Shown here: positions 1 through 64,000 of the stretch, one piece after another
Numbering within the stretch: the stretch's first letter is position 1
How the letters are laid out: every line of letters begins with the position of its first letter
DNA from: an uncultured bacterium
GTDB taxonomy: Bacteria; Chloroflexota; UBA5177; JANWHV01
Assembly: GCA_963827235.1 (NCBI GenBank)
Contig: CAWHAE010000009.1
Span: 1,024,001-1,088,000, forward strand
Length of the DNA: 64,000 nt
Direction of reading: 5' to 3'
Notes under the pieces: model-generated
Told to the model about the DNA's origin: nothing
Seen by the model: only the letters and a program-made list of their open reading frames with translations
The model's database searches: none
Position numbers and translations under genes: made by a program

Positions 1-320
1 TACGGCCTTTTGCAGATAGGAAAGACGGGCCGACGGCACTGATTACAACGACCGACATTGAGGCGGTGGCGGCATTGCATGCGCTAGTGGGTATGGGCCT
101 GCGAGTGCCCGACGATGTGGCCATCGTAACGCTGGGCGACAGCGTGTTCACCCAGCTTGTGCAGCCCCCGATCACGGCAGTGTACTATTCGGTGGAGGAA
201 TTCTGCCGGCTGGCAGTCCAGATGCTGCTCGCGATGATGTCGGGCCAGCATCCGGCACAGCGGCACCAGATTCTTCCAATGACGCTGATTCCGCGGGGCA
301 GTACTACGTCGTCCCGGTAG
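1..320 (+). CDS. LacI/GalR-family regulator, C-terminal ligand-binding part (5'-truncated by the window)
   Basis: Frame is open from the window edge; PTALITTTD...GLRVPDDVAIVTLGDS...PPITAV...LIPRGST is the typical LacI C-terminus. Confidence 0.85.
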   Translation, partial: RPFADRKDGPTALITTTDIEAVAALHALVGMGLRVPDDVAIVTLGDSVFTQLVQPPITAVYYSVEEFCRLAVQMLLAMMSGQHPAQRHQILPMTLIPRGSTTSSR

Positions 321-1986
321 GCGCCTCGACCTCCAGCAACGAGACGCCCGGCAGCGGGAGCGGGAAGGTCACGCGGAGTTCCCGGCCATCGAGTTGGATC
401 AGCCGCTCCGGCGCATACGCCTCCAGGCGCGCCCGCCCGCGCAGTACGTCCAGCTGTCCGGCAGTCGGTGCCTGGGGGTAACCCATCTCCACCCAGGCGG
501 TATGAGCATTGCTATGCTGCCGGTCGATCCGGTAGTGTCGCAGCCGCACCGGTCCACGGTCAAAGGGCAGATCGCGGAGCACCACCGTCACCTCCGCGCG
601 ATCTTGCCGATACTGATCGTCACTGTGGTGCCAGACCAGCACAGCGACCCGGCTGCGCCCGTCGGTTGCCGCCAACCCGTCAATCTCCGCGCGCTCGTCG
701 GGCTGGTCCAGTTGTGCCAGGCCACGGCCACGGCTACTGGTTACCAGCACTCGCTCGCCAGGGAGCCGGGCCAGCAGACGGTAGGCGTTGAGCAGTGGCA
801 TGCACACGTTCTCCGCCGTGAAGAGGCATCGCGTGCCCTCGAAGAAGCGGTCCCCTTCCAGATACCAGGACCAGGTGGTCGCGGCATGGACCCGAGCCAG
901 GCTCAGGCTGTCCAGATCCAGCAACTTCTTCATCAGTTGCACCTGAAATACCGGGTAGTACGCCGTATTGCGGTAGCCGAAGTTGGCATTGTCGTAGACG
1001 CCCCAGTGCGCCGGTACCGAGGCGTCGCATTCGTCGACCAGCACAGGCAGGTCCCGAAATCGCGGGTAGCCCGTGATGGTCCGCAGGTTGGCTGCCACCT
1101 CGCCGAGTATCTTGGGCGTGCTTGGCGAGGCAGACGACGCAGTCGCCACCCCATCCGGGCCGCATGTGCCGTAGCTGCGCCAGGGCGTGAACGCAGCGCC
1201 TTTCGTGTGGAAAGAGATGAAGTCGAGCTGGCTGCCGCGCGCGCCGGATACCGCGTTGGTGCCGTGGGCACAGTGGGCCAGGAACTGGTCGAGAAACGCC
1301 GTCCCACTGCCCGTAGTGGCGGGGCCACCCACACGCGCGGCCGGCAACACGCTCTTGACGGCCGCGGCGGAGATGTCGTAGAGGCGGCAGTAGGCGTCCA
1401 CGCTACCCTGCCAATAGGCAATGTCGGGCTCGTTCCACACTTCCCAGTACCACTCGCGCACTATGTCTGGGCCGAAGCGATCCGAGTAATGGCGCACGGT
1501 GGCCTGCACAAGGTCGTGCCAGCGTTGGAGATCATTTGGCGGCCAAGCCCACAGACCCGCCTCATAGGCGCTATAGACCGACGGCATCGGTGTGAAGGCC
1601 AGAACGGCGGTACTTGGAACCAGGTCCCGCGGGCAGAAACCCAGCTCGACTATGGGCCTGCAGCCATGCTTGACCCAGGCGTCGAACACCGGGTCGACTA
1701 TGAACCAGTCATAGTCCGGCCGGCCCGCCTGGTCTTCATGGTAGATGTTGCCGCTGCTCCAGTGCGGCAGGCCGCGGCCGGGCCCGCTCGTGTACAGGTT
1801 GTGGGCCCGGACGGCGTAGGGCACCTCCATGAAGGTCTGCAGCGTGGCCAGGTTGTCCAGGCCGCGCGAGGTGGCGGTCCAGTTGATCTCGTCGTATCCG
1901 AAGCTGGCCCACAGGCGCCGGAGGGGACCGAGTGCCGCCTGGCAGTCCACGACTACCTGGGCCGGTTGCGCTGTCCCTTCGCCCAC
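304..1986 (-). CDS. Glycoside hydrolase family 39 (beta-xylosidase/iduronidase-like)
   Basis: FGYDEIN, VRAHNL, WEVWNEPD (acid/base), LDFISFHTKG and VDECD (nucleophile) motifs; GGAGGAG RBS before the GTG. Confidence 0.9.
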   Translation of the reverse strand: MGEGTAQPAQVVVDCQAALGPLRRLWASFGYDEINWTATSRGLDNLATLQTFMEVPYAVRAHNLYTSGPGRGLPHWSSGNIYHEDQAGRPDYDWFIVDPVFDAWVKHGCRPIVELGFCPRDLVPSTAVLAFTPMPSVYSAYEAGLWAWPPNDLQRWHDLVQATVRHYSDRFGPDIVREWYWEVWNEPDIAYWQGSVDAYCRLYDISAAAVKSVLPAARVGGPATTGSGTAFLDQFLAHCAHGTNAVSGARGSQLDFISFHTKGAAFTPWRSYGTCGPDGVATASSASPSTPKILGEVAANLRTITGYPRFRDLPVLVDECDASVPAHWGVYDNANFGYRNTAYYPVFQVQLMKKLLDLDSLSLARVHAATTWSWYLEGDRFFEGTRCLFTAENVCMPLLNAYRLLARLPGERVLVTSSRGRGLAQLDQPDERAEIDGLAATDGRSRVAVLVWHHSDDQYRQDRAEVTVVLRDLPFDRGPVRLRHYRIDRQHSNAHTAWVEMGYPQAPTAGQLDVLRGRARLEAYAPERLIQLDGRELRVTFPLPLPGVSLLEVEAPTGTT

Positions 1987-2501
1987 TCCTCCTCCCGACA
2001 GTTACCGCCGTTTCCAGATGTCCGGACGCTGCCTGCATCGCGCACCGGCCTCGTGCGGCCGACGCATCCGCGCACTGTCATAGCCGATGACGGGCTGCGC
2101 GATGTCCCACTCGATCGGGCCCAACCCGTGGGGTGAGTCAGATGGAGGGACAGATCTTCTCGATCGTACACCGAACTGACTTCGAGGGCAGTCAAGGGCG
2201 GGAGGCCCGCATCTTGTCTGAAGGACTTACAGCCGGAGACGCGCCCGGGCTCGCCCGATCGCCGGCCGGCCGGAGTCTTGCTAGAGGCGCGCGGCAGGTG
2301 CACTGATGCGGACAGGCTCACCTGGGCTGCGGCTGCCACGGATGATCATCGAGCTCCGGGTGGAGGGAGAGATCGGTTGCGGCGGTGCATGCCGCGTATT
2401 CCGTAGCGTCAGAACTATCTGACGTATGCCGCAGCGTGTCAGCTTCTCCGGCGTGCCCTGCTTCCAGGCAGACTGTGTGCTCAGGCCCCGATTGGCGGAT
2501 G

Positions 2502-3017
2502 CTACTTGTTCAGCTGGATGCTGTTGAGCATCTGCTGCACAGTCTTGGTTTCCGCCTTGTAGGTTGGACCATTGTAGAGCAGGAGCGCGTCAAAATCATA
2601 GAGATAGGCGCCATGCAACGTGTCGAGCAATGCCATGTCGAGCACCTTGCCCTGGGCCGTCTTGGTGACGATCTCAGACAAGGCATAGGTGATGCCATGA
2701 ATGGACACGAGCTTATAGGACAGTGGTCCCTGGGCTTTGCCTGCGGCCTTGAGCACCTTGGCCTGCTGGGCCTTGATCTCAGCCTCGGTGGCGCTACCTG
2801 CAGTGGCCGAAGCGGTGACAATGGCGTTCGTGTCCGGTGCACCGAACTCAACATCCGTGTTGGACGCGTGCGGCGTGACGGTCCAGGTCGCCGGATACTG
2901 CATATGGTAGCCGTGGATCTTATTCGTATAGGTCTTCATGCCGGCTGCCTGTGCAATGCCGGCAAGGCCCAGGCTCCCGAGCAGGACGGCAAGTGCGAAG
3001 GTGTGCTTGATGCGCAT
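2502..3017 (-). CDS. Secreted protein, PsbP-like
   Basis: Signal peptide MRIKHTFALAVLLGSLGLAGIAQA; YTNxxxGYxMQYPxTW start and QMLNSIQL end resemble PsbP-like proteins; GGGAG RBS. Confidence 0.6.
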   Translation of the reverse strand: MRIKHTFALAVLLGSLGLAGIAQAAGMKTYTNKIHGYHMQYPATWTVTPHASNTDVEFGAPDTNAIVTASATAGSATEAEIKAQQAKVLKAAGKAQGPLSYKLVSIHGITYALSEIVTKTAQGKVLDMALLDTLHGAYLYDFDALLLYNGPTYKAETKTVQQMLNSIQLNK

Positions 3018-3364
3018 CGGCGTACTCCCTGACGTTGGCGCCACTGCCGCAGCTAACCGGTCCCCGAACCTCTCGAGAACCTCGATGTTGAAGCATGCCA
3101 GCCGCTCCCGGTTCGTCTGCGGATGGCGTACGAGCGCGGCGGCGGATTATTGGCTCGGCACCCGGCCCCACCAACGGGCTGTGCCGCAGTGAATCCACTA
3201 TTGATGAGTGATTGCTAATTGTCAATACGCGCTGCATGACTTGCATCGGCCCTCGTTGCCGCCAGACCGCTGTCGTGTTACTCCGGATGTACCGGATCAG
3301 TCGCGCGGACCCGGGTCCGTGCAAATGCCGCGCGGCCACGGGACAGGGCGCGGGCGGACAGCCG

Positions 3365-5236
3365 TTAGGTGACGAGGAACGTAGCGGCCGCGTTGTCCCA
3401 CAGATACAGCGGCTTCCAGCCTGGGCCGAAGATGCCGATCTTGAAGGTGTAGGTACCGGACGAGCGGCCAGCGGGCACGTGCCATGCGATGCTGAAGGAG
3501 CGCGGCGTGCCGGCGGCGAAGCTCTGCCCGGCGGCAAACCACTGGAAGACCTTGGCGCCGGCGGCGTCGTAGACCTCGAAGTCGACGACCGTGCCGCTCA
3601 GGCGCACATTGACCCGGATCGCGGCACCCAGGTGCTCCGAGCCGCCGCGCGGCACGCGACCGGGGACGGCCGAGGACCGGACGATCGCGGGGGTGACAAC
3701 CGTAGCCACGGCGCTCGCTCTTGCCCCGGCAACAAGGGTGGCGGTTGCCGCGGCCAGTGCCTGACCAGGACTGCCGTTCGGGGTGGCAGTCTTCGTACTG
3801 GCGGCGCCTCCGCTTGGAGAGGCTGCGGCCGTGGGGCCGGCCAGGCGGTAGCCGCCGCCGGCATAGTACTGCCGCGCCTTCATGCGCAGGTACCCCCCAT
3901 CGTCGTCGGTCACGGTGCTGATATGGTCGTTACAGATGCGGCCGCTGCTCAATCCGTCGCCGGTGCAGAAGCTGGGAGGGTTGGTGATGCCGTCTCTCTT
4001 GCCGTCCCAGTGCACCGTACTGCCCGCGTTGCCGGCTCCGAACAGCAAGCCGACGATGCCCGCCTGAGCGAGCTGGCCGATGTGCGCGAAGAAGTATTCG
4101 GCGCGATTGTCTTGATAGTGGCCGTCGGTATTGTTCTCACTGTCGAAGTACTGGTTGCCTTCGGGGATCTGCCAGATGAGGAAGGGGCGCCCGGCTGCCA
4201 GGTGCGCGGCGCGTATGTAGCTCTCCCAACGGAGAAAGTTGGGAAACGCGACGCTGAGACGATCCCACCAGACGGAGGGGTTGTGCTCGACGTACTTGTA
4301 GTACCCCGCATCGCGATCCAGGACGTCGTTGGTGAGCAGATCGTAGGCACCGGTGCCAGCCGGCAGACCGGCAATACCGCTCTGGGCGGCGAAGCGTCCG
4401 GCCTCGGTGCCCAGCGCCGCGGCGTCCAGCGATGGGCTCGTGTCGCTGCCGACGTCGCGCAGGGTACCCCAGTTGCTGATGTGGAAGGCGAGGAGGACAT
4501 TGGGCGCATAGCGGTCGCGCAGATGCAGCAGCGCCCAGTTGAAGCCCTGGAACGTATTGGGATAGGCGGCTACATCGGCGTCTCCGGAGCCGGCCACGGA
4601 CGCCTTCAGATAGGACGGATTATTGCCGCTTCTCGTGCAGTAGCCGGAGCAGAGGCTGTTGTCGAGAACGGCCTGCAAGGCATAACCACCGGTGAAATCG
4701 GGCTCGATCTGCACGACGACGGTCTTGCCGAAGCCGGCGACGCCGTCGTACGTTCCGGGACCGAGCCGCTTCATGAGCAGAGCGAAGTTCCGATAGTAGC
4801 TTGCCATCAGGCTTGCGTCGTTCAGGTTGGCGAGGTCCCGCCGGTTCTCGCCGCAGCCCCCGCAGCTCCCACTACTCTGCAACAGCTCATAGTAGGAGAA
4901 GAAGGGGATGTATCCATGCTTGGCGGCACTCTCGGCGTACCAGAGGGGATACTGTCCCTTCGTATTCCAGGTCTCCCAGCCGGTTCCAGTATTGACGCCT
5001 CCTGCCAGGTAGGCGTACGCGTAGTCCCATGGGATGCCGGATGCCGGCATCCAGCCGGTGAGGCCCGTGGCGTCCGGCGCGGCGGAAAGGCCAATGCCGA
5101 AATGGCCCGGCAACCTGCCCGGCACGGCGGCTGCCCGCGCCTGGCGCAGCGGATCGATGCGCGGCCCGCCTCCGGGCAGGGCTATGACGCACGCGGCAGC
5201 AGCCGCGAGGGCAATCCGCAGCAAGCCGGTCTGCAT
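3365..5236 (-). CDS. Secreted putative glycoside hydrolase with an Ala/Thr linker and a C-terminal beta-sandwich module
   Basis: AAGGAG RBS before ATG 5236; signal peptide; aromatic-rich domain (WDYAYAYLAGGVNTG, IEPDF, WQIPEGN); C-terminal VDFEVYD...GTYTFKIGIF module. Confidence 0.6.
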   Translation of the reverse strand: MQTGLLRIALAAAAACVIALPGGGPRIDPLRQARAAAVPGRLPGHFGIGLSAAPDATGLTGWMPASGIPWDYAYAYLAGGVNTGTGWETWNTKGQYPLWYAESAAKHGYIPFFSYYELLQSSGSCGGCGENRRDLANLNDASLMASYYRNFALLMKRLGPGTYDGVAGFGKTVVVQIEPDFTGGYALQAVLDNSLCSGYCTRSGNNPSYLKASVAGSGDADVAAYPNTFQGFNWALLHLRDRYAPNVLLAFHISNWGTLRDVGSDTSPSLDAAALGTEAGRFAAQSGIAGLPAGTGAYDLLTNDVLDRDAGYYKYVEHNPSVWWDRLSVAFPNFLRWESYIRAAHLAAGRPFLIWQIPEGNQYFDSENNTDGHYQDNRAEYFFAHIGQLAQAGIVGLLFGAGNAGSTVHWDGKRDGITNPPSFCTGDGLSSGRICNDHISTVTDDDGGYLRMKARQYYAGGGYRLAGPTAAASPSGGAASTKTATPNGSPGQALAAATATLVAGARASAVATVVTPAIVRSSAVPGRVPRGGSEHLGAAIRVNVRLSGTVVDFEVYDAAGAKVFQWFAAGQSFAAGTPRSFSIAWHVPAGRSSGTYTFKIGIFGPGWKPLYLWDNAAATFLVT

Positions 5237-5353
5237 GGGCTTGACTCCTTCCGGCGCTCCATCACACAGGAAGTCATTCGTACCATGGAGGACCACAACG
5301 CCACAATCCCCTATCGCGGGTGGACCAGGTGTCTGACCCGGGGGACGTGCGTG

Positions 5354-8300
5354 CTAGGTGCGGGCCAGCAATACGGCCTGCTCCAGGGTGAGACGCCGTC
5401 CGCGGTCACGGGCGTCCGCCTCCCGCTTTTCGCCGAGCTGCTCGCGCGCTGCCTGCACGGACCGCTGCAGTCCGGACCACTCACTGCCGGCGGCGGCGAT
5501 GCCAAGCTCTTCGCATTGGGCGGCAACCGTGCCGGCCAGGCAGGTGGCGCGCTCGTACTGGCCCAGGCCGATCAGGGCCTCGGAGAGCACGACCAGGGAG
5601 GCTAGCACGTTGCGCCGGTCGCCACATTCCTGGAACAGCTCGGCGCTGAGGCGCATGAGATCGGCCGAGCGGGCGAAATTCCCGCCGCGAAAGGCCACGT
5701 CGCCGAGATTGTTGAGGACGTGTGCCGTCTCGACGGCGGCGCTGGAGAGGCGCGCGTGCACAAGGCTCTCCTCCAGTGCCTTCGTGGCCAGGTCGAGCCG
5801 GCCAAGCTCCCGGTAGGCCGCGCCAGTGTTGGAGAGCGTGGCTGCCAGGGCGACGGAGTCGCCGATCGCACGGAAGAGGTCGAGCGCATCGGCATACGTG
5901 GCGATGGCTTGCTCGTAGTGGCCCCGGAAGTAGGCGATATTGCCGAGGTTGCAGAGCATGGCGGCAATACGATGCTTGATGCCGAGCGGTCGATAGAGCG
6001 CCAACGCTTCCTCGTAGAGCCTGGTGGCGCCGTCGAGATCCTCTTTGTCACTGGCGATCATACCCAGCACGTTAAGACAATCGGCGACGCCCTCCAAGTT
6101 GCCGAGGTCCCGGCACAGCGCGCGACCCTGCTCGGCTCGCACGGTGGCGCGGTCGTAGCTGTTCAGGGAGTAGGCGAGAGTGGCGCTGCCCACCAACGCC
6201 TTGGCGCGTGCCGCGGGGGTGGCGGCGCCTGCCGCGTCATCCATGCGCAAGAGTGTCTCCAGCCACTCGGAGCCTTCGCCGCTGTAGCCCCGGATGTCCC
6301 AATATCGCCTCAAGGCGCCGGCGAGTCTGAGGCCCGGGCTGAGCTTCAACTGCTCGACGGTCCAGCGGAGGGCGGCGCGGAAGTTCTCCTGCTCGCTTTC
6401 CAGGTGATCCAGGCAGGCGGCCTGCTCGGCGCCGCCCCACAGGCTGGGCTCGGCATGCTCGGCCAGGGCAAGGTAGCAGTCCAGATGGCGGTCGCGTAGC
6501 AACGGCAGCTCACCGGCGGCCAGGCAGAGCTCGTGCGCATACTGGCGCACCGGTTCCAGGAAGCGGTAGTGAGCTTCGCCGCTGCGTGCCTCGATGTGGA
6601 CGAGCGACTTGCCGACCAGGCTGCTGGTGAGGTCGAGGACGGCGTCCTGGGCGACGTCCGGCGGGTTGCCCGCTCGCTTCTTCTGCGTGAGGGGGCAGAC
6701 GGCTTCGGCTGCTTCGAGCGTCCAGCCACCGACGAATACCGCCAGCCGCCGGAGAAGCACGCGCTCGGGCTCGGAGAGCAGCGTGTAGCTCCAGTCGAGC
6801 GTGGCGTGGAGCGTGCGCTGCCGCGGCAAGGCCGTGCGCGGGCCGTCGGTCAGCATGTGGAAGCAATCGTCGAGGCGGGAAGCAAGGGCCTGCACAGGGT
6901 AGACGTTGGTGCGCGCGGCAGCCAGCTCGATAGCCAGGGGAATACCGTCCAACGTGCGGCAGATCTGTGCCACTGCCCGGCGCGCGGCGGCGCTCTCGAG
7001 GTTTTCCACGGACGCGGCTTTGGCGCGAGCGAGGAAGAGGGTGACGGCTTCGAAGCCGGTGAGCGCGGCGTCCAGCGCGTCGAGCGGCGGGATCGAGAGC
7101 GAGTCGACGTGATACACTGCCTCGCCGGGCACACCGAGCCGTTCGCGACTGGTGGCCAGCACCTTCAGCTCCGGGCACGCCGTGAGAAGGGTGGCGACCA
7201 GGGCGGCGCTGGGCGAAAGGAGGTGCTCGCAGTTGTCGAGGATCAGGAGCAGCCTCCGGGGAGCGAGAAAGGCGGCCAGGGTTGCCGAGAGCGATCGCGA
7301 GGCCTCCTCTTTCACGCCGAGCGTCGCGGCGATGCGGCGCGCCACCATCTGACGATCGACTTCGTCGGCGGTCAGCGCTGCCAGCTCCACCAGCCACACG
7401 CCGTCCGCGTAGGCATCGACCAACCGATCCGCAGTCTCGAGGGCCAGGCGGGTCTTGCCACAGCCGCCAGCGCCGGTGAGCGTCAGCAGCCGCGCGCGGG
7501 CAAGCTCCAACGCGATTTCCTCCCGCTCACGGGCCCGACCGACGAAGCTGGTGAGCGCGACCGGCAGGTTGGTGAGGCGCGGCGGCCTGGTCTCACGGGG
7601 TGGGCGGGTGGCCGGGACGGGTGCACTCTCCTGATCGCGCAGGCGAGCGCGCAAGGCGACGAGATCGCGCGAGGGAGAGACGCCGAGATCGCGCGCAAGG
7701 TTGGCCGTGATCTGCTCGTAGGCACGGAGGGCATCCGTGCGACGACCTGCCGCGGCAAGCAGTCCCATCAGCCTGGCCGTCGCCTCTTCGTTGCAGGAGT
7801 CCTGAGCCAGAACGGCGTGCAGACAGGCCTCCGCCTCCGCGAAATTGCCCTGGGCGCCGCAGAGATCGGCGAGATGGAGGAGAAGGGCGGCGTGCAGATC
7901 GCGCAGACCGTCGCGCCGGGCAAGAACCCACTCCTCGTACGGATCGTCCGGCAGGTAGTCTCCCTTGTAGAGGTCGAGAGCTCGGCGGCTTAGCTCCGCG
8001 TCCTCGCCTGCCAGAGCGGCCCGGGCGCGGGTCTCGAACGCCTGCGCGTCGAGCCACTCGCTTCCGCTGGGGACGGTCAGGCGCAGAACGTCGTCCTCCA
8101 GCGATACCAGGTAGGCGGCGTCGCCCAGGATGCTGCGCAGAGCATGCAGGGCCGTGTAGAGGTTGCGGGTGGCGGCGGAGGGATCGGCCTCCGGCCAGAG
8201 CAACTCGAGCAACTGCTCGCGCGCCAAGGTCTGTGCCGGGGCGCCGATCAGAGCCTTGAACAGGCTACCGGCCTTTCGCCGCCTCCATGGCTCGGCGGGG

Positions 8301-8590
8301 AGCGGCTGCCCCGACCAGGATACCGAGAAGCCGCCCAGCGTACGCACCCGCAGTGGAAGGGCGTGAGCGGCCGGATCGGGGGGCGGCGCGACGTCTCGCG
8401 GTGCATTGGCGCCGAGGTAGCGGCGGCGCACCCTGCCCTCTTCACGCCAGACGGCATACCAGTATGGGCCATGGCCGGCGCCGTCGCGACAGGTGGCGCA
8501 GGCAAGCTTGCCGCAGCGGCGAAACTGGCGGCTATAGGTAATATGAGTTCCCGGCGGCGGCAACGTCGACACCATAGCTAGCGTCCCCAC
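5354..8590 (-). CDS. AfsR/SARP-family STAND regulator: Cys-rich DUF6788-like N-terminus, wHTH-BTAD, NB-ARC-like ATPase, TPR
   Basis: RCGKxxCxxC...HGPYWY; LRVRTLGGF; ALDLYKGDYLPDDPYEEW (BTAD); GAGGCGKT Walker A; LILDNCEH; GIPLAIELAA; TPR repeats. The start could be ATG 8575. Confidence 0.9.
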   Translation of the reverse strand: MGTLAMVSTLPPPGTHITYSRQFRRCGKLACATCRDGAGHGPYWYAVWREEGRVRRRYLGANAPRDVAPPPDPAAHALPLRVRTLGGFSVSWSGQPLPAEPWRRRKAGSLFKALIGAPAQTLAREQLLELLWPEADPSAATRNLYTALHALRSILGDAAYLVSLEDDVLRLTVPSGSEWLDAQAFETRARAALAGEDAELSRRALDLYKGDYLPDDPYEEWVLARRDGLRDLHAALLLHLADLCGAQGNFAEAEACLHAVLAQDSCNEEATARLMGLLAAAGRRTDALRAYEQITANLARDLGVSPSRDLVALRARLRDQESAPVPATRPPRETRPPRLTNLPVALTSFVGRAREREEIALELARARLLTLTGAGGCGKTRLALETADRLVDAYADGVWLVELAALTADEVDRQMVARRIAATLGVKEEASRSLSATLAAFLAPRRLLLILDNCEHLLSPSAALVATLLTACPELKVLATSRERLGVPGEAVYHVDSLSIPPLDALDAALTGFEAVTLFLARAKAASVENLESAAARRAVAQICRTLDGIPLAIELAAARTNVYPVQALASRLDDCFHMLTDGPRTALPRQRTLHATLDWSYTLLSEPERVLLRRLAVFVGGWTLEAAEAVCPLTQKKRAGNPPDVAQDAVLDLTSSLVGKSLVHIEARSGEAHYRFLEPVRQYAHELCLAAGELPLLRDRHLDCYLALAEHAEPSLWGGAEQAACLDHLESEQENFRAALRWTVEQLKLSPGLRLAGALRRYWDIRGYSGEGSEWLETLLRMDDAAGAATPAARAKALVGSATLAYSLNSYDRATVRAEQGRALCRDLGNLEGVADCLNVLGMIASDKEDLDGATRLYEEALALYRPLGIKHRIAAMLCNLGNIAYFRGHYEQAIATYADALDLFRAIGDSVALAATLSNTGAAYRELGRLDLATKALEESLVHARLSSAAVETAHVLNNLGDVAFRGGNFARSADLMRLSAELFQECGDRRNVLASLVVLSEALIGLGQYERATCLAGTVAAQCEELGIAAAGSEWSGLQRSVQAAREQLGEKREADARDRGRRLTLEQAVLLART

Positions 8591-8773
8591 CCGACTCGAG
8601 CTGCGTGCGCGGTGAACTGTTTCCCAGGACGGCGCCAGTGTAGCACAAGATGAGGCCGTTCACTAGAGGCAAAAGGTCCGATCCGGCGCCAGTGGCTCAG
8701 GACGTTGCCCAAGATCCAGCATGCGTATCACAAGACAGATCCAAGGCACCAGAGAAGTAGTGCCTGGGGGTCG

Positions 8774-8806
8774 TGCAAGAAGTATGCAAGAGGGCGCACG
8801 TATGAT
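8774..8806 (+). promoter_or_regulatory. SARP-type heptamer direct repeat (TGCAAGA-N4-TGCAAGA) followed by -10 TATGAT
   Basis: TGCAAGA at 8774-8780 and 8785-8791 (11-bp period); TATGAT at 8801-8806; lies between the divergent SARP gene and the small gene. Confidence 0.6.
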
Positions 8807-8969
8807 GGCCTCATGACCGGAGGCAACCGGCCACCACGATCCCGCTGGTTGACGACGGGCAAGGAAGGTTGAACCCGCTCGCCGGGGCAGTGACGCCGCC
8901 ATCGCGTCGGGGAGGGATGCAACGGCACAGGTGCAGGGCAGCGACAAGAGGTGCCGGAGTAAAGGAGGA

Positions 8970-9200
8970 ATGCCGATTGCTCGCTATCGTTCGTATCTCG
9001 TGCGCGTGTGGACGAGTGCCGGCAGGGATGGGCCACAGTGGGCCGGCCGCGTGCAGTGCATTCAGGATGAAACGGAGCAGCGCCGCTTCCACGATCCCGA
9101 CGCGATGCTGGACTACCTGAGACTTGCCGTGCGGGAGGGCGAGGCTGATGGCAGCGAGCCCGGGCCGGGCGGTCGACGCGACCGCTGTTCCGAGGCCTGA
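8970..9200 (+). CDS. Small hypothetical protein (SYLxRxW...WxGRV...RRF type)
   Basis: AAAGGAGG immediately before ATG 8970; the motif is recognisable from small Chloroflexota proteins near BTAD regulators. Confidence 0.65.
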   Translation: MPIARYRSYLVRVWTSAGRDGPQWAGRVQCIQDETEQRRFHDPDAMLDYLRLAVREGEADGSEPGPGGRRDRCSEA

Positions 9201-9398
9201 CACTCGCGTGCTCAGCAGGTGACCACCCGCATACCGAGAGCCGGAAGCGTGATGGGGTGTTCGCCCTGGTGCGGGGCAGCCGGCTCGACTACTGAAAGAG
9301 GCGGCAGGCAAGCAGAAAGGAGGAGCCACGAAACCCCGGAACGGACTCTGCATTGGCGGAGACTGCTTGGCCAGCAATCATGATGAAAGGATGCCCAC

Positions 9399-10946
9399 AT
9401 GGTTAGCCTTCGATCTCTGCGCGTAGCGGCGCTCGCCCTGCTCACCTTCGCAAGCCTGGCGTTACCGGTGCACACATCCGCGCTGGCGTCCCCAGCCGGC
9501 AGCGGTGTCGTGGCCAAGGGCCCGATGCCCGTCCTCGACATGACGAAAAGCTTCTACACAGACCTACAAGGCGCGATCTACGACAACAACAAGACGGTGA
9601 TCGGTCACGTGTACCTGAGCGTGACCAAAGATGCGGATTCCTCGACCATCGATCTGGACGTCAGCGTCACCAACGCCTCCAACTCAGCGACGGGCAGCTA
9701 TATCTTCCGTGTGCCCGCCACGACGGACCTGACTCTGGCGCCCAAGGGCAAGACCACGATCAGCAGTGCGCAGCCGTACTTCGCCGTGCTGGATACCGGG
9801 ACGGATGCGTACGACAAGACCGACCCGAAGAACACGATCAAGAACCACATCGTCGTTGATTGGACATACCAGTCGGCTAGTCCCGTCAACATCCAGGCGG
9901 ACCCGTGCACCGGGACCAAGGCAAGCACCGCGATCCAGGTAGTGACCACGGCCACGGCGACCGTAGACCTTCCCTACCCATGCGATGGTGCGACGGGCGT
10001 GACGGTCAGCGGCAGCGCGAATCTGGATAGCGCGCGGTTACCCGTCAAATATGAATACCAGGACAAAGTGATCTACTACACGACCGTCACCGCGATAAAG
10101 GTATTGAGCGGGTTGCCCACCGCATCCACGACGGCGACCAAGGGGCCCATGAAGTCGCTCATGGTGATGGGTTCGAAGCGCGGAACGGCGACCAGCCTCA
10201 CGGTTTACGAGACGACGGCCATGAGCGTCGACGTCGGGCTGCAGTATGAAATGCAAATGGCCACGGACGACAAATCGGCCAGCACCCTGACTACCGGCGG
10301 CGGCCACGCGGCAACGCTCAACTACAGTGGGAACCTGGGCACCGCCGATCTCGTGTTCGACGGCAGCTCATCGACGACCCCGACCACCGGCACGTGCGTC
10401 AATCCAAACGCGGTAAAGGGCGATCTATCCAAACCCGTCGACAAAGTGGATACCCAGGGAACGGTGAGCGGGCCGGTCGATCTGAAGCTGTGCAGCGCCG
10501 AGATCAAGGCCACGTACGGTACCGGCGACATCGGCTCGGTCACGGCATATCAGAAGGGGTCGGCCGCGCTCATACATGGCAAGATGTCCGGGCTGCCGGG
10601 CGGTGTCTACATCAAAGGCACCATACCCACGATCACAGGCATCGATCCCGCTCCCGGGTCCACGATCTCCCCGACGCAGAGTGTGACTGTGACTTTCGCG
10701 TCGGCGCTGCCGGCGGGATCGATGGTGATGATCACGCTCACGCCCTCAGCGGGAGGGACATCGTCGATGATGGGGCCCGCCATGTTGACCAGTGGCGGAA
10801 CGTCGCAGGTATCCTTGACGCCCAAGTCGGCACTGGCGGCCGGCACGTACAATCTGTCGGTGTCGGCGATAGCTCCCGGGGGGCAGAATATGGCGATATA
10901 CCCGTCGCCCATGGGAGGTTACAAGGCGACCTATACCGTGAAGTGA
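9399..10946 (+). CDS. Secreted Thr/Ser-rich beta protein with a C-terminal Ig-like (Big_5/CopC-like) domain
   Basis: GAAAGGA RBS; signal peptide; C-terminal IDPAPGST...VTVTF...LTPKSALAAGTYNLSV. Confidence 0.7.
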   Translation: MVSLRSLRVAALALLTFASLALPVHTSALASPAGSGVVAKGPMPVLDMTKSFYTDLQGAIYDNNKTVIGHVYLSVTKDADSSTIDLDVSVTNASNSATGSYIFRVPATTDLTLAPKGKTTISSAQPYFAVLDTGTDAYDKTDPKNTIKNHIVVDWTYQSASPVNIQADPCTGTKASTAIQVVTTATATVDLPYPCDGATGVTVSGSANLDSARLPVKYEYQDKVIYYTTVTAIKVLSGLPTASTTATKGPMKSLMVMGSKRGTATSLTVYETTAMSVDVGLQYEMQMATDDKSASTLTTGGGHAATLNYSGNLGTADLVFDGSSSTTPTTGTCVNPNAVKGDLSKPVDKVDTQGTVSGPVDLKLCSAEIKATYGTGDIGSVTAYQKGSAALIHGKMSGLPGGVYIKGTIPTITGIDPAPGSTISPTQSVTVTFASALPAGSMVMITLTPSAGGTSSMMGPAMLTSGGTSQVSLTPKSALAAGTYNLSVSAIAPGGQNMAIYPSPMGGYKATYTVK

Positions 10947-10995
10947 GGCGACCATCTGCTCCGAAGGTGACCGCAGTCACCGGATAGAGTCGGCG

Positions 10996-11036
10996 GCAAG
11001 CATGGCCCGGCGGACCGTCCGCCGGGCCATGCTTGC
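10996..11036. terminator. Perfect 20-bp inverted repeat, probable terminator
   Basis: gcaagcatggcccggcggac-c-gtccgccgggccatgcttgc, 50 nt after the stop at 10946, between convergent genes. Confidence 0.7.
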
Positions 11037-11065
11037 TGGGTGAGATGGGGACGGGGCCTCCCCAG

Positions 11066-11250
11066 AGCCTCCAGCTGCCGCAGGATGGCAGGGTGCGGGC
11101 CAGCTGCGGCCGGTTGTGGTGGGTGGTGTCGGCTCCAACCGCGGCGAGGATGGTAGCGACGGGCCGGCTGCGGTCCCGGGTGGACGGTGGCGGTACCTTC
11201 AGCTGAGGATGGCAGGGTACGGGCCGGCTGCGGCCAGGTGGAGGGGGATA
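11066..11250. repeat. Three degenerate tandem copies of an approximately 60-bp REP-like unit (ggatggcagggtacgggccggctgcggcc)
   Basis: ggatggYag cores start at 11083, 11148 and 11207. Confidence 0.65.
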
Positions 11251-11276
11251 CGGGTCAGGCGGGCCGGGGTGGGGCG

Positions 11277-11477
11277 CTATGAGTGGTGAATGGCGCGTCT
11301 GAGGCTGATGCCGAGGAAAACGAGGACGACGAGCGGGAGGATCCACCAGACAGAGAGGTGGTGGTGGGCCAGGACGCCGATCACGGCCAGCGCGACCACG
11401 ACGGCGGCGGCGCTCGTCCAGTCATCGCCGATGATGAAGTCGTACCAGAACAGGGCGAAGTTCTTCACGAAGGGCAT
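11277..11477 (-). CDS. Small membrane protein (FWYDFIIGDDW type)
   Basis: AGGAGA RBS; two hydrophobic segments; directly downstream of the COG4280-like gene. Confidence 0.75.
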   Translation of the reverse strand: MPFVKNFALFWYDFIIGDDWTSAAAVVVALAVIGVLAHHHLSVWWILPLVVLVFLGISLRRAIHHS

Positions 11478-11487
11478 GGGCAATCTC

Positions 11488-12234
11488 CTATGCCGCCGCG
11501 CCGAGCACCAGGGCATGCCGGCGCTCGAGGACACGCACGAGAGCCAGGGAGGCCAGGGCGTACAGGGCCAGGATGCCGAGGATAGCGCCGTCTGAGCCGG
11601 GCCAATCGGCGCCGGCGCCCTCGGTCGACCAGAATGTGCCAAAGGTGCAGAGCATCAGACCAACGGCGAACTTGAGTGTATTCTCCGGCACGCGGCTGAG
11701 CGGCGCGTGCACGGCAACGCCGGCAGTCAGCACGATGACCAGGGCCGCCACGGCGCCGAAGGTGGCCAACCAAATGTTGCCGGCACTGGCGCCGAAGGTG
11801 ACCACGATGAAGGCCACTTCCAGGCCTTCGAGCAGCACGCCCTTGAAGCACAGCGTGAAGGCATACCAGTCCAGCCCAGCGCGCAGCTCGGTGCCGGTGT
11901 TGAGTGCGGCGGCGCGCTGGCGCTCAAAGATGGCCGCTTCGTCGTGAATCGCCTTGTAGCCGCTGGCCCGCAGGATTGCCTTGCGCAGCCATTGGAGGCC
12001 AAAGGTCAGGAGGAGCGCGCCGACGACCAGGCGCAGCGCGTCGATGGGGATGACGGTGAGGGCGGGTCCGAGCACGGCCACGATCACGGACAGCACGGCG
12101 AGGCCCGCCGCCACGCCGACGAGCGAGGAGCGCCAGCCGCGTGTGAGGCCGGCGGCCAACACGATCGTAAGCGCTTCTACCATCTCCACGGCCGAGGCCA
12201 GGAAGCTGGAGAAGAACAGAAACAGGTTACTCAT
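11488..12234 (-). CDS. COG4280-like membrane protein (GDT1/FTR1-related putative metal transporter)
   Basis: Duplicated ExxE motifs (VEMVEALTIV; LLEGLEVAFIV) and several TM helices. Confidence 0.8.
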   Translation of the reverse strand: MSNLFLFFSSFLASAVEMVEALTIVLAAGLTRGWRSSLVGVAAGLAVLSVIVAVLGPALTVIPIDALRLVVGALLLTFGLQWLRKAILRASGYKAIHDEAAIFERQRAAALNTGTELRAGLDWYAFTLCFKGVLLEGLEVAFIVVTFGASAGNIWLATFGAVAALVIVLTAGVAVHAPLSRVPENTLKFAVGLMLCTFGTFWSTEGAGADWPGSDGAILGILALYALASLALVRVLERRHALVLGAAA

Positions 12235-12324
12235 ACACGCAGCGCTCCATCGGCATCACGATAACAGACCGGGGCGCTACTCGCCGGCCGGCAAGACCGC
12301 GAGTGCCGCCTACCACCGTCAGCC

Positions 12325-12354
12325 ATGATACGGTTAACAGCTGTTACAGTGCAA
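12325..12354 (-). promoter_or_regulatory. Promoter TTGCAC-18-TATCAT containing the palindromic operator TAACAGCTGTTA
   Basis: Minus strand reads ttgcac-tgtaacagctgttaaccg-tatcat, about 90 nt upstream of the COG4280-like gene. Confidence 0.5.
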
Positions 12355-12655
12355 TGACTGCTACGCCGGCTATGCGTGGTATGCCGCGCGTGTGAAGCCG
12401 GTTTCCGGGCTGTGTGGTGCATAACGGACCTGCAAACGGACCTGCAAACGGCCCGGCTTGAGGGTGCACGGCGTACGCGGCCGGGCGTGCGATGGGAGGC
12501 ATCCCAGTCTGCCGCTTGCTCTTGCCGTGGCCATGGGCGTCAGGTGCGCGGCATACGGCCGGCTAGCGATTCCATTGTTCCATCCGCCAGGGCGGTAGCG
12601 GCAGATACTCCGGCAGCGGCTACAATTCCGCCATCCGCCGTCGGCAATGTTTTCC

Positions 12656-12710
12656 TTGACAAAGGCAATTCTCGTGCTATGCTGGGCATGATTCTAGAAC
12701 ATATGTACTA
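12656..12710 (+). promoter_or_regulatory. Sigma70 promoter (TTGACA-16-TATGCT, extended -10 TG) with a LexA-type box TAGAAC-ATAT-GTACTA downstream
   Basis: TTGACA 12656-12661; TATGCT 12678-12683; box 12695-12710 has one mismatch to GAAC-N4-GTTC; GGAGG RBS before the portal ATG. Confidence 0.7.
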
Positions 12711-12725
12711 ATAACTGGAGGCAGG

Positions 12726-14423
12726 ATGGGGACTCGGTGGATGACCGAAGGTGCCAGAGCGCTAGCAGCGAACGGGGCGGACGGCACGGCAGTCTCCGAG
12801 CGGCTGGCGGAGGGGCAGTTCGACCCGACGGCGAATGCGACGTTCCCGATGCAGGAGGACTACTACTGGGGCCGGCTGGGCGCGGGCATGGAGGAGGACT
12901 ACTACTGGCGGCGCCTCTCCGACAACTGGTACCAGAAGGACGTCATCCCCAGCACGTACCTCGAGATCCACAACCAGTGCTACGAGCAGTTCAACGCGAA
13001 CCCGATTGCCGGCTACCTGGTGGAGATGATCACCAACTTCGTGCTGGGCACGGGGATCAGCGTGACGGCGGCGAACAAGAAGGTGCAGAAGCTGGTCGAC
13101 GCCTTCTGGGAGGACCCGGACAACCACATGGCGACGCGGGTGTACAGCCTGTGCACGGAGCTCTCGCTGTACGGGGAGCAGTTCGTGCGCTTCTTCGTGA
13201 ACCCGTTCAGCGGGCAGGTGAAGGTGGCGCAGATCGACCCCAGCCTGATCGACCAGATCGAGACGGACCCGGACAACATCGAGCGGACGATTCGGTTCCA
13301 CCAGCGGCCGGTGGGGCCGGGCGGGGCGATGTGGAGCGCCACGGCGCCGATCGGCGGGGTGCAGCCGCCGGCACCGACGTTGGAGCCGACGGGAGCGAGC
13401 TATCCGGGCGACGCGGTGATGGCGGGCAAGTGGTTCGCCGCGGGCACGGAGGTGGTGCAGTTCAAGATCAACTCGGTCAGCAACGCGAAGCGGGGCAAGA
13501 GCGACCTGGCGACGCTGCTGCCCTGGCTGCGGCGGTACCGGGATTGGCTGACCGACCGGGTGCGCATCAACAAGTACAAGGGCGCCTTCCTGTGGGACAT
13601 CAAGCTGGCGGGGGCGGACGCGAAGACGATCGACCGCAAGCGGATGCAGTACGCCTACGCGCCGGAGCCGGGGAGCATCGTGGTGCACAACGAGTCGGAG
13701 ACGTGGACGGCGGTGCAGCCGATGATCCATGCCGACGAGGTGGAGGCGGACGGGCGGGCGATCAAGATGATGATTGCCATGGGGGCTGGCGTGCCCGAGC
13801 ACTATCTCGGTGAAGGCGGGAACACGAACCGGGCGACGGCGAGCGAGATGGGGCTGCCGACCTTCCGCAAGTTCGAGCGGCGGCAGGACACGTTCGGGCT
13901 GCTGCTGCGGGCGATTCTGGACCGGGTGCTGGAGGAGGCGGTGAAGGCGGGGAAGCTGGGGGCGTCGGCGGACAAGAGCTACCAGATCATCTTCCCGGAG
14001 CTGGTGCCGAGCGACAACAAGGACCTGGCGACGGCGGGCAGCCAGATCATGTCCGCCCTGCTGGCGGCGAACCAGGCGGGGTGGATCAGCCGGGAGACGG
14101 GGATGCGGCTGTTCTTCGGCATGATCGGGCAGAACGTGGACGTGGCGGAGGAGATGGGGCGTGTGGCCTCGGAAGGAGTGAGCGCGGATGCTGGATGGAA
14201 CGACGGTGGTGCAGTCGGTGGCGGGGACGGTGGTTCCCGCGGAGAACCAGGGGACAAGCAAGTCCGTGGCAGGGGCGAGTACGGGCGGGGCGGGGTCGAC
14301 GAGCGAGCGCGAGGTAGCGGCGGCGGCGCGGTTCCTGGGGCGGGGGCTGGTGGACGTGCTGGTGCTGCTGCTGGCCGTGGTGCTGCTGGGACTCCTTCTG
14401 TACCTGGTGGTAGCGGCGATTAG
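12726..14423 (+). CDS. Phage portal protein (the last ~80 codons are Gly-rich and overlap the next gene)
   Basis: ELSLYGEQFVRFF, NAKRGKSDL, GVPEHYLGEGGNTNRATASEM and FERRQ motifs; strong RBS. Confidence 0.8.
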   Translation: MGTRWMTEGARALAANGADGTAVSERLAEGQFDPTANATFPMQEDYYWGRLGAGMEEDYYWRRLSDNWYQKDVIPSTYLEIHNQCYEQFNANPIAGYLVEMITNFVLGTGISVTAANKKVQKLVDAFWEDPDNHMATRVYSLCTELSLYGEQFVRFFVNPFSGQVKVAQIDPSLIDQIETDPDNIERTIRFHQRPVGPGGAMWSATAPIGGVQPPAPTLEPTGASYPGDAVMAGKWFAAGTEVVQFKINSVSNAKRGKSDLATLLPWLRRYRDWLTDRVRINKYKGAFLWDIKLAGADAKTIDRKRMQYAYAPEPGSIVVHNESETWTAVQPMIHADEVEADGRAIKMMIAMGAGVPEHYLGEGGNTNRATASEMGLPTFRKFERRQDTFGLLLRAILDRVLEEAVKAGKLGASADKSYQIIFPELVPSDNKDLATAGSQIMSALLAANQAGWISRETGMRLFFGMIGQNVDVAEEMGRVASEGVSADAGWNDGGAVGGGDGGSRGEPGDKQVRGRGEYGRGGVDERARGSGGGAVPGAGAGGRAGAAAGRGAAGTPSVPGGSGD

Positions 14424-14553
14424 CTTCGAGAGCGCGCTGGCCAAGGACTGGGTGGAGGCGATCAGCAAGCAGTTGGCGTTCCCGGTGGTGGGGCTGCTGG
14501 TGTACAGCGCGGGCCTGATCACGAAGCGGCCGGAGTGGGCCGGTGGTGAGTAG
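14188..14553 (+). CDS. Two-TM membrane protein, possible holin
   Basis: GAAGGAG RBS before ATG 14188; two hydrophobic helices; same cluster as the lysin. Confidence 0.55.
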   Translation: MLDGTTVVQSVAGTVVPAENQGTSKSVAGASTGGAGSTSEREVAAAARFLGRGLVDVLVLLLAVVLLGLLLYLVVAAISFESALAKDWVEAISKQLAFPVVGLLVYSAGLITKRPEWAGGE

Positions 14554-14845
14554 CGTGGCGACGCCGGCAGGGGCCGGTTGTGAGGCGGGCACACCGGACT
14601 CCTATCAGCGTGAGCAGTCGGTGTTCACGGACCTGGTGAACGAGATGGACCGGGCGCGGAGATTGCACCGGGACATGACGTCGCCGCACGAGGCGATCGC
14701 GGTGATCCGGGAGGAGTACCTGGAGGCGGAGCGGGAGGTCTTCCAGAAGCACGTCGACCGGGCGAAGCTGCGCAAGGAGCTGATCCAGACGGCGAACGTG
14801 TGCCTGCGGGCGGTGATCGACCTGCGGCTCGAGCCGGGGTCATAG
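14543..14845 (+). CDS. MazG-like NTP pyrophosphohydrolase-fold protein
   Basis: HEAIAVIREEYLE...LRKELIQTANVC (EExxE...ELxQ pattern). Confidence 0.6.
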   Translation: MVSSVATPAGAGCEAGTPDSYQREQSVFTDLVNEMDRARRLHRDMTSPHEAIAVIREEYLEAEREVFQKHVDRAKLRKELIQTANVCLRAVIDLRLEPGS

Positions 14846-14848
14846 CGC

Positions 14849-16561
14849 ATGCCACGAAAGAACTCGTATGTGACCGTGACGGATCTCTTCTGCGGCGCCG
14901 GCGGCAGCTCGATCGGCGTGCGGGCGGCCGGGGCGGAGCTGAAGCTGGGCCTGAACCACTGGCGCAAGGCGATCGAGACACACAGCACGAACTTCCCGGA
15001 GGCGATGCACGAGGTGTGCGACGTGCGTTCGACCGACCCGCGGCGGTACCCGTCGACGGACGTGCTGATCGCCTCGCCGGAGTGTACGGCGCACACCCTG
15101 GCGAAGGGCAGGCGCCGGAAGAACATCGCGCAGCAGGATCTGTTCGGCAAGGACGGCCTCGACCCGGCAGAGGAACGGTCGCGAGTGACCATGTGGGACG
15201 TGCCGCGGTTTGCGGAGTACCACCAATACAACCTGGTGATCGTCGAGAACGTGGTGGACGCGCGGCTCTACTGGCGGCCGTTCGACGCGTGGCTGCAGAG
15301 CATGGCCTGCCTGGGCTACAGCCATCAGCTCGTGTTCTTCAACAGCATGTTTGCCCATCCGACGCCGCAGAGTCGCGATCGGCTCTACGTGGTGTTCCAC
15401 CGGACGGGCAGCAAGGCGCCGGATCTGCGCATCACGCCGCGTGCCTGGTGCTTCCAGTGCGGTCGCGATGTGGCGAGCGTGCAGGCATGGAAGAACCCGC
15501 AGCGCCGCTGGGGCAAGTACGGCAAGCGGAACCAGTACCTCTACTGCTGCCCGGTGTGCGCCAGGGTGATGGAGCCGTACTACTTCGCCGCCGCGAACGC
15601 GATCGACTGGTCGTTGAAGGGCGAGCGCATCGGCGATCGCAGGGTGCCGCTCAAGGAGAAGACGCTGGAGCGCATCCGCTATGGCCTGGCCAAGTTCAGC
15701 CGGCCGTACATCGTGGGTCTTGACCATGGCGGTGAGTCAGGCAAGTGCTACGACCCGCTGGACCCCTTCCGCACCCAGACGGCTCGCGACAACACGGCAC
15801 TGGTCGAGCCGTTCATCGCGGAGCTGCGCGCGCACAAACACGCCAGCGGCATGGATGAGCCGCTCTCAACGCTCTGTGCCGGCGGCGGCCATCACGGTTT
15901 GGTGGTGCCGGCAGGGGGCACCTGGAACCTGGAGGCGCGGTCGACGGACGAGGCGATGCCGACCATGACCACGCGGGATGCCTACGGCGTGGCGTTCCTG
16001 GCATCGACGAACTACTTCAAGACGAGCCACGGCGTGGGGGAGCCGATGCCGACTCAGGTGACTGAGATCCAGCACGGCCTGGTCGAAGGTCCGCGGCCGT
16101 TCCTGATCTCGCACTACGGCGGCCGGCACGCCACGCACGACATCGGCGACGCGCTGCCCACGCAGCCAGGGTGGCCGATCCACGCGCTGATCATGGGTCA
16201 GCAGGGTGGCGCGGTAGCGCGGCCGGCGAGTCGCGAGCTGCCCACTGTTTCCACCGGAGGCGCCATCAGTCTGCTCGTGTCGTACACCCGGACAGGCAGC
16301 GCGCATCCGGTGGAGGAACCATTCCACACCGTGCATACGCACGACGGAGAGGCACTGCTTGAGGGGCGGGGCATTCCGGAGGTCGACGATTGCACGTTCC
16401 GCATGCTCAAGCCGCACGAGATCCAGCGGGCGATGGCGTTCCCGGAGGATTACCGGGTCTTGGGCACGGAGCGGGACAAGGTGAAGCAATTGGGGAATGC
16501 CGTCACGCCGCCGGTCATGTCGTTGCTGTTCGAGCGCGCCGTGGCGACGTTGGCAGGCTAG
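14849..16561 (+). CDS. dcm: Phage-type C5 DNA cytosine methyltransferase
   Basis: DLFCGAGG, ASPEC, IVENV, QSRDRL, RAMAFP and QLGNAV; long repetitive target-recognition region; QQDLF clamp-like motif. Confidence 0.9.
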   Translation: MPRKNSYVTVTDLFCGAGGSSIGVRAAGAELKLGLNHWRKAIETHSTNFPEAMHEVCDVRSTDPRRYPSTDVLIASPECTAHTLAKGRRRKNIAQQDLFGKDGLDPAEERSRVTMWDVPRFAEYHQYNLVIVENVVDARLYWRPFDAWLQSMACLGYSHQLVFFNSMFAHPTPQSRDRLYVVFHRTGSKAPDLRITPRAWCFQCGRDVASVQAWKNPQRRWGKYGKRNQYLYCCPVCARVMEPYYFAAANAIDWSLKGERIGDRRVPLKEKTLERIRYGLAKFSRPYIVGLDHGGESGKCYDPLDPFRTQTARDNTALVEPFIAELRAHKHASGMDEPLSTLCAGGGHHGLVVPAGGTWNLEARSTDEAMPTMTTRDAYGVAFLASTNYFKTSHGVGEPMPTQVTEIQHGLVEGPRPFLISHYGGRHATHDIGDALPTQPGWPIHALIMGQQGGAVARPASRELPTVSTGGAISLLVSYTRTGSAHPVEEPFHTVHTHDGEALLEGRGIPEVDDCTFRMLKPHEIQRAMAFPEDYRVLGTERDKVKQLGNAVTPPVMSLLFERAVATLAG

Positions 16562-16565
16562 AGCG

Positions 16566-17069
16566 GTGCTCGATGTTGTGCCGCTGACGCTGGCGCAGGC
16601 GAACGAGCTCGTGGTGCGGCTGAGCAGGCACCATGGGCCGGCGTGGGGACACCGCTGGAGCATCGGGGTGCAGGCGGATGGCCGGCTGGTGGGCGCCGCG
16701 GTTGCCGGCCGTCCGGTGTCGCGGATTCTGGACGATGGCCGCACGGTCGAGGTGACGCGGCTGGTCAGCGACGGCACGCCGAACGCCTGCAGTTGCCTGC
16801 TGGGGGCCATGGTGCGCATCGCGCGGGCCATGGGCTACGAGAAGGTGATTACCTACACGCTGCAGACGGAGGGCGGTGCCAGCCTGCGGGCGGCGGGCTG
16901 GACGGTGGCGGCGGTGGCCACGCGAGTGCGCACGTGGGACACGCCCTGCCGGCCGCGGCAGCATCACGAGCACGAGGACACGCCCAAGGTGCGATGGGAA
17001 TGCCAGCTCAAGCCGGCGGCGAAGCGGGCGCCGCGGCACAGGCCGGTGTTCGGTGAGAGTGAAGTCTGA
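16566..17069 (+). CDS. XF1762-family phage protein
   Basis: PLTLAQAN...RHH...GRPVSRILDDGRTVEVTRL...NACSCL...AMGY.KVITYTL..EGGASLRAAGW. Confidence 0.75.
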   Translation: MLDVVPLTLAQANELVVRLSRHHGPAWGHRWSIGVQADGRLVGAAVAGRPVSRILDDGRTVEVTRLVSDGTPNACSCLLGAMVRIARAMGYEKVITYTLQTEGGASLRAAGWTVAAVATRVRTWDTPCRPRQHHEHEDTPKVRWECQLKPAAKRAPRHRPVFGESEV

Positions 17070-17092
17070 CCCGGAGGGGTCTGGAGGAGAGG

Positions 17093-17890
17093 ATGCCCGA
17101 ACTGAAGGGGATTGACGTCTCGCAGTGGCAGGGGGCTATCGACTGGGCGATGGTGCAGGCGGACGGGTATAGCTTCGCGGTGGTCAAGGCGACGGAGGGA
17201 CTGTCGCTGGTGGACCCGGAGTTCGCCGCCAACTGGGCGGGGGCGAAGGCGGCGGGGCTGGTGAGGGGGGCCTATCACTTCTGCCGGCCGGAGCTGGGGA
17301 ACGCGCGGCAGCAGGCACAGCACGTCGTGAACACGGTGGGGACGCTGGAGGCGGGGGACATCCTGGCGCTGGACCTGGAGACGCCGGCGGGGACGGTCGA
17401 CCAGTCGGCGTTCGCGCTGGACTGCGCGGGCATGGTGGCGAAGCTGGCGGGCTTCCCGCCGCTGCTCTACTGCAGCCAGGATTGGGCGAGGAACCGGCTG
17501 ACGGATGCGGCGCTGGCGGCCTATCCGCTGTGGCTGGCGTGTCCGGGCAGCAGTTGTCCGGCCTCGATCGGGGTGTGGCCGAGCGTGGCGCTGCAGCAGG
17601 AGTCGTGGACGCTCGCGGTGCCGGGGATTGAGGGGGAGGTGGACGGGGACGAGCTGGCGCGCACGCTGGACGGGCTGCGGGCGCTGGGCAAGCCGGCGGT
17701 GAGTCTGCGGACGGTGGTGTCGTGCGCGATGAAGCCGACGCCGGACCATACGAGCCCGGCGGTGGTGCTGCTGGCGGCGGGGGCTCTCGTGGCGCCGGAC
17801 GGGCCGCAGACGACGCACTGGCTGCACTGCCACACGAGCAGCTACAGCGGCTGGCTGCTGAAGGCGGAGCTGGCGGCGGTGGCATCGTGA
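17093..17890 (+). CDS. GH25 muramidase (endolysin) with a C-terminal SH3b-like domain
   Basis: GIDVSQWQG, KATEG, GAYHF, LDLE and VDGD; GGAGGAGAGG RBS. Confidence 0.9.
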   Translation: MPELKGIDVSQWQGAIDWAMVQADGYSFAVVKATEGLSLVDPEFAANWAGAKAAGLVRGAYHFCRPELGNARQQAQHVVNTVGTLEAGDILALDLETPAGTVDQSAFALDCAGMVAKLAGFPPLLYCSQDWARNRLTDAALAAYPLWLACPGSSCPASIGVWPSVALQQESWTLAVPGIEGEVDGDELARTLDGLRALGKPAVSLRTVVSCAMKPTPDHTSPAVVLLAAGALVAPDGPQTTHWLHCHTSSYSGWLLKAELAAVAS

Positions 17891-18396
17891 TCGTGCCGAG
17901 GCATCCCTGGCCCAAGCTGAGCGAGACGCTGCCGTACCCGCGCGACCCGCGGCGGTGCCAGGCGTGCGGGGCGGTGGGGGACGGCAACCGGGTGCCCAGA
18001 GACGGCGCAGCGTGTCTGCCGGCGCTGCACCGCTGGCGGGAGCATGACGAGGCGGACCGGCCCACGGCGGTGGTGGTCGTGCTGTGCGCGGGGTGCAGCG
18101 ACAGGATGATCGGGCCACATCCGCGGCTGTACAGCCGGCTGCACGACTTCGAGCCGGTGCCGGGCAGCATGGCGCTGTGCGAGGAGTGCGCGTGCCGGGA
18201 TGGCCTGCGCTGCACGCACGGCGACCTGAAGGCCAACGGCGGCGGTGGGTTGGCGGTCAGCGTGGCGAAGCCGCACGTGGCCATCCTCTGCTCGAGGGGC
18301 GGCACGCAGCACGGCTGCCGGCAGATGGTGATCTGGCCGTCGGCGCCGACCGGTTGCAGGGGCCGCAGCGTGGCGGTGCGCGAGGCCGCGGGCTAG
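17887..18396 (+). CDS. Cys-rich phage hypothetical protein (several CxxC)
   Basis: GTGA overlap with the lysin stop; CQAC, CAGC and CEEC motifs. Confidence 0.55.
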   Translation: MIVPRHPWPKLSETLPYPRDPRRCQACGAVGDGNRVPRDGAACLPALHRWREHDEADRPTAVVVVLCAGCSDRMIGPHPRLYSRLHDFEPVPGSMALCEECACRDGLRCTHGDLKANGGGGLAVSVAKPHVAILCSRGGTQHGCRQMVIWPSAPTGCRGRSVAVREAAG

Positions 18397-18476
18397 CAGC
18401 CAGCGTGCTTCGAGTCCAATACTGATAGAGTGGCTAAGGGATTGACTCTGGATGTATCATGCGGACGGAGGGTGCG

Positions 18477-18857
18477 ATGAGCGTGCGGGCGGTGGTCTCG
18501 GACCGGAGCCGGCATGAGGGCAGCGGGCACAGTGCTCGCCATGCCGGCGTCTCGCACGTGGTGGCGACGGCGGTCGCGGTGCAGGACGTGACGGCGGGGG
18601 AGTCGTCGAGCGGCTCGCGGGCGGTCTCCGGCGCCCGGGCGAGCGATGAGTTCTCGGAGTTGGGGGTGCTGCAGTCCTACGACTCGGGCAGCAACACGGC
18701 GATGGTGCAGCTGCTGGGCGCGCAGTCGAACGTGGTGGGGCCGCTCTCGGTGAACAAGGCGATCGGCTCCAGTCTGCTGGTGGCGGGTGCGCAGTGCTTG
18801 GTGGTGCTGATGGACGCCGCGAACCCGGCCGACGGGTCGCTGGTGAGCGTGTGGTGA
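18477..18857 (+). CDS. Phage hypothetical protein
   Basis: GGAGG RBS; codon usage matches the cluster. Confidence 0.6.
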   Translation: MSVRAVVSDRSRHEGSGHSARHAGVSHVVATAVAVQDVTAGESSSGSRAVSGARASDEFSELGVLQSYDSGSNTAMVQLLGAQSNVVGPLSVNKAIGSSLLVAGAQCLVVLMDAANPADGSLVSVW

Positions 18858-18877
18858 GGCCGCTGGCTGCGGTCCCA

Positions 18878-18904
18878 AGCCTCCGACTGCGGTCGGATGG
18901 CAGC
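18878..18904. repeat. 27-bp hairpin repeat agcctccgactgcggtcggatggcagc (copy 1; an exact copy lies at 20212-20238)
   Basis: Exact match by eye; internal stem tccgac-tgcg-gtcgga. Confidence 0.8.
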
Positions 18905-18962
18905 AGAGGGGGGACTGCGGTCCGGGTGAAGCGGGGTTGGTGTGAGCGGTGAGGGAGGAGTG

Positions 18963-19370
18963 ATGCCGAGACAGGTGGGTTCCCCGGTGGTGGTGGAAGG
19001 ATCGATAGTCCCGAGGGGCGATGGAGCGGCCCTGCCCGAGCCGTGGACCCGAAGCTGCCGCAAGGGGCCGCGGGGTGGGCTGAAGCGGGAGCCGCGGGTG
19101 GACGAGAGCGACCTGTACGTGCTGTTCCGGGAGCGCGGCGCCGGGCGGTATCCGTTCCTGCTGGCATGGCTGAACCGGCACGGGCTGACCTCCGGGTACG
19201 AGGTGCAGCACGCGGCACGCTTCGGGCGGGTGCTGGTGGTGGGGCAGCCGGACGGGCTCTCGCTGCCGGAGACGTGCGACACGTCGTACGTCAACGCGGA
19301 GACGGCGGACGTGCTGTTCCGCGGCCTGCCGAGCGTGCGGAGCTTCTTTGGGAGGGGGCATGGAGAGTAG
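18963..19370 (+). CDS. Phage hypothetical protein
   Basis: GGGAGGAG RBS before ATG 18963; overlaps the start of the protease. Confidence 0.55.
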   Translation: MPRQVGSPVVVEGSIVPRGDGAALPEPWTRSCRKGPRGGLKREPRVDESDLYVLFRERGAGRYPFLLAWLNRHGLTSGYEVQHAARFGRVLVVGQPDGLSLPETCDTSYVNAETADVLFRGLPSVRSFFGRGHGE

Positions 19371-19845
19371 GGAGAGCCGGATACGGTTCGGCATCAGCCT
19401 GCGGGAGGGGCTGGTGGGGCCGGCGGACAAGCGGGAAGTGGAGGTGGTGTGCATCCGGCCGGGTCTCTCGCGGAACGGCAACTACTACGGGCCGGAGTGC
19501 CTGGCGGAGGCGGTGCCGCTGTTCGAGGGGGCGCGGGCCTACGTGGACCATTCGGACGCCACGCTGCGCAGCGTGCGGGACCTGGCGGGGTCATACAAGA
19601 AGGTGCGGCTGGGCGGTGAGGGCGAGGTCCGGGCGACGCTGCGCATCTCGAAGAGCCAGGAGTGGCTGTGGGCGCTGATCCAGGAGTCGGTGGAGGAGGG
19701 GACGGACCTGGTGGGGCTGTCCATCGACGTGCAGGCGAAGGTGGTGGAGGGGCAGGTAGGCGGCCGGCGGGCGCGCATCGTGGAGCACATCCACACGCTC
19801 TCCAGCGTGGACGTGATCACGAAGGCATCGGCGGGTGGCACGTGG
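19360..19845 (+). CDS. Prohead protease domain, out of frame with the downstream scaffold/capsid (its own frame runs on to 20064)
   Basis: GLSRNGNYY, FEGARAYVDH, RSVRDLAG, VGLSID and SVDVITKASAGG motifs; protein-like sequence switches frame near 19845. Confidence 0.75.
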
Positions 19846-21460
19846 AGATCGTCGAGGAAGCGGGAACGAGGGCGCGTTCCAAGAAGCGGACAAGCAGAGT
19901 TGGTGGGACCAGTGCGAGCCGCTGAACGAGCAGGGGGCGGTGCTGGCGGAGCGGGCGGTGCGCGGCGGGACGTCGGTCGTGGGGCAGCAGCAGCCGGTGC
20001 CGGCGGGGCAGGTGAATCCGGTGCAGCTGGGACCGAGCGTTGGGCAGGCGATTCCTGGGGGTGAAGTGCAGTTGGGAGGGACGTACGTGGTGCAGACCGG
20101 CAGCAATCAGGTGGCGGGCGGCGGTGAGGGTCCGGCTACGGTGGCTCCGGTGGCGCCGCCTGCGCAGATGGTCTCGGCGAGCCAGGCGATCCGGGAGGGG
20201 AACGCGGCTGGAGCCTCCGACTGCGGTCGGATGGCAGCGAACGGGGGCACTGCGGTGCCCGGCGGCGGGATGGCGGTGCGCGAGGGCGAGAGCGCGGCGG
20301 GGGACGTGGCGCGGCTGCCGGAGGAAGTGCGGCAGGAGCGGGCGGTCTTCGCCGGCGAACGGTTGGTGGAGAGCACGCTGGGCAAGACAGAGCTGCCGGC
20401 GGCGATCCGGGCGCGGGTGGCACGGCGGTTTGCCGGTCAGGTGGTCCAGGAGGCGGACCTGCAGGCGGCAATCGACGAGGAGCGGGCCGTGCTGGCGGAG
20501 CTGACGGCGGGCGGGCTGATCCGGGGCATGGGCTACGAGAAGCGGGTCAGCATCGGCATGACGGAGGCGGAGCGGCTGCAGAAGGCGTTCGACCAGCTCT
20601 TCGACATCCAGGAGGGCGACAAGGTACCGGCGCTCTCGGGCATTCGGGAAGCCTACGCGGTGGCCACGCACGACTACGCGGTGACGGGCATCACGCCGTT
20701 GGAGCGGTTGCAGGAAGCGGACACCACGACCTCGACCTTCAGCTACCTGCTGGGCACGAGCATGAACAAGCGGCTGCTCAAGGACTACCAGGCATGGCCC
20801 AGCGAATGGCAGAAGTGGTGCACGATCACGCCGATCAAGGACTTCAAGCTGCAGAACCGGGTGCGGCTGGGTGCCTTCGGCTCGCTGACCACGGTGAGTG
20901 AAGACACGGCGTACACCACGATCACGCTCTCGGACGTGCAGGCGACCTACTCGCCGGCCAAGCGGGGCAACCTGGTGGCGGTGACGCGGGAGACGATCGT
21001 GAACGACGACCTGTACGCGATCAAGCAGATCCCGGGGAAGCTGGCGGTGGCGGCGGCGTTCACGCTGGCGGAGTTCGTATACGGGCTGGTGGCGGCGAAC
21101 GGGGGCAACATCTACGACGGCAACAAGCTGTTCGACTCGATCAACCACCTGAACACGGGCATCATTACCGCCAACCTGGGCACGGCGAACTCGGGGGCGG
21201 CGCTGGCGTCCGCGGCGCTGCAGACGGCGGTGACGAAGATGCGGCGGCAGGCGAACCTGGCGAGCAAGCCGATCGGGCTCAAGCCGCGCTTCATCGTGGT
21301 GCCGCCGGAGCTGGAGTGGACGGCGATGGTGATCACCAAGAGTGCCGGTGCGCCGGGTGGGAACAATAACGACATCAACCCGATGCTGGGCTACTGCGAG
21401 GTGATGGTGGCGCCGCAGATCTGTCAGTTTAAGCATAGGTTTGCGTATCGCGCAACCTGA
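19835..21460 (+). pseudogene. Scaffold plus major capsid protein (Mu gpT-like/HK97 fold), 3'-truncated at 21421 by the transposon
   Basis: TSMNKRLLKDY, KDFK, VTRETIVNDDL, IYDGNKLF, PRFIVVPPELE and NDINP; the last 12 codons come from the transposon end; in-frame GGAGG-N7-GTG at 20087. Confidence 0.8.
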
Positions 21461-21495
21461 TCGTTAAAATCGGCGCACGCAAATATATGCTTAAA
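21422..21495. repeat. Tn7-like transposon end: TGT terminus with three TnsB-type binding sites
   Basis: TGTCAGTT at 21422; TTTAAGCATAGGTTTGCGT at 21428-21446; inverted 17/19 copy at 21477-21495; degenerate inverted copy at 21451-21468; candidate target-site duplication (TSD) AGATC at 21417-21421. Confidence 0.8.
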
Positions 21496-22063
21496 GAACC
21501 GTCCGACGTGCTTGTCTTGTGACACTGATACTTCGGTGCGGAGCCTTCACTGAACCTCATCGCAAGACCAAGAATGGCCAACGCTTAAGTCGCTGCTCAC
21601 ACTTCGCTTACCCTGCAACTGCCTATGCCCGCTTCGGCAGCAACCACCACGCCGAACAGCACACCGCAGTGCATCCAGCAAGCAACTGCGGCGATCATTG
21701 CCACATTTGCATTACGCTGCGGCAGACCTCTCGAGCACCCAAAGTGAAGGGGCAGATACGCATGTCAACGCACGCACGCCGCGAGAATCGGTTATCGCGT
21801 GCGCCTAGAAGCACGCCGCGGCATGCCGACGCGCGGCAGCGTTTAGGCGACGGGAGCCTGCACCGACGTGACCGCACGATGGCCTCCGATGCCTTCAGCA
21901 CGAAGAACACGCCGGGCAAGGCGTGCACCAACCAAACGGTGATCAACATCTACGCGCGTGCCGATCTCGCCTGACGTCCGGCGTCTGCATACTCTACCCC
22001 GTGGAATAGCAGTGTCCACTTCCACGCCGGCGGCCACGTGTCGACCAGATTCATCGAGATCGC

Positions 22064-23551
22064 TCAGAGACTTGGCAGGTCGCGTTCACCACCCGGAGTC
22101 CATCCAGACTTCTCAAGCGCAGACTCCCAGACAGCGTAAAAGATCGGATCCGCGTGATGCGCAGGTGTAGCAAGTCGCTCAATCACTTTCGCCTGGCTGG
22201 GATACTCATCGGCAGCTGTAAGCTCACGTACAATCACATCTACCTCGCGAGCAAGTCCGGCCATTCGGTTGAGACTCCGGTTGCGCTCGTAGCGCCCGTG
22301 AAACTGCGCGATGCGCGCGCACTGCTTTGGATACATGTTCGTGAGCAAAGCAGCATCACACTCAAGACGGCGCGCCAATTGATGTACCGAGGGTGGAGGC
22401 ACGATGTGCCCCGCCAACGCAGCCTCCAGCACCTGGTTGATATCGTCAGACCAGCGGCTTCGATGTGGGCGGGTTGGCGCGCGCATAGGCACGTATTCGT
22501 TCACGAGCGGAGTCAGCGTATCGTGAGGATCAGGCAACTCACCAGTCAGGAAAGTCACCACTCCCACACCCAACCCGGCGCATAACCGCAGGAGTTCGGG
22601 AAATGAAGGCACGCTCACTCCTGTAAGCCATCTTCGTACGGTGTCTTGATGCTGCCCAGTCTTCTGCGCCAGCGCGCGCACCCCAGTGCCATTGACTCTC
22701 CGGGTGGCGGCAGGAGACGCAGTCTCATGCAGTCGCGAAGCAACCCTCTCCTTACCCGGCGGTGAGACGCGGGGAGCTACGGCCACTAGATCTCCTGCCT
22801 GCCGGGCGACCCACATTTCCCAGCGCCCCTCATGGGTTTCGGTTGCTACAGGGTGCTGGGCCGCACGTATCCCATGAACCTTGCTACCCAACGAATCCCC
22901 ACAATGGGGACAAAAGCCAGGACGCGTTATCGGACCCAGCACCGGCATTTCTCGCCAGCACCTTGGATTTGCGCATCGGTCCAGGAGATAGACGTGATGC
23001 CGTAGGCAGACTTGAACAGCGCCGATGGCCCACACCAATCGGTCAGACACAATACCGCCATCTTGCTGCATCTCTTGATAGCAGTATGGACAGTACGCAC
23101 GCATGGATCGTAGCAAGCCTCTAGACGCGATCACGCTACGCCACGTCAGCAGAGTCAGAGATCCGAGCAGTGCTGGCTGGCAAGTCAGCACTTCGACCGC
23201 GTTGACGATCGCCTCAGCCTGACCATCCAACCCATTAATGGCCACAGCGTCCCGCAGCAGCATCCTGCCGAGGGTACGGTCCGACAAGTTGGGCCGCTGC
23301 GCCATCGGGAAGATCTCCTCACCCATCAGCGTGCGAAGGTGTACACAGTGCGCAAACGCCAGGCGTGCCAAATAACCGCTCATACCTTCCACGTCCGGCG
23401 TACCAACCCACTGCGGTGCCAGACGATATAAACGGCTTCGAGCTGAGATCTGGGGAAGTGTGAGGTCAAACACGGCATTGCCGCCGACAGTGGAATTCCA
23501 GGCGGCTTCGTCATCACTCAGATTGTCGATGACAATCACGCTTCTTTCCAC
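22064..23551 (-). CDS. tniQ: TniQ/TnsD-family target selector with internal XRE-like and C-terminal HTH regions
   Basis: EGMSGYLARLAFAHC; zinc ligands YCPYC, CLRH, CxxxxC and CPHC; GVRALA...TVRRWLTG HTH. Confidence 0.85.
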   Translation of the reverse strand: MERSVIVIDNLSDDEAAWNSTVGGNAVFDLTLPQISARSRLYRLAPQWVGTPDVEGMSGYLARLAFAHCVHLRTLMGEEIFPMAQRPNLSDRTLGRMLLRDAVAINGLDGQAEAIVNAVEVLTCQPALLGSLTLLTWRSVIASRGLLRSMRAYCPYCYQEMQQDGGIVSDRLVWAIGAVQVCLRHHVYLLDRCANPRCWREMPVLGPITRPGFCPHCGDSLGSKVHGIRAAQHPVATETHEGRWEMWVARQAGDLVAVAPRVSPPGKERVASRLHETASPAATRRVNGTGVRALAQKTGQHQDTVRRWLTGVSVPSFPELLRLCAGLGVGVVTFLTGELPDPHDTLTPLVNEYVPMRAPTRPHRSRWSDDINQVLEAALAGHIVPPPSVHQLARRLECDAALLTNMYPKQCARIAQFHGRYERNRSLNRMAGLAREVDVIVRELTAADEYPSQAKVIERLATPAHHADPIFYAVWESALEKSGWTPGGERDLPSL

Positions 23552-24819
23552 GCTTGACCCCCTTCGCCACCAACTGGGTCTCGTGTCGGACGGCGTTCAC
23601 CGACCCCGCGCTTGGAATCACGCCGACCAGTCGTTTTTCCGCTGGTCCTGCCATCGCCGTCAGAAACACCGGCGTACTCAGCACCGGGTAGCGTCATGCG
23701 ACCGGCGCCATGACAAAGAGCGTCAAACTGCCGGGTCCTCCACGCGCGCTCCACCGCAGGACTCACCAGAACGGATCTTTCCCCCGTCTGCGCAGCGTCG
23801 ATGAGCCTATCAATATCTTCTGGCGATTGCATGTACTGCTCCACCTGCTTCATGGTAACCTTCGGCGGATCCTTGCTGAGCCCATCAGCCAACACGTGGG
23901 TGAGCAGGTCCTTGAGCGTACCGATACAGCCAATGCATGCCAGGTAGCACTGTCTCCATCGAGTCATCAACTCTATGGGAGTCTCGGGAACTGGCATCTG
24001 AAGCAGCAACGTCTTAAGCGCTGACTGAAAACTGGCGACGTGTTCCTTTTGCGCAATATCGTAACGCGGGATATAGATCTGGTGTCCACCGGAAAGCATG
24101 TCAGTATTGACCTCCCGCAGTGCGTGAAGGTCATCCGTGCCCACCAATACATGCACTACCTTGCAGCGCTTTGCCATCCCTCGGATGACTTCTGCGCGGA
24201 CCTCCAGCGAGTCCGATGAGCACGACAACAACAGGCGCTGCGCTTCGAAGATGAAGAACGCAAGCGGCCTACGTTTATTCAGCGCAGACTCAACAGCATC
24301 CTGCAAGCCCGCAGTTGAATGGTTATAGTGCTTCGATGGCACTGGAGCCAGCGCAGGCCACAATGGGAGCTGGCCAGGTTGGTGCTCAAACGCACGGATC
24401 CGAGCAATCATCGGGACTTGCAGCGCACGCAGGGCATCGCTGTAATGTCGAGCCCAGCCATACCCCCCATTTTCCGGTGCTTTCGCCTCTATTTGTGGAA
24501 GCAGCACACGACCCCTATCTGACTCAAGCTCCTCACGATATTCATCCGCAAGAAGCTTAATGACCTCAGCGCAAGCCGTACGCTTACCTACGCCTTGGGG
24601 GCCACACACCAAGATATGCGACCAACTACCCGGCGTTCGAATCGCATTCAACAGGTCATCACGCGCAGTAGTAAGCGCTGGATGTTCAATCACCGTTTGC
24701 TGAAAGTACGCAAGCCGCTCAGCCGCTGGCTGTCGGAGCAAATCACGCGGAAAGAGACCAGGGCCTAGGGGATTCGCTGTAGATCCTTCGCTCTCGCCTG
24801 CGTCGAACGTTTGATCCAT
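23536..24819 (-). CDS. tnsC: TnsC/TniB-family AAA+ ATPase with atypical Walker motifs
   Basis: ERLAYF..TVIEHP, GPQGVGKRT, FFIFEAQ, HVLVGT and CIGCIGTLKD; lies between tnsAB and tniQ. Confidence 0.85.
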   Translation of the reverse strand: MDQTFDAGESEGSTANPLGPGLFPRDLLRQPAAERLAYFQQTVIEHPALTTARDDLLNAIRTPGSWSHILVCGPQGVGKRTACAEVIKLLADEYREELESDRGRVLLPQIEAKAPENGGYGWARHYSDALRALQVPMIARIRAFEHQPGQLPLWPALAPVPSKHYNHSTAGLQDAVESALNKRRPLAFFIFEAQRLLLSCSSDSLEVRAEVIRGMAKRCKVVHVLVGTDDLHALREVNTDMLSGGHQIYIPRYDIAQKEHVASFQSALKTLLLQMPVPETPIELMTRWRQCYLACIGCIGTLKDLLTHVLADGLSKDPPKVTMKQVEQYMQSPEDIDRLIDAAQTGERSVLVSPAVERAWRTRQFDALCHGAGRMTLPGAEYAGVSDGDGRTSGKTTGRRDSKRGVGERRPTRDPVGGEGGQAWKEA

Positions 24820-24820
24820 C

Positions 24821-27800
24821 TCACGTCAACCGTTCGGTCGTGGGTATCGCGTCAAAATCGAGCGCGAGATCGTCAGCATCGTAAGCACCACGAACACCGT
24901 GCTCAGTCGGGACCGTGCTCCTATTCCGCAGAACCTGCTGGCTCGAGGAGGGAAGCAACACCAGCGGTGGGCGGTCAGATTCGGGGGACTGCTGCGATAC
25001 GGTCGGACTTCCCTCAGCACGATCACTTGGTGCCGGAGAGACTTGCAGTGCAGAGTCCTGCACCTTATCCTCCGGATTACCGGGAAGCACGGCGTCATCG
25101 ATTCTAACAGTGAGTAGGGTCAAAACCGGTTCATGATTCACGTCTTCAGGAGCGACAGGTCGCACCACCAGCGCAGACTGTGCTGGAGCAACCCCGCCAG
25201 CTGGAACCGGCCCACCGGCAATCCGTTGGTTAACAGCAATGTGTAGTGCATCGCGTTTACGTTGCATCAACACTGCCTGGGTCACATCGACGCTGTGCAG
25301 ATAAGCCGCCAGATCCCCAACGTTCAACGTCTTTGAAGCTCGATACGATGCGCGGTTCTTCGCCCGCAACTCCGCAGACGCCAGGCGAAGCAAGCGCTCA
25401 GACATGCCTTTGAACAGGTGGGAGTGGTAGTACGAGAAGCACTTCACCCAACGTCCCACCCGCACCAAGATATACCCCGCATCAAAGGGATCGTACTTCA
25501 CCTCAACACGCGTCCCATTGAACCTGCCCGGAATTGGCGAGGGCACCTTGTAGATCACGTGGTGGAGTTGCACCTGCCCTTTCTTATTAAGCTTCGCAAC
25601 CCCGGTCCGCGTCGTCGGGAGAGTCTCACGCAGAAAGTCATCATCATAGGCGATACGCTTGAAGTCCCGCTCACCAGAGAGGCGCACGCTCTGCTCAAAG
25701 GCATTCCGCGGCGAATCCAAGACGCCCCGGTGTACCGCGGTGTCGTATGTCCCGTAGGCCCAAGCGCAGATCTCCAAGTACAACGTCTCCAGGGACCAGA
25801 TTGCGTGCCGCGCAGGATCCACGGACACAGTCACCTGTCGCACATTGCGCATCACCGTGGTATTTCCCTCGAGGTTATGGATCAACTGTGTATTCAGCGT
25901 GCCGAAGAGTCGCTCGCCTATCGCACCGTGACGCGGCTCAGCGCTGGGACGCTGTCGCTTGATACAACCGTTCTGGGTCAACAACGATTCAAAGTACACC
26001 GAATCGAACTCAGATCCCCCATCAACCACGAGTGCACTAGGAAGGCGATTCCATCGCCGAACACAGTCGCGAATCACCATCATACACGACCGATAACTCG
26101 GCTCGTCAAACGTCAGATAGAGCGCCAGGATACGTCGCGAGAACGCATCCACCATCAGCGTCAGCCACGGTCGACCCAGCACCCTGTTGCTGTACATATC
26201 CATAAGTTGCACGTCAAGCTGCGTGTGATCGAGATGGGCCATCTCCCACGCTCGCACCCCGTGGCGCTCAGGGCCCTCGATTTCCAGGGGAACGTCTTCC
26301 TTGATCCCATAGGCCGCACGCCTCCCCTCACGACGTACTTTTTGCTCGTAGAGCGAAGTGTTGTTAACAGCCCTATAGAACGTCACGTGGCTGGGAGGCG
26401 GCAACCCTTTCTCCTGTGCCAAACGACACACCTCCACGTATGATGACCACGCCCTCCCACGCTTGAGGCCGAGAGCATTCTGTCCCAGATGCTTGTCCCT
26501 GATAACATCGCGCATGATCGCGTAGAGGCGGACATCCAATCGTTGCGAGGAATTCCCGGACCGCGGTTTCGGCAGCAAGCCAACATGACCGTTACCGTAG
26601 CAAACTTCAGCATCGCGGTAGTCCTTGCACCATTGCTGGCACGTACGCAGCGGCGGTGCCTTTGCCGGCAGATGTTCTCCACGCAGAAGCAGTTGCACGA
26701 AAGGATGCCGCCGCGTCGCTTCTGCGTGATCCTGCCGGGACGCGTGAAGCATTCTTTCCCGGCCGGCGGGGGTCATACTTCCTGTATGCGCGGGCAACTC
26801 TGGTAGGTTTGCTATTTCCCCACGGCCGACGAGGTCATCGAAGTCTCGATGCGAAACAGCAAGGACATCCCCGCTTGGACCGACGAGCCTGACGTTGTCA
26901 GCGTCGCCCCCTATCCACGAGAATCGTCCACCGCGCCACGTGACCGTCGCGCCCGGCGTCAAAGCCCGTATGCGAGCGATGCGCGAAACAGCCTCTGTCT
27001 TTGCTTGCTCTGCCAGCGCCCAAGACTGCGCGCTTTCGGCGTCCGCGTAGATCCGCATGCCTGGCCGACGCGCCAGTTGCTCGCTATGGAGGTCAACGCA
27101 GACCTCGCCACGTGCAATGAGCAGATACAGACTATCAGCAACGTTCGGAAAGCGCTGGAGGGATTCAGCGTCAATGATGTCGTGAGTCCGCACACCCGGC
27201 TGCGAACAAACAATGTCGATAAGAGCTTGGCGCAGTTCGGCCCGTACCTCTACGGGGCTTTCACACTGTAGATACTCAGCCAGGAATGAGATGTTCTCCT
27301 GGAACTTCCAGTTGATAGCCTTGGACGAGAAGACCCGATACTCAAGGCCGAACTGCGCCGCGTATGCTTGCCCAGGGGGACAGATCCAATCGGTATCGCC
27401 CACTCTCTGATAGCGATTCGGCTGCTCTACAGAAAGTTCCTGAAGCTTCTCTTCCTGCTTGCATTCCACCCACCAAGCCCCGCGCGCGGCCAGGACGAAG
27501 AAGTCAGGAGTATGCATTCCGCGCCATCGCCGCCCAGCCTTGGCCTGGTAGTCAAGGGGAATCTGCGGCGGTTGATCCCAGATCTCCAGGATGTCATCGT
27601 CGAACTCAGACAGCATGATAAACGGCAACTCGACGGTATGACTCTCGAACTGGACCGAATGACCCATCTTGCGACTCGGATACCGTCCGTGCACGTTTCC
27701 TGCGCGACCACTAACCAAGCGACTGGGAGGGGAACCACGGATGCCCGCGACTTCCGCACGCGCGGCATCAGATAGCCCCACCTCGCCGCACCACGCAGCA

Positions 27801-27823
27801 AACCCCGACTCCGAGAGTTTCAT
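24821..27823 (-). CDS. tnsAB: Natural TnsA-TnsB fusion transposase (1000 aa)
   Basis: N-terminal TnsA: YPSRKM, FES, DQP, TPDF, VECK. C-terminal DDE: LDHT, RPWLT..VDAFSR, VDGGSEF, ERLFGT, KYDPFD. GGAGAG RBS before ATG 27823. Confidence 0.9.
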   Translation of the reverse strand: MKLSESGFAAWCGEVGLSDAARAEVAGIRGSPPSRLVSGRAGNVHGRYPSRKMGHSVQFESHTVELPFIMLSEFDDDILEIWDQPPQIPLDYQAKAGRRWRGMHTPDFFVLAARGAWWVECKQEEKLQELSVEQPNRYQRVGDTDWICPPGQAYAAQFGLEYRVFSSKAINWKFQENISFLAEYLQCESPVEVRAELRQALIDIVCSQPGVRTHDIIDAESLQRFPNVADSLYLLIARGEVCVDLHSEQLARRPGMRIYADAESAQSWALAEQAKTEAVSRIARIRALTPGATVTWRGGRFSWIGGDADNVRLVGPSGDVLAVSHRDFDDLVGRGEIANLPELPAHTGSMTPAGRERMLHASRQDHAEATRRHPFVQLLLRGEHLPAKAPPLRTCQQWCKDYRDAEVCYGNGHVGLLPKPRSGNSSQRLDVRLYAIMRDVIRDKHLGQNALGLKRGRAWSSYVEVCRLAQEKGLPPPSHVTFYRAVNNTSLYEQKVRREGRRAAYGIKEDVPLEIEGPERHGVRAWEMAHLDHTQLDVQLMDMYSNRVLGRPWLTLMVDAFSRRILALYLTFDEPSYRSCMMVIRDCVRRWNRLPSALVVDGGSEFDSVYFESLLTQNGCIKRQRPSAEPRHGAIGERLFGTLNTQLIHNLEGNTTVMRNVRQVTVSVDPARHAIWSLETLYLEICAWAYGTYDTAVHRGVLDSPRNAFEQSVRLSGERDFKRIAYDDDFLRETLPTTRTGVAKLNKKGQVQLHHVIYKVPSPIPGRFNGTRVEVKYDPFDAGYILVRVGRWVKCFSYYHSHLFKGMSERLLRLASAELRAKNRASYRASKTLNVGDLAAYLHSVDVTQAVLMQRKRDALHIAVNQRIAGGPVPAGGVAPAQSALVVRPVAPEDVNHEPVLTLLTVRIDDAVLPGNPEDKVQDSALQVSPAPSDRAEGSPTVSQQSPESDRPPLVLLPSSSQQVLRNRSTVPTEHGVRGAYDADDLALDFDAIPTTERLT

Positions 27824-28234
27824 GATACTCTCCAGCGAGCCGTTGACCGCGGCAACCAGCTTGAAATCCGCCTGGTGCTTGTAGCCACCATCATCGCGCA
27901 TGCTTGCCCGGCACCCAGACGCACCCTGCGCCGAGAAGCCGCAGAATTCGGGCCTAGTGTACACCGCACTCTACCCATTGAATACTCCCAATTCAGTTCG
28001 CCAGACCTCACGGATGGTGCGCGGGCAATCGGCAAGCCTCTGCAGTTTCGCGTCACCCAGTCGCTACTAAGCTCGAGCGGCTAACACCGACGTCAGAGGA
28101 ACGGCCCGGAACACCGTCCGTAGCTCCGCCGCCAAACCCGATACAACACCTGCGACGGCTCTAGTTGCCGACAACAGCAGTTCCCGCATCATCGTGCGCC
28201 CACCTGCTCCACCTGCGTGTCAACATGTAACTTC

Positions 28235-28975
28235 CTATAGGAGCCCCATAACCTCCGCCCAGGCAAGCGTAACATCGAGTTCCTGGCCGTTCTCAAGCGA
28301 AACTAAGATGATCCTCGACATGCAATGGGGCACCACGGCAAGACACTGCTGCAGCACGTAGTGATCGCGAGCCGAGAGTATCCGTACGGCCGACCAATCC
28401 GCAGCGATCGGAAGCACAGGGCAAAACTCAAGCACTTCGACCGCACCATCACTCGCCTGTACCACCGCGTCGGGGCGGGACCCTAACCCGCGACAGCCGT
28501 AGACCGCGTGCAAGTACGGTTGGACAGCCACCAGATGCCGGCCCATTCTCAGACAGGGCACATCCTGGGCATACGAGCGCAACCAGTAATATCCGGCAAG
28601 ATCCGGATGATCGTCTCCGCCAGCGTGCACCCACGCAGCCGCCCAGATAGCGCCGAGAGCCGCGCGCTCGATGATGGCACCTTGCAAGAGGTGCCGATGT
28701 ATCGCCACAGCGGCGCAATGCTGCGCCGTGTACCAGAGCGATGCCAGGCGCGACATGTCCGAAGCACAAGCCAATCCGTGCACTAGCTTGTGGTATTCAC
28801 CAAACCCCCAGCGCCAATCTGGATAAACCGGCGCGTCGTAAAGGGCGTGCATATCCAGACCGGGAAAGCAGCGCCCTTCTTGGTTCCTGTACACCACCCG
28901 TCCCACCTCACGCAGAGTCATCGTTCCCTTGTCGCCTTCGGTCACAAGAGGGGTCACAATGCGCACATAGCGCAA
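28235..28975 (-). CDS. Degenerate PD-(D/E)XK-like protein, paralogue of 29772-30542
   Basis: Shares AVAxHR, LGxxWxAAWVxAGG, AGxxWLxxYA and RPD...DGxVxxLE; lacks the C-terminal Cys cluster; start uncertain. Confidence 0.6.
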   Translation of the reverse strand: MRYVRIVTPLVTEGDKGTMTLREVGRVVYRNQEGRCFPGLDMHALYDAPVYPDWRWGFGEYHKLVHGLACASDMSRLASLWYTAQHCAAVAIHRHLLQGAIIERAALGAIWAAAWVHAGGDDHPDLAGYYWLRSYAQDVPCLRMGRHLVAVQPYLHAVYGCRGLGSRPDAVVQASDGAVEVLEFCPVLPIAADWSAVRILSARDHYVLQQCLAVVPHCMSRIILVSLENGQELDVTLAWAEVMGLL

Positions 28976-29430
28976 TCACGGCCAGTAAAACCATCGGAGA
29001 CACCACGTCTCGATGCTGGATAGACCTGCAATTCACGCAACAACGACTCAATTCGTGTGTGGACGGAACCCAACCGCAACTGTATACTGCCGCTGGATTG
29101 CATCACCTCCAGACCGGTGAACGAATGTGTGGTTCCACGGCCAGCTCGTTTCTCCTGGATACCTTTGAGGTCCTGGTCCTGATCAAGGTGTGTCACGGCA
29201 TCGGGCGAGACGCCGATCCACTTGATACCGGTCATCGGCCCCACGATCACGGCAACCGCCCAATCCTGCATCCGCGTATACTGCGTCGCTTGCATGAGAG
29301 CGACCACGGCAGCGAGCGCTTGCGGCAGCGTCTCGCAACTCGCCACGATCGTGCCCTTCTTTACGCTGACATCCGGCCGCGGGCCGCGGCTATGGCTGCG
29401 CCCAAACACGTCATCCATTTCTACCTCCAT
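28954..29430 (-). CDS. Hypothetical protein
   Basis: 158-aa ORF co-oriented within the nuclease-tns block; GGAGG precedes the second Met. Confidence 0.45.
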   Translation of the reverse strand: MEVEMDDVFGRSHSRGPRPDVSVKKGTIVASCETLPQALAAVVALMQATQYTRMQDWAVAVIVGPMTGIKWIGVSPDAVTHLDQDQDLKGIQEKRAGRGTTHSFTGLEVMQSSGSIQLRLGSVHTRIESLLRELQVYPASRRGVSDGFTGRDCAMCAL

Positions 29431-29771
29431 ACACCGGGTCTATCCCGACGCGACACGCGCCATGCCTGACGCACAAGACCAACTGCGAATTGCGATACGC
29501 GCGGGGCTACACGCGGCCAACGGAGCGTTCAAAGACGCCACGGGGGCGTCGCAGGCGTCTGCTGGTGAGGGGTCAATAGGCAGGGATCCAGAGTCAGAAC
29601 GCCTGACCACCCTCACGTCCTCCCTCCTCCTGCGGGGACGATTACCTGCAACGGCGCCGAGCGGGGCGCTGGCCTGCCGAGGGTCACAGACAGAGTTGTC
29701 GTGCGAGGGATCGAACCCATCCAAGATGTGGGGTGGATCACCGGTCGCCGAGCGCGGCGCCGGGACGCGCG

Positions 29772-30542
29772 CTAGGTCGCGCGGTACGGCAGGATGAAGC
29801 TTTCGGGGCAATCGTCGCGGAAGGAGCAGCGCGAGCAGGTATCGAGCGTCGACGTTGCTTTCAGATCGTCCGGACGCAGCGCGTCAAGCCAGTCCAGCAC
29901 CGATCGGAGGTGATCCTGCACGTCCTCCCAATCCATAGTGATGTCGATCATCTCGTAGGTGTTGAGGTCTGCCACGACGACGCGATGCCAGCAATCCCGC
30001 ATCCGCGGCGGGACCTGCGGCCCTCTCAGAACGATGCCGTCGATGGCTGCCATCATGTGGGTGGCGAGCACATCCAGCGTGGGATGCTTGGCCGAGGATA
30101 GCTCCAGCGCGACGACGGTGCCGTCCGGATCTTCGGCCAGCACGTCCGGCCGGGCCTGAAACACGCGGCCGTCGAACACGTTCTGCAGGGTGTACTCCAC
30201 GGCGACGATACGCCGGCCTTCAACGGCACCGATGAACGGGTTTTCGCGAGCGTACCGCACGAGCCACGCGAGCCCGGCCGGGTTGGGCTCCGCTTCCCCG
30301 CCGGCCCGCACCCAGGCCGCCTTCCACAGATCGCCGAGCACGTTTTCGTCCACGACGGCGCGGCGCTGCGACAGGAGGCGGTGCAAGGCGGCCACAGCGG
30401 TATGGCGAGCCCGATACGCGATCAGAAACTCGTTGGGCGCTGGCGCCGGCGCGTTGCCGTATTCCCCGCGCACGATCTGCCGGTACGCCCGCACGTCGCA
30501 GGCGCTCCCCGCCAGCACTGCCGTCTTCGTAATGGGTCCCAC
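29772..30542 (-). CDS. Cas4/AddB-like PD-(D/E)XK nuclease-fold protein with a probable 4Fe-4S staple
   Basis: GAGAGGAGA RBS before GTG 30542; N-terminal Cys (SACDVR); VEY...ARPD...ALELS; C-terminal CxxCxxxxxC. Confidence 0.7.
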   Translation of the reverse strand: MGPITKTAVLAGSACDVRAYRQIVRGEYGNAPAPAPNEFLIAYRARHTAVAALHRLLSQRRAVVDENVLGDLWKAAWVRAGGEAEPNPAGLAWLVRYARENPFIGAVEGRRIVAVEYTLQNVFDGRVFQARPDVLAEDPDGTVVALELSSAKHPTLDVLATHMMAAIDGIVLRGPQVPPRMRDCWHRVVVADLNTYEMIDITMDWEDVQDHLRSVLDWLDALRPDDLKATSTLDTCSRCSFRDDCPESFILPYRAT

Positions 30543-30605
30543 GGTCTTGGTTCTCCTCTCCGGTATGGCCTCTAGACATCGCTCTATCAGTAGCGTACAA
30601 TTGCA

Positions 30606-30647
30606 ACTATACGCGGATGGACGATCAATGTCAAGAACACGTGTTCT
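30606..30647 (-). promoter_or_regulatory. Near-consensus promoter TTGACA-17-TATAGT with an adjacent perfect LexA-type box AGAAC-ACGT-GTTCT
   Basis: Minus-strand -35 at 30629-30634 and -10 at 30606-30611; palindrome at 30634-30647. Confidence 0.8.
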
Positions 30648-30707
30648 AGGATTCGTCTCGCGTCCGCAAGGCGCGACGAACGAGCAGAGAAGGAGAGGGA
30701 GGGGACC

Positions 30708-31251
30708 ATGAGCGACCAAGAAGGACCGGCGCGATCGCCAAAACGCGGGGAGGGTCGCCGGCAGCGCACGCCCATCACGGAGGTCGATCAACGAGTGCAG
30801 GATCGCCTGGTACGGTTCCGCAAGTACCTCACCGACGTGCTGAAGGAACGCGGCATCTCGATGCGCAAGCTGTCGCTGCAGACCGGCAAGTACGAGGGCT
30901 ACTACCTGAACCTGCTCACAGCGCCGGAACTCGGAGCGCAGGCGCTGCCCACGCCCGAAGACCTGCGCCTGCTGGCGCCGATCATCGGCGCCCCGGTCGG
31001 CCAACTGTTCGAACTGGTCTGGGGCATCACGCGCTCAGAGATCGAGAGCGATCTCAGAAGCGGTAGCCGCGCACTCCGGCGTCTGCGCCGAGAACCGCAC
31101 CGGGTTTTCCAGGGCAGAGTTCGCCGACTTTACGCCCCAAGAGCAAGAGGAGATCCGCAACTTCCTGGGCTACGTGCGCGCCAAGCAGGAGAAGCGCAGG
31201 CTCGAGCAGGCCGAGGCACGAGCGAACAAAGGCGGCAAGGAGCGAAAGTAA
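30708..31251 (+). CDS. ImmR-like XRE HTH repressor, apparently frameshifted near 31056 so that it reads through into immA
   Basis: LKERGISMRKLS HTH; the typical C-terminus FTPQEQEEIRNFLGYVRAK lies in the +1 frame and ends at a TAA overlapping the immA ATG. Confidence 0.7.
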
Positions 31252-31730
31252 TGAATGCCTGGCCACCCCTTTGCCTGCCGCCTGTGGACCCGGATCAGGT
31301 GGCGCAGGACCTCGGCATCGCCGTGAGCTACTGGGACCGCTTGCCGTGCCTGGGCATCTTCGCACGCACTCGCGACGGCTGCGCCGAAATCGCGCTGCGC
31401 GGAGATTTGCAACAACCGCGGAACGAGCGATTGCGCCGGGTCACGCTGGCGCACGAGCTGGGGCACGCGGCGCTGCACGCTGGCACGTACACCTCGCCGC
31501 TACACTGCCACCGGCCCGACTTCACGGCGTCGCGCATCGAGTTCCAGGCCGAGCGCTTTGCCGGCGAGATGCTCTGCCCGGAGAGCCTGGTACAAGCGCT
31601 CTGCCGCGATCGCGGCGAGATCGGACCCGAAGAGATCGAAGAACTAGCAGACGCGGTGCAGGCTCCGAACGAGTTCGTCGGCTGGTGGGTAGCGTTCTTG
31701 GCCCGAAGCGGTCGAATAGTGTTGCCTTGA
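31251..31730 (+). CDS. ImmA/IrrE-family metallopeptidase (DUF955)
   Basis: AAGGAG RBS; PVDP..VA..LGI, RVTLAHELGH and EFQAERFAGEMLCP. Confidence 0.9.
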   Translation: MNAWPPLCLPPVDPDQVAQDLGIAVSYWDRLPCLGIFARTRDGCAEIALRGDLQQPRNERLRRVTLAHELGHAALHAGTYTSPLHCHRPDFTASRIEFQAERFAGEMLCPESLVQALCRDRGEIGPEEIEELADAVQAPNEFVGWWVAFLARSGRIVLP

Positions 31731-32202
31731 GCGCGGGACAAATCCACACATCAAGCGCAGTAATTTAGGCGGCCAAATCGATCAGCAGCGTAACCATCCA
31801 TGCGGGAGCACGAAGGAGCGGGTTGATGCGAGGAGAGGGATGGTCTTCTGAGCGTTGGGCGCGTAGAAAGGATCGAGCATGGGGATCTGCTTGCGAACCG
31901 GGAGCTATCACCAGCAACCACGTTGATGAAACTGCAAAACCGCATCGAACGAAATTTGACGCAAGCCCACAACAGAACGATGAGGAGAGGCCAATGTGAT
32001 TCTATGCAGTAAACAAGAGCAATGACTGGTCATAGCGAAATGATCATACGGTCCAGAACGGCGTTTGACGCGGCTTGGACCTATGGCAACGATAGTGGAA
32101 AGCGTGAGAGGCGGATCTATTCTACGGAACAGAGCGTAGGTGTAGAATTGGTGCGAACTGAAAAGGCGCGAGGGAAACTACGGGAGCGAGAGGTAAGAGA
32201 AG

Positions 32203-33012
32203 ATGACGGACCGGTCGAAGCAAGCGATCATGACCGTTTGCACGTTCCTGTCGTTGGTTTTAGCGTCTATGGCCACGGTACCGGTAGCCCAGGCGCGCGG
32301 CCTCAGCCCGCGGACGCTGGTCGCGAGTGACTTTTTTGGCGCTACCGGCGCGACGTCCGTCTCCCTGAGCGGCGGGCAAGCGGAAACCATTGCAGCCGTA
32401 CCATACCTCAGTTACCTGAGTTTTCTCTGTGGCAAACCGGGGAACGGCGGGGATGCGTCCATTTCTCTCAACGCCGCCACGCTGGTTGGCTACAATGCCC
32501 TGTCATTCTCGCTGGGGATGAGCGATAAGACGTACGCGCACGGTTCGTCGGGCGAGTTGCAGGTTCAGCGAGACGGCCATGCATATGCTACGTACCACGT
32601 CTCCTCCGGGGTACCAGCACGACACGTCATCGTGTTCTTCGGTGGACACAAAATCATCACCTTAGATGGACACTACGACACAGGGGGCGGCTCTGTCGAA
32701 CTGCTGGTCGCGGTCCCGATGGCGATCGTGGTGGGCCCGGCACTGCCAATCCCACTCAGCCTCAACGCCCCCTACGTGGTAGCCGGCGGAACGCAGACTG
32801 CCATCGTGGCGACTACAGCGGCATCGTACGTCACGCTGGTAATCACGTACGGCTCAGGCGCGCCTCTTGTCGTCGGGCCAAAGCTCATCGGACCTGACGG
32901 GAAGTATACGTACACCTGGACCCTGCCTGCAGCTCAACGCGGCCGCGTGCGCGTAACCTTGATCGATGGCGCAGGGAAAGTCACGCAAAGCTCATTCACG
33001 ATAACCGGCTGA
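32203..33012 (+). CDS. Secreted hypothetical beta-rich protein
   Basis: Signal peptide ending VAQA; GAGGT RBS. Confidence 0.6.
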   Translation: MTDRSKQAIMTVCTFLSLVLASMATVPVAQARGLSPRTLVASDFFGATGATSVSLSGGQAETIAAVPYLSYLSFLCGKPGNGGDASISLNAATLVGYNALSFSLGMSDKTYAHGSSGELQVQRDGHAYATYHVSSGVPARHVIVFFGGHKIITLDGHYDTGGGSVELLVAVPMAIVVGPALPIPLSLNAPYVVAGGTQTAIVATTAASYVTLVITYGSGAPLVVGPKLIGPDGKYTYTWTLPAAQRGRVRVTLIDGAGKVTQSSFTITG

Positions 33013-33159
33013 GCAGGCCGCGGACTTACCAACACGAACGTGCCCAGCGACCGTAAACACGAAAGAGAGAACAACACGGCAACAAGTTGAGGGAAAGAAG
33101 CTCAACACGTGAGCGCACGCAAAGCCTAGAGAAGGACGAAAGCGAAAGTAGGTAGAAGA

Positions 33160-33747
33160 ATGACGCGCGGAAAAGGCTTACTCCTTGTCATCGTACTGGT
33201 GGCAGTCGGAGCGGCCATTGCCGTCTACAGCGCAAACAAGAGCGGAGGAACGCTGCCAGGTTCGTCCGCATCGCCGTTGAGCCTAGACTTTTGCAACGAC
33301 GCGCACCAAACGATGAGCTTAAGTCCGCGCTGCCAGTCCGATGACCACAGCCTGGACGGGAAGCTCCACGACTACGAGCTGAGCGTGACCGGGACGAATA
33401 CCGCAGGCTACGATCCGCAGGCCACCCTAACCTACGAGGTTGGCACGCAGCAGAGCGACGGATCGTACGCGTATCGGGCGCTGACGTGCGGTGGCGGCAG
33501 TCTGAGCAACCAACAACGGCTCAGCGCAAACGGCCTGAGCATGTACGACGCCTACTACGACAACTCGATAGTGGATGGCTATCATGCGACACCAGGCTGC
33601 GCGTTCTTTCCCGCGGATCCCAATAAGCCAGGATCTGAAGGAGGATCCTTTGCCGCACCAGGCAACTACCGCTTCCGAGTGTCCGTGGTCGATCCTGACG
33701 GCACTGTCATGCAGCAAGCCACGTACGATGTGAGTGTCGCAAGTTAG
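33160..33747 (+). CDS. Membrane-anchored or secreted hypothetical protein
   Basis: N-terminal TM segment; C-terminal PGNYRFRVSV beta strand. Confidence 0.6.
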   Translation: MTRGKGLLLVIVLVAVGAAIAVYSANKSGGTLPGSSASPLSLDFCNDAHQTMSLSPRCQSDDHSLDGKLHDYELSVTGTNTAGYDPQATLTYEVGTQQSDGSYAYRALTCGGGSLSNQQRLSANGLSMYDAYYDNSIVDGYHATPGCAFFPADPNKPGSEGGSFAAPGNYRFRVSVVDPDGTVMQQATYDVSVAS

Positions 33748-33934
33748 GTGCGGGGTCAGCGGCCGGAGAAACCACGAGCAAGAGGTACATAGAGGTACAA
33801 AGCAAGACAGGACCCGGCAGGCCACTCGAGAGCCAGCATTCAGGACGGTTCGGACCACCTGGTCTATGCCAGGTCTCCCGGGCGGGACGCATCAGCGATC
33901 ACAGGGCATTCGGATACCCACCGTCGGCAGGAGC

Positions 33935-35236
33935 CTAACCAACGATACCATCCGTACTTGCCAAAATGGTGCCGTAGGCACCAACAACCAGACACCGACG
34001 ATCGCCACGGCACGTAACACCCAGGAGCGGAACGCTAGTACCGGACGCTCTTCGAAGCCATGTGGTGCTCCCAGCCGCTGCGGCCAATATGATGCCGCCA
34101 TCACCAACGGCCAGACAAGCGCCACTGCTCGAGCAGGTAAGCGCGAGCACCTTGTCGTACGGGTCCGGCTGTGGATTACTGTGAGCAGTCCAGGTGGCAC
34201 CGCTGTCGCTGCTCGCCAGGAAGGTGCCGTCTTCTCCGACGGCTCGACACTCCTTGGTGGTTGGACAGACGATGCTACCCAGATAGCTCGTGGTACCCGA
34301 CGGCATGCTCTTCCAGTGAGCGCCGGCGTCCGTACTGATCAACACAGTGCCGGCATCGCCGGCGACCAAGCACCTGCTCGTTGTCGGGCACGCGATCCCC
34401 CCTAAGCCATGAGGAGTGCCCGAGGCCCGTTGACGCCAGTCTACGCCACCATCCGTACTGACGAGGATGACGCCTAGCTCGACGCCCAAGCCGACTTCTC
34501 CGTGACCGCCCCAGCCCACGGCGAGACAGTTCCTGGCACTCGTGCAGGTAACATCTTGAACAACACCCTGACCTCCCTCCGTCTCCCCTAACAGCCAGGG
34601 AAGCAGAATATGCTGCTCCCTCCACGTCACCCCGCCGTCTGAAGTGGCCAAGATGAGCGCGCGCATGCCGCGATTTCCGACAGCAATGCACGTGCGCGAC
34701 GTCGGACACGTGACGCCACGGAGGAGATCTCGAGAGTCGGAAAAGCGAACGACCCAGGTTCTTCCGGCATCCATACTGACGAGAGCTGTGCCGCCATAAC
34801 CGACGGCAACACACATGGACATCGTCGGGCAAGCCACGCTGTCCAAAGTCTCGGTCGTTCCCGAGGCCACGACAACCCAGGCTGAAGATGGCGGAGGCAC
34901 CGACGCCGGAGACAGTCCGGATCGTACTGCGATACCGATGACACCAGGATTTGGCGTCAACGCCCGGGCGGCCGCAGCCACAGATACACCGGTTGCGCGA
35001 TACATCAAGGCCGTAGTGTCGTGAGCAACGAAAGCGGCGCTAGAATCCACAGGGCCGCGACTCGCAGGAGACCCTATGGGGAACTGAGTGGTCAACGGCA
35101 AGGATGGTGTGACCCAAGCCGATCGTAGCGGGTAGGCGTGAGCATCGGCTCGGGGTTGAGCAGCTAGAGAATTAACCGTAGAAATTGCGAGCGTTGCGCA
35201 CGCCACCAGTGCGACAAACAATCGGATAGGCTTCAT
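33935..35236 (-). CDS. Secreted BNR/Asp-box (YCF48-like) beta-propeller repeat protein
   Basis: Repeats of LxxVxCPTxxxCxAVGxxGTILxSTDGGxTW; signal peptide from MKPIRLF; GGAG RBS. Confidence 0.8.
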   Translation of the reverse strand: MKPIRLFVALVACATLAISTVNSLAAQPRADAHAYPLRSAWVTPSLPLTTQFPIGSPASRGPVDSSAAFVAHDTTALMYRATGVSVAAAARALTPNPGVIGIAVRSGLSPASVPPPSSAWVVVASGTTETLDSVACPTMSMCVAVGYGGTALVSMDAGRTWVVRFSDSRDLLRGVTCPTSRTCIAVGNRGMRALILATSDGGVTWREQHILLPWLLGETEGGQGVVQDVTCTSARNCLAVGWGGHGEVGLGVELGVILVSTDGGVDWRQRASGTPHGLGGIACPTTSRCLVAGDAGTVLISTDAGAHWKSMPSGTTSYLGSIVCPTTKECRAVGEDGTFLASSDSGATWTAHSNPQPDPYDKVLALTCSSSGACLAVGDGGIILAAAAGSTTWLRRASGTSVPLLGVTCRGDRRCLVVGAYGTILASTDGIVG

Positions 35237-35602
35237 CACTACTGCTCCGTTTCGCTTTGGTCTCCGAGCGATCAGCATTTCCCAAGCAACACACATCACA
35301 CGTATCATAGGCCAATTGGCCCACCTGTCAACGAACGCGGCCATGGATAAGAAGCAATGAGCCGAAGTGAAACACGAGCCCAAGTGGATGGGTGATCCGC
35401 GCGCGAACGCAAGCTTGAACGTCAGCGGAGGTCCCACCAAGCCCAACAGTCCCACAGGAGAAGGATAGCCTAGCCGAAAAGCACACGCCCTACCTGCAAT
35501 AACCGGGATAGCTAAACAACCAGCAGAGTCAGCACGCCATTGCATCATCCGCGCAGCCGCTGCACCAGCACGCTTTCACCGATATTGCACAGACAGTGAG
35601 AC

Positions 35603-35631
35603 TTGTTTCGCATTAGAGTGAAGCCTATACT
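35603..35631 (+). promoter_or_regulatory. Candidate promoter TTGTTT-17-TATACT for the WXG100 locus
   Basis: Correct spacing, about 370 nt upstream of ATG 35999. Confidence 0.4.
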
Positions 35632-35998
35632 AGTGGGTGAACCCGAAAGGACTGACCTTTATCAACCGTGCGACAACTGCGAACCAATCGCTGCTTAACC
35701 CAAGAGCACTTGGCAGCGCTAGCCGAACTAGCGGTGGCAACGATCCAAAACGCCGAAAGAGAGGGGCAGTACCGAGTCGGCGATTGTGCGCGACAGTGTT
35801 GATACGAAGGATAGTTATGAGGGATGGCAACGATCACGGGAGTGAAGATCGCACCGACGCGGACTGTGCTCACAGGGGGTCATTCGCGCGCTAACGCAAG
35901 GGCTTCGATGGGGTAGCCGAGCCATGTACATGCCGCTGGGCGTGAGGTACGCTCGTGGGCAATAGGCGCTTTAGTTCATTAGTCGTGGGAGACGTCGA

Positions 35999-36271
35999 AT
36001 GGCTCAAGTGATTGTAAGCCCGGAGGAGGTACGGCACTTTGCGCGCCAGTTCAAGACGTGCAACGCCCAGCTTCTAGACCTGACAACCAGACTGCGTGGG
36101 CAATTCAGCAACCTCGGAGAGACATGGCGCGACCAAGAGTATCAGCGCTTCGCGGTAGAGTTTGAACAAGCTTCGAGAATCCTGCAACAATTCATGCGCC
36201 AGGCCGATCAGTACATTCCCTATCTAGAACGAAAGGCGGCAGCGGCACAGGCCTTCCTGGACCAGCGGTAA
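35999..36271 (+). CDS. WXG100/ESAT-6-family protein
   Basis: 90 aa, helical; MAQVIVSPEEVR.FA; central LGETWRD. Confidence 0.85.
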   Translation: MAQVIVSPEEVRHFARQFKTCNAQLLDLTTRLRGQFSNLGETWRDQEYQRFAVEFEQASRILQQFMRQADQYIPYLERKAAAAQAFLDQR

Positions 36272-36276
36272 CGTCG

Positions 36277-37329
36277 ATGAACGAACAGATCAATGTCCGT
36301 TCTGTTGACACTTTGGAGCGGCTCCACGCCGAACTCAAGCGGTTCGCGCATGATGCACCGCTGCCGTTGCAGGCTGCCGCCGGAGAAATTCACCGCACCC
36401 TTGAATGGTTGGGAGAGCGACGAGGGTACTGGCAAGCCCGCGTGCAATTCTTCACGCTGGAGGTCGAGCGCGCCCGCCGTGCCTACGAGGCTTGTCTGCA
36501 GAGCGGCGCGCGCGACGCGCGCACAGGCCAGTACAGCCAGCCGGACTGCTCGCCACAGTACGAGGCAATGGAGAAGGCGCAGGCGCTTCTCCGCGAAGCT
36601 ACAACGGAGCTTGCCAAGGTCACAGCCGCACTGCGAACCGTACAGCAAGCGGTGGAAGCATACGAGAGACAGGCACGACGGCTAAGCGGCATGCTAGGCG
36701 CAGACGTGCCACGCGGCATCGCGATGCTGGGACGCAGTATTGAGCGTCTGCGGACATTCATCGCCTTGAGCGTACAGCACAACTGGTCAGTGGCCCATGG
36801 ATCGACCGTGATGCGAAGCGACGCAGCGCCGGGCGGCAATGTCTCCGACGCGGCTCAGACAGGCCCGCCGCGAATCGAAGCGATCGCGAGTCCAACAGTG
36901 CAAGCCGAACCGTGGGCCGAATACACGTTTCACGATGCAGGCTCGCGCACCCTGCTGGTTCTGGGGCACGTTGTCGGCGATAAGTGTTACATCCGAGCCC
37001 ACGATCTCGGGATAAAGGACGACGTGCCTCGTGACCGTCCATCAGTAGGCACGGGCGGATACGCGAACGTCGTGTTGGAACGCAACGAGCGCGGGGACGT
37101 GACAGGTGCACGGCTACAGGACATCATGGTCACTCCCAGCCATCGCCTCGGCGGCATCGGCAGCCAGTTACTGGAAGAAGCGGAACGGTTCGCCCGCGAC
37201 CAGCACGCTCCGGAATTGCATGGCGAGGCACCAGTCGAATCCAACGTACAGGAATGGTACGAGCGTCGTGGATACGCATCGAGATCGACGGACGGAATGC
37301 CACAGATCTTCAAGCAGTTGGCAGAATGA
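36277..37329 (+). CDS. Helical WXG/LXG-like N-terminal domain fused to a C-terminal GNAT acetyltransferase domain
   Basis: NVRSVDTL...EIHRTLEWL...YW coiled coil; GNAT motif A IMVTPSHRLGGIGSQLL and WYERRGY. Confidence 0.7.
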   Translation: MNEQINVRSVDTLERLHAELKRFAHDAPLPLQAAAGEIHRTLEWLGERRGYWQARVQFFTLEVERARRAYEACLQSGARDARTGQYSQPDCSPQYEAMEKAQALLREATTELAKVTAALRTVQQAVEAYERQARRLSGMLGADVPRGIAMLGRSIERLRTFIALSVQHNWSVAHGSTVMRSDAAPGGNVSDAAQTGPPRIEAIASPTVQAEPWAEYTFHDAGSRTLLVLGHVVGDKCYIRAHDLGIKDDVPRDRPSVGTGGYANVVLERNERGDVTGARLQDIMVTPSHRLGGIGSQLLEEAERFARDQHAPELHGEAPVESNVQEWYERRGYASRSTDGMPQIFKQLAE

Positions 37330-40300
37330 CCAACCGTGATGCGAAGGCCGCATCTGAAACCGCGGAAGGTGGGAGCCCAACTATGATCGAGCACGACGCG
37401 TTGCAGGAAGAAGCTGAAACCATCCGGCGGGCAGCAGCCATAGCATCGGAACACCGGAAGCTGGTCGGACAGTACAGCGCCGACGCGAGCGACGCAAAAC
37501 AGAGACTCGAACAGCAGCTCACGACGCAGCTCCAGGGCATAGAAGCCACATACAACGACTGCGTGTCGACCATCGGCGAGCTAGACAAAAGGTTCCCGGC
37601 CATTCAAGGTGATGCGGTTGCTGGCGGCTTGCTCTTGGGATTTGGCATGGAGGCAAGCACGAACGACCTTGCCACATGTGCGAAAAGGCTAAAGGACTCC
37701 AAGAGTCAACTGGATCAGGTAGATCCAACTTGGTCGATGTACGGTCCAGGCTATTTGCCAGCATGGGGACTGGGAGCAAGCGTCGTTACTGACGTGATAA
37801 TTGCCGCGATAGTGTCTGCAGCAGGTGGAGACGCCGGAACAGGGTTTGCCATCTGTTTCTGGTTCACCGTGGGATGGCTTAGTATCGCGCTCCTCGCAAA
37901 TCTAGGATCTACGACCGAGTTCAGCCACAATCGAGAATATAAGTCTGCGACCGAGTTCGGATTTCCTGCGGTGCGTTCCGTTAAGCGGGAGCTACACGCT
38001 GCCAGAGACAAATCGGTCAAAGTTGCAAGGAGCACGCATGAAAGGCTGCTCGGGGGTATTGACGCGAATCTGAAGAGCAAGTGCGACGCGCTGACGGAGG
38101 ATGCACGCCGGCAGTTGGGTGAAGAAACCGCGAGGTTGTCCAAGCTTGTTGGAGAACTAGGATACGCGGGATTAGCCTGGGACGACACAGGCTGGGAGGA
38201 CTACGCGCCCGGAGTGCGGAGCCCAAGCCACGTGCGAGTCGGCCGGGCTTCTACAGCGCTGGCGGGCGTCGAAATCATGGGCCCCGCCCTGGTAGGCATC
38301 GTACGGGAAGAAAACGTCTTGATCAGGGCAAGCGGAGCAGCCAAGGACCAAGCGGCTGGAGCGGTGCAGTCGATACTCCTTCGGCTTCTGGCAACGATTC
38401 CGCCGGGCATGGCAGAGTTCGTACTCCTGGACCCGGCGGGCCTCGGCCAGAACGTTGCCAAATTCGTGGCACTCGCTGACTACGATCGCGATCTCATTGC
38501 CAACAAAGCGTGGTCCGAACCCGAGCACATCGAGCGACAGCTCGCCGATCTTTGCGAGCACATGGAAAATGTCATTCAAGGGAAGCTCCAGGGCAAGTAC
38601 GAATCGATAGAGGAGTACAACGAGCAAGCGGGCGAGACGGCGCAGGCGTACCGCTTTCTCGTAGTGGTCGGCTTCCCCCAAAACTTCAGTGAAACAAGCG
38701 CAAGCCGCTTAGCCCGCGTCGCTCTCAACGGTCCCAAGTGCGGCGTGCACACCTTGATTGTCGTAGACACCGAACAGAAGATGCCTTATGGCTTCAATGG
38801 GGAAGATCTCGGCCGCAACGCATCGGTGATCGAGTGGGACGGATCTCGGTTTGTGTGGAAGCAGAAAGGCTTCGACACGTGGCAGCTAACCCTTGATGCC
38901 CCGCCTGACACAACCCGCTTCGACGAAATCTTGGCAGCGGTGGGTTCGCGGGTGAAAGATGCCAGGAGAGTCGAGGTGCCTTTCGATCGCATCGCCATTC
39001 CGAGCGACGCATGGTGGACTGGAGACAGTCGAACCGAGATAGCTGTGCCCATCGGCAAAGTGGGCGCGAGAAAGACTCAGCATCTTGTGTTCAACAGTCA
39101 GGATCAAGTGCACGCGCTAGTAGCTGGGCAGACCGGGTATGGCAAGTCGACGTTGTTCCATGTCATGATCACAAACCTCTGCTTGGCCTACAGCCCGCAG
39201 GAGCTAGAGCTTTATCTCGTCGATTTCAAGAAGGGCGTGGAGTTCAAGCCGTACGCCGAGCATCGCCTGCCGCACGCGCGAGTGATCGCCATTGACAGCG
39301 AGCGCGAGTTCGGCGTAAGCGTCCTTCGCGGCCTCGACACGGAGTTGAAGCGCAGAGGCGACGCCTTTCGCAGCACGGTTGAGCAGAATATCGCTGGATA
39401 TCGCAAGGCACATCCCGATCAAGCGTGCCCAAGGATCGTGCTGATCGTCGACGAATTCCAGGAATTCTTCACCGAGGACGATGCGATCGCCCGAGAGGCC
39501 GGCCTGTTGCTGGACCGGCTGGTGCGGCAAGGGCGCAATGTTGGGATCCACGTGATCCTGGGCTCGCAAACACTGACCAACGCTGGACAGCTTGCACACA
39601 GCACGATCAGCCAAATCGCCATTCGCATAGCTCTGCACTGCAGTGACAGCGATTCTCGGCTGATCCTCGCGGAAGACAACCCAGGAGCGCGTTTGCTCAA
39701 TCGTCCGGGCGAAGCCATCTACAACACAGGCAGCGGGCGCGTGGGGATGGAGGATCAGTTCCAAACCGTGTGGCTCAGCGCGGAATGTCGGGAACAGTAC
39801 CTAACGCGCATCGATGACCTTGCCCGCTGGCAACCCCGGCGCCCACAGCGGATTTTTGAAGGCAACGCTCCGGGCGAAATCGGCACCGACATGCTGCTGG
39901 CGCTGACACGAGGCGCGGAAAGCCAACAGGCTCAACAAAGAGGAGCAAGGATCTTGCTCGGCGAGGCTATCGCGGTTCAGGAACAGCCATCAACGGTTCG
40001 CTTCCGTCGCCAGGGGGGAGCAAACCTTCTGATAGTGAGCCAGCAGGAAGACACCGCACTGGCCATGATCACGCTGTCGCTCGTGGGCCTAGCTGTGCAA
40101 TTGCCGGCGTCAAGCGGCGACGGGGATTGGCATCGACCGGTGATGCTACTAGACTTCAGCAGTGGTGACGGTCCGAGCGCGGGACACTACAGCGACCTTG
40201 CCGGAACCCTGAACGGTCGAGTACGCCGGCTAGTACGCCGACAGGTGCCAGAATGGATTGATAAACTAGCGAACGAGGTGAAATGTCGCATCGATGCGGA

Positions 40301-40766
40301 GGATGAAGCAGCGTTGCCAGCACGCCCTGCAAACACCATGTTCCTCGTGGTGCACGGGTTGCAGCGGGCGCGAGACCTGCGGCAAGACGATGGCTACTCG
40401 CTTCCGGCATACGGCGCGGAACCGGCCGGCCCGAATACGGCGCAGCAGTTCGTAACAATCTTGCGAGACGGGCCGGATGTCGGCGTGCATACGATAATCT
40501 GGTGCGACAGCATGACCAACCTGACGCGCACTCTCGATCGACGAGCGCTACGGGAGTTCGGAACCAGAGTCGTGACGCAGATCAGCGCCGAAGACTCGGC
40601 GAACCTGATTGACTCACCGGTAGCGAGCAAGCTGGGCAGCTATCGTGCACTGCTGTACAACGAGGACGAAGGGACACTCGAAAAGTTTCATCCTTACGGG
40701 CTTCCTTCGAAAGAGTGGCTAGAAGACGTGTGCCAACAGCTGATGATGTCGACGGCAAGCAAGTGA
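37326..40766 (+). CDS. FtsK/SpoIIIE-family (EssC/EccC-like) ATPase with two TM helices and three ATPase-like domains
   Basis: ATGA overlap; AGQTGYGKST, LYLVDFKKGVEF, LIVDEFQ and QGRNVGIHVILGSQ; degenerate flanking domains (GPKCGVH, GPDVGVH). Confidence 0.9.
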   Translation: MTNRDAKAASETAEGGSPTMIEHDALQEEAETIRRAAAIASEHRKLVGQYSADASDAKQRLEQQLTTQLQGIEATYNDCVSTIGELDKRFPAIQGDAVAGGLLLGFGMEASTNDLATCAKRLKDSKSQLDQVDPTWSMYGPGYLPAWGLGASVVTDVIIAAIVSAAGGDAGTGFAICFWFTVGWLSIALLANLGSTTEFSHNREYKSATEFGFPAVRSVKRELHAARDKSVKVARSTHERLLGGIDANLKSKCDALTEDARRQLGEETARLSKLVGELGYAGLAWDDTGWEDYAPGVRSPSHVRVGRASTALAGVEIMGPALVGIVREENVLIRASGAAKDQAAGAVQSILLRLLATIPPGMAEFVLLDPAGLGQNVAKFVALADYDRDLIANKAWSEPEHIERQLADLCEHMENVIQGKLQGKYESIEEYNEQAGETAQAYRFLVVVGFPQNFSETSASRLARVALNGPKCGVHTLIVVDTEQKMPYGFNGEDLGRNASVIEWDGSRFVWKQKGFDTWQLTLDAPPDTTRFDEILAAVGSRVKDARRVEVPFDRIAIPSDAWWTGDSRTEIAVPIGKVGARKTQHLVFNSQDQVHALVAGQTGYGKSTLFHVMITNLCLAYSPQELELYLVDFKKGVEFKPYAEHRLPHARVIAIDSEREFGVSVLRGLDTELKRRGDAFRSTVEQNIAGYRKAHPDQACPRIVLIVDEFQEFFTEDDAIAREAGLLLDRLVRQGRNVGIHVILGSQTLTNAGQLAHSTISQIAIRIALHCSDSDSRLILAEDNPGARLLNRPGEAIYNTGSGRVGMEDQFQTVWLSAECREQYLTRIDDLARWQPRRPQRIFEGNAPGEIGTDMLLALTRGAESQQAQQRGARILLGEAIAVQEQPSTVRFRRQGGANLLIVSQQEDTALAMITLSLVGLAVQLPASSGDGDWHRPVMLLDFSSGDGPSAGHYSDLAGTLNGRVRRLVRRQVPEWIDKLANEVKCRIDAEDEAALPARPANTMFLVVHGLQRARDLRQDDGYSLPAYGAEPAGPNTAQQFVTILRDGPDVGVHTIIWCDSMTNLTRTLDRRALREFGTRVVTQISAEDSANLIDSPVASKLGSYRALLYNEDEGTLEKFHPYGLPSKEWLEDVCQQLMMSTASK

Positions 40767-40805
40767 GTCCGCGCCAAGGCACTCAGGGAAAGGATGCGCT
40801 GACCA

Positions 40806-41021
40806 ATGGAGAGCCTGAGCCGAGCAGGCAGCGAACTAGACGCCATAGCCGGACGGTTGCAACGGCAATGGCATGAAGCAGAAGACGCGTGGCGAGACCC
40901 GGTCCAACGGGATTTCGAAAAGCGACACGTGGCCCCATTGTTCAGCCAGATTAGGGCGACAAGGGACGAACTGGATCAGGTGGCTCACGCGGTACAGCAA
41001 GCTCGAGCAACGGTTCGCTAA
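40806..41021 (+). CDS. Small WXG100-like protein
   Basis: 71 aa, helical; W...AWRD.V..DFE; GGAAAGGA upstream. Confidence 0.65.
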   Translation: MESLSRAGSELDAIAGRLQRQWHEAEDAWRDPVQRDFEKRHVAPLFSQIRATRDELDQVAHAVQQARATVR

Positions 41022-41301
41022 CGACACAAGCAGCACCTGCCGAGCGAGGCTTACTGTTTGCACAGATACATCGTATTGAGCCCATAGTTGAAGCACGTTA
41101 CTGCCCTCGAGAGTGAAGGCTCACCTGTGTCCGTGCGGCCGCCGGGCTCCAGGATACACGCAACTGCCACAGCAGCACGCCCCTCCGGGTGCGGAAGGGC
41201 GTCCCTTGTAAGGTGAGTTGCCGAATATCCACCAAGTGCTCGGTAGCAAACGCGCCCGCCATCTTCTCCTGGAATCCTGGCTCACAGCACCCCCTGTAGC
41301 G

Positions 41302-41595
41302 GCTGGCGCACGAGGGGGAGGGCATGCGGCGCTGCACGGCGGCACGTTTACGTCGCCCCTGCACTGCCACCGGCCCGACTTCACGGCCTCGCGCATCGAG
41401 TTTCAGGCCGAGCGGTTCGCGGGCGAGATGCTCTGTCCGGAAACGCTCGTACAAGCGCTCTGCCGCGAGCGTGGGGAGATCGGACCAGAAGAGATCGAGG
41501 AACTGGCCGACACCGTGCAGGCTCCCAACGAGTTCATCGGTTGGTGGGTCGCGTATTTGGCGAGAAGCGGTCGCGTCGTGTTGCCGGGACCATAG
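41302..41595 (+). pseudogene. Orphan 3' fragment of immA (copy 2; HExxH broken by a frameshift)
   Basis: Homologous to 31445-31730; 8 of 89 aa differ. Confidence 0.9.
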
Positions 41596-41695
41596 ACACT
41601 CGGTGCCGCCATCCATGACTCCACCGGGCACGCGCTTCCGCGACTATTGCCGGCACAAACTCGACACAGTACACGACGGGACTGACCGAATACCA

Positions 41696-42595
41696 ATGCA
41701 GAGTAATAAGACGACTTCACCCGACACCAAAGCCACAGGGGGGCGCCTGCTGCTCGCTTCTCTCAATGTAAACGGCATCCGATCTGCAACGAGGCGCGGG
41801 TTTGCGAGTTGGATCCGCCAGGCTGCTCCAGACATCCTGTGTCTGCAAGAGATCCGCATAACCGAGCAGCAACTCCAAGCGGCGTTCGTACCTCCGTCGG
41901 GGTACCGACTCTATTGGAACCATTCCACGCGGCCCGGCTACAGCGGCACGGCGCTGCTCTCGCGTCCCAAGCCACAAGCAGTCAGGTTTGGACTCGACGA
42001 TCGCAGCGGCGACCCCGAGGGAAGAACCATCGTCGCAGAGTACCCGGGCTTCACGCTTATCAACTGCTACGTCCCGAACGGCAACAGCAGCGACGAACGG
42101 CTCGCGTTCAAGATGGCGTTTTACGAAGCATGCCTGGACCAATGCAGACGACTGTTGTCTGAGGGAAGGCATGTCATCCTCTGCGGCGACCTGAACACAG
42201 CGCACCGGGAGGTAGACCTGGCAGACCCATCTGCGAACGCGAGACGGTCGGGTTTCCTGCCGCAGGAACGCGAATGGATAGACAGGCTCATTCAGTCTGG
42301 CTTTGTGGACACATTTCGCCATTTCTACCCCGGCGTGTCGAAGCAATACACGTGGTGGCCCTATGGCAGAGAGCGAGATGCTGGTTGGAGGTTCGACTAT
42401 ATCTTCACCTCGATAGGCATAATCGATCGTGTGCGCGCGGCCTTCATTCTGCCTGAGGTGGCGTGCAGCGATCATTGCCCTATAGGGATCCAACTGCATG
42501 TTGAAGGCACTCCTAGTTCCGAGCCCGGTTCGACACTTGAAGCGCCAGACTTTCCGGACGACGAAGGCCGGTGTGGTCAACTAACGCTGTTCTGA
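41696..42595 (+). CDS. xth: Exodeoxyribonuclease III / AP endonuclease
   Basis: SLNVNGIR, LCLQE, GYSG, EGR, YVPNG, GDLNTAH, DTFR, YTWW, GWRFDY and SDHCP; ends in QLTLF. Confidence 0.95.
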   Translation: MQSNKTTSPDTKATGGRLLLASLNVNGIRSATRRGFASWIRQAAPDILCLQEIRITEQQLQAAFVPPSGYRLYWNHSTRPGYSGTALLSRPKPQAVRFGLDDRSGDPEGRTIVAEYPGFTLINCYVPNGNSSDERLAFKMAFYEACLDQCRRLLSEGRHVILCGDLNTAHREVDLADPSANARRSGFLPQEREWIDRLIQSGFVDTFRHFYPGVSKQYTWWPYGRERDAGWRFDYIFTSIGIIDRVRAAFILPEVACSDHCPIGIQLHVEGTPSSEPGSTLEAPDFPDDEGRCGQLTLF

Positions 42596-42600
42596 GATGC

Positions 42601-42842
42601 TCACGTCGCCGCTGCACTGCCACCGGCTGGACTTCACAGCGGTGCGCGTCGAGTTCCAGGCCGAGCGGTACGCTGGGGAGCTGCTCTGCCCGGAGACGCT
42701 CGTACAAGCGCTCTGCCGCGAGCGCGGGGAGATCGGGCCCGAAGAGATCGAGGAACTAGCCTATGCGGTGCAAACTCCCAACGAGTTCATCGGCTGGTGG
42801 GTGGCGTACCTGGCCCGAAGCGGTCGCGTCGTGTTGCCCTGA
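42601..42842 (+). pseudogene. Orphan 3' fragment of immA (copy 3; lacks HExxH)
   Basis: Homologous to the last 79 codons of immA; 12 of 79 aa differ. Confidence 0.9.
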
Positions 42843-43046
42843 AGAACAGGCGGACTTCAATCAATTGGGATCACAGCTGCCGATCCCTGATCTAGGCGAA
42901 CTCTTAGACAGCGAACATCCTGCCGTCATGTTTCTGTCACGGAATGCGCACACGCGAGCCTTAGGATGAGGATGCAGGCTGATCAAGCAGCAGACCATGC
43001 GCGGATCACGCGCGACGCCACACGGAAGCAGAAAGACGAAGACAAT

Positions 43047-44186
43047 ATGGAGCCAAACGAGGACACACCGACGCAGCCGCAGCTGCCCAACACGACGCAC
43101 CGCCCATCGAGAAGGCGACGGTGGCAGGTGGCCGGAGCCGCCGTGTTGATCGGCGGGCTCGCCGCCGGCACGTTCGCGCTCAATCAGGGTGGGCAAAGCT
43201 CCGTAGCCAACGCCAGCGCGAACGGTGGCGTTGTCGCATCGCAAGTCTCTAGCCAAGCCCAGACGACGCCGATGCCAGGCACGAACCAAGGGCCAGGCGG
43301 CAGGGGCGGCTTCGGCAACATGGGCGGGCACGGCTTCGGCCAGGGCGGCATGGGCGGCTTTGGGCCGGGCGACATGAGTGGACGGTTCGGGGCGAGTCTG
43401 ACCGTCACCAGCGTGAACACGAGCACGACCCCGAACACAATCGCGGCGACCGGCCGCGGCAACCAAACCATCACCATCACCGTCGCCAGCACCACGACGT
43501 ACACCATGGCCGGTGCACCGATCGCGCTCGCCGGCATTGACACCGGCGCTCAGATCTCCGTGCAAGGCAAAGGGACATCGCGTACGGCGATAGCCGCCAC
43601 CAGCGTCGAGGTCATCCTGCCCTCGGAGCGCGGCGTGGTGAGCGACGTGAGCGGCTCGACACTCACAGTAACCGGATTCGACGGGCGCGCGTATGTCGTG
43701 ACCGTGGGCACGAGCACGCGCTATCAGAAGGCCGGACAGAGTGCGGCGGTGTCCGATGTCGCGAACGGCACGGCGATCCAGGCTGAAGGCACGCTGAATT
43801 CCGACGGCTCTATGAGCGCGCTGCTGGTCACCATTCAGACACCGCGCCTGTCGGGACAGGTCACGGCCGTGTCCGGGACCAGCGGATCGTATTCCTTCAC
43901 CATAGCGGCACGTCAGGGAGCCGCGTCCCAGACCGTCACCACAACCTCGGGCACGCTCTTCGTCGATCTGTCGGGCGCTGCCGTACAACCTTCCAGCATC
44001 ACGACAGGAACGCGGATGACCGCCGAAGGTAGCCTGAGCGCCGACGGCAAGACCATGACAGCACTGCGCATCACGATCCTGCCGACCGGCAACGGTCCTC
44101 GCGGCCAATTCCACCGTGGCAACACAGCCGGCCCGGCTGCAACCGGAACCCCCGGCACTGCATCAGCAACGGGACCTGGAGTCTGA
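43047..44186 (+). CDS. DUF5666-like OB-repeat exported protein
   Basis: TM/signal segment, Gly-rich linker and three GxVxxV...TxY...GxxIxxxG...A repeats. Confidence 0.7.
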   Translation: MEPNEDTPTQPQLPNTTHRPSRRRRWQVAGAAVLIGGLAAGTFALNQGGQSSVANASANGGVVASQVSSQAQTTPMPGTNQGPGGRGGFGNMGGHGFGQGGMGGFGPGDMSGRFGASLTVTSVNTSTTPNTIAATGRGNQTITITVASTTTYTMAGAPIALAGIDTGAQISVQGKGTSRTAIAATSVEVILPSERGVVSDVSGSTLTVTGFDGRAYVVTVGTSTRYQKAGQSAAVSDVANGTAIQAEGTLNSDGSMSALLVTIQTPRLSGQVTAVSGTSGSYSFTIAARQGAASQTVTTTSGTLFVDLSGAAVQPSSITTGTRMTAEGSLSADGKTMTALRITILPTGNGPRGQFHRGNTAGPAATGTPGTASATGPGV

Positions 44187-44274
44187 TTGACGGGAATCGA
44201 ACGGAGCCTGTCCGGAGCGAGTTCTGAGCCCGTGGCGGCCTAGCCGAAGGGCACGGTTCGCCGCAATGGACCAA

Positions 44275-44318
44275 CACAGGAGAAGGCAGAGCGGATTTCC
44301 GCTCTGCCTTCTCCTGTG
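44275..44318. terminator. Perfect 20-bp stem, probable bidirectional terminator
   Basis: cacaggagaaggcagagcgg-attt-ccgctctgccttctcctgtg, between convergent genes. Confidence 0.75.
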
Positions 44319-44602
44319 CTTCGACGAATGACGGCATTTCCGCCGCTGCACGGACCATGCTGCAGAATCGTGCAGCAGTCAACCAACTAGTTCCGCAGCG
44401 ACAGTAACACCATCAAGTCGGCCGCTTTGTTCTAGTTCGTGGGTACGGGACAAGGACCCGCAACCTGCACGACGGGCGACTTGTCCGTCTTCGGATTGCG
44501 CAGCTGGCGATCGCGCGCGGCCATGACATCATCACGCGCGTACCAGCAGCGCTTGTCGCCTACGGATGCCACGGGGGCGAGTGTATCGGGCTGCCGGGCA
44601 AC

Positions 44603-47600
44603 CTACACACTACCGACACGCGGCATTATGCGAGAGACGCCGTCAGTCTTCTGAATGTGATAGCCATTCGGGAACGCCGTCTGAAAGTCTTCTTGGTGGG
44701 AAACTAATATCACCCGGTCGAGCACGCCTTCCAGGCTCTTGAGCTGCGCGATCATCTCCCTGCGGCCGTCCTCGTCCAGGCCGCCAAACCCCTCATCGAT
44801 CAGGACCGATCTGATGTCTCGGGAACCGCCGCCGGAATACTGGCCGATCGCCAATGCTAACGCGACAGCGACCCGAAACTGCTGACTACCCGAGATGCAG
44901 GACGCGTCCATGGGTTCTTGTCCCGACGACAGGTCGGTGACACGGAGTTCTAGTTCGTCGCCCACTGGTTGAACGGTGAGCGTCAACATACCGTCCGACA
45001 TGCTGCGAAGGTACTCGTTGGCAGCGTCCCCGATGACGAGCTGCGCTTCCTGGATGATCCAGGCCTGTAGATTGGACCGGCCAAAGTAGTTGGCTAAGAG
45101 CTTCAGGTCCGCCGCGCGCGCGCCCACTTTCCTGCACTGCGATTCCAACGCCGCCCGTCTGGCCAATGCCTCCGAAATGCTCGTAACCTTCGCGTTCGCC
45201 GCGCCGAGATTCGTGCTAGCCTCGTCCCTGGCAGACCGCGCGTCCGCCAGGCGGCTCTGCGCAGCTTCCACGGCAATGCGGTCGTCCTCCGGAATCGTCT
45301 CGATGCTCGCCAACAGCTGTTCCTGGCTGGCGCTCAGATCGCCGGCAACGCGCCTTGCCTCGTCCAGCCCTGCCTTCCGATCTGACGCGCCAACCAGTTC
45401 CTCCTCGCGCAAGAGCAAGAGATCGAGAGCCGCCGCTTCGGTCGGGGCCACGGCGAGCCAGTCGAGGTCGAGCGTCTTGCTCCACTCGTCAGCGGCGCTT
45501 TCGCTGGCCGCAGCGCGGTCCTCCGCCTGCGACGCCTGCGTCAGGTACTGTTCTCGGAAAGCCTTGCCATCCTTCGCCGCCAAAGCGCTGGCCGCCGCAT
45601 TGGGCTTGGCGGTATCCCACCTCTCCCACGCCTTCTGCTCGGGATCCTCAAGGGTCGCCCGGCGTTCGCAGGCTGCTTGGTAGGCGAGAAGCTGGGCTGG
45701 GAGATCCACCCCAGCATGAAGATTCTGCAATTCCTGAACGCGCTGGCAGGCCCGGCTCCGGTGCCCTTCGAACACATCTGATTGCGCCCGCAGGTTATCC
45801 AGCCTCTGGCGCTCTTCGCGCGCCGCCTCGAGCTGGCTGGCAAGACCCTGAGCGTCATCCACCGCGGCCTGGGAAGGATATGCCTCATCCTGCGCTCGGC
45901 TCCGGTACGGTTCGGGGAGCCCTGCGGCCAGAGTTCCACAAAGTCGGCAGGCCTCCTCGAGCCGCGTCTTGAGGTCGCGCGCGGAGTTCCCTAACTGAAC
46001 GAGCGTGGCTTCGCCGCGATCGCGTTCCGCGGCCTTGTCGTTCTTAGCACGTAGACACTCGGATTCCTTGTCATCGGCATCCCGCTTCGCCGTTCGAACT
46101 TCCTGCTCCTCAGCTTGGAAGCGGGCAAGGCGATCGCTGGCCTCCGCGATCTCCCGCGCGATATGCGCGGCATCGACGCGCTGGCCGCAGCGGCTGCACG
46201 TGCCTTCGGACGCTGCATCTTGCCGCGTGGTCAGTTCTGTCCCCGCCGCGTCTGCTCGTTGCTCCGCAACGGCGAGGTCTCGTGTTAGCCGAACGACCTC
46301 GTCCGCAGCGTTCTGGTGCGCGACATCAGCGTCCAGCGCCTGCCGCCGCAGGAGTTCCACGGCTTGCAGTTGCGCAGGGAACGCCACCTGCACTTCGCCA
46401 AGTTGCCGCTGCAACCCGCTGGCGAGCGCACGCTGATCCTTTAGAGATCTCAGGCTCGCAAGGGCGCGATCGGCGGCATCGCACAGCTGCTCGTATCGAA
46501 CGGACTCAGGCCGCTGCGACAGATCCGCGGACAAGCTGGCGATATCTCTGGTCGCTGAAGCGGCCGTAGTCTGCTCGTCGTCGAGTTCCCGGGCGGCGGC
46601 AGCGACGGGTGCGAGGTCCTCCGCCTCACGAGCGGCCTGGAGCCGGGCTCGTCTCGCCGAATCGTACTGCGATGCCGCGTCGCGCTCTGCCGCTTCGGCG
46701 AGCGATGCAGCCTCCTCCAAGGCATCGACGTCGATGCCATCGGCTTTCAGATGCCACGAGATCGCGGCCTCGCGCTCGTTCGATACCGTGCGCCTATACC
46801 CGACGATTCGAGTCAGTACCGGAACCGATTGGTTCAGCCGCTCGTACTCAGCGGCATTCCGCTCGATGTCGTCGGCCCGAGCAAGAAGAGCGGAAACCGG
46901 AACCAGCTTCGCGCGAACGGTCAGCAGCGCGTCACTGGCCCGCACGAAGGACTCGGCGTTCTTCAGAGAGCCCGCAGCCCGCTCGACGACGAGATTACAG
47001 TGGTCGAGAGCAATCTTCTGGTCCTCGGCGGCCTTGCGCGCGGCGTCGAGCGCTTCGCCGGTAGCCCCTGCGAGCGGCTCGAAATCTCGCTCTATGCCTT
47101 TGAGCTGCTGGTCGCTCGTTCTGGCGCGCTCCTTGGCCACAGTTTCCAGCACCTTGTACTCTTCGAGGTCCAGCAACTGCAGGAGAATGTCCTGGCGGTC
47201 GCGCGGCTTTGCCAAGATAAAGGCGTCGGCGCGACCTTGCTGCAGCAAGACGGACGCCGTGAAGGCCTTGCAGGTGAGGCCGATCTCGCGCTGCACCCAC
47301 TCCTTCAAAGCGTCTTCGTCCGCCGTGTGCGCGACGACCTCATACTCGGCAGCAGAGTCGCCCACGCGGCTGACGACGCGCCGCGCCAAACACGTCCGCT
47401 CGTAGGTAGACTCCCCGCGTCGATGGGCGCGACGGCTGACCGTTCGCTCCACCTGGTAGACGTTCGGGCCGACGGAGAACTCGAACACGACGCTCGCTCT
47501 GTCTTTTCCCTGGCTGATCACCTGTTCGTTGTGGTAGATGCCACCGCGATGCTCGCCGTAGAGCGCGAACACCATCGCTTCGAACACCGTCGACTTGCCG

Positions 47601-47707
47601 GACCCGTTCTTGCCCGTGATCGCCCAGAGCGCCTCACCCTCGAAGGCAAAAGCGGTCTTCTCGCGAAACGTGCGGAAGCCTTCCAGCTCAATGCGCAGCG
47701 GCAACAC
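44603..47707 (-). CDS. sbcC: SbcC/Rad50-family SMC ATPase
   Basis: GKNGSGKST, LLQQG Q-loop, CSRC zinc hook, ISGSQ signature, LIDEGFGGLD and LVSH. Confidence 0.92.
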   Translation of the reverse strand: MLPLRIELEGFRTFREKTAFAFEGEALWAITGKNGSGKSTVFEAMVFALYGEHRGGIYHNEQVISQGKDRASVVFEFSVGPNVYQVERTVSRRAHRRGESTYERTCLARRVVSRVGDSAAEYEVVAHTADEDALKEWVQREIGLTCKAFTASVLLQQGRADAFILAKPRDRQDILLQLLDLEEYKVLETVAKERARTSDQQLKGIERDFEPLAGATGEALDAARKAAEDQKIALDHCNLVVERAAGSLKNAESFVRASDALLTVRAKLVPVSALLARADDIERNAAEYERLNQSVPVLTRIVGYRRTVSNEREAAISWHLKADGIDVDALEEAASLAEAAERDAASQYDSARRARLQAAREAEDLAPVAAAARELDDEQTTAASATRDIASLSADLSQRPESVRYEQLCDAADRALASLRSLKDQRALASGLQRQLGEVQVAFPAQLQAVELLRRQALDADVAHQNAADEVVRLTRDLAVAEQRADAAGTELTTRQDAASEGTCSRCGQRVDAAHIAREIAEASDRLARFQAEEQEVRTAKRDADDKESECLRAKNDKAAERDRGEATLVQLGNSARDLKTRLEEACRLCGTLAAGLPEPYRSRAQDEAYPSQAAVDDAQGLASQLEAAREERQRLDNLRAQSDVFEGHRSRACQRVQELQNLHAGVDLPAQLLAYQAACERRATLEDPEQKAWERWDTAKPNAAASALAAKDGKAFREQYLTQASQAEDRAAASESAADEWSKTLDLDWLAVAPTEAAALDLLLLREEELVGASDRKAGLDEARRVAGDLSASQEQLLASIETIPEDDRIAVEAAQSRLADARSARDEASTNLGAANAKVTSISEALARRAALESQCRKVGARAADLKLLANYFGRSNLQAWIIQEAQLVIGDAANEYLRSMSDGMLTLTVQPVGDELELRVTDLSSGQEPMDASCISGSQQFRVAVALALAIGQYSGGGSRDIRSVLIDEGFGGLDEDGRREMIAQLKSLEGVLDRVILVSHQEDFQTAFPNGYHIQKTDGVSRIMPRVGSV

Positions 47708-48890
47708 GGTGCACCTCCTCGACGAGTTCGTCGGCCAACTCGATCAGTCGCCGCTTGTCCTGCTCAGGCCGATCCTCCAACTTCCGCTCCAGAAACGCTC
47801 GCACGGTAGTGCCGACGTCGCGCGGATTGCCGACGACGACGCCTGTCCCGCCCCCTTCTGCGAAGGCGCGAACTTCCTGGCGATAGCAGCGTGGAAAGAT
47901 CGCGTGCATGCTGCGCACCAAAGCCAGGGGGTTGTCCAAACCGGGCCGATACGAAATCTTGAGATGCACGAGCGCTTCGTTGTGGTCGCGGTAGCGCTCG
48001 ATCAACGCTTCCATGTTCGTTTCTGCGTCCGCCGAAACGGTGTAGATCGCCGTGGCCTGCAGAGGCAGCAAGACCGGCGCGCTCAACTCACCGGTCCTGG
48101 CTATCTCGACAAACGTGCACGACTTCTCGTCGTCGGCCTCGCCGACGTCGCATCGCTCGATGCTGCCGGCATAGCGCATTTCAGAACGATCGCCGACAGC
48201 CTGAGCCATGTGAATGTGCCCGAGCGCGACGTACGACCACGGCGGGATGTCCGCCGGTTCTATGGGAATGTCCTCGGCCTCGCTGAGACGGTTATGCGAC
48301 GACGTCTCGGCCGTGCGCACGTAGACGTGCGACACGAGCACCGAGGGCATCGAGCGGACGATCGCACGCTGCGCCGCGGCAATCCGGGCGGCGAACGCGC
48401 GGCCCAAGACCTGATTCCGCTCTGCCTTTGAGAGGCCGCGCGTGCTCTCGCCGGTCGGCATATAGCGATGCACGGCAGGATATGGGGCGCACACGAACTG
48501 CACTCCGAATCCGCCGGAAACATCCTGCAACACGATCGTCTGGGGCTGCGTGATGAAGCGCACCCGCTGCCGCGCCCGGTCGTCGGACATGCCCTGAAGC
48601 GTATCAACGAGGCGAAACAGATGTTCCCGATCGTGGTTGCCCGGGATGAAGAGAACCTGCATCCCCCGCTTCAACTGGGAGTCGAGCCGGCGGGCGACCT
48701 CACGAACCAGCTCCGCGAGGTCCTCCACGCCGCACTGCTCGATCACGTCGCCAGCCACGACCATGACGTCGACCCGATAATCCTCACAGTACTGCACGAC
48801 GCGTTCGAGAGAGCGAAGCTGATCGTCGCGGCGATCGATGGAGCCGAGCTTATCGCCCAAGTGCCAGTCCGCAGTGTGCAGCACTCTCAT
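47688..48890 (-). CDS. sbcD: SbcD/Mre11-family nuclease
   Basis: HTADWHLG, AGD, PGNHD, YVALGHIH and YAGS. Confidence 0.92.
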   Translation of the reverse strand: MRVLHTADWHLGDKLGSIDRRDDQLRSLERVVQYCEDYRVDVMVVAGDVIEQCGVEDLAELVREVARRLDSQLKRGMQVLFIPGNHDREHLFRLVDTLQGMSDDRARQRVRFITQPQTIVLQDVSGGFGVQFVCAPYPAVHRYMPTGESTRGLSKAERNQVLGRAFAARIAAAQRAIVRSMPSVLVSHVYVRTAETSSHNRLSEAEDIPIEPADIPPWSYVALGHIHMAQAVGDRSEMRYAGSIERCDVGEADDEKSCTFVEIARTGELSAPVLLPLQATAIYTVSADAETNMEALIERYRDHNEALVHLKISYRPGLDNPLALVRSMHAIFPRCYRQEVRAFAEGGGTGVVVGNPRDVGTTVRAFLERKLEDRPEQDKRRLIELADELVEEVHRVAAAH

Positions 48891-50659
48891 CGTTCGAATT
48901 CCTCCCGCCGATCGAAATCTCCGGCGTCAGCGGCAAGATCGGCTTCGGCTCTCCGCATCGCCCAGTACGGAAACGGCACGCGAACCTGCATGGGCTCGCG
49001 AAGGTTAACCTGGCACACCAGCTTCTCGTCCGCTTGCAGGTTCTGCGCACGCCGTTTGGCCGCCGCGCTCAGAAACCCCCACAGCGGCTGGCTCAACTCG
49101 AGCGAGCCCGTGCGGCCCAAAGCGCGAATGGACGAGTTTTCAATCACGCGCGGCGATACCTGGCTTGCCTGCTGCTGCGCGCCAAACAGCACGATGCCCT
49201 GGCTGCGCATTTCGGCCACGACCTTCTCGATCAGGCGCGTGATGGGATCGGAAGCGCCTTTCGGTGCCCATCTGTTCAACTCGTCGATGACGAGCACGTA
49301 GGCCAGGTTTGGAACGGCGTTGGTTCCCGTCCGAGCGATCATCACCTGCGAGAAAATGGCCGCCACGATGAACCGCTGAATAGCCTGGTCGCGCACGGAC
49401 GAGATGTCGACCACGATCGGGGCGGTGGTCTGGGCTGCCGTCACTCTCAACGGCCGGCCTTCGTTGCCGAAGCGCGAGAGGACGCCGTCGCCTTCCTGCA
49501 CGACGCGGCGAAGCCGGCGGTAGAACTTCCGCCAGGTGCCCGGAGCGTGATTGCGAACGAGGCGGTTGCCGTCCGGCAGCGCTATCTGTCCGGCGATCCA
49601 CTCAAGGAGTTCCTGAAAGTTGGCAGCCACATCGCGCCTGAGCGAGCGGCGGGACTCGTTGCCGACGAACTCCTCGTTGGTAATCGTGGCTTCGATGTCC
49701 ATGAGAATGCCGAGGAAGTTTTCGTCTTCCCGGTCTTCGTCGCCGAACAGGTATGGAAACAAACCCAACTCGATGACGTCGCCGAGGCTCCAGCTGTACC
49801 GCTCCGCGGGTCGGCCAATGGGGACCGCGACACCGGCGCGGCGCTGTTCGGGCGCTAAGAATCGCGCATCGGCAAACGCGGACGGGCTGCTGGCACCGAG
49901 TTCTCGCCAGACCGCGGCATCCCTCTCCGGTCGATAGCGCGTGTTCAAGTAGTCCAGCCACATCAGGTCGTAGCCTTTGACGTTGAGCACGATTGGCACC
50001 ACGCGCAGCGTATCTTGCGCGGATGGGTTTTCCCGGGCATAGGCGCGGGATTGTTCGAGCAGCTGAAAGAGCACCGACATGAGGAAGCTCGACTTGGTGG
50101 CCGCGCCGGCTACGCCGTTGACGTTGAGGTGCGCGCCGTTCGCGCCGAGCAGGTAGTCGAGGTCGATGTAGGCCGGGCCCGCGTTCGCGCTGCCGCCGTT
50201 CTCGAGCAACCCGATGGCGAGAGACTGCCCCATCTGCTCGACCCCGTACGCCAGGCGCGCTTCCCGCGGGCCGGACAGCCACACGAAGCTCTCTTCGCGG
50301 GGCGGAGACAGCACCGGCGGCTCGGCCCGAAGGATCTTGGCCTTGGCGTAGGTGACGCCTTGGCTGTCGAGCGACACGCGGGCGTTCGGGTCGCTTCCAA
50401 AGCGGTCTGCCTCTTCGAGAATGGTCCGCCGGCGGCTGCGCCGGTAGACCTCGTCGACGACGGCGTGGAACGTAGTCAGCCGGTCGTCGTACGTGCTCTG
50501 CGCGTAGACGATCTGCGTCTTCTCGACCAGCACGTCGTCGGCAACCCAGAAAGTGAATTCCTCGCTCGTCGCCTCGTCGCCTTCGGGCGAGGCAACCTTG
50601 CCGAGCAGGCGGACGGAACCCGGCTGCGGAACAGATGGCGGCGTCGACTCTTCGTCCAC
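48887..50659 (-). CDS. herA: HerA-family ATPase/helicase
   Basis: N-terminal HAS-barrel-like region; HLNVNGVAGAATKSS variant P-loop; VIDELNRWAP; RSQGIVLFGAQQ. Confidence 0.8.
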   Translation of the reverse strand: MDEESTPPSVPQPGSVRLLGKVASPEGDEATSEEFTFWVADDVLVEKTQIVYAQSTYDDRLTTFHAVVDEVYRRSRRRTILEEADRFGSDPNARVSLDSQGVTYAKAKILRAEPPVLSPPREESFVWLSGPREARLAYGVEQMGQSLAIGLLENGGSANAGPAYIDLDYLLGANGAHLNVNGVAGAATKSSFLMSVLFQLLEQSRAYARENPSAQDTLRVVPIVLNVKGYDLMWLDYLNTRYRPERDAAVWRELGASSPSAFADARFLAPEQRRAGVAVPIGRPAERYSWSLGDVIELGLFPYLFGDEDREDENFLGILMDIEATITNEEFVGNESRRSLRRDVAANFQELLEWIAGQIALPDGNRLVRNHAPGTWRKFYRRLRRVVQEGDGVLSRFGNEGRPLRVTAAQTTAPIVVDISSVRDQAIQRFIVAAIFSQVMIARTGTNAVPNLAYVLVIDELNRWAPKGASDPITRLIEKVVAEMRSQGIVLFGAQQQASQVSPRVIENSSIRALGRTGSLELSQPLWGFLSAAAKRRAQNLQADEKLVCQVNLREPMQVRVPFPYWAMRRAEADLAADAGDFDRREEFER

Positions 50660-50672
50660 TATTCTTTCTCCT

Positions 50673-51740
50673 CTACACGAGTTCGGCTGCTATCGCGAAA
50701 CGGCCAATCGCGGCATCGAGGCTGGGACGGAGAGCGCGGAGGTGGTCCTCAACGCGCACGATCGGCTCGAGCGAGACCGGCATGCGTTGATACGAGCGGT
50801 CGCGGCAGCGCACGTCGTAGAGCCAGCCCGAGATCCGGTCGATCGCAGAGAAATCCTTGCCCAGCGAGTTTTCGAAGTACGCCTTGCTCACCGCGACGCG
50901 CACCACCCCCCAGCTGGGGGCGATGCCGGACTCGCCGTGCAGCCTGAGAAACCAACTGACGACGGGCTCGAACTCGTAGGGTTGCGGGCGCGTCTGGAGC
51001 ACGATGGCCGGGGTGCGCTCCCCCGAGCGAAGGGCATACACGAGGTTGATGCCGGCCTGGTGCAGGTGGTTGCGAATGCGCAGCAACCGCTTGACGACGG
51101 CCACGACGGGCACGTTCCAATCGCTCAGACCCTGCAAGCGATCCTCGAGAAGACCGTCCACGACCGTAGGCGTCTCCAAAGCGCTGAGCACGAGGCTCTG
51201 CTCCGCTTTGAGCATCTCGTCGCGCGCGCCGTCGTACGTGTGGGTGCGCGCCAACTCGAAGTCGGACGACATGGTACGTGCCTCCAGTTCGAGAAGGCGG
51301 ATGCCAAGCTCGCCGAGGCTATCGCGGATCTGATCGAGGTCGCTGCGCTTGACGCCTTTGCTGATTAAGGCCAGACACGTCTCCAAACGCACGTCCTGTT
51401 CGCGCCGGACAAAGGAAGACCCGACGAGTTCCAGCGCGGCAGCGCCGATGGCGGCCATGAGAAGAGGACGCTGCCTGCCCTGGCCATCCTCGAGCGCCCC
51501 AATGGTCCTCGCCACGATGCTGCCGTCCACAAAGCGACGCGGCGCTAGGGCATCCGGCGGCTGAGAGGGAATCGCGCGCCACCGATCGAGCGGAAGCTCG
51601 TAGTCGCGTTCGACTTCGCCCTCTTCGGGCGAGGCGTCGGTTTCCTCCATCTCATCGCCTGGAAACACGGGAAGAGTCGGGTAGTCGTCGAGGCGACGCG
51701 CTTTATAGCGTGCAAGCACGGCCGCGACTGCATTGGTCAC
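50673..51740 (-). CDS. nurA: NurA-like nuclease
   Basis: RFVDGS, VVDGLL, AVVKR, GERTP, SWFLRL, GVVRV and R..VSLEPI..VE; AAGGAGG RBS; first gene before herA. Confidence 0.7.
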   Translation of the reverse strand: MTNAVAAVLARYKARRLDDYPTLPVFPGDEMEETDASPEEGEVERDYELPLDRWRAIPSQPPDALAPRRFVDGSIVARTIGALEDGQGRQRPLLMAAIGAAALELVGSSFVRREQDVRLETCLALISKGVKRSDLDQIRDSLGELGIRLLELEARTMSSDFELARTHTYDGARDEMLKAEQSLVLSALETPTVVDGLLEDRLQGLSDWNVPVVAVVKRLLRIRNHLHQAGINLVYALRSGERTPAIVLQTRPQPYEFEPVVSWFLRLHGESGIAPSWGVVRVAVSKAYFENSLGKDFSAIDRISGWLYDVRCRDRSYQRMPVSLEPIVRVEDHLRALRPSLDAAIGRFAIAAELV

Positions 51741-51856
51741 TATTGCCCCTCCTTGTGGAAATACCGTTCCCACTGTACACTTCCAGTGAGTCCATGTCCA
51801 GTGCATTAGGTCTTTATAGGGAACTCGTTCGGTATAAAGAACACGCTGGAGCGAGA

Positions 51857-52243
51857 ATGTTCGGGATCGGGGCGCGAATTCGAGAACGGCGAATGGCTCA
51901 AGGGCTCAACCAAAGCCAACTAGCCCGAAAGGCAGGCATCGCAAAGAGCTACCTCAGCAGGCTGGAAACGACCGAGGGCATATCGCCTTCGGTGGCGCTG
52001 GTGCAGCAGATCGCAACGGCCCTGAACGCGAGCTTGGCGGATCTGCTCGGAACAGCCGAGGTGCGACCGGCGAAAGCAGGCTCGATCCCGCCTGCCCTCG
52101 CCCGAGCGAGGGTTCGCTATCGGTTCGCCGACGACGAAGTTGCGCTGCTGCAAGCGATCAGCTACCGAGGCAAGCGACCGGCAACGGAGGACGACTACTT
52201 CTTTCTGCTTCTCGCCATCAAGCACGCTGTAGGCACACCGTGA
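51857..52243 (+). CDS. XRE-family HTH regulator
   Basis: IGARIRERR...LNQSQLARKAGIAKSYLSRLE; divergent from the nurA operon. Confidence 0.9.
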   Translation: MFGIGARIRERRMAQGLNQSQLARKAGIAKSYLSRLETTEGISPSVALVQQIATALNASLADLLGTAEVRPAKAGSIPPALARARVRYRFADDEVALLQAISYRGKRPATEDDYFFLLLAIKHAVGTP

Positions 52244-52582
52244 TCGCCTAGCACGACTTCTGAATGGTTCGACCGCGCAACACCGGCAACAGGGAGAACC
52301 CGTGCTCAGCGCAATCCACGGGCTCACTGATAATCCTTGGGGACCATAGCAGGGCCGTAGTTCCCGATGAGCCCGAGAGCGCACACGCCAGAAGCAACAA
52401 GCGTGAAAAACGCCCAAGCGAGACAAAGGAGAGACCGAGAGATCCACCGATAGAATTGGCCAGTAGGGCCCTTCTCGAACCTACATTGGCTCGCTATACT
52501 CCCACACGGAACGTCATGCCTACGAACCGGCAAATACGCCACACAACCTACAGAATCAGGCGTAAGCCAGTAGGAGGGACAC

Positions 52583-54472
52583 GTGCGACTCTGCAAACTG
52601 ATCGTCGAAAACCTCCGTTGCTATCGGCACCGAAGCGAGATAACGATCGGCGACCTCACAGCGCTTATCGGGAAGAACGACGTCGGAAAGAGCACTATTC
52701 TCGAAGCGTTGGAACTGTTCTTCAACGGCGAACTGGTCAAGATAGATCAGCAGGATCCACACGTTCACAACCGCGACAAGCCCGTTCGCATCTCGTGCGT
52801 TTTCAGCAACTTTCCCTCTGAGATCGTTCTCGATACCAAAGCCCGCACGTCTCTGGCTGCCGAGCATCTGCTCAACGAGGACGGCCTGCTGGAAGTCGTG
52901 AAAACGTACGACTGTCGCGGGAAAACTATAAAACCAACGGTGGCAGTTTGGGCGTACCATCCGACCTGCAGCGCGGCCGCAGATCTCCTTCAGTTGAAGC
53001 ATGCAGATCTGCTAAAGCGCGCTCGTGACCTGAATGTAGACCTCGACAAGGCAGACCAACGATCCAATGTCGACGTGCGGACAGCGATCCGCGATCACCT
53101 GGATGACAGCCTAGGGTTGAAAGCCACTAGTGTGCCACTCGCATCAGAGGACGGCGCGAAAGTCTGGGACCAGTTGCAGCGAGCGCTGCCCACGTTTGCA
53201 CTGTTCCAATCAGACCGTCCCAGCAAGGACGACGATCCAGAAGTGCAAGATCCGATGAGATTGGCGATCGCTGAGGCAGTCGAATCGGTGCAGAGCGAAC
53301 TCGATGCGATTCGAGAAAAAGTGCGCGAGTGCGCGGTAGGAGTAGCTCGAAGAACGCTCGAGAAGCTGCGAGACCTAGACCCTACGCTTGCCCAGCAACT
53401 GAATCCCGTTTTCAAGGCACAACCGCGCTGGGACGGCTTCAAGCTAGCGCTAAACGGCGACGAAGACATCCCAATAAACAAGCGAGGAAGCGGCGTCCGG
53501 CGGCTCATCCTGCTCAGTTTCTTCCGCGCCCAGGCAGAGCAACGACAACTGAAGAACGACAACCCCAGCATAATCTATGCGATCGAGGAGCCAGAAAGCT
53601 CTCAACATCCGGCAAACCAGCAGCTACTCGTCCGAGCACTCATCGACCTCAGCGAAGGGAACCAGACTCAGGTTCTCCTCACCACGCACGTACCCGGTAT
53701 CGCCGCCATGCTGCCAACGGAAAGCATCCGGTTCGTGCACCGCAACGCCGACGGCCACCCGATTGTAGAAACGGGAAGCGACGAAACCATGAGGCGCGTT
53801 GCGGACGATCTTGGCGTATTGCCAGATAGTCGGGTGCGGGTCCTACTGTACGTGGAAGGGCCCAACGACATTGCCTTCCTGGGCCACATGGCAAGACTGC
53901 TGCGATCGTCCGATCCCAACGTCATCGACATCGATGCAGATCCACGGGTGGCGTTCGTTCCGACAGGCGGCAGCACGCTCGGGCATTGGGTAACCGGCCA
54001 CTATCTGGCCGAGTTGAAGCTCAAGGAGGTTCACATCTTCGATCGAGACGAGGCAACACCGCCCAAGTATCAGAAAGACGTAGACCGAATCAACCAAAGG
54101 GGCGACGGCTCGTGGGCGGGGCTAACGAGCAAGCGCGAAATGGAGAACTACTTGCACCCCGAGGCCATCGCTGCCGTACTCGGCGTCCACATCTCCTTTT
54201 CCGACACGAGCGATGTCCCAGCACTCGTGGCCGAAGCGGTACACGCTGCCAGCGGTTCGGCAGTGACACCGTGGGCGGATCTCGACGACGACAAGAAGAG
54301 CGAGAAGATAGGAAGAGCCAAGAAGCGCCTCAACCGCGACGTTGCACAGGCGATGACCCTAAAGCAACTCGCTGAAATCGACAAGAGCGGCGAGATACGA
54401 GGGTGGTTGACGCACGTGGCATCGGCGCTCGAAATCCAAAATACAGTGTCGGGCACCGTGCCAAAGTCATAA
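52583..54472 (+). CDS. OLD-family ATP-dependent nuclease (ABC ATPase plus TOPRIM)
   Basis: GKNDVGKST, RGSG signature, AIEEPE and TTH; TOPRIM VEGPND, DRD and REMENY; AGGAGG RBS. Confidence 0.85.
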   Translation: MRLCKLIVENLRCYRHRSEITIGDLTALIGKNDVGKSTILEALELFFNGELVKIDQQDPHVHNRDKPVRISCVFSNFPSEIVLDTKARTSLAAEHLLNEDGLLEVVKTYDCRGKTIKPTVAVWAYHPTCSAAADLLQLKHADLLKRARDLNVDLDKADQRSNVDVRTAIRDHLDDSLGLKATSVPLASEDGAKVWDQLQRALPTFALFQSDRPSKDDDPEVQDPMRLAIAEAVESVQSELDAIREKVRECAVGVARRTLEKLRDLDPTLAQQLNPVFKAQPRWDGFKLALNGDEDIPINKRGSGVRRLILLSFFRAQAEQRQLKNDNPSIIYAIEEPESSQHPANQQLLVRALIDLSEGNQTQVLLTTHVPGIAAMLPTESIRFVHRNADGHPIVETGSDETMRRVADDLGVLPDSRVRVLLYVEGPNDIAFLGHMARLLRSSDPNVIDIDADPRVAFVPTGGSTLGHWVTGHYLAELKLKEVHIFDRDEATPPKYQKDVDRINQRGDGSWAGLTSKREMENYLHPEAIAAVLGVHISFSDTSDVPALVAEAVHAASGSAVTPWADLDDDKKSEKIGRAKKRLNRDVAQAMTLKQLAEIDKSGEIRGWLTHVASALEIQNTVSGTVPKS

Positions 54473-54884
54473 GAGCACCGGAAGAGACACGTGCAGCCAC
54501 ACCAACGCCTCGTGGCCTCCGAGGCGAGGGACGGAACGGACGAAACGGATGCGAACCAATACTAGGGAAACGCACATAGTTTGAGCGATGAGCAGCAACG
54601 TTGAAAGAGCGGGAAGATGCGAAGAACATGGAGAGGGGTGGAGACGGCGATCGTGAGCCTAGCCCGCCTAAACGATGTCGAACGTCAAGGAAACCCTGTG
54701 GACATCAATCTTGACATCTTTCCTACCATTTATGCCTACTAGTCGACCCACCGCGACCGAACGAAGAAGTAGAATGGGGTTAGGGTGCGGTCCGTGCAAC
54801 GCCAATTGCGTACAATCGGTGGCGGCACGTCCAGACCACTCAAGCAAAAACGTCCCGACCGAGTCCGAATTGAGAAACGTTCAA

Positions 54885-56191
54885 TGAGCCAGATACGTCG
54901 TCAACCGCCACTAGACGCGCCGAGTTCGCCCCCACGGGGAATCGCCGCTCGGCAAGACGCGATGGGCTCGGGAAAAGGTATGGCCCCAGCCGTTAAATCC
55001 GCGATAGATGCAGACGACCCCATGCTGTCGACCGAGACTCGTTCGAACGGCGATGGCAGATCCCTTCAGTGGGTCGGCCGGCTAGGGAAAGCGCGGTGGG
55101 CGGATGGCAAGGGACCTAAAGTCATCGACCTTTGCGCCGGCTGCGGCGGTTTGACTCTAGGATTTCGTTCCGTGGGCTTTCAGGTCGTTGCCGCCGCGGA
55201 AATAGACTCAGTGGCTGCAATGGCACACCGAAAGAACTTCCCCAACGTGACGCTCTTCGGGCCCGGTAGCGAATCAACGGGTGAGGGCGACATCACAAAG
55301 CTCACAGGCGGACAACTGCTCGCTGCCACCGGGCTCGAACCCGGCCAATTGGACGTCCTAATCGGCGGCATTCCCTGCCAAGGCTTCTCCGAAATCGGGC
55401 GGCGACGCTGCGAAGACCCTCGCAACGTCCTGTACCAGCACTTCGTGCGGTTGGTCGGAGATCTCCGACCCAAGGCGTTCTTGATCGAGAACGTTCCAGC
55501 GATGACATGGATGCATGGCGGGAAACAGTTCGACGACCTGATCTCGTCTCTCGAGCGACTAGGGTACTCCGCAACGCAATCGCTCGTGAACGCTGCAACG
55601 TATGGCGTCCCGCAGATGCGAACGCGCCTACTCGTGGCAGGCACACTGACTGGACAGAAAATAACGTTCCCCCAGGGTCCGCGTGCGGTAGAACAGTACG
55701 TGACGGTAGACGACGCTATCGGCGATCTTCCGGATGACCTATCCCACCTCCCCTTCCGGGCCGCGCCAGCTCAGCCCTATCGAGCGTCCGCCACGTCCAC
55801 ATACGCGCGGTTGCTTCGCGGCGATGGGACTCTGGTAAATCGACTCACCCCTACCGAACATACGCCCGAGTTGCAAGCACGCTTAAGCGCGCTTCTGCCG
55901 GGAGGGATCGACCCACCGACCCGGCATCGCCGCCTCGATGCCTGCGGCCAAGCATGGACCATACGCGCAGGGGCACGCGCGCGAACGGCGTGCCGACCAA
56001 TCCATCCGACGCAACCACGCGTGATCAACGTGCGCGAGGCCGCCAGACTCCACTCAGTGCCAGACGAATTCTGGTTGCCGGAGGTGAAGTCCGGGGCACA
56101 CATGGTGATCGGGAACAGCGTAGCGCCGCTGATGGCCCATCATCTGGCAGACCTGCTGGCGCAACAAGCGTTCGCAGACGAGATGCCATGA
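54885..56191 (+). CDS. dcm: C5 DNA cytosine methyltransferase
   Basis: DLCAGCGG, GDI, GGIPCQGFS, DPRN, IENV, PQMRTR, REAARLHSVPD and IGNSV; start uncertain. Confidence 0.9.
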
Positions 56192-56892
56192 GCGCTCCCA
56201 ACCACACCGAACCCACCATCGCTCGCGAACCGCACATCAGGGCGGTCGACGAACGATTGCGCGCAGCCTACGGAGTTTCCCGACTCGGGAACAAAGACGA
56301 TCCACTCGACGAGCTGTTCTTCATCATCTTGTCAGGTGCTACGACAGAAGCAACGTATTCCAAGACCTTCGACGCGCTGCGCGAACGCTTCCCCACCTGG
56401 AATGACGTGGCAAACGCGCGACAAGAAGAGATAGAAGTCGTGCTGCAACCGGCAGGTCTCTCGAAGAAGAAGGCAAGCGCTATCAAAGCAGTGTTGGCTG
56501 CGTTGGCAGCCAACAACGGCAGTCTCGACCTCAGCTTCCTCAACAACCAGACCGACGAAGACGCCTACGATTTCCTTCGAACGCTGCCCGGCGTAGGACC
56601 GAAGACGGCGCGCTGCGTGCTCGCGTACAGCACCCTCAACCGCGAGGCCTTTCCCGTCGACGCCCACGTCTCACGCGTGGTGCAACGACTGGGCTGGAGC
56701 GCGCACGACCGACTGACCGATCGAGTGCACGACGCTGTCCAAGCGACCATACCACCCGACGTGCGGCAGAGCCTGCACGTGAACCTCGTAATTCACGGGC
56801 GTACGACCTGCAAGCAGCGCCGACCTCGCTGCAGAACGTGCGTGCTGCGAGACCTCTGCCCGTCCGCAGTCGTGCCAGAGAAAGCCAGCTGA
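56188..56892 (+). CDS. HhH-GPD / endonuclease III-family DNA glycosylase with a 4Fe-4S motif
   Basis: ATGA overlap with dcm; LPGVGPKTA HhH, FPVDAHV and CxxxxxxCxxCxxxxxC. Confidence 0.9.
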   Translation: MSAPNHTEPTIAREPHIRAVDERLRAAYGVSRLGNKDDPLDELFFIILSGATTEATYSKTFDALRERFPTWNDVANARQEEIEVVLQPAGLSKKKASAIKAVLAALAANNGSLDLSFLNNQTDEDAYDFLRTLPGVGPKTARCVLAYSTLNREAFPVDAHVSRVVQRLGWSAHDRLTDRVHDAVQATIPPDVRQSLHVNLVIHGRTTCKQRRPRCRTCVLRDLCPSAVVPEKAS

Positions 56893-56894
56893 TC

Positions 56895-58883
56895 ATGCAC
56901 CGAAACGACAACGTCCTCGAAATCCTACAGTTCAGCTACGAAAACGATCGCGCGACCGCCAAGTATGCGGGAGCAGCGCCAGCGTCGGATGCGTTTCTCG
57001 AAGGACTGTACGTCGACACGTTGCTCGATACGGCGCTGGCGAACGACATCCTAAACGACGAGTTCGATCTGGTGCTCATCACCGGCAACCCAGGAGACGG
57101 AAAGACGGCATTCCTGGATAGGCTGTTCCAGAAAGGCCGAACCACCGCCAACAGACCGATCGAAATCCTTCACGACGCAACGCAACCGAGCAAGGACGAC
57201 CGCACGGCGCTGGCTGAACGGGAACTCTCTTACTTTCTGGAGGATCTCACCGACGAACGATGGGATCCCAAGTCCGCCAAGCGTCGCGTGCGGGTGGTCG
57301 GCATCAATGAAGGCATGCTGGCGCGCACGCTCCGAAACCCCAAAGGCAAGTACGCGAAGCACCTGGCGAGCCTCCTGCAAAAGCCGCCGCTCAAGGGGAC
57401 GGGGGACTTTCGCTGCGCGACCGTGAACCTCAACGACAGAGCGTTGGTGCACTTGCCGCTCGGTTTGGGGACCAGCCTGCTCGCCAAACTGTTGCATCGC
57501 GTGACAGATCCCAGGTTGTGGGAGGCGCGAGAGAGCGGTCAGAGTTGCGCCGCGTGTCCGGCCGAAGCCACCTGCCCGTTGCTGGCCAACGCACGAGCTT
57601 TGCGTCTCTCGCGTCCCCGACGACAAATCGAGCTGCTGTTCGCCATCGCACAGTTTCAGCGTCATCGCCACATCTCGATCAGGGATGCGCTCGCAGCGCT
57701 TGCCTACCTGATCGTGGGGCACGAGGACATGTATCGAAGCGGAGAACGAGGCACGGGTATCCCTGTGCATCCCTGCGACTACATCCAACGCGCCGTCGAC
57801 GAAGAGCGCTGGGGACACCTGTACCGTCGGCTCTTCTATCACGCAGGCTTCTTCGACGGCGACGTCTTCGAAGGCTACTTCCCAGAGTTGGGAGAAGCCG
57901 ACGAGTACCAACACCGCCTCTACGGCTTCGCCAACGCCTTCATCGTGGAAGAGCTAAACGTCGCCGACCCAGTGACCGCCTCAAACGCACGACTCGACGC
58001 CATCGAACTGGACGTCGTGACCAACGCCAGCGGATTGCTCGAGAGTCCGCCAACGTGGATGTACGACGTATGCCCGCTCGAACGGGAATTCTTTAGCATC
58101 CTCAGCCAAAGACTGCAAAGGATCGACGAGAAGATCTTAGCCGGCACCGTCGAAGGCTCGGACTACGAAAAAGCACGCGAATCGTCGCTGGCGCTGGCCT
58201 ACGTCGCATCGCGGGCGGCAAAGCGGCGAGCGTTCTTCTTCGACCCGAGTCTTCCCGACCAAGACGCGACGCCCTATGCAAGCTTGGCGCAGTTCTTCGG
58301 GGTGCTGACCTACGTGACCGGCCAGTCCGACCCCACCGCCGAAGACCACTTCGACGAAGCGGTAGAGTCCACCATTCCAGGTGGAGTGATAGCGAGCGAG
58401 CGCCTGCCCGTCCCCGCATCGCCGATCGATAAGTTGGTAGTACGGCTGAGCGACGAGCGCGGCAGCGTAGGCGCTAGCATCGAGTTTCCCGTCGCCGACC
58501 TCAGCGCCGCACTCTTTTCGCCGACGCAAGAAGAGGCCAACATCGACAAGGACCACAACTACCAGCACACGGTAGCGCGACGCCGGTACGTGGAGTATTT
58601 TCCAACGTTCCTGGTGTATCGGCCGTTCAAGGGAGAAACTCAACATCTCATCGTCACGCTCGATCTGTACGAGTTGCTGTTCCGGCTGCGACGAGGCTAC
58701 AGCGAAGCCTTCGGCCATCAGCACCGCGTGCAGCAGCTTCGCATCTTCAAAGCCGCGCTCAGGGCGCGCGGTGCCTCCCGATTGAACTTGTTCGACGCCG
58801 AACAGAACGCGCTGCACGTGGTCGCGCAGGTCCAGCTAGGAGACGCGTCTGGGAAGCGCTCTGCAAGAGTGAGGTTCCAATGA
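56895..58883 (+). CDS. DptF(DndF)-like P-loop ATPase
   Basis: VLITGNPGDGKT, LHDAT, VVGINEGML, VNLNDR, CxxCPxxxxCP and HISIRD. Confidence 0.7.
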   Translation: MHRNDNVLEILQFSYENDRATAKYAGAAPASDAFLEGLYVDTLLDTALANDILNDEFDLVLITGNPGDGKTAFLDRLFQKGRTTANRPIEILHDATQPSKDDRTALAERELSYFLEDLTDERWDPKSAKRRVRVVGINEGMLARTLRNPKGKYAKHLASLLQKPPLKGTGDFRCATVNLNDRALVHLPLGLGTSLLAKLLHRVTDPRLWEARESGQSCAACPAEATCPLLANARALRLSRPRRQIELLFAIAQFQRHRHISIRDALAALAYLIVGHEDMYRSGERGTGIPVHPCDYIQRAVDEERWGHLYRRLFYHAGFFDGDVFEGYFPELGEADEYQHRLYGFANAFIVEELNVADPVTASNARLDAIELDVVTNASGLLESPPTWMYDVCPLEREFFSILSQRLQRIDEKILAGTVEGSDYEKARESSLALAYVASRAAKRRAFFFDPSLPDQDATPYASLAQFFGVLTYVTGQSDPTAEDHFDEAVESTIPGGVIASERLPVPASPIDKLVVRLSDERGSVGASIEFPVADLSAALFSPTQEEANIDKDHNYQHTVARRRYVEYFPTFLVYRPFKGETQHLIVTLDLYELLFRLRRGYSEAFGHQHRVQQLRIFKAALRARGASRLNLFDAEQNALHVVAQVQLGDASGKRSARVRFQ

Positions 58884-60493
58884 CCCAAACAGCCAAGAGC
58901 GCAGACGACGTCATATGGGAGAAGATCTACCACAAGAGAGTCGACCGTCTGTTCCTGCCGCTCGGCATTCGCCAGAATAGGATCGAGGACATCTTTACCG
59001 ACTTTCTGGCCTCGCTTGTAGCCTACGCGCACGGGCGCGGGGCTGTCGGAACCAGCGACGACAAGGATCGGTTCGGCATCCTCGAGGCCGATCTGCGGCA
59101 AGGGGTGCGTCACGTGTCCATGCCCGAAGACGACTTCAAGCGATCGCTGGTATTCCGGTGGCTGCGCAGCGAATTGGTCCGCAACGAACGGTCGTCGAAC
59201 AGCGGACGGACGAGAAACGCCGGCCATTCCATCGTGCCGCTACACGTCGCGGTCGCAGAACGCTTCGGGCGGCCAGAAGGGGGCATTCCGAATTACGGCG
59301 AATGTCTGTGCGAAATGCTGACCGCAGGCCGTCCTGCAGGGCGAGAGGACGCCTTGCTCAAGAGCCTATGGGACTTCTTCAAGGAGAATGGGGGCGATCC
59401 GCTCGCGACGATCCTGGAGTTAGCCTTATCCTCCAACGAATCAACCGAGGAGACCCAACGGCCCTGGGCCTTGCCGGCGCGGTCCCTAGTCCGCTGTCCC
59501 CAACACGCACGCGCGTTCCAGCGAGACGTAGAACACGTGCTCCGGTTCGTGAATCACGTGTCGCGAAGCACCATGCTCGTGTGGCTCTACTCGCTGTTCG
59601 CCTTTCACCTCGCAACGTACTTCCTTCGCATGGCGAAGGCGGCGCAACGCTGTGCAACAAGCCTGGCCAAAACCATGGAGAGCGGGATCGTCGAGTACCA
59701 AGCGTGCCAGCTATGCGGCTTGACGCTCGCTAACGGTCGCGCAACCGGCTCGTGCTCCAACGAGGTGCAGATCGTCCTTGGCGAACGCAATCTCGATCAC
59801 GCGCGACTGATGAAACGATATCCGTACTACACAAGCCAACTGCCAATCGCCAAGTCGTACTTCGAGCAGCTCTACGACGATCGATCGCTGGCGGCCATGG
59901 ATGAAGCCGATGCGCTCGCGAGCACGTTCGAGCGAATTGCCGCAGAAGTCATCGCCAAGCCGAACGAGGTCAAGGGTTGGTTCGAGATGCTCGCTGGCGA
60001 ATACCCCGTGCACACCAGCACGTCCCCTCGTGGCGCGCAGGCGCGAAGTGCCTGGCGACTAGCGGAAGCCGACAAGCGCCAAGCACTCGAACTGCTGCAG
60101 CGCGGCCAAGCCACCGCGTTCGAAACCGTAGCCTTCCACCTAAATTTCAACGACATGTCGCGGGCTTCCAACAGCATCCAAGAATGGCAGTTCTATCAAA
60201 CGCTGGCACGCGATCCAGTGTACGGATTTGCCAGCGGGCGAGGCGAAGAACTCAACTACAAGCTCTCGGATGGACTGCTAGCAGCACTCGTGCACGCCCA
60301 CATCGTAGAGGTAAACGGCGAAGCCACGGTGCGAACGTTCGAGGAATCGCTGGAAAGCCGAGGCCTTAGGATCGACGATGGCTATCGCAGCGCGCTCATG
60401 GAAGCGCTCGTCAACGCGGGCACGATGGAAGCGATTGCCGACGCAGGCGATGCAAAGCGCCTGTCGGCCCTTTACGAATGGGACAAAGCGTGA
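58880..60493 (+). CDS. DptG(DndG)/MAD7-like protein
   Basis: ATGA overlap; C-terminal FEESLESRG...L...G..E..ADAGDA..L; lies between the F-like and H-like genes. Confidence 0.6.
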   Translation: MTQTAKSADDVIWEKIYHKRVDRLFLPLGIRQNRIEDIFTDFLASLVAYAHGRGAVGTSDDKDRFGILEADLRQGVRHVSMPEDDFKRSLVFRWLRSELVRNERSSNSGRTRNAGHSIVPLHVAVAERFGRPEGGIPNYGECLCEMLTAGRPAGREDALLKSLWDFFKENGGDPLATILELALSSNESTEETQRPWALPARSLVRCPQHARAFQRDVEHVLRFVNHVSRSTMLVWLYSLFAFHLATYFLRMAKAAQRCATSLAKTMESGIVEYQACQLCGLTLANGRATGSCSNEVQIVLGERNLDHARLMKRYPYYTSQLPIAKSYFEQLYDDRSLAAMDEADALASTFERIAAEVIAKPNEVKGWFEMLAGEYPVHTSTSPRGAQARSAWRLAEADKRQALELLQRGQATAFETVAFHLNFNDMSRASNSIQEWQFYQTLARDPVYGFASGRGEELNYKLSDGLLAALVHAHIVEVNGEATVRTFEESLESRGLRIDDGYRSALMEALVNAGTMEAIADAGDAKRLSALYEWDKA

Positions 60494-63400
60494 TGACGCC
60501 CTTACCCAACATCCCGACGACGGCGAGCGCGGCGTTGGCGCGAGCGGCGTACGAATACTTCGCCGGACGCAAGGACGTGCGCACCAAACGCCTGCTCGTC
60601 CACCATTACCCGCGACGGATCCTGGAAAGCACGGCGGAGGCCTTCTACGGTCTAGCGGAGAAACGAGACGGCGGCCTTTTCATAGCAGACAAGCGAGTGA
60701 CGGTCGGATTGATACAGCCTCCCAACGAAACCGACTCGTTGAAGGCCTTTAGCGGGTGGCAATACGGCTGCTCGCCGGACTGGCCGGTGCGGGCTCGAGA
60801 CGTAGGTGGATTCCTGCTGTTGCTGTGCCCCCCGGATTGGTACGAATCGCTGCACGAATCGATCCGATCGAATTCTTTCATGGCCTTCGACCAGGGACAA
60901 AGCGCCGGAGCGCCCTCGGCCGTGGCAACCGCGATGATCGCTGCAGCTGGCTTGGACGAGCCAGAGGAAAATCTCCTCAAATCCATCGTCCGGGAACTAC
61001 TCGCGCGCGCGCAGCGACGGCGTCACGACGTGGGAATCGTCGACGTGCTCGAAGCCCTCGAACGTTACCTCGGCGAAGATGCCGTACCTAGCCCAGCCTC
61101 CCTGCGAGCGCTTGGGCTCGTGCCGGACGCCCGGTTGACCGCGGATCTCGATGAGCGTGAAGTGCGCAGGCTCGTTCGAGACAATCTGGACTACCAAGCG
61201 ACGCTAAGCGCGGAAATGGCGCGCTTACCCTCCAAATACCTACAGGAACGATTTCCCACGGAGGCCGAACGTCCAATAGCAGAGCGCTTGCGCGCGCACG
61301 TCGCGCAGTTCGACTACGACCTGCGCGTGGACGATCTCACGTGGCGCACCACCTGGCCACCCGACCTCACCCTCGGCCAATTGCTCGGCAAGACGGGAAC
61401 AGGGCCTCTGGGTCCGCGACCTAAAGCCACGGTGCGCGCGCTAACAGTCGATTCGGTGGCGCGATGGGAAGACGCCGAGGTCGTTGAAGCGAACGGAATC
61501 GACCTAACGTGGAAGGTTGCGGGGCCAGAAGAAGCTCGATCGGGCGAGGTAACGGCGTTCGTAGACGGCATTGAGATCGAAGACGCCACAGCCCAACTCA
61601 GCGACCAGTACGTGCAGATACCAAACATACCTCCCGGCCGGCACACGGTGGAGCTGCGTGCGTCCGACGACGACGAGCTGGAGGTACTCGGGCAAACGCG
61701 TTGCGAGGTATTCGTGGTCAAAGACGGCATCGTGCCGTTCTCCATACGGGGGCAACGGGCGATAGGCGATCGATTCGAGGTTCTTCCCGGAAGAGACGTC
61801 CAACTCGTATGGCGAAGCCCAGCGGACGACGGCATCGCGCAATGGGTGGTCAAGATCGAGTCGATCTCCGGCACCACCGAGGAAGTACGACTGAGCCGAA
61901 CCACCGAACAATATCGGGTCGACGGCGGCATTACCGAACCCACCGATTTCGAACTGAGCGGCGTCGACGTCGACGGACGGCGCGTATGCGGGGCGCTCCT
62001 TCAAGTGTCACCGGTCGCAGACGATGAGAGAAAGGCGATTAAGGCAGCCTCGGTTGCCCAAGGCCTCGTGGCCGCCGCCCGAAACCTGCGTGCGAAACGA
62101 GAGGTATGGGCTAGCGTGCGGACGAAGCCGCTGGACATCAAGATAGAAGAGGTGAGCGAAGTCGGCTACACCATACGATTCGTCGACGGCGACCAGGTGG
62201 TGTGGGAGCAGCGATGCAACGCGCCCAACTCCGAACTGCTCGACGGTATGGAACGCGGTTTCACTGCAAAGCCCGACCGGCCGTGGCTCCTCGCTGCACC
62301 GGCACGATGGACCACCCAACCCTGGCCATGCCACCCAAGCAAGCAACCAGAGATTGCGACGTGGGAAGGACAACTGCGCGCCAGCGCGCCAGGTCTCGAG
62401 GATTACCTCAGCGCCCGGCGGACGCTCTTCGAGAGGATGGGCGAACGGTCAAACGACCAGATGCCACCGATCAACACCCTGCCGCTCGCGGACTTCGAAA
62501 CTGAAATCGTAGCGTACGCAACGGCCTACCGCCGGGCGCTCGAAGCGCTGGTCAAAGATGGAAACGCATTCCAATCGTTCCACGCGCTGCTCTCGCTAGT
62601 GGACACGGTGGCTTTCGTCTCAAACGTATGGCGCGACCCCTACGCGGTGGCCGGAGACCGCGCCAACGTGGTGGCGCTCGCCGTCGCTCCAACGCACCCC
62701 CTACGACTGCTTTGGCTGCTACAACTGGAGTTAGCCGTGCGAGCGGTCGTTGCGGGAGGCGGCGGAGGAGACTTCAATCCGGACTCCTTCAGCGGCCTAT
62801 CCGGAATGAACTACCCTCCCTACCTCGTGGACTTCGACCGGCACTTCTACCGCAACGTCGGCGTGTCGCCCACCTACGGCTGGGCGCTCTACCTTCCCGA
62901 GGCGCAGACGGAGAGCGATACGTTCTTCTCTCCCGTCCTGCAGAAAGCGCTAGAGTTGCGCACCACGGGCGAAAACGTAGCCGTGAGCGCCGAACAAATA
63001 CGAAACGCGCTCGCGTACTACCACGAGGCATTTCCGTTTCGGGACGTCATTCGGTTCCACTACATAGGCGCTGGCTCCGGCGAGCGGATCGTCGAAGCGC
63101 TGACAGGTTGGGAAGACGGACCGCGTCGCGCAACCGGCGCGCGGAAAGCCGTAAGCCGCACGACCGCAGAGAGGATGCGGTTCGTCGTAAACTTGCTAGA
63201 CGTATACGAAGCGGAACGGCCGGCCGGTACCGGAAGAGCCTTTGAAGAATACGCTTCCCAAAGCTCGGACGAGGATCCACTGCTCGAGAACGCGCTGTTT
63301 GCCGTGCAAACCGTCGAGCGCAGCAGATTCGAACGGGTGGATGCGGAACTCCCGCAAATCCCGCGGCACCACATCGTCTTCGGCAGCGATTTCTTCGCCA

Positions 63401-64000
63401 CCCGCGGAGACACCCTCGCGGTCGAAGGCCACGCCTATCCTCTCGCCGCCTGGGGTCTGCGGAACCTGCCAACGAAAGCGATCGACGGGGGAGCTGACCA
63501 GCGCCTCTTCATCTCGGCCGTGGTGCCGAAACCCGCAGAAGCGCAGCAAGTTGACGGCGAACGACGGGAGCCAGCAACGAAACAAGCTCCAAGCGCAACG
63601 ACGGCCAGTCCACAGGACCGCCTTCGCGCGCTAGCAAACGCCGAAGACGAAATCCACAGGCTATCGTACGCCTTCCAAGTGATGTCCAGCATTTCATCCG
63701 AGCATCGAGTCTACCACCTAGACGTGGCTCGCATGCAGGTGATCGAACTGGACAGTCGGGCAGCAGGAGCGATCGACCGCATGCACCGCATCGCCGAGTG
63801 GGTCTACATCGTAGACGCCCACATCGATGTCGAGCTGTTCGATCGACCAGGGCCCGAGCACTACATTCTGGACTATCGTCCGACGATTGGCGCGACGGGA
63901 CCGCGAGCAGCGCGTCATAACTACGTAATCACCACGAGAGACAACACGCAGATCGTCTCCGTAGTCGAACGCTTCTTGAGCAATCAATACGCTGCCGTCT
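60493..64000 (+). CDS. DptH(DndH)/MAD8-like large protein (3'-truncated by the window; absent from the ORF track)
   Basis: TGATG overlap; begins MTPLPNIPTT; no stop in the stretches translated by hand; LGLVPD, APTHPLRLLW and HRIAEWVYIVDAHIDVELFD...YILDY motifs. Confidence 0.75.
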   Translation, partial: MTPLPNIPTTASAALARAAYEYFAGRKDVRTKRLLVHHYPRRILESTAEAFYGLAEKRDGGLFIADKRVTVGLIQPPNETDSLKAFSGWQYGCSPDWPVRARDVGGFLLLLCPPDWYESLHESIRSNSFMAFDQGQSAGAPSAVATAMIAAAGLDEPEENLLKSIVRELLARAQRRRHDVGIVDVLEALERYLGEDAVPSPASLRALGLVPDARLTADLDEREVRRLVRDNLDYQATLSAEMARLPSKYLQERFPTEAERPIAERLRAHVAQFDYDLRVDDLTWRTTWPPDLTLGQLLGKTGTGPLGPRPKATVRALTVDSVARWEDAEVVEANGIDLTWKVAGPEEARSGEVTAFVDGIEIEDATAQLSDQYVQIPNIPPGRHTVELRASDDDELEVLGQTRCEVFVVKDGIVPFSIRGQRAIGDRFEVLPGRDVQLVWRSPADDGIAQWVVKIESISGTTEEVRLSRTTEQYRVDGGITEPTDFELSGVDVDGRRVCGALLQVSPVADDERKAIKAASVAQGLVAAARNLRAKREVWASVRTKPLDIKIEEVSEVGYTIRFVDGDQVVWEQRCNAPNSELLDGMERGFTAKPDRPWLLAAPARWTTQPWPCHPSKQPEIATWEGQLRASAPGLEDYLSARRTLFERMGERSNDQMPPINTLPLADFETEIVAYATAYRRALEALVKDGNAFQSFHALLSLVDTVAFVSNVWRDPYAVAGDRANVVALAVAPTHPLRLLWLLQLELAVRAVVAGGGGGDFNPDSFSGLSGMNYPPYLVDFDRHFYRNVGVSPTYGWALYLPEAQTESDTFFSPVLQKALELRTTGENVAVSAEQIRNALAYYHEAFPFRDVIRFHYIGAGSGERIVEALTGWEDGPRRATGARKAVSRTTAERMRFVVNLLDVYEAERPAGTGRAFEEYASQSSDEDPLLENALFAVQTVERSRFERVDAELPQIPRHHIVFGSDFFATRGDTLAVEGHAYPLAAWGLRNLPTKAIDGGADQRLFISAVVPKPAEAQQVDGERREPATKQAPSATTASPQDRLRALANAEDEIHRLSYAFQVMSSISSEHRVYHLDVARMQVIELDSRAAGAIDRMHRIAEWVYIVDAHIDVELFDRPGPEHYILDYRPTIGATGPRAARHNYVITTRDNTQIVSVVERFLSNQYAAV

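What the first reader, a model, noticed from the sequence alone, without database searches (positions are those of the whole stretch)
21417..27823. Tn7-like element with fused TnsAB inserted in a phage major capsid gene
Seen: capsid homology stops at ...VMVAPQI, exactly where TGTCAGTT and the repeated 19-bp sites begin. tnsAB-tnsC-tniQ points toward this end. There is a single TniQ and no cas or tnsE gene in view. Established: TnsAB fusions occur in the lineage that includes I-B2 and I-D CASTs, whose TnsD proteins usually target tRNA genes. Inference: either this TniQ recognises a new attachment site in a capsid gene, or the insertion was untargeted. Either way it disables the head cluster.
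Basis: partly seen in the sequence, partly recalled or inferred. Interest (0 to 1): 0.72.

Follow-up and report, generated by a model that had tools for sequence, protein, structure and literature searches.

The report
Tn7-like transposon splitting a prophage capsid gene
A 47.6-kb Tn7-family transposon carrying defence genes and a CRISPR array without cas genes sits precisely inside a prophage capsid gene, probably steered there by its own DNA-binding targeting protein.

Summary
The element is 47,575 bp with a 5-bp AGATC duplication. Eleven relatives, including all four congeners, carry the capsid gene uninterrupted.

It belongs to the fused-TnsAB clade of Tn7-like elements, the lineage of the I-B2 and I-D CASTs. 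Both its TnsAB and its TniQ are full-length homologues of the solved PmcCAST proteins. Its left end has binding sites in both orientations, as published for this clade.

The genome holds one TniQ and no detectable cas gene. However, a 14-repeat type I-E-like CRISPR array lies near the right end, outside the window; no spacer matches the capsid.

Targeting is likely but unproven, at about 0.6. The left end faces the most conserved 30 nt of the capsid gene, 23-52 nt away. In this clade the TnsD motif lies 40-50 bp from the left end. Against this, no second insertion and no close TniQ relative was found.

The parts
19348..20064 (+). N-terminal (protease-like) part of the head protein, in a different reading frame from the capsid part
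   Evidence: 86% identical to residues 82-246 of the congener's fused 808-aa protein P0007. A 25-nt indel near 19845-19870 shifts the frame.
19835..21421 (+). Left part of the major capsid gene (529 codons up to ...VMVAPQI). It then reads 12 codons into the transposon and stops at 21460. The right part (72 codons, IASATYW...GNN, then the stop) lies outside the window at C9:1092999-1093217, which would be window 68999-69217.
   Evidence: Pfam Phage_capsid_4 and Mu-like_gpT. PHROG 4523, profile positions 341-577 of 644. 76% identical to P0007 residues 244-737. Right part; it is 92-97% identical to the four congeners and directly continuous with the left part in 11 of 11 relatives.
21370..21399 (.). 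Candidate TniQ/TnsD recognition block inside the capsid gene. The core is AACGACATCAACCCGATGCTGGGCTAC at 21368-21394.
   Evidence: It is the most conserved of 1132 sliding 30-nt windows in a codon alignment of 11 relatives, and lies 23-52 nt from the left end. That TniQ binds it is inferred.
21417..21421 (.). Left copy of the 5-bp target-site duplication, AGATC. The right copy lies outside the window at C9:1092997-1093001, which would be window 68997-69001.
   Evidence: Uninterrupted relatives have this stretch once.
21422..21495 (.). Left end (next to tniQ): TGT terminus plus three 18-nt TnsAB-type sites, 21428-21445 pointing inward and 21451-21468 and 21478-21495 inverted
   Evidence: The same layout is seen across the family and is published for this clade.
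22064..23551 (-). tniQ, a TnsD-like target selector of 495 aa
   Evidence: Pfam TniQ and HTH_31. Aligns at residues 28-464 with the solved TnsD chain 8v32_J/9bw1, E 2.8e-55. Only TniQ in the genome.
23536..24819 (-). tnsC, an AAA+ regulator of 427 aa
   Evidence: Pfam AAA_22, AAA_16 and TniB. Homologues lie in the same position in related elements.
24821..27964 (-). tnsAB, a fused endonuclease-transposase of 1047 aa
   Evidence: Pfam Tn7_TnsA-like_N, rve and Mu-transpos_C. The fusion is conserved in single tblastn alignments. The profile matches the 898-aa chain 9bw1_M end to end. The catalytic-type motifs are intact; assigning them to the catalytic residues is recalled.
28235..64000 (.). Cargo, which runs on beyond the window to C9:1092996 (would be window 68996). 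It is mostly defence-like genes: an FtsK/SspH-like ATPase (37254-40766); an SbcC/SbcD-like four-gene operon (44603-51806, minus strand); an AriA/OLD/GajA-like ATPase (52583-54472); a C5 DNA methylase (54785-56191); an SspF/DndF-like protein (56838-58883); a weak MAD7-like protein (58880-60493); a 1885-aa protein with an AAA/RuvB-like C-terminus (60478 to would-be 66135). Also a WXG100 protein and a Peptidase_M78 protein. OUTSIDE THE WINDOW: (a) a CRISPR array with no cas genes at C9:1091201-1092028 (would be 67201-68028, + strand), with 14 repeats of 29 nt, ATCGTCCCCACGTGCGTGGGGGTGAACCG, and 13 spacers, plus a 14th spacer followed by a degenerate repeat; (b) the right end at C9:1092862-1092996 (would be 68862-68996), with an ...ACA terminus and three sites in one orientation at 68973-68990, 68950-68967 and 68862-68879, plus a probable fourth seen by eye.
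   Evidence: Cargo; no complete named defence system was established. Array; the repeat is of type I-E kind because the most similar array found sits beside a type I-E cas operon. Right end.

Best explanation
This is an intact, single-copy Tn7-like transposon of the fused-TnsAB clade, 47,575 bp long. It moved by cut-and-paste transposition into the major capsid/protease gene of a prophage-like head cluster and duplicated AGATC.

The most likely mechanism is the TnsD-type homing pathway of this clade. The single large TniQ has a zinc-finger TniQ domain and a C-terminal helix-turn-helix region. It would bind a conserved stretch of capsid coding DNA about 25-55 bp from the insertion point. It would recruit TnsC, which positions TnsAB bound to the two ends, so that the left end lands next to the recognised sequence.

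The insertion separates the last 72 codons from the capsid gene and so disables it. It brings in about 39 kb of defence-type cargo and a type I-E-like CRISPR array that has no cas genes.

Shown: both ends, the duplication, the empty sites in relatives, the protein homologies, the end architecture and the orientation. Inferred: that TniQ binds the conserved block, and that the element is active.
For: Ends and duplication.

Empty sites: 11 of 11 fetched relatives have the capsid uninterrupted. The congener G154 is collinear straight across the junction, with own 21421|68996 matching G154 30753|30748.

Family membership:
- The operon with fused tnsAB, tnsC and tniQ is conserved in 7 of 7 loci from the phylum.
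- There are 295 TnsAB relatives in genome contigs.
- TniQ aligns along its full length with the solved TnsD, E 2.8e-55.
- The TnsAB profile matches PmcCAST TnsAB (9bw1_M) end to end.
- The left end has sites in both orientations, as published for this clade.

Selectors in this family are sequence-specific:
- In a 66-row TniQ tree the kind of attachment site is clade-specific, with separate tRNA, dnaN and hairpin-flank clades.
- 16 of 53 scanned flanks have a tRNA 30-33 nt from the left end, reading toward it.
- Two elements lie at the same codon of dnaN.

Geometry at this locus:
- The capsid gene reads toward the left end, as the tRNA and dnaN targets do.
- The most conserved 30-nt window of the gene (rank 1 of 1132) lies 23-52 nt from the end.
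- The insertion point itself is in an indel-variable loop.
- Only 1.6% of positions in that alignment have an equally conserved block at that distance.
- The published TnsD motif distance for this clade is 40-50 bp from the left end, and homing occurs 30-33 nt past the tRNA.

The target is common and single-copy: 77 of 401 genomes of the phylum have the capsid gene.

The element is single-copy in the genome.
Against: Only one insertion is known.
- None of the 76 other capsid-bearing genomes has the gene split at this site.
- No other copy of the end sequence was found in metagenome or viral contigs.
- No TniQ closer than 34-36% identity was found among 5.8 billion proteins, in the phylum sample or in metagenome contigs. 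Site preference therefore cannot be read from relatives.

The conservation test covers only about 1.1 kb of one gene, rests on 11 related sequences, and was run after the site was known.

The insertion destroys its target, whereas most Tn7-like homing spares the target gene.

A clade member with a single TniQ, Tn5469, is described as a spontaneous insertion mutagen.

The tniQ stop lies 642 bp from the end, against 35-243 bp in 53 of the other 57 family loci where I placed the end.
Confidence: 0.6

Rival explanations
1. This is the same transposon, but the capsid insertion was not directed by recognition of the capsid sequence. It was an off-target, pseudo-site or relaxed-specificity event. The element's true attachment site, if it has one, lies elsewhere or is missing from this genome.
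For: There is a single instance, with no second insertion among 76 other capsid-bearing genomes. Tn5469 provides a precedent in the same clade (passage). The insertion is disruptive. The capsid gene also carries a frameshift. If that frameshift came first, nothing would have selected against a random hit in this gene.
Against: The orientation and the distance to the most conserved block fit the clade's rule. The TniQ is a full-length TnsD homologue with a helix-turn-helix region. The 120-nt flank has no similar sequence elsewhere in the genome that could be a primary site; the best other matches are 15-17 nt, E 0.04 or higher. The element is single-copy.
Confidence: 0.33
2. The insertion was RNA-guided, as in a CAST. 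A guide from the element's own type I-E-like array directed it, using Cas proteins that are either unrecognised in the cargo or supplied by a host.
For: A 14-repeat array lies about 1 kb from the right end. The element belongs to the lineage that produced the I-B2 and I-D CASTs. The last spacer is followed by a degenerate repeat.
Against: None of the 14 spacers matches the capsid region; the best local scores are 9-15 out of 32-33. No Cas7e, Cas6e or Cas1 Pfam match was found in the genome. Six type I-E Cas proteins give no tblastn hit. There is no second, small TniQ. Cargo proteins gave no Cas family in Pfam, PADLOC or NCBIfam.
Confidence: 0.03
3. The junctions are an assembly artefact of a metagenome-assembled genome (contamination estimate 9%).
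For: The genome is a 21-contig assembly with 9.06% estimated contamination. The element's GC content (0.57-0.62) differs from that of the flanking phage DNA (about 0.70).
Against: The two halves of one gene abut the two ends of one element, with matching terminal inverted sequence and an exact 5-bp duplication, and the reading frame is restored when the element is removed. A chimeric join would not produce that.
Confidence: 0.02

Closest known systems
TnsD homing pathway of the fused-TnsAB Tn7-like clade: type I-B2 PmcCAST, type I-D McCAST and CyCAST, and their non-CAST cyanobacterial relatives
   Same: It shares the fused TnsAB, the TnsC and the large TnsD-like TniQ, each homologous over its full length. 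It also shares the 5-bp duplication, a left end with sites in both orientations, and a left end that faces the target.
   Different: There are no cas genes and no second TniQ. The host is not a cyanobacterium; I infer the phylum Chloroflexota from the named relatives. The target is a prophage capsid coding sequence, cut 72 codons before its stop, instead of a site 30-33 nt past a tRNA. TnsAB is at most 42% identical and TniQ at most 36% identical to any relative found.
Tn6022/AbaR-type Tn7-like elements that insert in comM
   Same: It is a Tn7-like element whose dedicated site lies inside a protein-coding gene, which the insertion inactivates (passages).
   Different: Tn6022 uses a TniQ together with the TnsF selector and belongs to a different clade (passage). 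Here a TnsD-type protein is the only selector, and site specificity has not been shown.
Tn5469, a fused-TnsAB element with a single TniQ
   Same: It is in the same clade, has one TniQ, and was found because it interrupted a gene (passage).
   Different: Tn5469 carries no cargo and is read as untargeted. This element carries about 39 kb of cargo and shows target-side geometry that fits TnsD homing. I did not compare the two TniQ sequences.
Array-targeting Tn7-like transposons of cyanobacteria (Mob DNA 2025, PMC11837452)
   Same: They are in the same clade. Their TnsD motif lies 40-50 bp from the left end, and they are associated with CRISPR arrays (passages).
   Different: Those elements insert into arrays, so the array flanks the element. 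Here the array lies inside the element, near its right end.
Integrase-borne satellites that integrate into prophage late genes (bioRxiv 10.1101/2022.07.18.500453)
   Same: They are mobile elements that repeatedly use prophage late genes as integration sites. I saw only the search listing and the start of the abstract.
   Different: They use a tyrosine or serine integrase and depend on a helper phage. They are not Tn7-type transposons.

Membership tests
Tn7-like transposons, fused-TnsAB clade | TnsA and TnsB encoded as one polypeptide | tested here: met
   One 1047-aa open frame carries TnsA_N, rve and Mu-transpos_C. Single tblastn alignments span residues about 47-906 in relatives. The profile matches the 898-aa chain 9bw1_M end to end.
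Tn7-like transposons, fused-TnsAB clade | An adjacent TnsC AAA+ regulator | tested here: met
   AAA_22, AAA_16 and TniB hits. Homologues lie in the same operon position in 6 of 7 phylum loci.
Tn7-like transposons, fused-TnsAB clade | [quoted passage not shown] | tested here: met
   TniQ and HTH_31. Residues 28-464 align with the solved TnsD, residues 12-442, E 2.8e-55.
Tn7-like transposons, fused-TnsAB clade | A 5-bp target-site duplication and TGT...ACA termini | tested here: met
   AGATC lies on both sides. The termini are TGTCAGTTTA... and ...TAAACTGACA. Relatives have a single copy of the duplicated stretch.
Tn7-like transposons, fused-TnsAB clade | [quoted passage not shown] | tested here: met
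   Left end: one forward and two inverted sites. Right end: three forward sites. Family pattern; published statement.
Tn7-like transposons, fused-TnsAB clade | Site-specific use of an attachment site, shown by independent insertions at the same site | tested here: inconclusive
   No second insertion was found among 76 other capsid-bearing genomes. No other copy of the end sequence and no close TniQ relative was found. The geometry supports targeting.
CRISPR-associated transposon (CAST) | Cas effector genes carried inside the element | tested here: not met
   No Cas family appeared among the cargo proteins I submitted to Pfam, PADLOC or NCBIfam. No Cas7e, Cas6e or Cas1 was found in the genome. 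Six type I-E Cas proteins gave no tblastn hit.
CRISPR-associated transposon (CAST) | A CRISPR array inside the element | tested here: met
   14 repeats at C9:1091201-1092028, which would be window 67201-68028
CRISPR-associated transposon (CAST) | A small adaptor TniQ that links Cascade to TnsC | tested here: not met
   There is only one TniQ match in the whole genome, and it is the 495-aa TnsD-like protein.
CRISPR-associated transposon (CAST) | A spacer that matches the occupied site | tested here: not met
   The best local scores of the 14 spacers against the capsid flanks are 9-15 out of 32-33.

The most novel reading that the evidence does not exclude
A TnsD-type selector has evolved to home into a conserved coding block of a phage-type capsid gene. 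That gene is single-copy and nearly universal in several genera of this phylum. The transposon would thus use resident prophage-like (possibly gene-transfer-agent-like) head clusters as safe landing sites, knock out their capsid, and deliver a defence island.

A bolder extension, at no more than about 0.05, is that the type I-E array it carries supplies guides to a host's own Cascade when the element enters a host that has Cas proteins.
Probability: 0.55. Interest if true: 0.65.

Novelty: new member of a known kind. Interest (0 to 1): 0.5.

Why it matters
The attachment sites known to me for Tn7-like elements are mostly tRNA genes, glmS, comM and a few other host genes. My two literature look-ups found no phage capsid gene among them. 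Those were a full-text search and term searches in Faure 2023 and Benler 2021.

If this TniQ really recognises the capsid block, it would be a new class of 'safe site'. That site costs the host nothing and disarms a prophage-like element. It would also give a new, compact, protein-guided specificity in the same clade as the engineered PmcCAST and McCAST systems.

The locus also shows that the fused-TnsAB clade, described mainly from cyanobacteria, extends into named Chloroflexota, Acidobacteriota and other phyla and uses non-tRNA sites such as the 3' end of dnaN.

If the insertion was instead off-target, this is an ordinary transposon hit in a decaying prophage.

Tried and rejected
1. Distal end inside the window: not there. 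It was found 5 kb beyond the window by a genome-wide k-mer search.

I used the TnsAB alignment A3 instead.

3. Capsid homology next to related elements: none in 7 loci.

4. Pseudo-site idea: the 120-nt flanks have no meaningful similarity elsewhere in the genome.

5. Other copies of the element or close TniQ relatives: none in metagenome contigs or viral contigs.

6. Spacer targets: none in the capsid region or in the phage collection. Spacer 14 matches 26 of 33 nt inside an unrelated 1894-aa open frame on contig C18. I did not explain this match.

7. Rfam: no family in the window or in L002. None for the conserved hairpin beside another subgroup's sites.

8. The 238-aa open frame upstream of the array: the ESM Atlas gave only unnamed clusters.

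9. Arrays in related loci: 4 of 88 loci have a CRISPR-like array, but their right ends were mostly not covered.

10. Careful maximum-likelihood tree: it did not finish, so only the quick tree is reported.

Supplementary Table S1 of Hsieh & Peters 2022, which lists the TnsAB elements, may hold non-tRNA sites that I could not see.

Full report
**What is at the coordinates.** The + strand reads ...GTG GCG CCG CAG ATC | TGTCAGTTTAAGCATAGGTTTGCG... AGATC is at 21417-21421 and the element starts at 21422. The open frame 19835-21460 matches Phage_capsid_4 and Mu-like_gpT. It also matches PHROG 4523, 'major head and protease protein', but only to profile position 577 of 644. Upstream genes include a portal, a DNA methyltransferase and an endolysin-type protein. 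Further along the contig lie a tape-measure-type protein and a large serine recombinase. On the minus strand, tnsAB (24821-27964; TnsA_N, rve, Mu-transpos_C), tnsC (23536-24819) and tniQ (22064-23551; TniQ plus HTH_31) read toward 21422. GC content falls from about 0.70 in the phage genes to 0.57-0.62 from 21.4 kb onward. The genome average is 0.65.

**The distal end.** No second end lies inside the window. In the whole genome the terminal 10-mer recurs once, inverted, at C9:1092987. The sequence there is ...CCTAAACTGACA | AGATC GCG AGC GCG... The frame that continues from ...VMVAPQI reads IASATYWMAV...YLGNN*, 72 codons. The element therefore spans C9:1045422-1092996, which is window 21422 to a would-be 68996. 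It is 47,575 bp long and has a 5-bp AGATC duplication.

**Empty sites.**
- A capsid fragment finds homologues in 21 of 61 relatives, including 4 of 4 congeners at 80-83% identity.
- In all 11 fetched loci the left and right capsid parts are contiguous. One of these loci is from the unpublished genome G145.
- L102 reads ...GCGCCGCAGATCGCCAGC..., with a single AGATC.
- In congener G154 the whole region is collinear across the junction and lacks the 47.6 kb.

**Which family.**
- Seven loci from the same phylum carry tniQ homologues. All show the TnsAB fusion as single alignments, and six also show tnsC.
- A TnsAB alignment found 295 relatives in genome contigs. The best 80 are from Nostoc and other cyanobacteria, Chloroflexota, Acidobacteriota and a few other groups, at 37-42% identity.
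- The TnsAB profile matches PDB chain 9bw1_M (898 aa) end to end.
- The window's TniQ aligns at residues 28-464 with the TnsD chain 8v32_J/9bw1, E 2.8e-55.
- A 2026 preprint, of which I read passages, calls 9BW1 the PmcCAST TnsABC structure.
- Passages of Hsieh & Peters 2022 describe this fused-TnsAB clade. Its TnsD-like large TniQs mostly target tRNA genes. More than 99% of insertions have the left end next to the target. [quoted passage not shown]
- The window's element shows that layout: the left end has 1 forward and 2 inverted sites, and the right end has 3 forward sites.
- Across the family I placed the same tniQ-proximal end in 58 of 75 loci that have a tniQ stop codon.

**What the family targets.**
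- Of 53 left-end flanks long enough to scan, 16 have a tRNA whose 3' end lies 30-33 nt away and which reads toward the element. This agrees with the 30-33 nt reported for CyCAST homing (passage).
- Seven more flanks share a tRNA-like 3' end by eye.
- Two Chloroflexota elements sit at the same codon at the 3' end of dnaN.
- Six elements share a flanking hairpin.
- In a quick maximum-likelihood tree of 66 TniQs these site types fall into separate clades. The window's TniQ is a long branch (1.47) joined only weakly to another long branch. Three rows with internal stops and all rows with short matches were left out of this tree, and the careful search did not finish.
- So large TniQs in this family behave as sequence-specific selectors, and this one is of a new kind.

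**Targeted or not.** The capsid gene reads toward the left end, as the tRNA and dnaN targets do. I made a codon alignment of the 11 uninterrupted relatives and scored 1132 sliding 30-nt windows.
- The most conserved window starts 52 nt before the insertion point (window 21370-21399; core AACGACATCAAYCCNATGMTGGGCTAC).
- The insertion point itself falls in the least conserved stretch, where five relatives carry a 7-codon insert.
- Only 1.6% of positions in that alignment have an equally conserved block at that distance.
- A 2025 paper on this clade places the TnsD motif 40-50 bp from the left end (passages).

Against targeting:
- The test was run after the site was known, and the 11 sequences are related to each other.
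- In a 401-genome sample of the phylum, 77 genomes have the capsid gene and only this one has it split at this site. The other double matches are adjacent pieces or lie at contig ends.
- No other copy of the end sequence was found, and no TniQ above 34-36% identity.
- Tn5469, a clade member with one TniQ, is read as untargeted.

I put targeting at about 0.6.

**Cas genes, a second TniQ and a surprise.**
- Pfam TniQ hits the genome once.
- The cargo proteins I scanned gave no Cas family. They gave defence-type hits instead: SspH/FtsK-like, SbcCD-like, AriA/OLD/GajA-like, a C5 methylase, SspF/DndF-like and a weak MAD7.
- About 1 kb inside the right end, beyond the window, lies a CRISPR array of 14 repeats of 29 nt. 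It has 13 spacers, plus a 14th spacer followed by a degenerate repeat.
- The most similar array found sits beside a type I-E cas operon on a Streptomyces plasmid.
- Similar repeats (3 mismatches or fewer) occur in 40 of 401 genomes of the phylum. They occur in none of the 4 congeners, and the exact repeat occurs only here.
- The genome shows no Cas7e, Cas6e or Cas1. The E. coli control did not respond for the first two families, so sensitivity there is uncertain. Six type I-E Cas proteins give no tblastn hit.
- No spacer matches the capsid region.
- The array therefore has no cas genes in this genome and does not explain this insertion.

**State of the target gene.**
- The 72 separated codons are 92-97% identical among the four congeners.
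- Relative to the congener's fused 808-aa protein, the gene also carries a 25-nt indel near 19845-19870. This puts the protease-like part and the capsid part in different frames. Whether it is a real lesion, a natural split or an assembly error is open.

**Verdict.** This is a new member of a known kind of element, in a little-described branch of it. It has a plausible but unproven new attachment site and an unexpected CRISPR array without cas genes.

Noticed in passing
C9:1091201-1092028 (would be window 67201-68028; L002 11201-12028): A type I-E-like CRISPR array lies inside the transposon about 1 kb from its right end: 14 repeats and 13 spacers, plus a 14th spacer followed by a degenerate repeat. 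No cas genes are detectable in the genome. One repeat has a poly-G expansion and one is 1 nt short.
   Followed up: yes
C18:22311-22343: The last spacer of the array matches 26 of 33 nt (25 of the first 27) inside a 1894-aa open frame on another contig, with TTC on its 5' side. That frame is not a paralogue of the element's 1885-aa protein. The meaning is unknown.
   Followed up: partly
window 19845-19870: A 25-nt indel relative to the congener G154 puts the protease-like N-terminal part (19348-20064) and the capsid part (19835 onward) of the head gene in different frames. Congeners encode one fused protein of 722-923 aa.
   Followed up: partly
window 9000-21421 and C9:1092997 to about 1122000; G154:C8, G111:C1, G188:C1: The capsid gene is single-copy and present in every sampled genome of several genera: 4 of 4 congeners, 8 of 8 in genus g59 and 11 of 11 in genus g64. 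Overall it is in 77 of 401 genomes of the phylum. Identity tracks taxonomy (about 80%, 70% and 49%). Portal and capsid stay neighbours. This pattern suggests a vertically inherited prophage or a gene-transfer-agent-like cluster more than a free temperate phage.
   Followed up: partly
L016, L070, L081, L083, L096, L099: 60-100 nt beyond the left end: One Chloroflexota subgroup of the family sits next to a conserved hairpin, GGGTGAGGGGGGCACCC (stem plus an AGGGGGG loop). It matches no Rfam family. It may be that subgroup's attachment signal.
   Followed up: partly
L014 (G068:C28) and L043: Two related elements are inserted at the same codon at the extreme 3' end of dnaN, and the transposon end supplies the stop codon. 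This is a protein-gene attachment site for this clade outside cyanobacteria.
   Followed up: partly
window 21496-22063: About 570 bp between the innermost left-end site and the tniQ stop codon have no recognised gene or RNA. In 53 of the other 57 family loci where I placed the end, tniQ ends 35-243 bp from the terminus.
   Followed up: no
window 14849-16561: A phage-type DNA methyltransferase gene lies between the portal and endolysin genes. It has no counterpart in the otherwise collinear congener G154.
   Followed up: no

Follow-up and report, generated by a model that had tools for sequence, protein, structure and literature searches.

Stacked immA 3' ends in a variable region of an uncultured Chloroflexota genome: a plausible case of serial displacement

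Results and Discussion

The window analyzed here, a stretch of 64,000 nt from an uncultured Chloroflexota bacterium, contains one intact immA gene and, downstream of it, two co-oriented orphan 3' ends of the same gene, each followed by different DNA. Judging from their sequences, the three copies are old alleles that diverged under purifying selection. Serial displacement is a plausible origin of this stack; we tentatively propose, at somewhat less than an even chance, that related immR-immA (CapH/CapP-type) modules arrived one after another at a single site in a region rich in mobile elements and defence genes, and that the array records these arrivals.

Three copies of the immA 3' end

Intact immA (31251-31730, + strand) encodes a short M78/IrrE/CapP-type metallopeptidase of 159 aa (P0001). 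After 9571 nt of cargo (31731-41301) follows the first orphan fragment (f1, 41302..41595, + strand, immA codons 65-159, GC3 0.81), and after an xth gene the second (f2, 42597..42842, + strand, codons ~80-159, GC3 0.85), which forms an 81-aa ORF (P0153). A repeat search grouped the copies as one family (D1) with members at 31461-31726 (reference), 41320-41585 (86%) and 42573-42838 (80% ungapped, the first ~28 nt being non-homologous). A BLASTN search of the whole 7.98-Mb genome with positions 31380-31730 matched the same fragments at 41302-41585 (85%, E 6.6e-88) and 42602-42842 (85%, E 5.8e-75) and revealed no fourth copy; the one additional match was a trivial 29-nt stretch on contig C12. At the protein level, with a 340-aa frame covering immA as reference, f1 is 90% identical over residues 251-340 and f2 83% over residues 260-340; genome-wide, the family PF06114 has only two matches. 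According to the MAFFT alignment, the stop codon marks the end of homology in all three copies, while the 5' starts of the fragments differ (41302 for f1, ~42586-42601 for f2). Hence, the order described in an earlier note made from the sequence alone, i.e. intact immA, about 9.6 kb of cargo, f1, xth and f2, is borne out, as are its co-oriented copies with a common C-terminal end and differing starts.

Both fragments are open across their entire homologous part, and the alignment shows an intact HExxH motif in neither. In f1, a 2-nt insertion and substitutions lie within the HExxH codons, and the stop codon TGA has become GGA, such that the frame continues to a TAG at 41593-41595. In f2, which is annotated at source, the motif is absent and the ATG lies 1 nt past the xth stop. 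In immA coordinates, the break points of the two fragments lie within ~27-45 nt of one another; if break points were uniform over 477 nt, we estimate the chance of such proximity at ~0.19.

An intact gene, followed by an element and then by a 5'-truncated, co-oriented 3' end, is also the geometry expected if elements had integrated site-specifically in the 3' half of immA and brought along a replacement 3' end, displacing the previous one each time, as islands do at tRNA and tmRNA genes; a 20-nt stretch that is identical in all three copies could be read as a shared attachment site. This common run lies, however, within our estimate of the chance expectation (0.2-0.4), the fragment starts differ, Pfam searches found no integrase or recombinase domain between 28 and 47 kb, and the window contains no tRNA genes. 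A Tn7-like transposition set is encoded nearby (22064..27964, - strand, GC3 0.58-0.65), consisting according to Pfam of a TnsA-N, rve and Mu-transposase-C fusion (1047 aa), a TniB-like ATPase and a TniQ with HTH domain; no convincing transposon ends were found for it. This tnsAB-tniB-tniQ set is not part of the array: it is located 3.3 kb upstream of immA, with its cargo side facing away from the array. We thus consider duplicated attachment sites very improbable. The earlier description of the array as integrase-free holds for the array itself, but not for its surroundings.

Even less credible is an artefact in which the assembly would have chained variants of a single locus from different strains or species. 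The bin does have 9.06% contamination and a size of 8.0 Mb, compared with 4.4-5.4 Mb in genomes of the same genus, and it contains at least one likely homopolymer indel error (in an xth paralog on contig C16). Yet the joints at 41302 and ~42600 connect mid-immA sequence with non-homologous DNA, something that assembly from overlaps cannot produce, and the array sits within a contig of 1.3 Mb. Furthermore, Logan assemblies contain proteins identical to those of immA and f2, and two contigs of 151 nt from another run are 100% identical to 40944-41236, though they end before the 41302 joint.

The immR-immA head module

The immA product shows the motif residues of its family, H68-E69-x-x-H72 (H68-E69-L-G-H72), C86 and E101; A67, H68, E69, H72, C86, A100 and R102 are invariant across nine family members. 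It matches PF06114 with 36 bits (cut-off 22; E 7.1e-9) and the PADLOC capP model with E 5.1e-15, and the H72-E101 spacing of 29 residues equals that of H100-E129 in Thauera CapP. An AF2 model (pLDDT 86, pTM 0.83) predicts an IrrE/CapP-like fold: the top Foldseek matches are IrrE 3DTE (3.4e-4), PprI 8SLM (5.8e-4), IrrE 3DTI (6.6e-4) and CapP 7T5T (2.4e-3), with query TM scores of 0.52-0.62 for these IrrE, PprI and CapP structures. The C-terminal HTH and GAF domains of the CapP type (ssDNA sensing) are absent, since P0001 ends at residue 159 and the model comprises only the peptidase domain.

Directly upstream lies a putative immR/CapH-like XRE helix-turn-helix gene (30708..31251, + strand), recognized by sequence inspection. 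Its frame changes near 31040-31070, the GC3 frame plot shifts phase near 31050, and the TAA of the last frame (31249-31251) overlaps the ATG of immA (TAATG). The 340-aa 'fusion' ORF annotated at source (P0151) is therefore probably a read-through of an apparent immR frameshift; a Pfam search of this read-through gave no HTH match. On the opposite strand, a divergent operon (28235..30560) begins with a PD-(D/E)XK/Cas4-like gene (29772..~30560, start deduced from a promoter-like site, GC3 0.83), continues with a 158-aa ORF (28954..29430) and ends with a second PD-(D/E)XK-like gene (28235..28975), a distant paralog of the first (35% identity, E 2e-26); GC3 of the two distal genes is 0.66-0.67. 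The Pfam PDDEXK_1 match in this operon is weak (E 0.0036), and atlas feature matches to phage PD-(D/E)XK/Cas4 clusters score 0.97. Between operon and immR, consensus matches alone suggest back-to-back promoters (30573..30634), i.e. TAGACA-17-TACAAT on the + strand (30573-30601) and TTGACA-17-TATAGT on the - strand (30634-30606).

With a putative XRE repressor gene followed by an M78 metallopeptidase gene, divergent to a putative effector operon, this arrangement resembles the CapH/CapP, IrrE/DdrO and ImmR/ImmA pairs as far as the consulted parts of the literature describe them. The likeness extends to the HExxH motif, the downstream Glu, the Cys in the intervening loop and the predicted IrrE/PprI/CapP-like fold; in contrast to these systems, the peptidase has only 159 aa without HTH or GAF domains, and the repressor frame is broken. 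CapH/CapP-type modules stand upstream of the operon that they regulate, on the other strand; in our locus, the genes in that place are the PD-(D/E)XK genes. In the portion of Lau et al. (2022, 10.1101/2022.04.27.489752) considered here, regulators of the CapH/CapP type act on the divergently transcribed operon; by analogy, control would fall on the PD-(D/E)XK genes to the left and not on the genes downstream, which makes immA a positional landmark for the blocks behind it. The earlier idea of an array functionally anchored on immA is weakened accordingly.

Divergence and decay of the copies

The three copies are roughly equidistant, with 34, 35 and 32 pairwise differences in 237 nt, i.e. 13.5-14.8% divergence (85-87% nucleotide identity), and their longest identical runs measure 20-29 nt. 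Third codon positions dominate (4/2/28, 8/5/22 and 8/3/21 differences by codon position for the three pairs), and amino acids differ at 8/88 positions between the full gene and f1 and at 12/79 between the full gene and f2; the bias and the counts first given (8/89 and 12/79) were thus essentially right. For the three pairs, dN/dS is 0.047, 0.156 and 0.092 with dS of 0.51-0.79, and the binomial P against neutrality ranges from 1e-12 to 2e-6. Such values argue that the divergence arose while each copy sat in a working gene. The combination of low dN/dS, third-position bias and homology ending at the stop codon speaks for old selected alleles, as the earlier note had supposed, and not for in-situ duplicates; duplication in situ followed by decay is ruled out by dN/dS values far from 1 in all pairs (0.047-0.156). 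No mosaic tracts of gene conversion were found between the three copies, and together with their equidistance this makes them look like independent alleles rather than nested duplications. Full-length sister alleles occur in other metagenomes (P0156, 83% identity; P0157, 76%) and fall into the same shallow clade.

Among relatives with genomic context, none was found to carry this immA clade. In a search for it, the matches in 4 of the 61 relatives and in 46 of the 401 genomes of the phylum are only distant, and further scans for immA relatives with genomic context yielded nothing closer than 38%. In the sole fragment from the same genus (genome G002, at a contig edge), homology is lost on the 3' side instead, which counts against displacement.

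Decay increases down the stack. Changes private to f1 are 13 synonymous and 1 non-synonymous, those private to f2 are 7 and 8 (Fisher p=0.014). With P0156, P0157 and P0002 as outgroups, f2 carries five replacements at otherwise invariant sites (P89L, S94V, I96V, D134Y, A138T) and f1 one over the same 79 residues. On this evidence, the farther-downstream copy f2 is the most decayed and has been unconstrained for longer than f1. Such a gradient would be expected if a stack grew by pushing its older copies downstream, the direction proposed in the earlier note.

The low count of replacements in f1 may also suggest that selection maintains the fragments for products of their own, e.g. for C-terminal ImmA peptides that have no catalytic activity but bind either the repressor or the complete peptidase. 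In the AF2 model, their extent corresponds to the cysteine loop and four C-terminal helices; furthermore, the homologous part is open in both, and f2 is annotated at source with its ATG adjoining the xth stop. These helices pack, however, against the active-site helix that the fragments lack. In f2, 8 of 15 private changes are non-synonymous, including D134Y among the five at relative-invariant sites; f1 has neither its stop codon nor a convincing start, and its exact ORF is absent from the protein collection. Among proteins of 30-86 aa, the sole short homolog is f2 itself, and chance open frames are common at such GC. We therefore regard selection on the fragments as quite improbable; most likely, they are inert scars.

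Content and composition of the blocks

Block A (31731..41301) is a T7SS-like cluster. It comprises two signal-peptide-like ORFs (32203-33012 and 33160-33747), a BNR/Ycf48-like gene on the - strand (33935-35548), and, with Pfam support, genes for a WXG100 protein (35999-36271), a coiled-coil and GNAT protein (36277-37329) and an FtsK/SpoIIIE EssC-like ATPase (37254-40766), followed by a second WXG-like ORF (40806-41021). The remainder of the spacer at 40767-41330 shows no further homology, and the last 280 nt of the block no match. The module of WXG100, GNAT N-terminus, WXG-like and FtsK genes is syntenic in two other Chloroflexota genomes (loci L060 and L061), and the EssC-like ATPase occurs alone in two more (L059 and L062); immA is absent from all four loci. 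Block B consists of xth (41696..42595, + strand), a member of the exodeoxyribonuclease III family (Pfam Exo_endo_phos, 4.4e-33); its C-terminal tail of 32 aa has no match. An xth paralog on contig C16 is 54-60% identical and likely carries a homopolymer indel error. Block C begins with a DUF5666 gene (42966..44186, + strand; Pfam 5.7e-11; GC3 0.77), which has paralogs in its own genome (47%, contig C10) and in genomes of the same genus; its DNA matches G001 and G002 of that genus at 64-72% without synteny.

GC3 is 0.80-0.85 in the head module, f1 and f2, compared with 0.59-0.71 in block A and 0.66 in xth (genome median 0.78), with a step at each boundary between immA and block; the region from 20 to 70 kb has 60-63% GC, compared with 65% for the genome. 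The low GC3 of the blocks together with the low regional GC points to their recent acquisition from a foreign source. Judging by GC3, a module and its trailing block had no long common history, which counts against displacement and would be explained equally well if foreign blocks had inserted into modules already in place.

Three complete immR-immA modules may once have stood side by side as separate regulatory modules of defence systems or prophages within an island, with a foreign T7SS-like block and xth later overwriting the left parts of two of them by independent insertion-deletion events and immA playing no role in capture. The high and similar GC3 of the immA copies next to the low values of blocks A and B agrees with this, as does the existence of the T7SS-like module without immA in other Chloroflexota. 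Control of an opposite-strand operon by CapH/CapP-type regulators ties immA to none of the genes behind it, and the neighbourhood is a patchwork of prophage remnant, Tn7-like set and defence genes. Nevertheless, such a history demands more events, namely three acquisitions and two deletions (five, compared with three for displacement); both deletions must stop within one ~45-nt stretch of immA and leave its 3' end intact each time; and remnants of a second or third immR or divergent operon were not found upstream of f1 and f2. We consider it possible, though rather doubtful. If it were true, the fragments would be ordinary debris, useful only as markers of three past immR-immA modules.

A model of serial displacement

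In the displacement model, the oldest resident allele would persist as f2, beside the native-looking DUF5666 gene. A second module would have arrived together with xth; an illegitimate joint between its right end and the resident immA, just past the HExxH codons of the latter, would have left the resident 3' end behind as f2. A third module, with the PD-(D/E)XK genes, immR and the present intact immA, would then have come in along with the T7SS-like block A and cut the second allele short in like manner, leaving f1. Each event would combine homologous pairing on the left side, or a single crossover with a circle, with one non-homologous joint. We infer the order of events, the joint arrival of each module with its trailing block and the recombination mechanism. 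With a divergence of 13.5-14.8% and identical runs of at most 29 nt, homologous pairing in the retained part would be very inefficient, so that the anchor would have to lie further left. The close spacing of both break points, which no model explains, also counts against displacement. If displacement did occur, orphan stacks would not be peculiar to toxin loci: the arrival order of foreign DNA could be preserved at any conserved gene that borders a variable region, and in phyla with sparse sampling this would help to date and order what defence and mobile-element islands have acquired.

A further, unlikely reading takes the 3' half of immA to be a homology arm that can be used repeatedly: the resident immA would capture, on its downstream side, pieces or circles carrying the immA 3' part along with genes of any kind, and these could be re-sorted later. 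As a bolder addition, the 81-aa product of f2, translated beside xth, might act on the repressor-peptidase pair as a decoy without catalytic activity. Were the homology-arm reading correct, rhs-style displacement would extend from polymorphic toxins to a regulatory gene heading a Chloroflexota variable region. The suggestion in the earlier note that the repeats excise or swap cargo loses ground in view of the 13.5-14.8% divergence, the identical runs of only 20-29 nt and the missing mosaic.

Comparison with known displacement arrays

The process of displacement itself is already known from other loci, i.e. rhs and T6SS arrays (PMC2935791, PMC5361080). In rhs arrays, according to the sections of Jackson et al. 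(2009, PMC2935791) drawn on here, new arrivals shunt old ends downstream without a dedicated recombinase, and the core fragments are reported to be identical to the main gene. The likeness seen in the earlier note stands in so far as fragments of a gene's conserved part lie co-oriented behind its intact copy, variable in length and each with different DNA behind. It fails for the near-identical cores, which permit homologous crossover, and for the in-frame toxin tip with its immunity gene: what is conserved in our array is the 3'-terminal part of a regulatory peptidase gene, through to the stop codon, in contrast to a toxin core with a variable in-frame tip; the variable part consists of unrelated whole genes (T7SS-like cluster, xth, DUF5666) instead of toxin/immunity pairs; and the fragments are ~14% diverged with identical runs of 20-29 nt.

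For T6SS effector-immunity arrays of Vibrio cholerae, the portions of Kirchberger et al. (2017, PMC5361080) considered here propose homology-facilitated illegitimate recombination. In that model as in ours, a conserved anchor upstream is paired with a non-homologous joint at the other end, older material stays on the downstream side of the newcomer, and the orphans resemble complete genes elsewhere (in the T6SS case, those of other strains). Those orphans are immunity genes of obvious selective value, whereas ours are probably inert gene ends, and the T6SS model rests on many genomes, ours on one. Stacked 3' orphans of regulator pairs like immR-immA were not found described in the parts of the literature searched. 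A genuine array of rhs core fragments is present on contig C8 of the same genome.

Layout and divergence of the immA copies

The intact immA gene (window 31251-31730, 159 aa), which encodes a peptidase of the CapP/IrrE type, is followed by two co-oriented orphan 3' ends of the same gene: f1 (41302-41595), beginning at codon 65, and f2 (about 42601-42842), beginning around codon 80. In a BLASTN search of the whole source genome (7.98 Mb, 21 contigs), the 3' part of immA matches only f1 (E-value 6.6e-88) and f2 (5.8e-75), plus one trivial 29-nt match; the Pfam profile recognizes only two M78 loci in this genome, the intact immA being one of them. When aligned, all copies are homologous as far as the stop codon, beyond which their sequences are unrelated. 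In f1, the HExxH codons contain a 2-nt insertion and several substitutions, and the stop codon is lost (TGA to GGA). The f2 ORF, which the source annotation lists as a protein of 81 aa, has its ATG one base past the stop codon of xth. No promoter-like site lies within or just past f1 or f2.

The 9571 nt between immA and f1 (block A) hold two signal-peptide-like ORFs, a BNR/Ycf48-like gene, a WXG100 gene, a gene for a coiled-coil and GNAT protein, an FtsK/SpoIIIE EssC-like ATPase gene and a second WXG-like ORF. The xth gene occupies the interval between f1 and f2, and a DUF5666 gene follows f2. Neither the xth tail nor any of the spacers that follow the immA copies has homology in anything searched.

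Over the 79 shared codons (237 nt), the three copies differ pairwise at 34, 35 and 32 positions, 28, 22 and 21 of which are third codon positions. Values of dN/dS (Nei-Gojobori) are 0.047, 0.156 and 0.092, with dS of 0.79, 0.51 and 0.56, and the synonymous excess is significant in the copy pairs (binomial P from 1e-12 to 2e-6). The copies are approximately equidistant, and their longest identical runs measure 26, 20 and 29 nt; private differences are interleaved over the whole length, so that conversion tracts are absent. Changes assigned to single lineages amount to 11 synonymous and 6 non-synonymous ones in the full copy, 13 and 1 in f1, and 7 and 8 in f2; the contrast between f1 and f2 is significant (Fisher p=0.014). 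With outgroups drawn from the nearest full-length relatives, five replacements in f2 fall at positions that are otherwise invariant (P89L, S94V, I96V, D134Y and A138T), compared with one in f1 over the same stretch. Taken together, the dN/dS values, the synonymous excess, the lineage counts and the f2 replacements indicate that both fragments derive from working genes and that f2 has been unconstrained for longer.

The array of immA copies is real and stands on solid statistics. The earlier note had described the copies as former functional alleles that differ largely at third codon positions, and both statements are borne out; the dN/dS check that it proposed gives values well below 1, which do not fit a decaying duplication. 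It is quite improbable that f1 and f2 have been kept by selection as products: the 13:1 ratio of f1 would fit, but neither the replacements in f2 nor the losses of start and stop in f1 do. That the array is an assembly artefact can hardly be credited, since an error of this kind is unable to fuse the interior of a gene to sequence that is not homologous. The one sequencing run found (word share 0.10, 12 records) contributes only two 151-nt contigs that match at 100%, at 40944-41236, and they span no joint.

The ImmA family and comparison loci

By its profile matches and structural model, the predicted ImmA protein belongs to the M78 ImmA/IrrE/CapP family: its score for Pfam Peptidase_M78 is 36 bits, where the cut-off is 22, PADLOC capP matches at 5.1e-15, and the confident AlphaFold model (pLDDT 86) has IrrE, PprI and CapP as its best Foldseek matches. 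The short protein has no domain besides the peptidase; it carries H68/E69/H72, C86 in the next loop, and E101, and this spacing agrees with that quoted for Thauera CapP (10.1101/2022.04.27.489752). The clade is small. An exhaustive HMMER search yields 16 proteins at E<=1e-10, and clustering at 90% adds two closer full-length members, P0156 (83%) and P0157 (76%); one named homolog comes from a Chloroflexota bin. Two metagenomic proteins reveal that broken members of the clade exist elsewhere: P0018 (83 aa) resembles the related protein P0002 minus an internal segment between two 'ADLA' repeats, with the catalytic centre gone, and P0017 (64 aa) is another ORF, whose start lies inside the gene at a QAER motif.

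None of the searches brought up a close relative together with its genomic context. With the three-copy alignment as query, two distant loci were obtained (38-46% identity), and a five-sequence alignment matched one locus in metagenome contigs (33%). Searched against genome contigs, P0002, P0003 and P0004 returned only the source contig of P0004 (L046) and distant matches; viral contigs gave none, or matches at 27-49%, and the best foreign match of the family profile over 400 genomes of the phylum has an E-value of 1.6e-14. In L046, a 42%-identical immA homolog without fragments stands at the edge of a TIR/IS3 region, adjoining housekeeping genes, and the ORF upstream of it has no similarity to immR in either frame; this locus says little about the one in the window. 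At the DNA level, the only matches within the genus were DUF5666 paralogs and a fragment in the genome G002, and the locus in another same-genus genome, G001, lacks synteny with that of the window. The G002 fragment (L008, on G002:C352) is an immA-like stretch, 71% identical over 35 aa, which starts at the contig end; its homology is lost past a 'GIGP' motif, so that the break is on the 3' side, unlike in f1 and f2.

The T7SS-like core of block A is found, without immA, in four other Chloroflexota genomes at about 46-53% identity. The module at 35999-41021 (WXG100, coiled-coil(+GNAT), WXG-like, FtsK/EssC-like ATPase) is common to scattered Chloroflexota genomes (L060, L061), likewise at about 46-53% identity; the second WXG-like gene follows the ATPase gene in the window and precedes it in the related modules.

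The immR gene and the divergent operon

The putative repressor gene immR (30708-31251; XRE-like, CapH-like) switches frame near 31040-31070, and the TAA of its last frame overlaps the immA ATG. Read-through of this frameshift has probably given rise, as an artefact, to the 340-aa fusion of the source annotation, or else the repressor is a pseudogene. A search of genome contigs with the 340-aa frame found a relative in none of 85 stretches, and a word-index protein search with it found no relative with genomic context. An assembly error could underlie the frameshift, given that a T homopolymer interrupts the xth paralog on contig C16. This second xth copy (C16:1028603-1029375), 54-60% identical to that of the window, has its coding sequence divided between two frames at a TT(T) run, which suggests homopolymer indel errors in the assembly, unless this housekeeping xth is itself broken.

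On the opposite strand lie PD-(D/E)XK/Cas4-like, phage-nuclease-like genes, separated from the repressor gene by back-to-back promoter-like sites. According to the CapH/CapP literature, regulation is always directed at the divergent operon (10.1101/2022.04.27.489752); hence, the target of the immR-immA pair is likely to be situated to the left. By the same analogy, the genes behind immA would be neighbours and not a regulated payload.

Composition and surroundings

Window 20-70 kb has a GC content of 60-63%, compared with 65% in the genome, and GC3 contrasts sharply between parts of the locus. It is 0.83 in the proximal PD-(D/E)XK gene, 0.82-0.85 in immR, 0.80 in immA, 0.81 in f1 and 0.85 in f2, as opposed to 0.59-0.71 in the genes of block A and 0.66 in xth; the DUF5666 gene has 0.77, and the genome median for long ORFs is 0.78. 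This pattern would be fitted equally well by three former tandem modules overwritten by unrelated insertions, a history that we consider rather doubtful, as it takes a larger number of events and the coincidence of two deletion ends.

On its left side, the array is preceded by phage structural genes and by a Tn7-like tnsAB-tniB-tniQ set (22064-27964, minus strand), composed of a 1047-aa TnsA-N/rve/Mu-transposase-C fusion, a TniB-like ATPase and a TniQ that carries an HTH domain. What is presumed to be the right end of this set is turned towards the 3' end of the distal PD-(D/E)XK-like gene; a search for the ends gave no convincing terminal repeats. To the right (44603-52243), SbcC-like and SbcD-like genes precede two minus-strand ORFs of 590 and 377 aa without a Pfam match, which face a divergent CapH-like XRE gene (PADLOC capH 2.3e-13). 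These two ORFs we guess to be a possible HerA/NurA-like pair; what speaks for this is only a weak PADLOC mad8 match and a 28%-identical ORF in the locus L043. The stretch 52583-64000 appears defence-island-like from its gene content: an OLD/AriA-like ATPase (AAA_15, 9e-70), a C5 cytosine methylase, a HhH-GPD glycosylase-like gene, an SspF/DndF-like protein and two large ORFs without matches.

Proposed serial displacement at immA

The simplest history would comprise three arrivals. A resident immA allele beside the DUF5666 gene, now f2, would have come first; a module with xth would have followed, its right end joined inside the resident immA; and the present module with block A would have truncated the second allele likewise. 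The same scheme has been proposed for rhs tips, as a circle and a single crossover (PMC2935791), and for Vibrio T6SS arrays, as homology-facilitated illegitimate recombination (PMC5361080). It would account, with the fewest events, for fragments that are co-oriented and truncated at the 5' end, for their divergence under selection, for the gradient of decay and for the steps in composition; why both break points adjoin the HExxH codons is left unexplained. Site-specific integration as the source of the fragments is very unlikely: there is neither an integrase at 28-47 kb nor a common break point.

What weakens the three-arrival scheme is that the retained parts are 14% diverged and hence poor substrates for homologous crossover. 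The serial capture anchored on immA that the earlier note put forward is plausible and, through the selected divergence and the decay gradient, partly supported; its further suggestion that the repeats could excise or swap cargo carries less weight, because such events between copies should be rare today at this divergence. Displacement at immA would be a process of a familiar type, with a gene of a new type as its anchor and a single locus as evidence. Among the papers listed by full-text literature searches, none describes stacked 3' orphans of immA or capP.

Elsewhere in the same genome, C8:5600-28100 contains at least eight co-oriented copies of about 540 nt, 85-95% identical and 2-5 kb apart. 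They encode the end of an Rhs/YD-repeat core and form a classical rhs orphan stack. Three other contigs have similar local repeat arrays: C15 (95-119 kb), C12 (68-89 kb) and C10 (204-213 kb).
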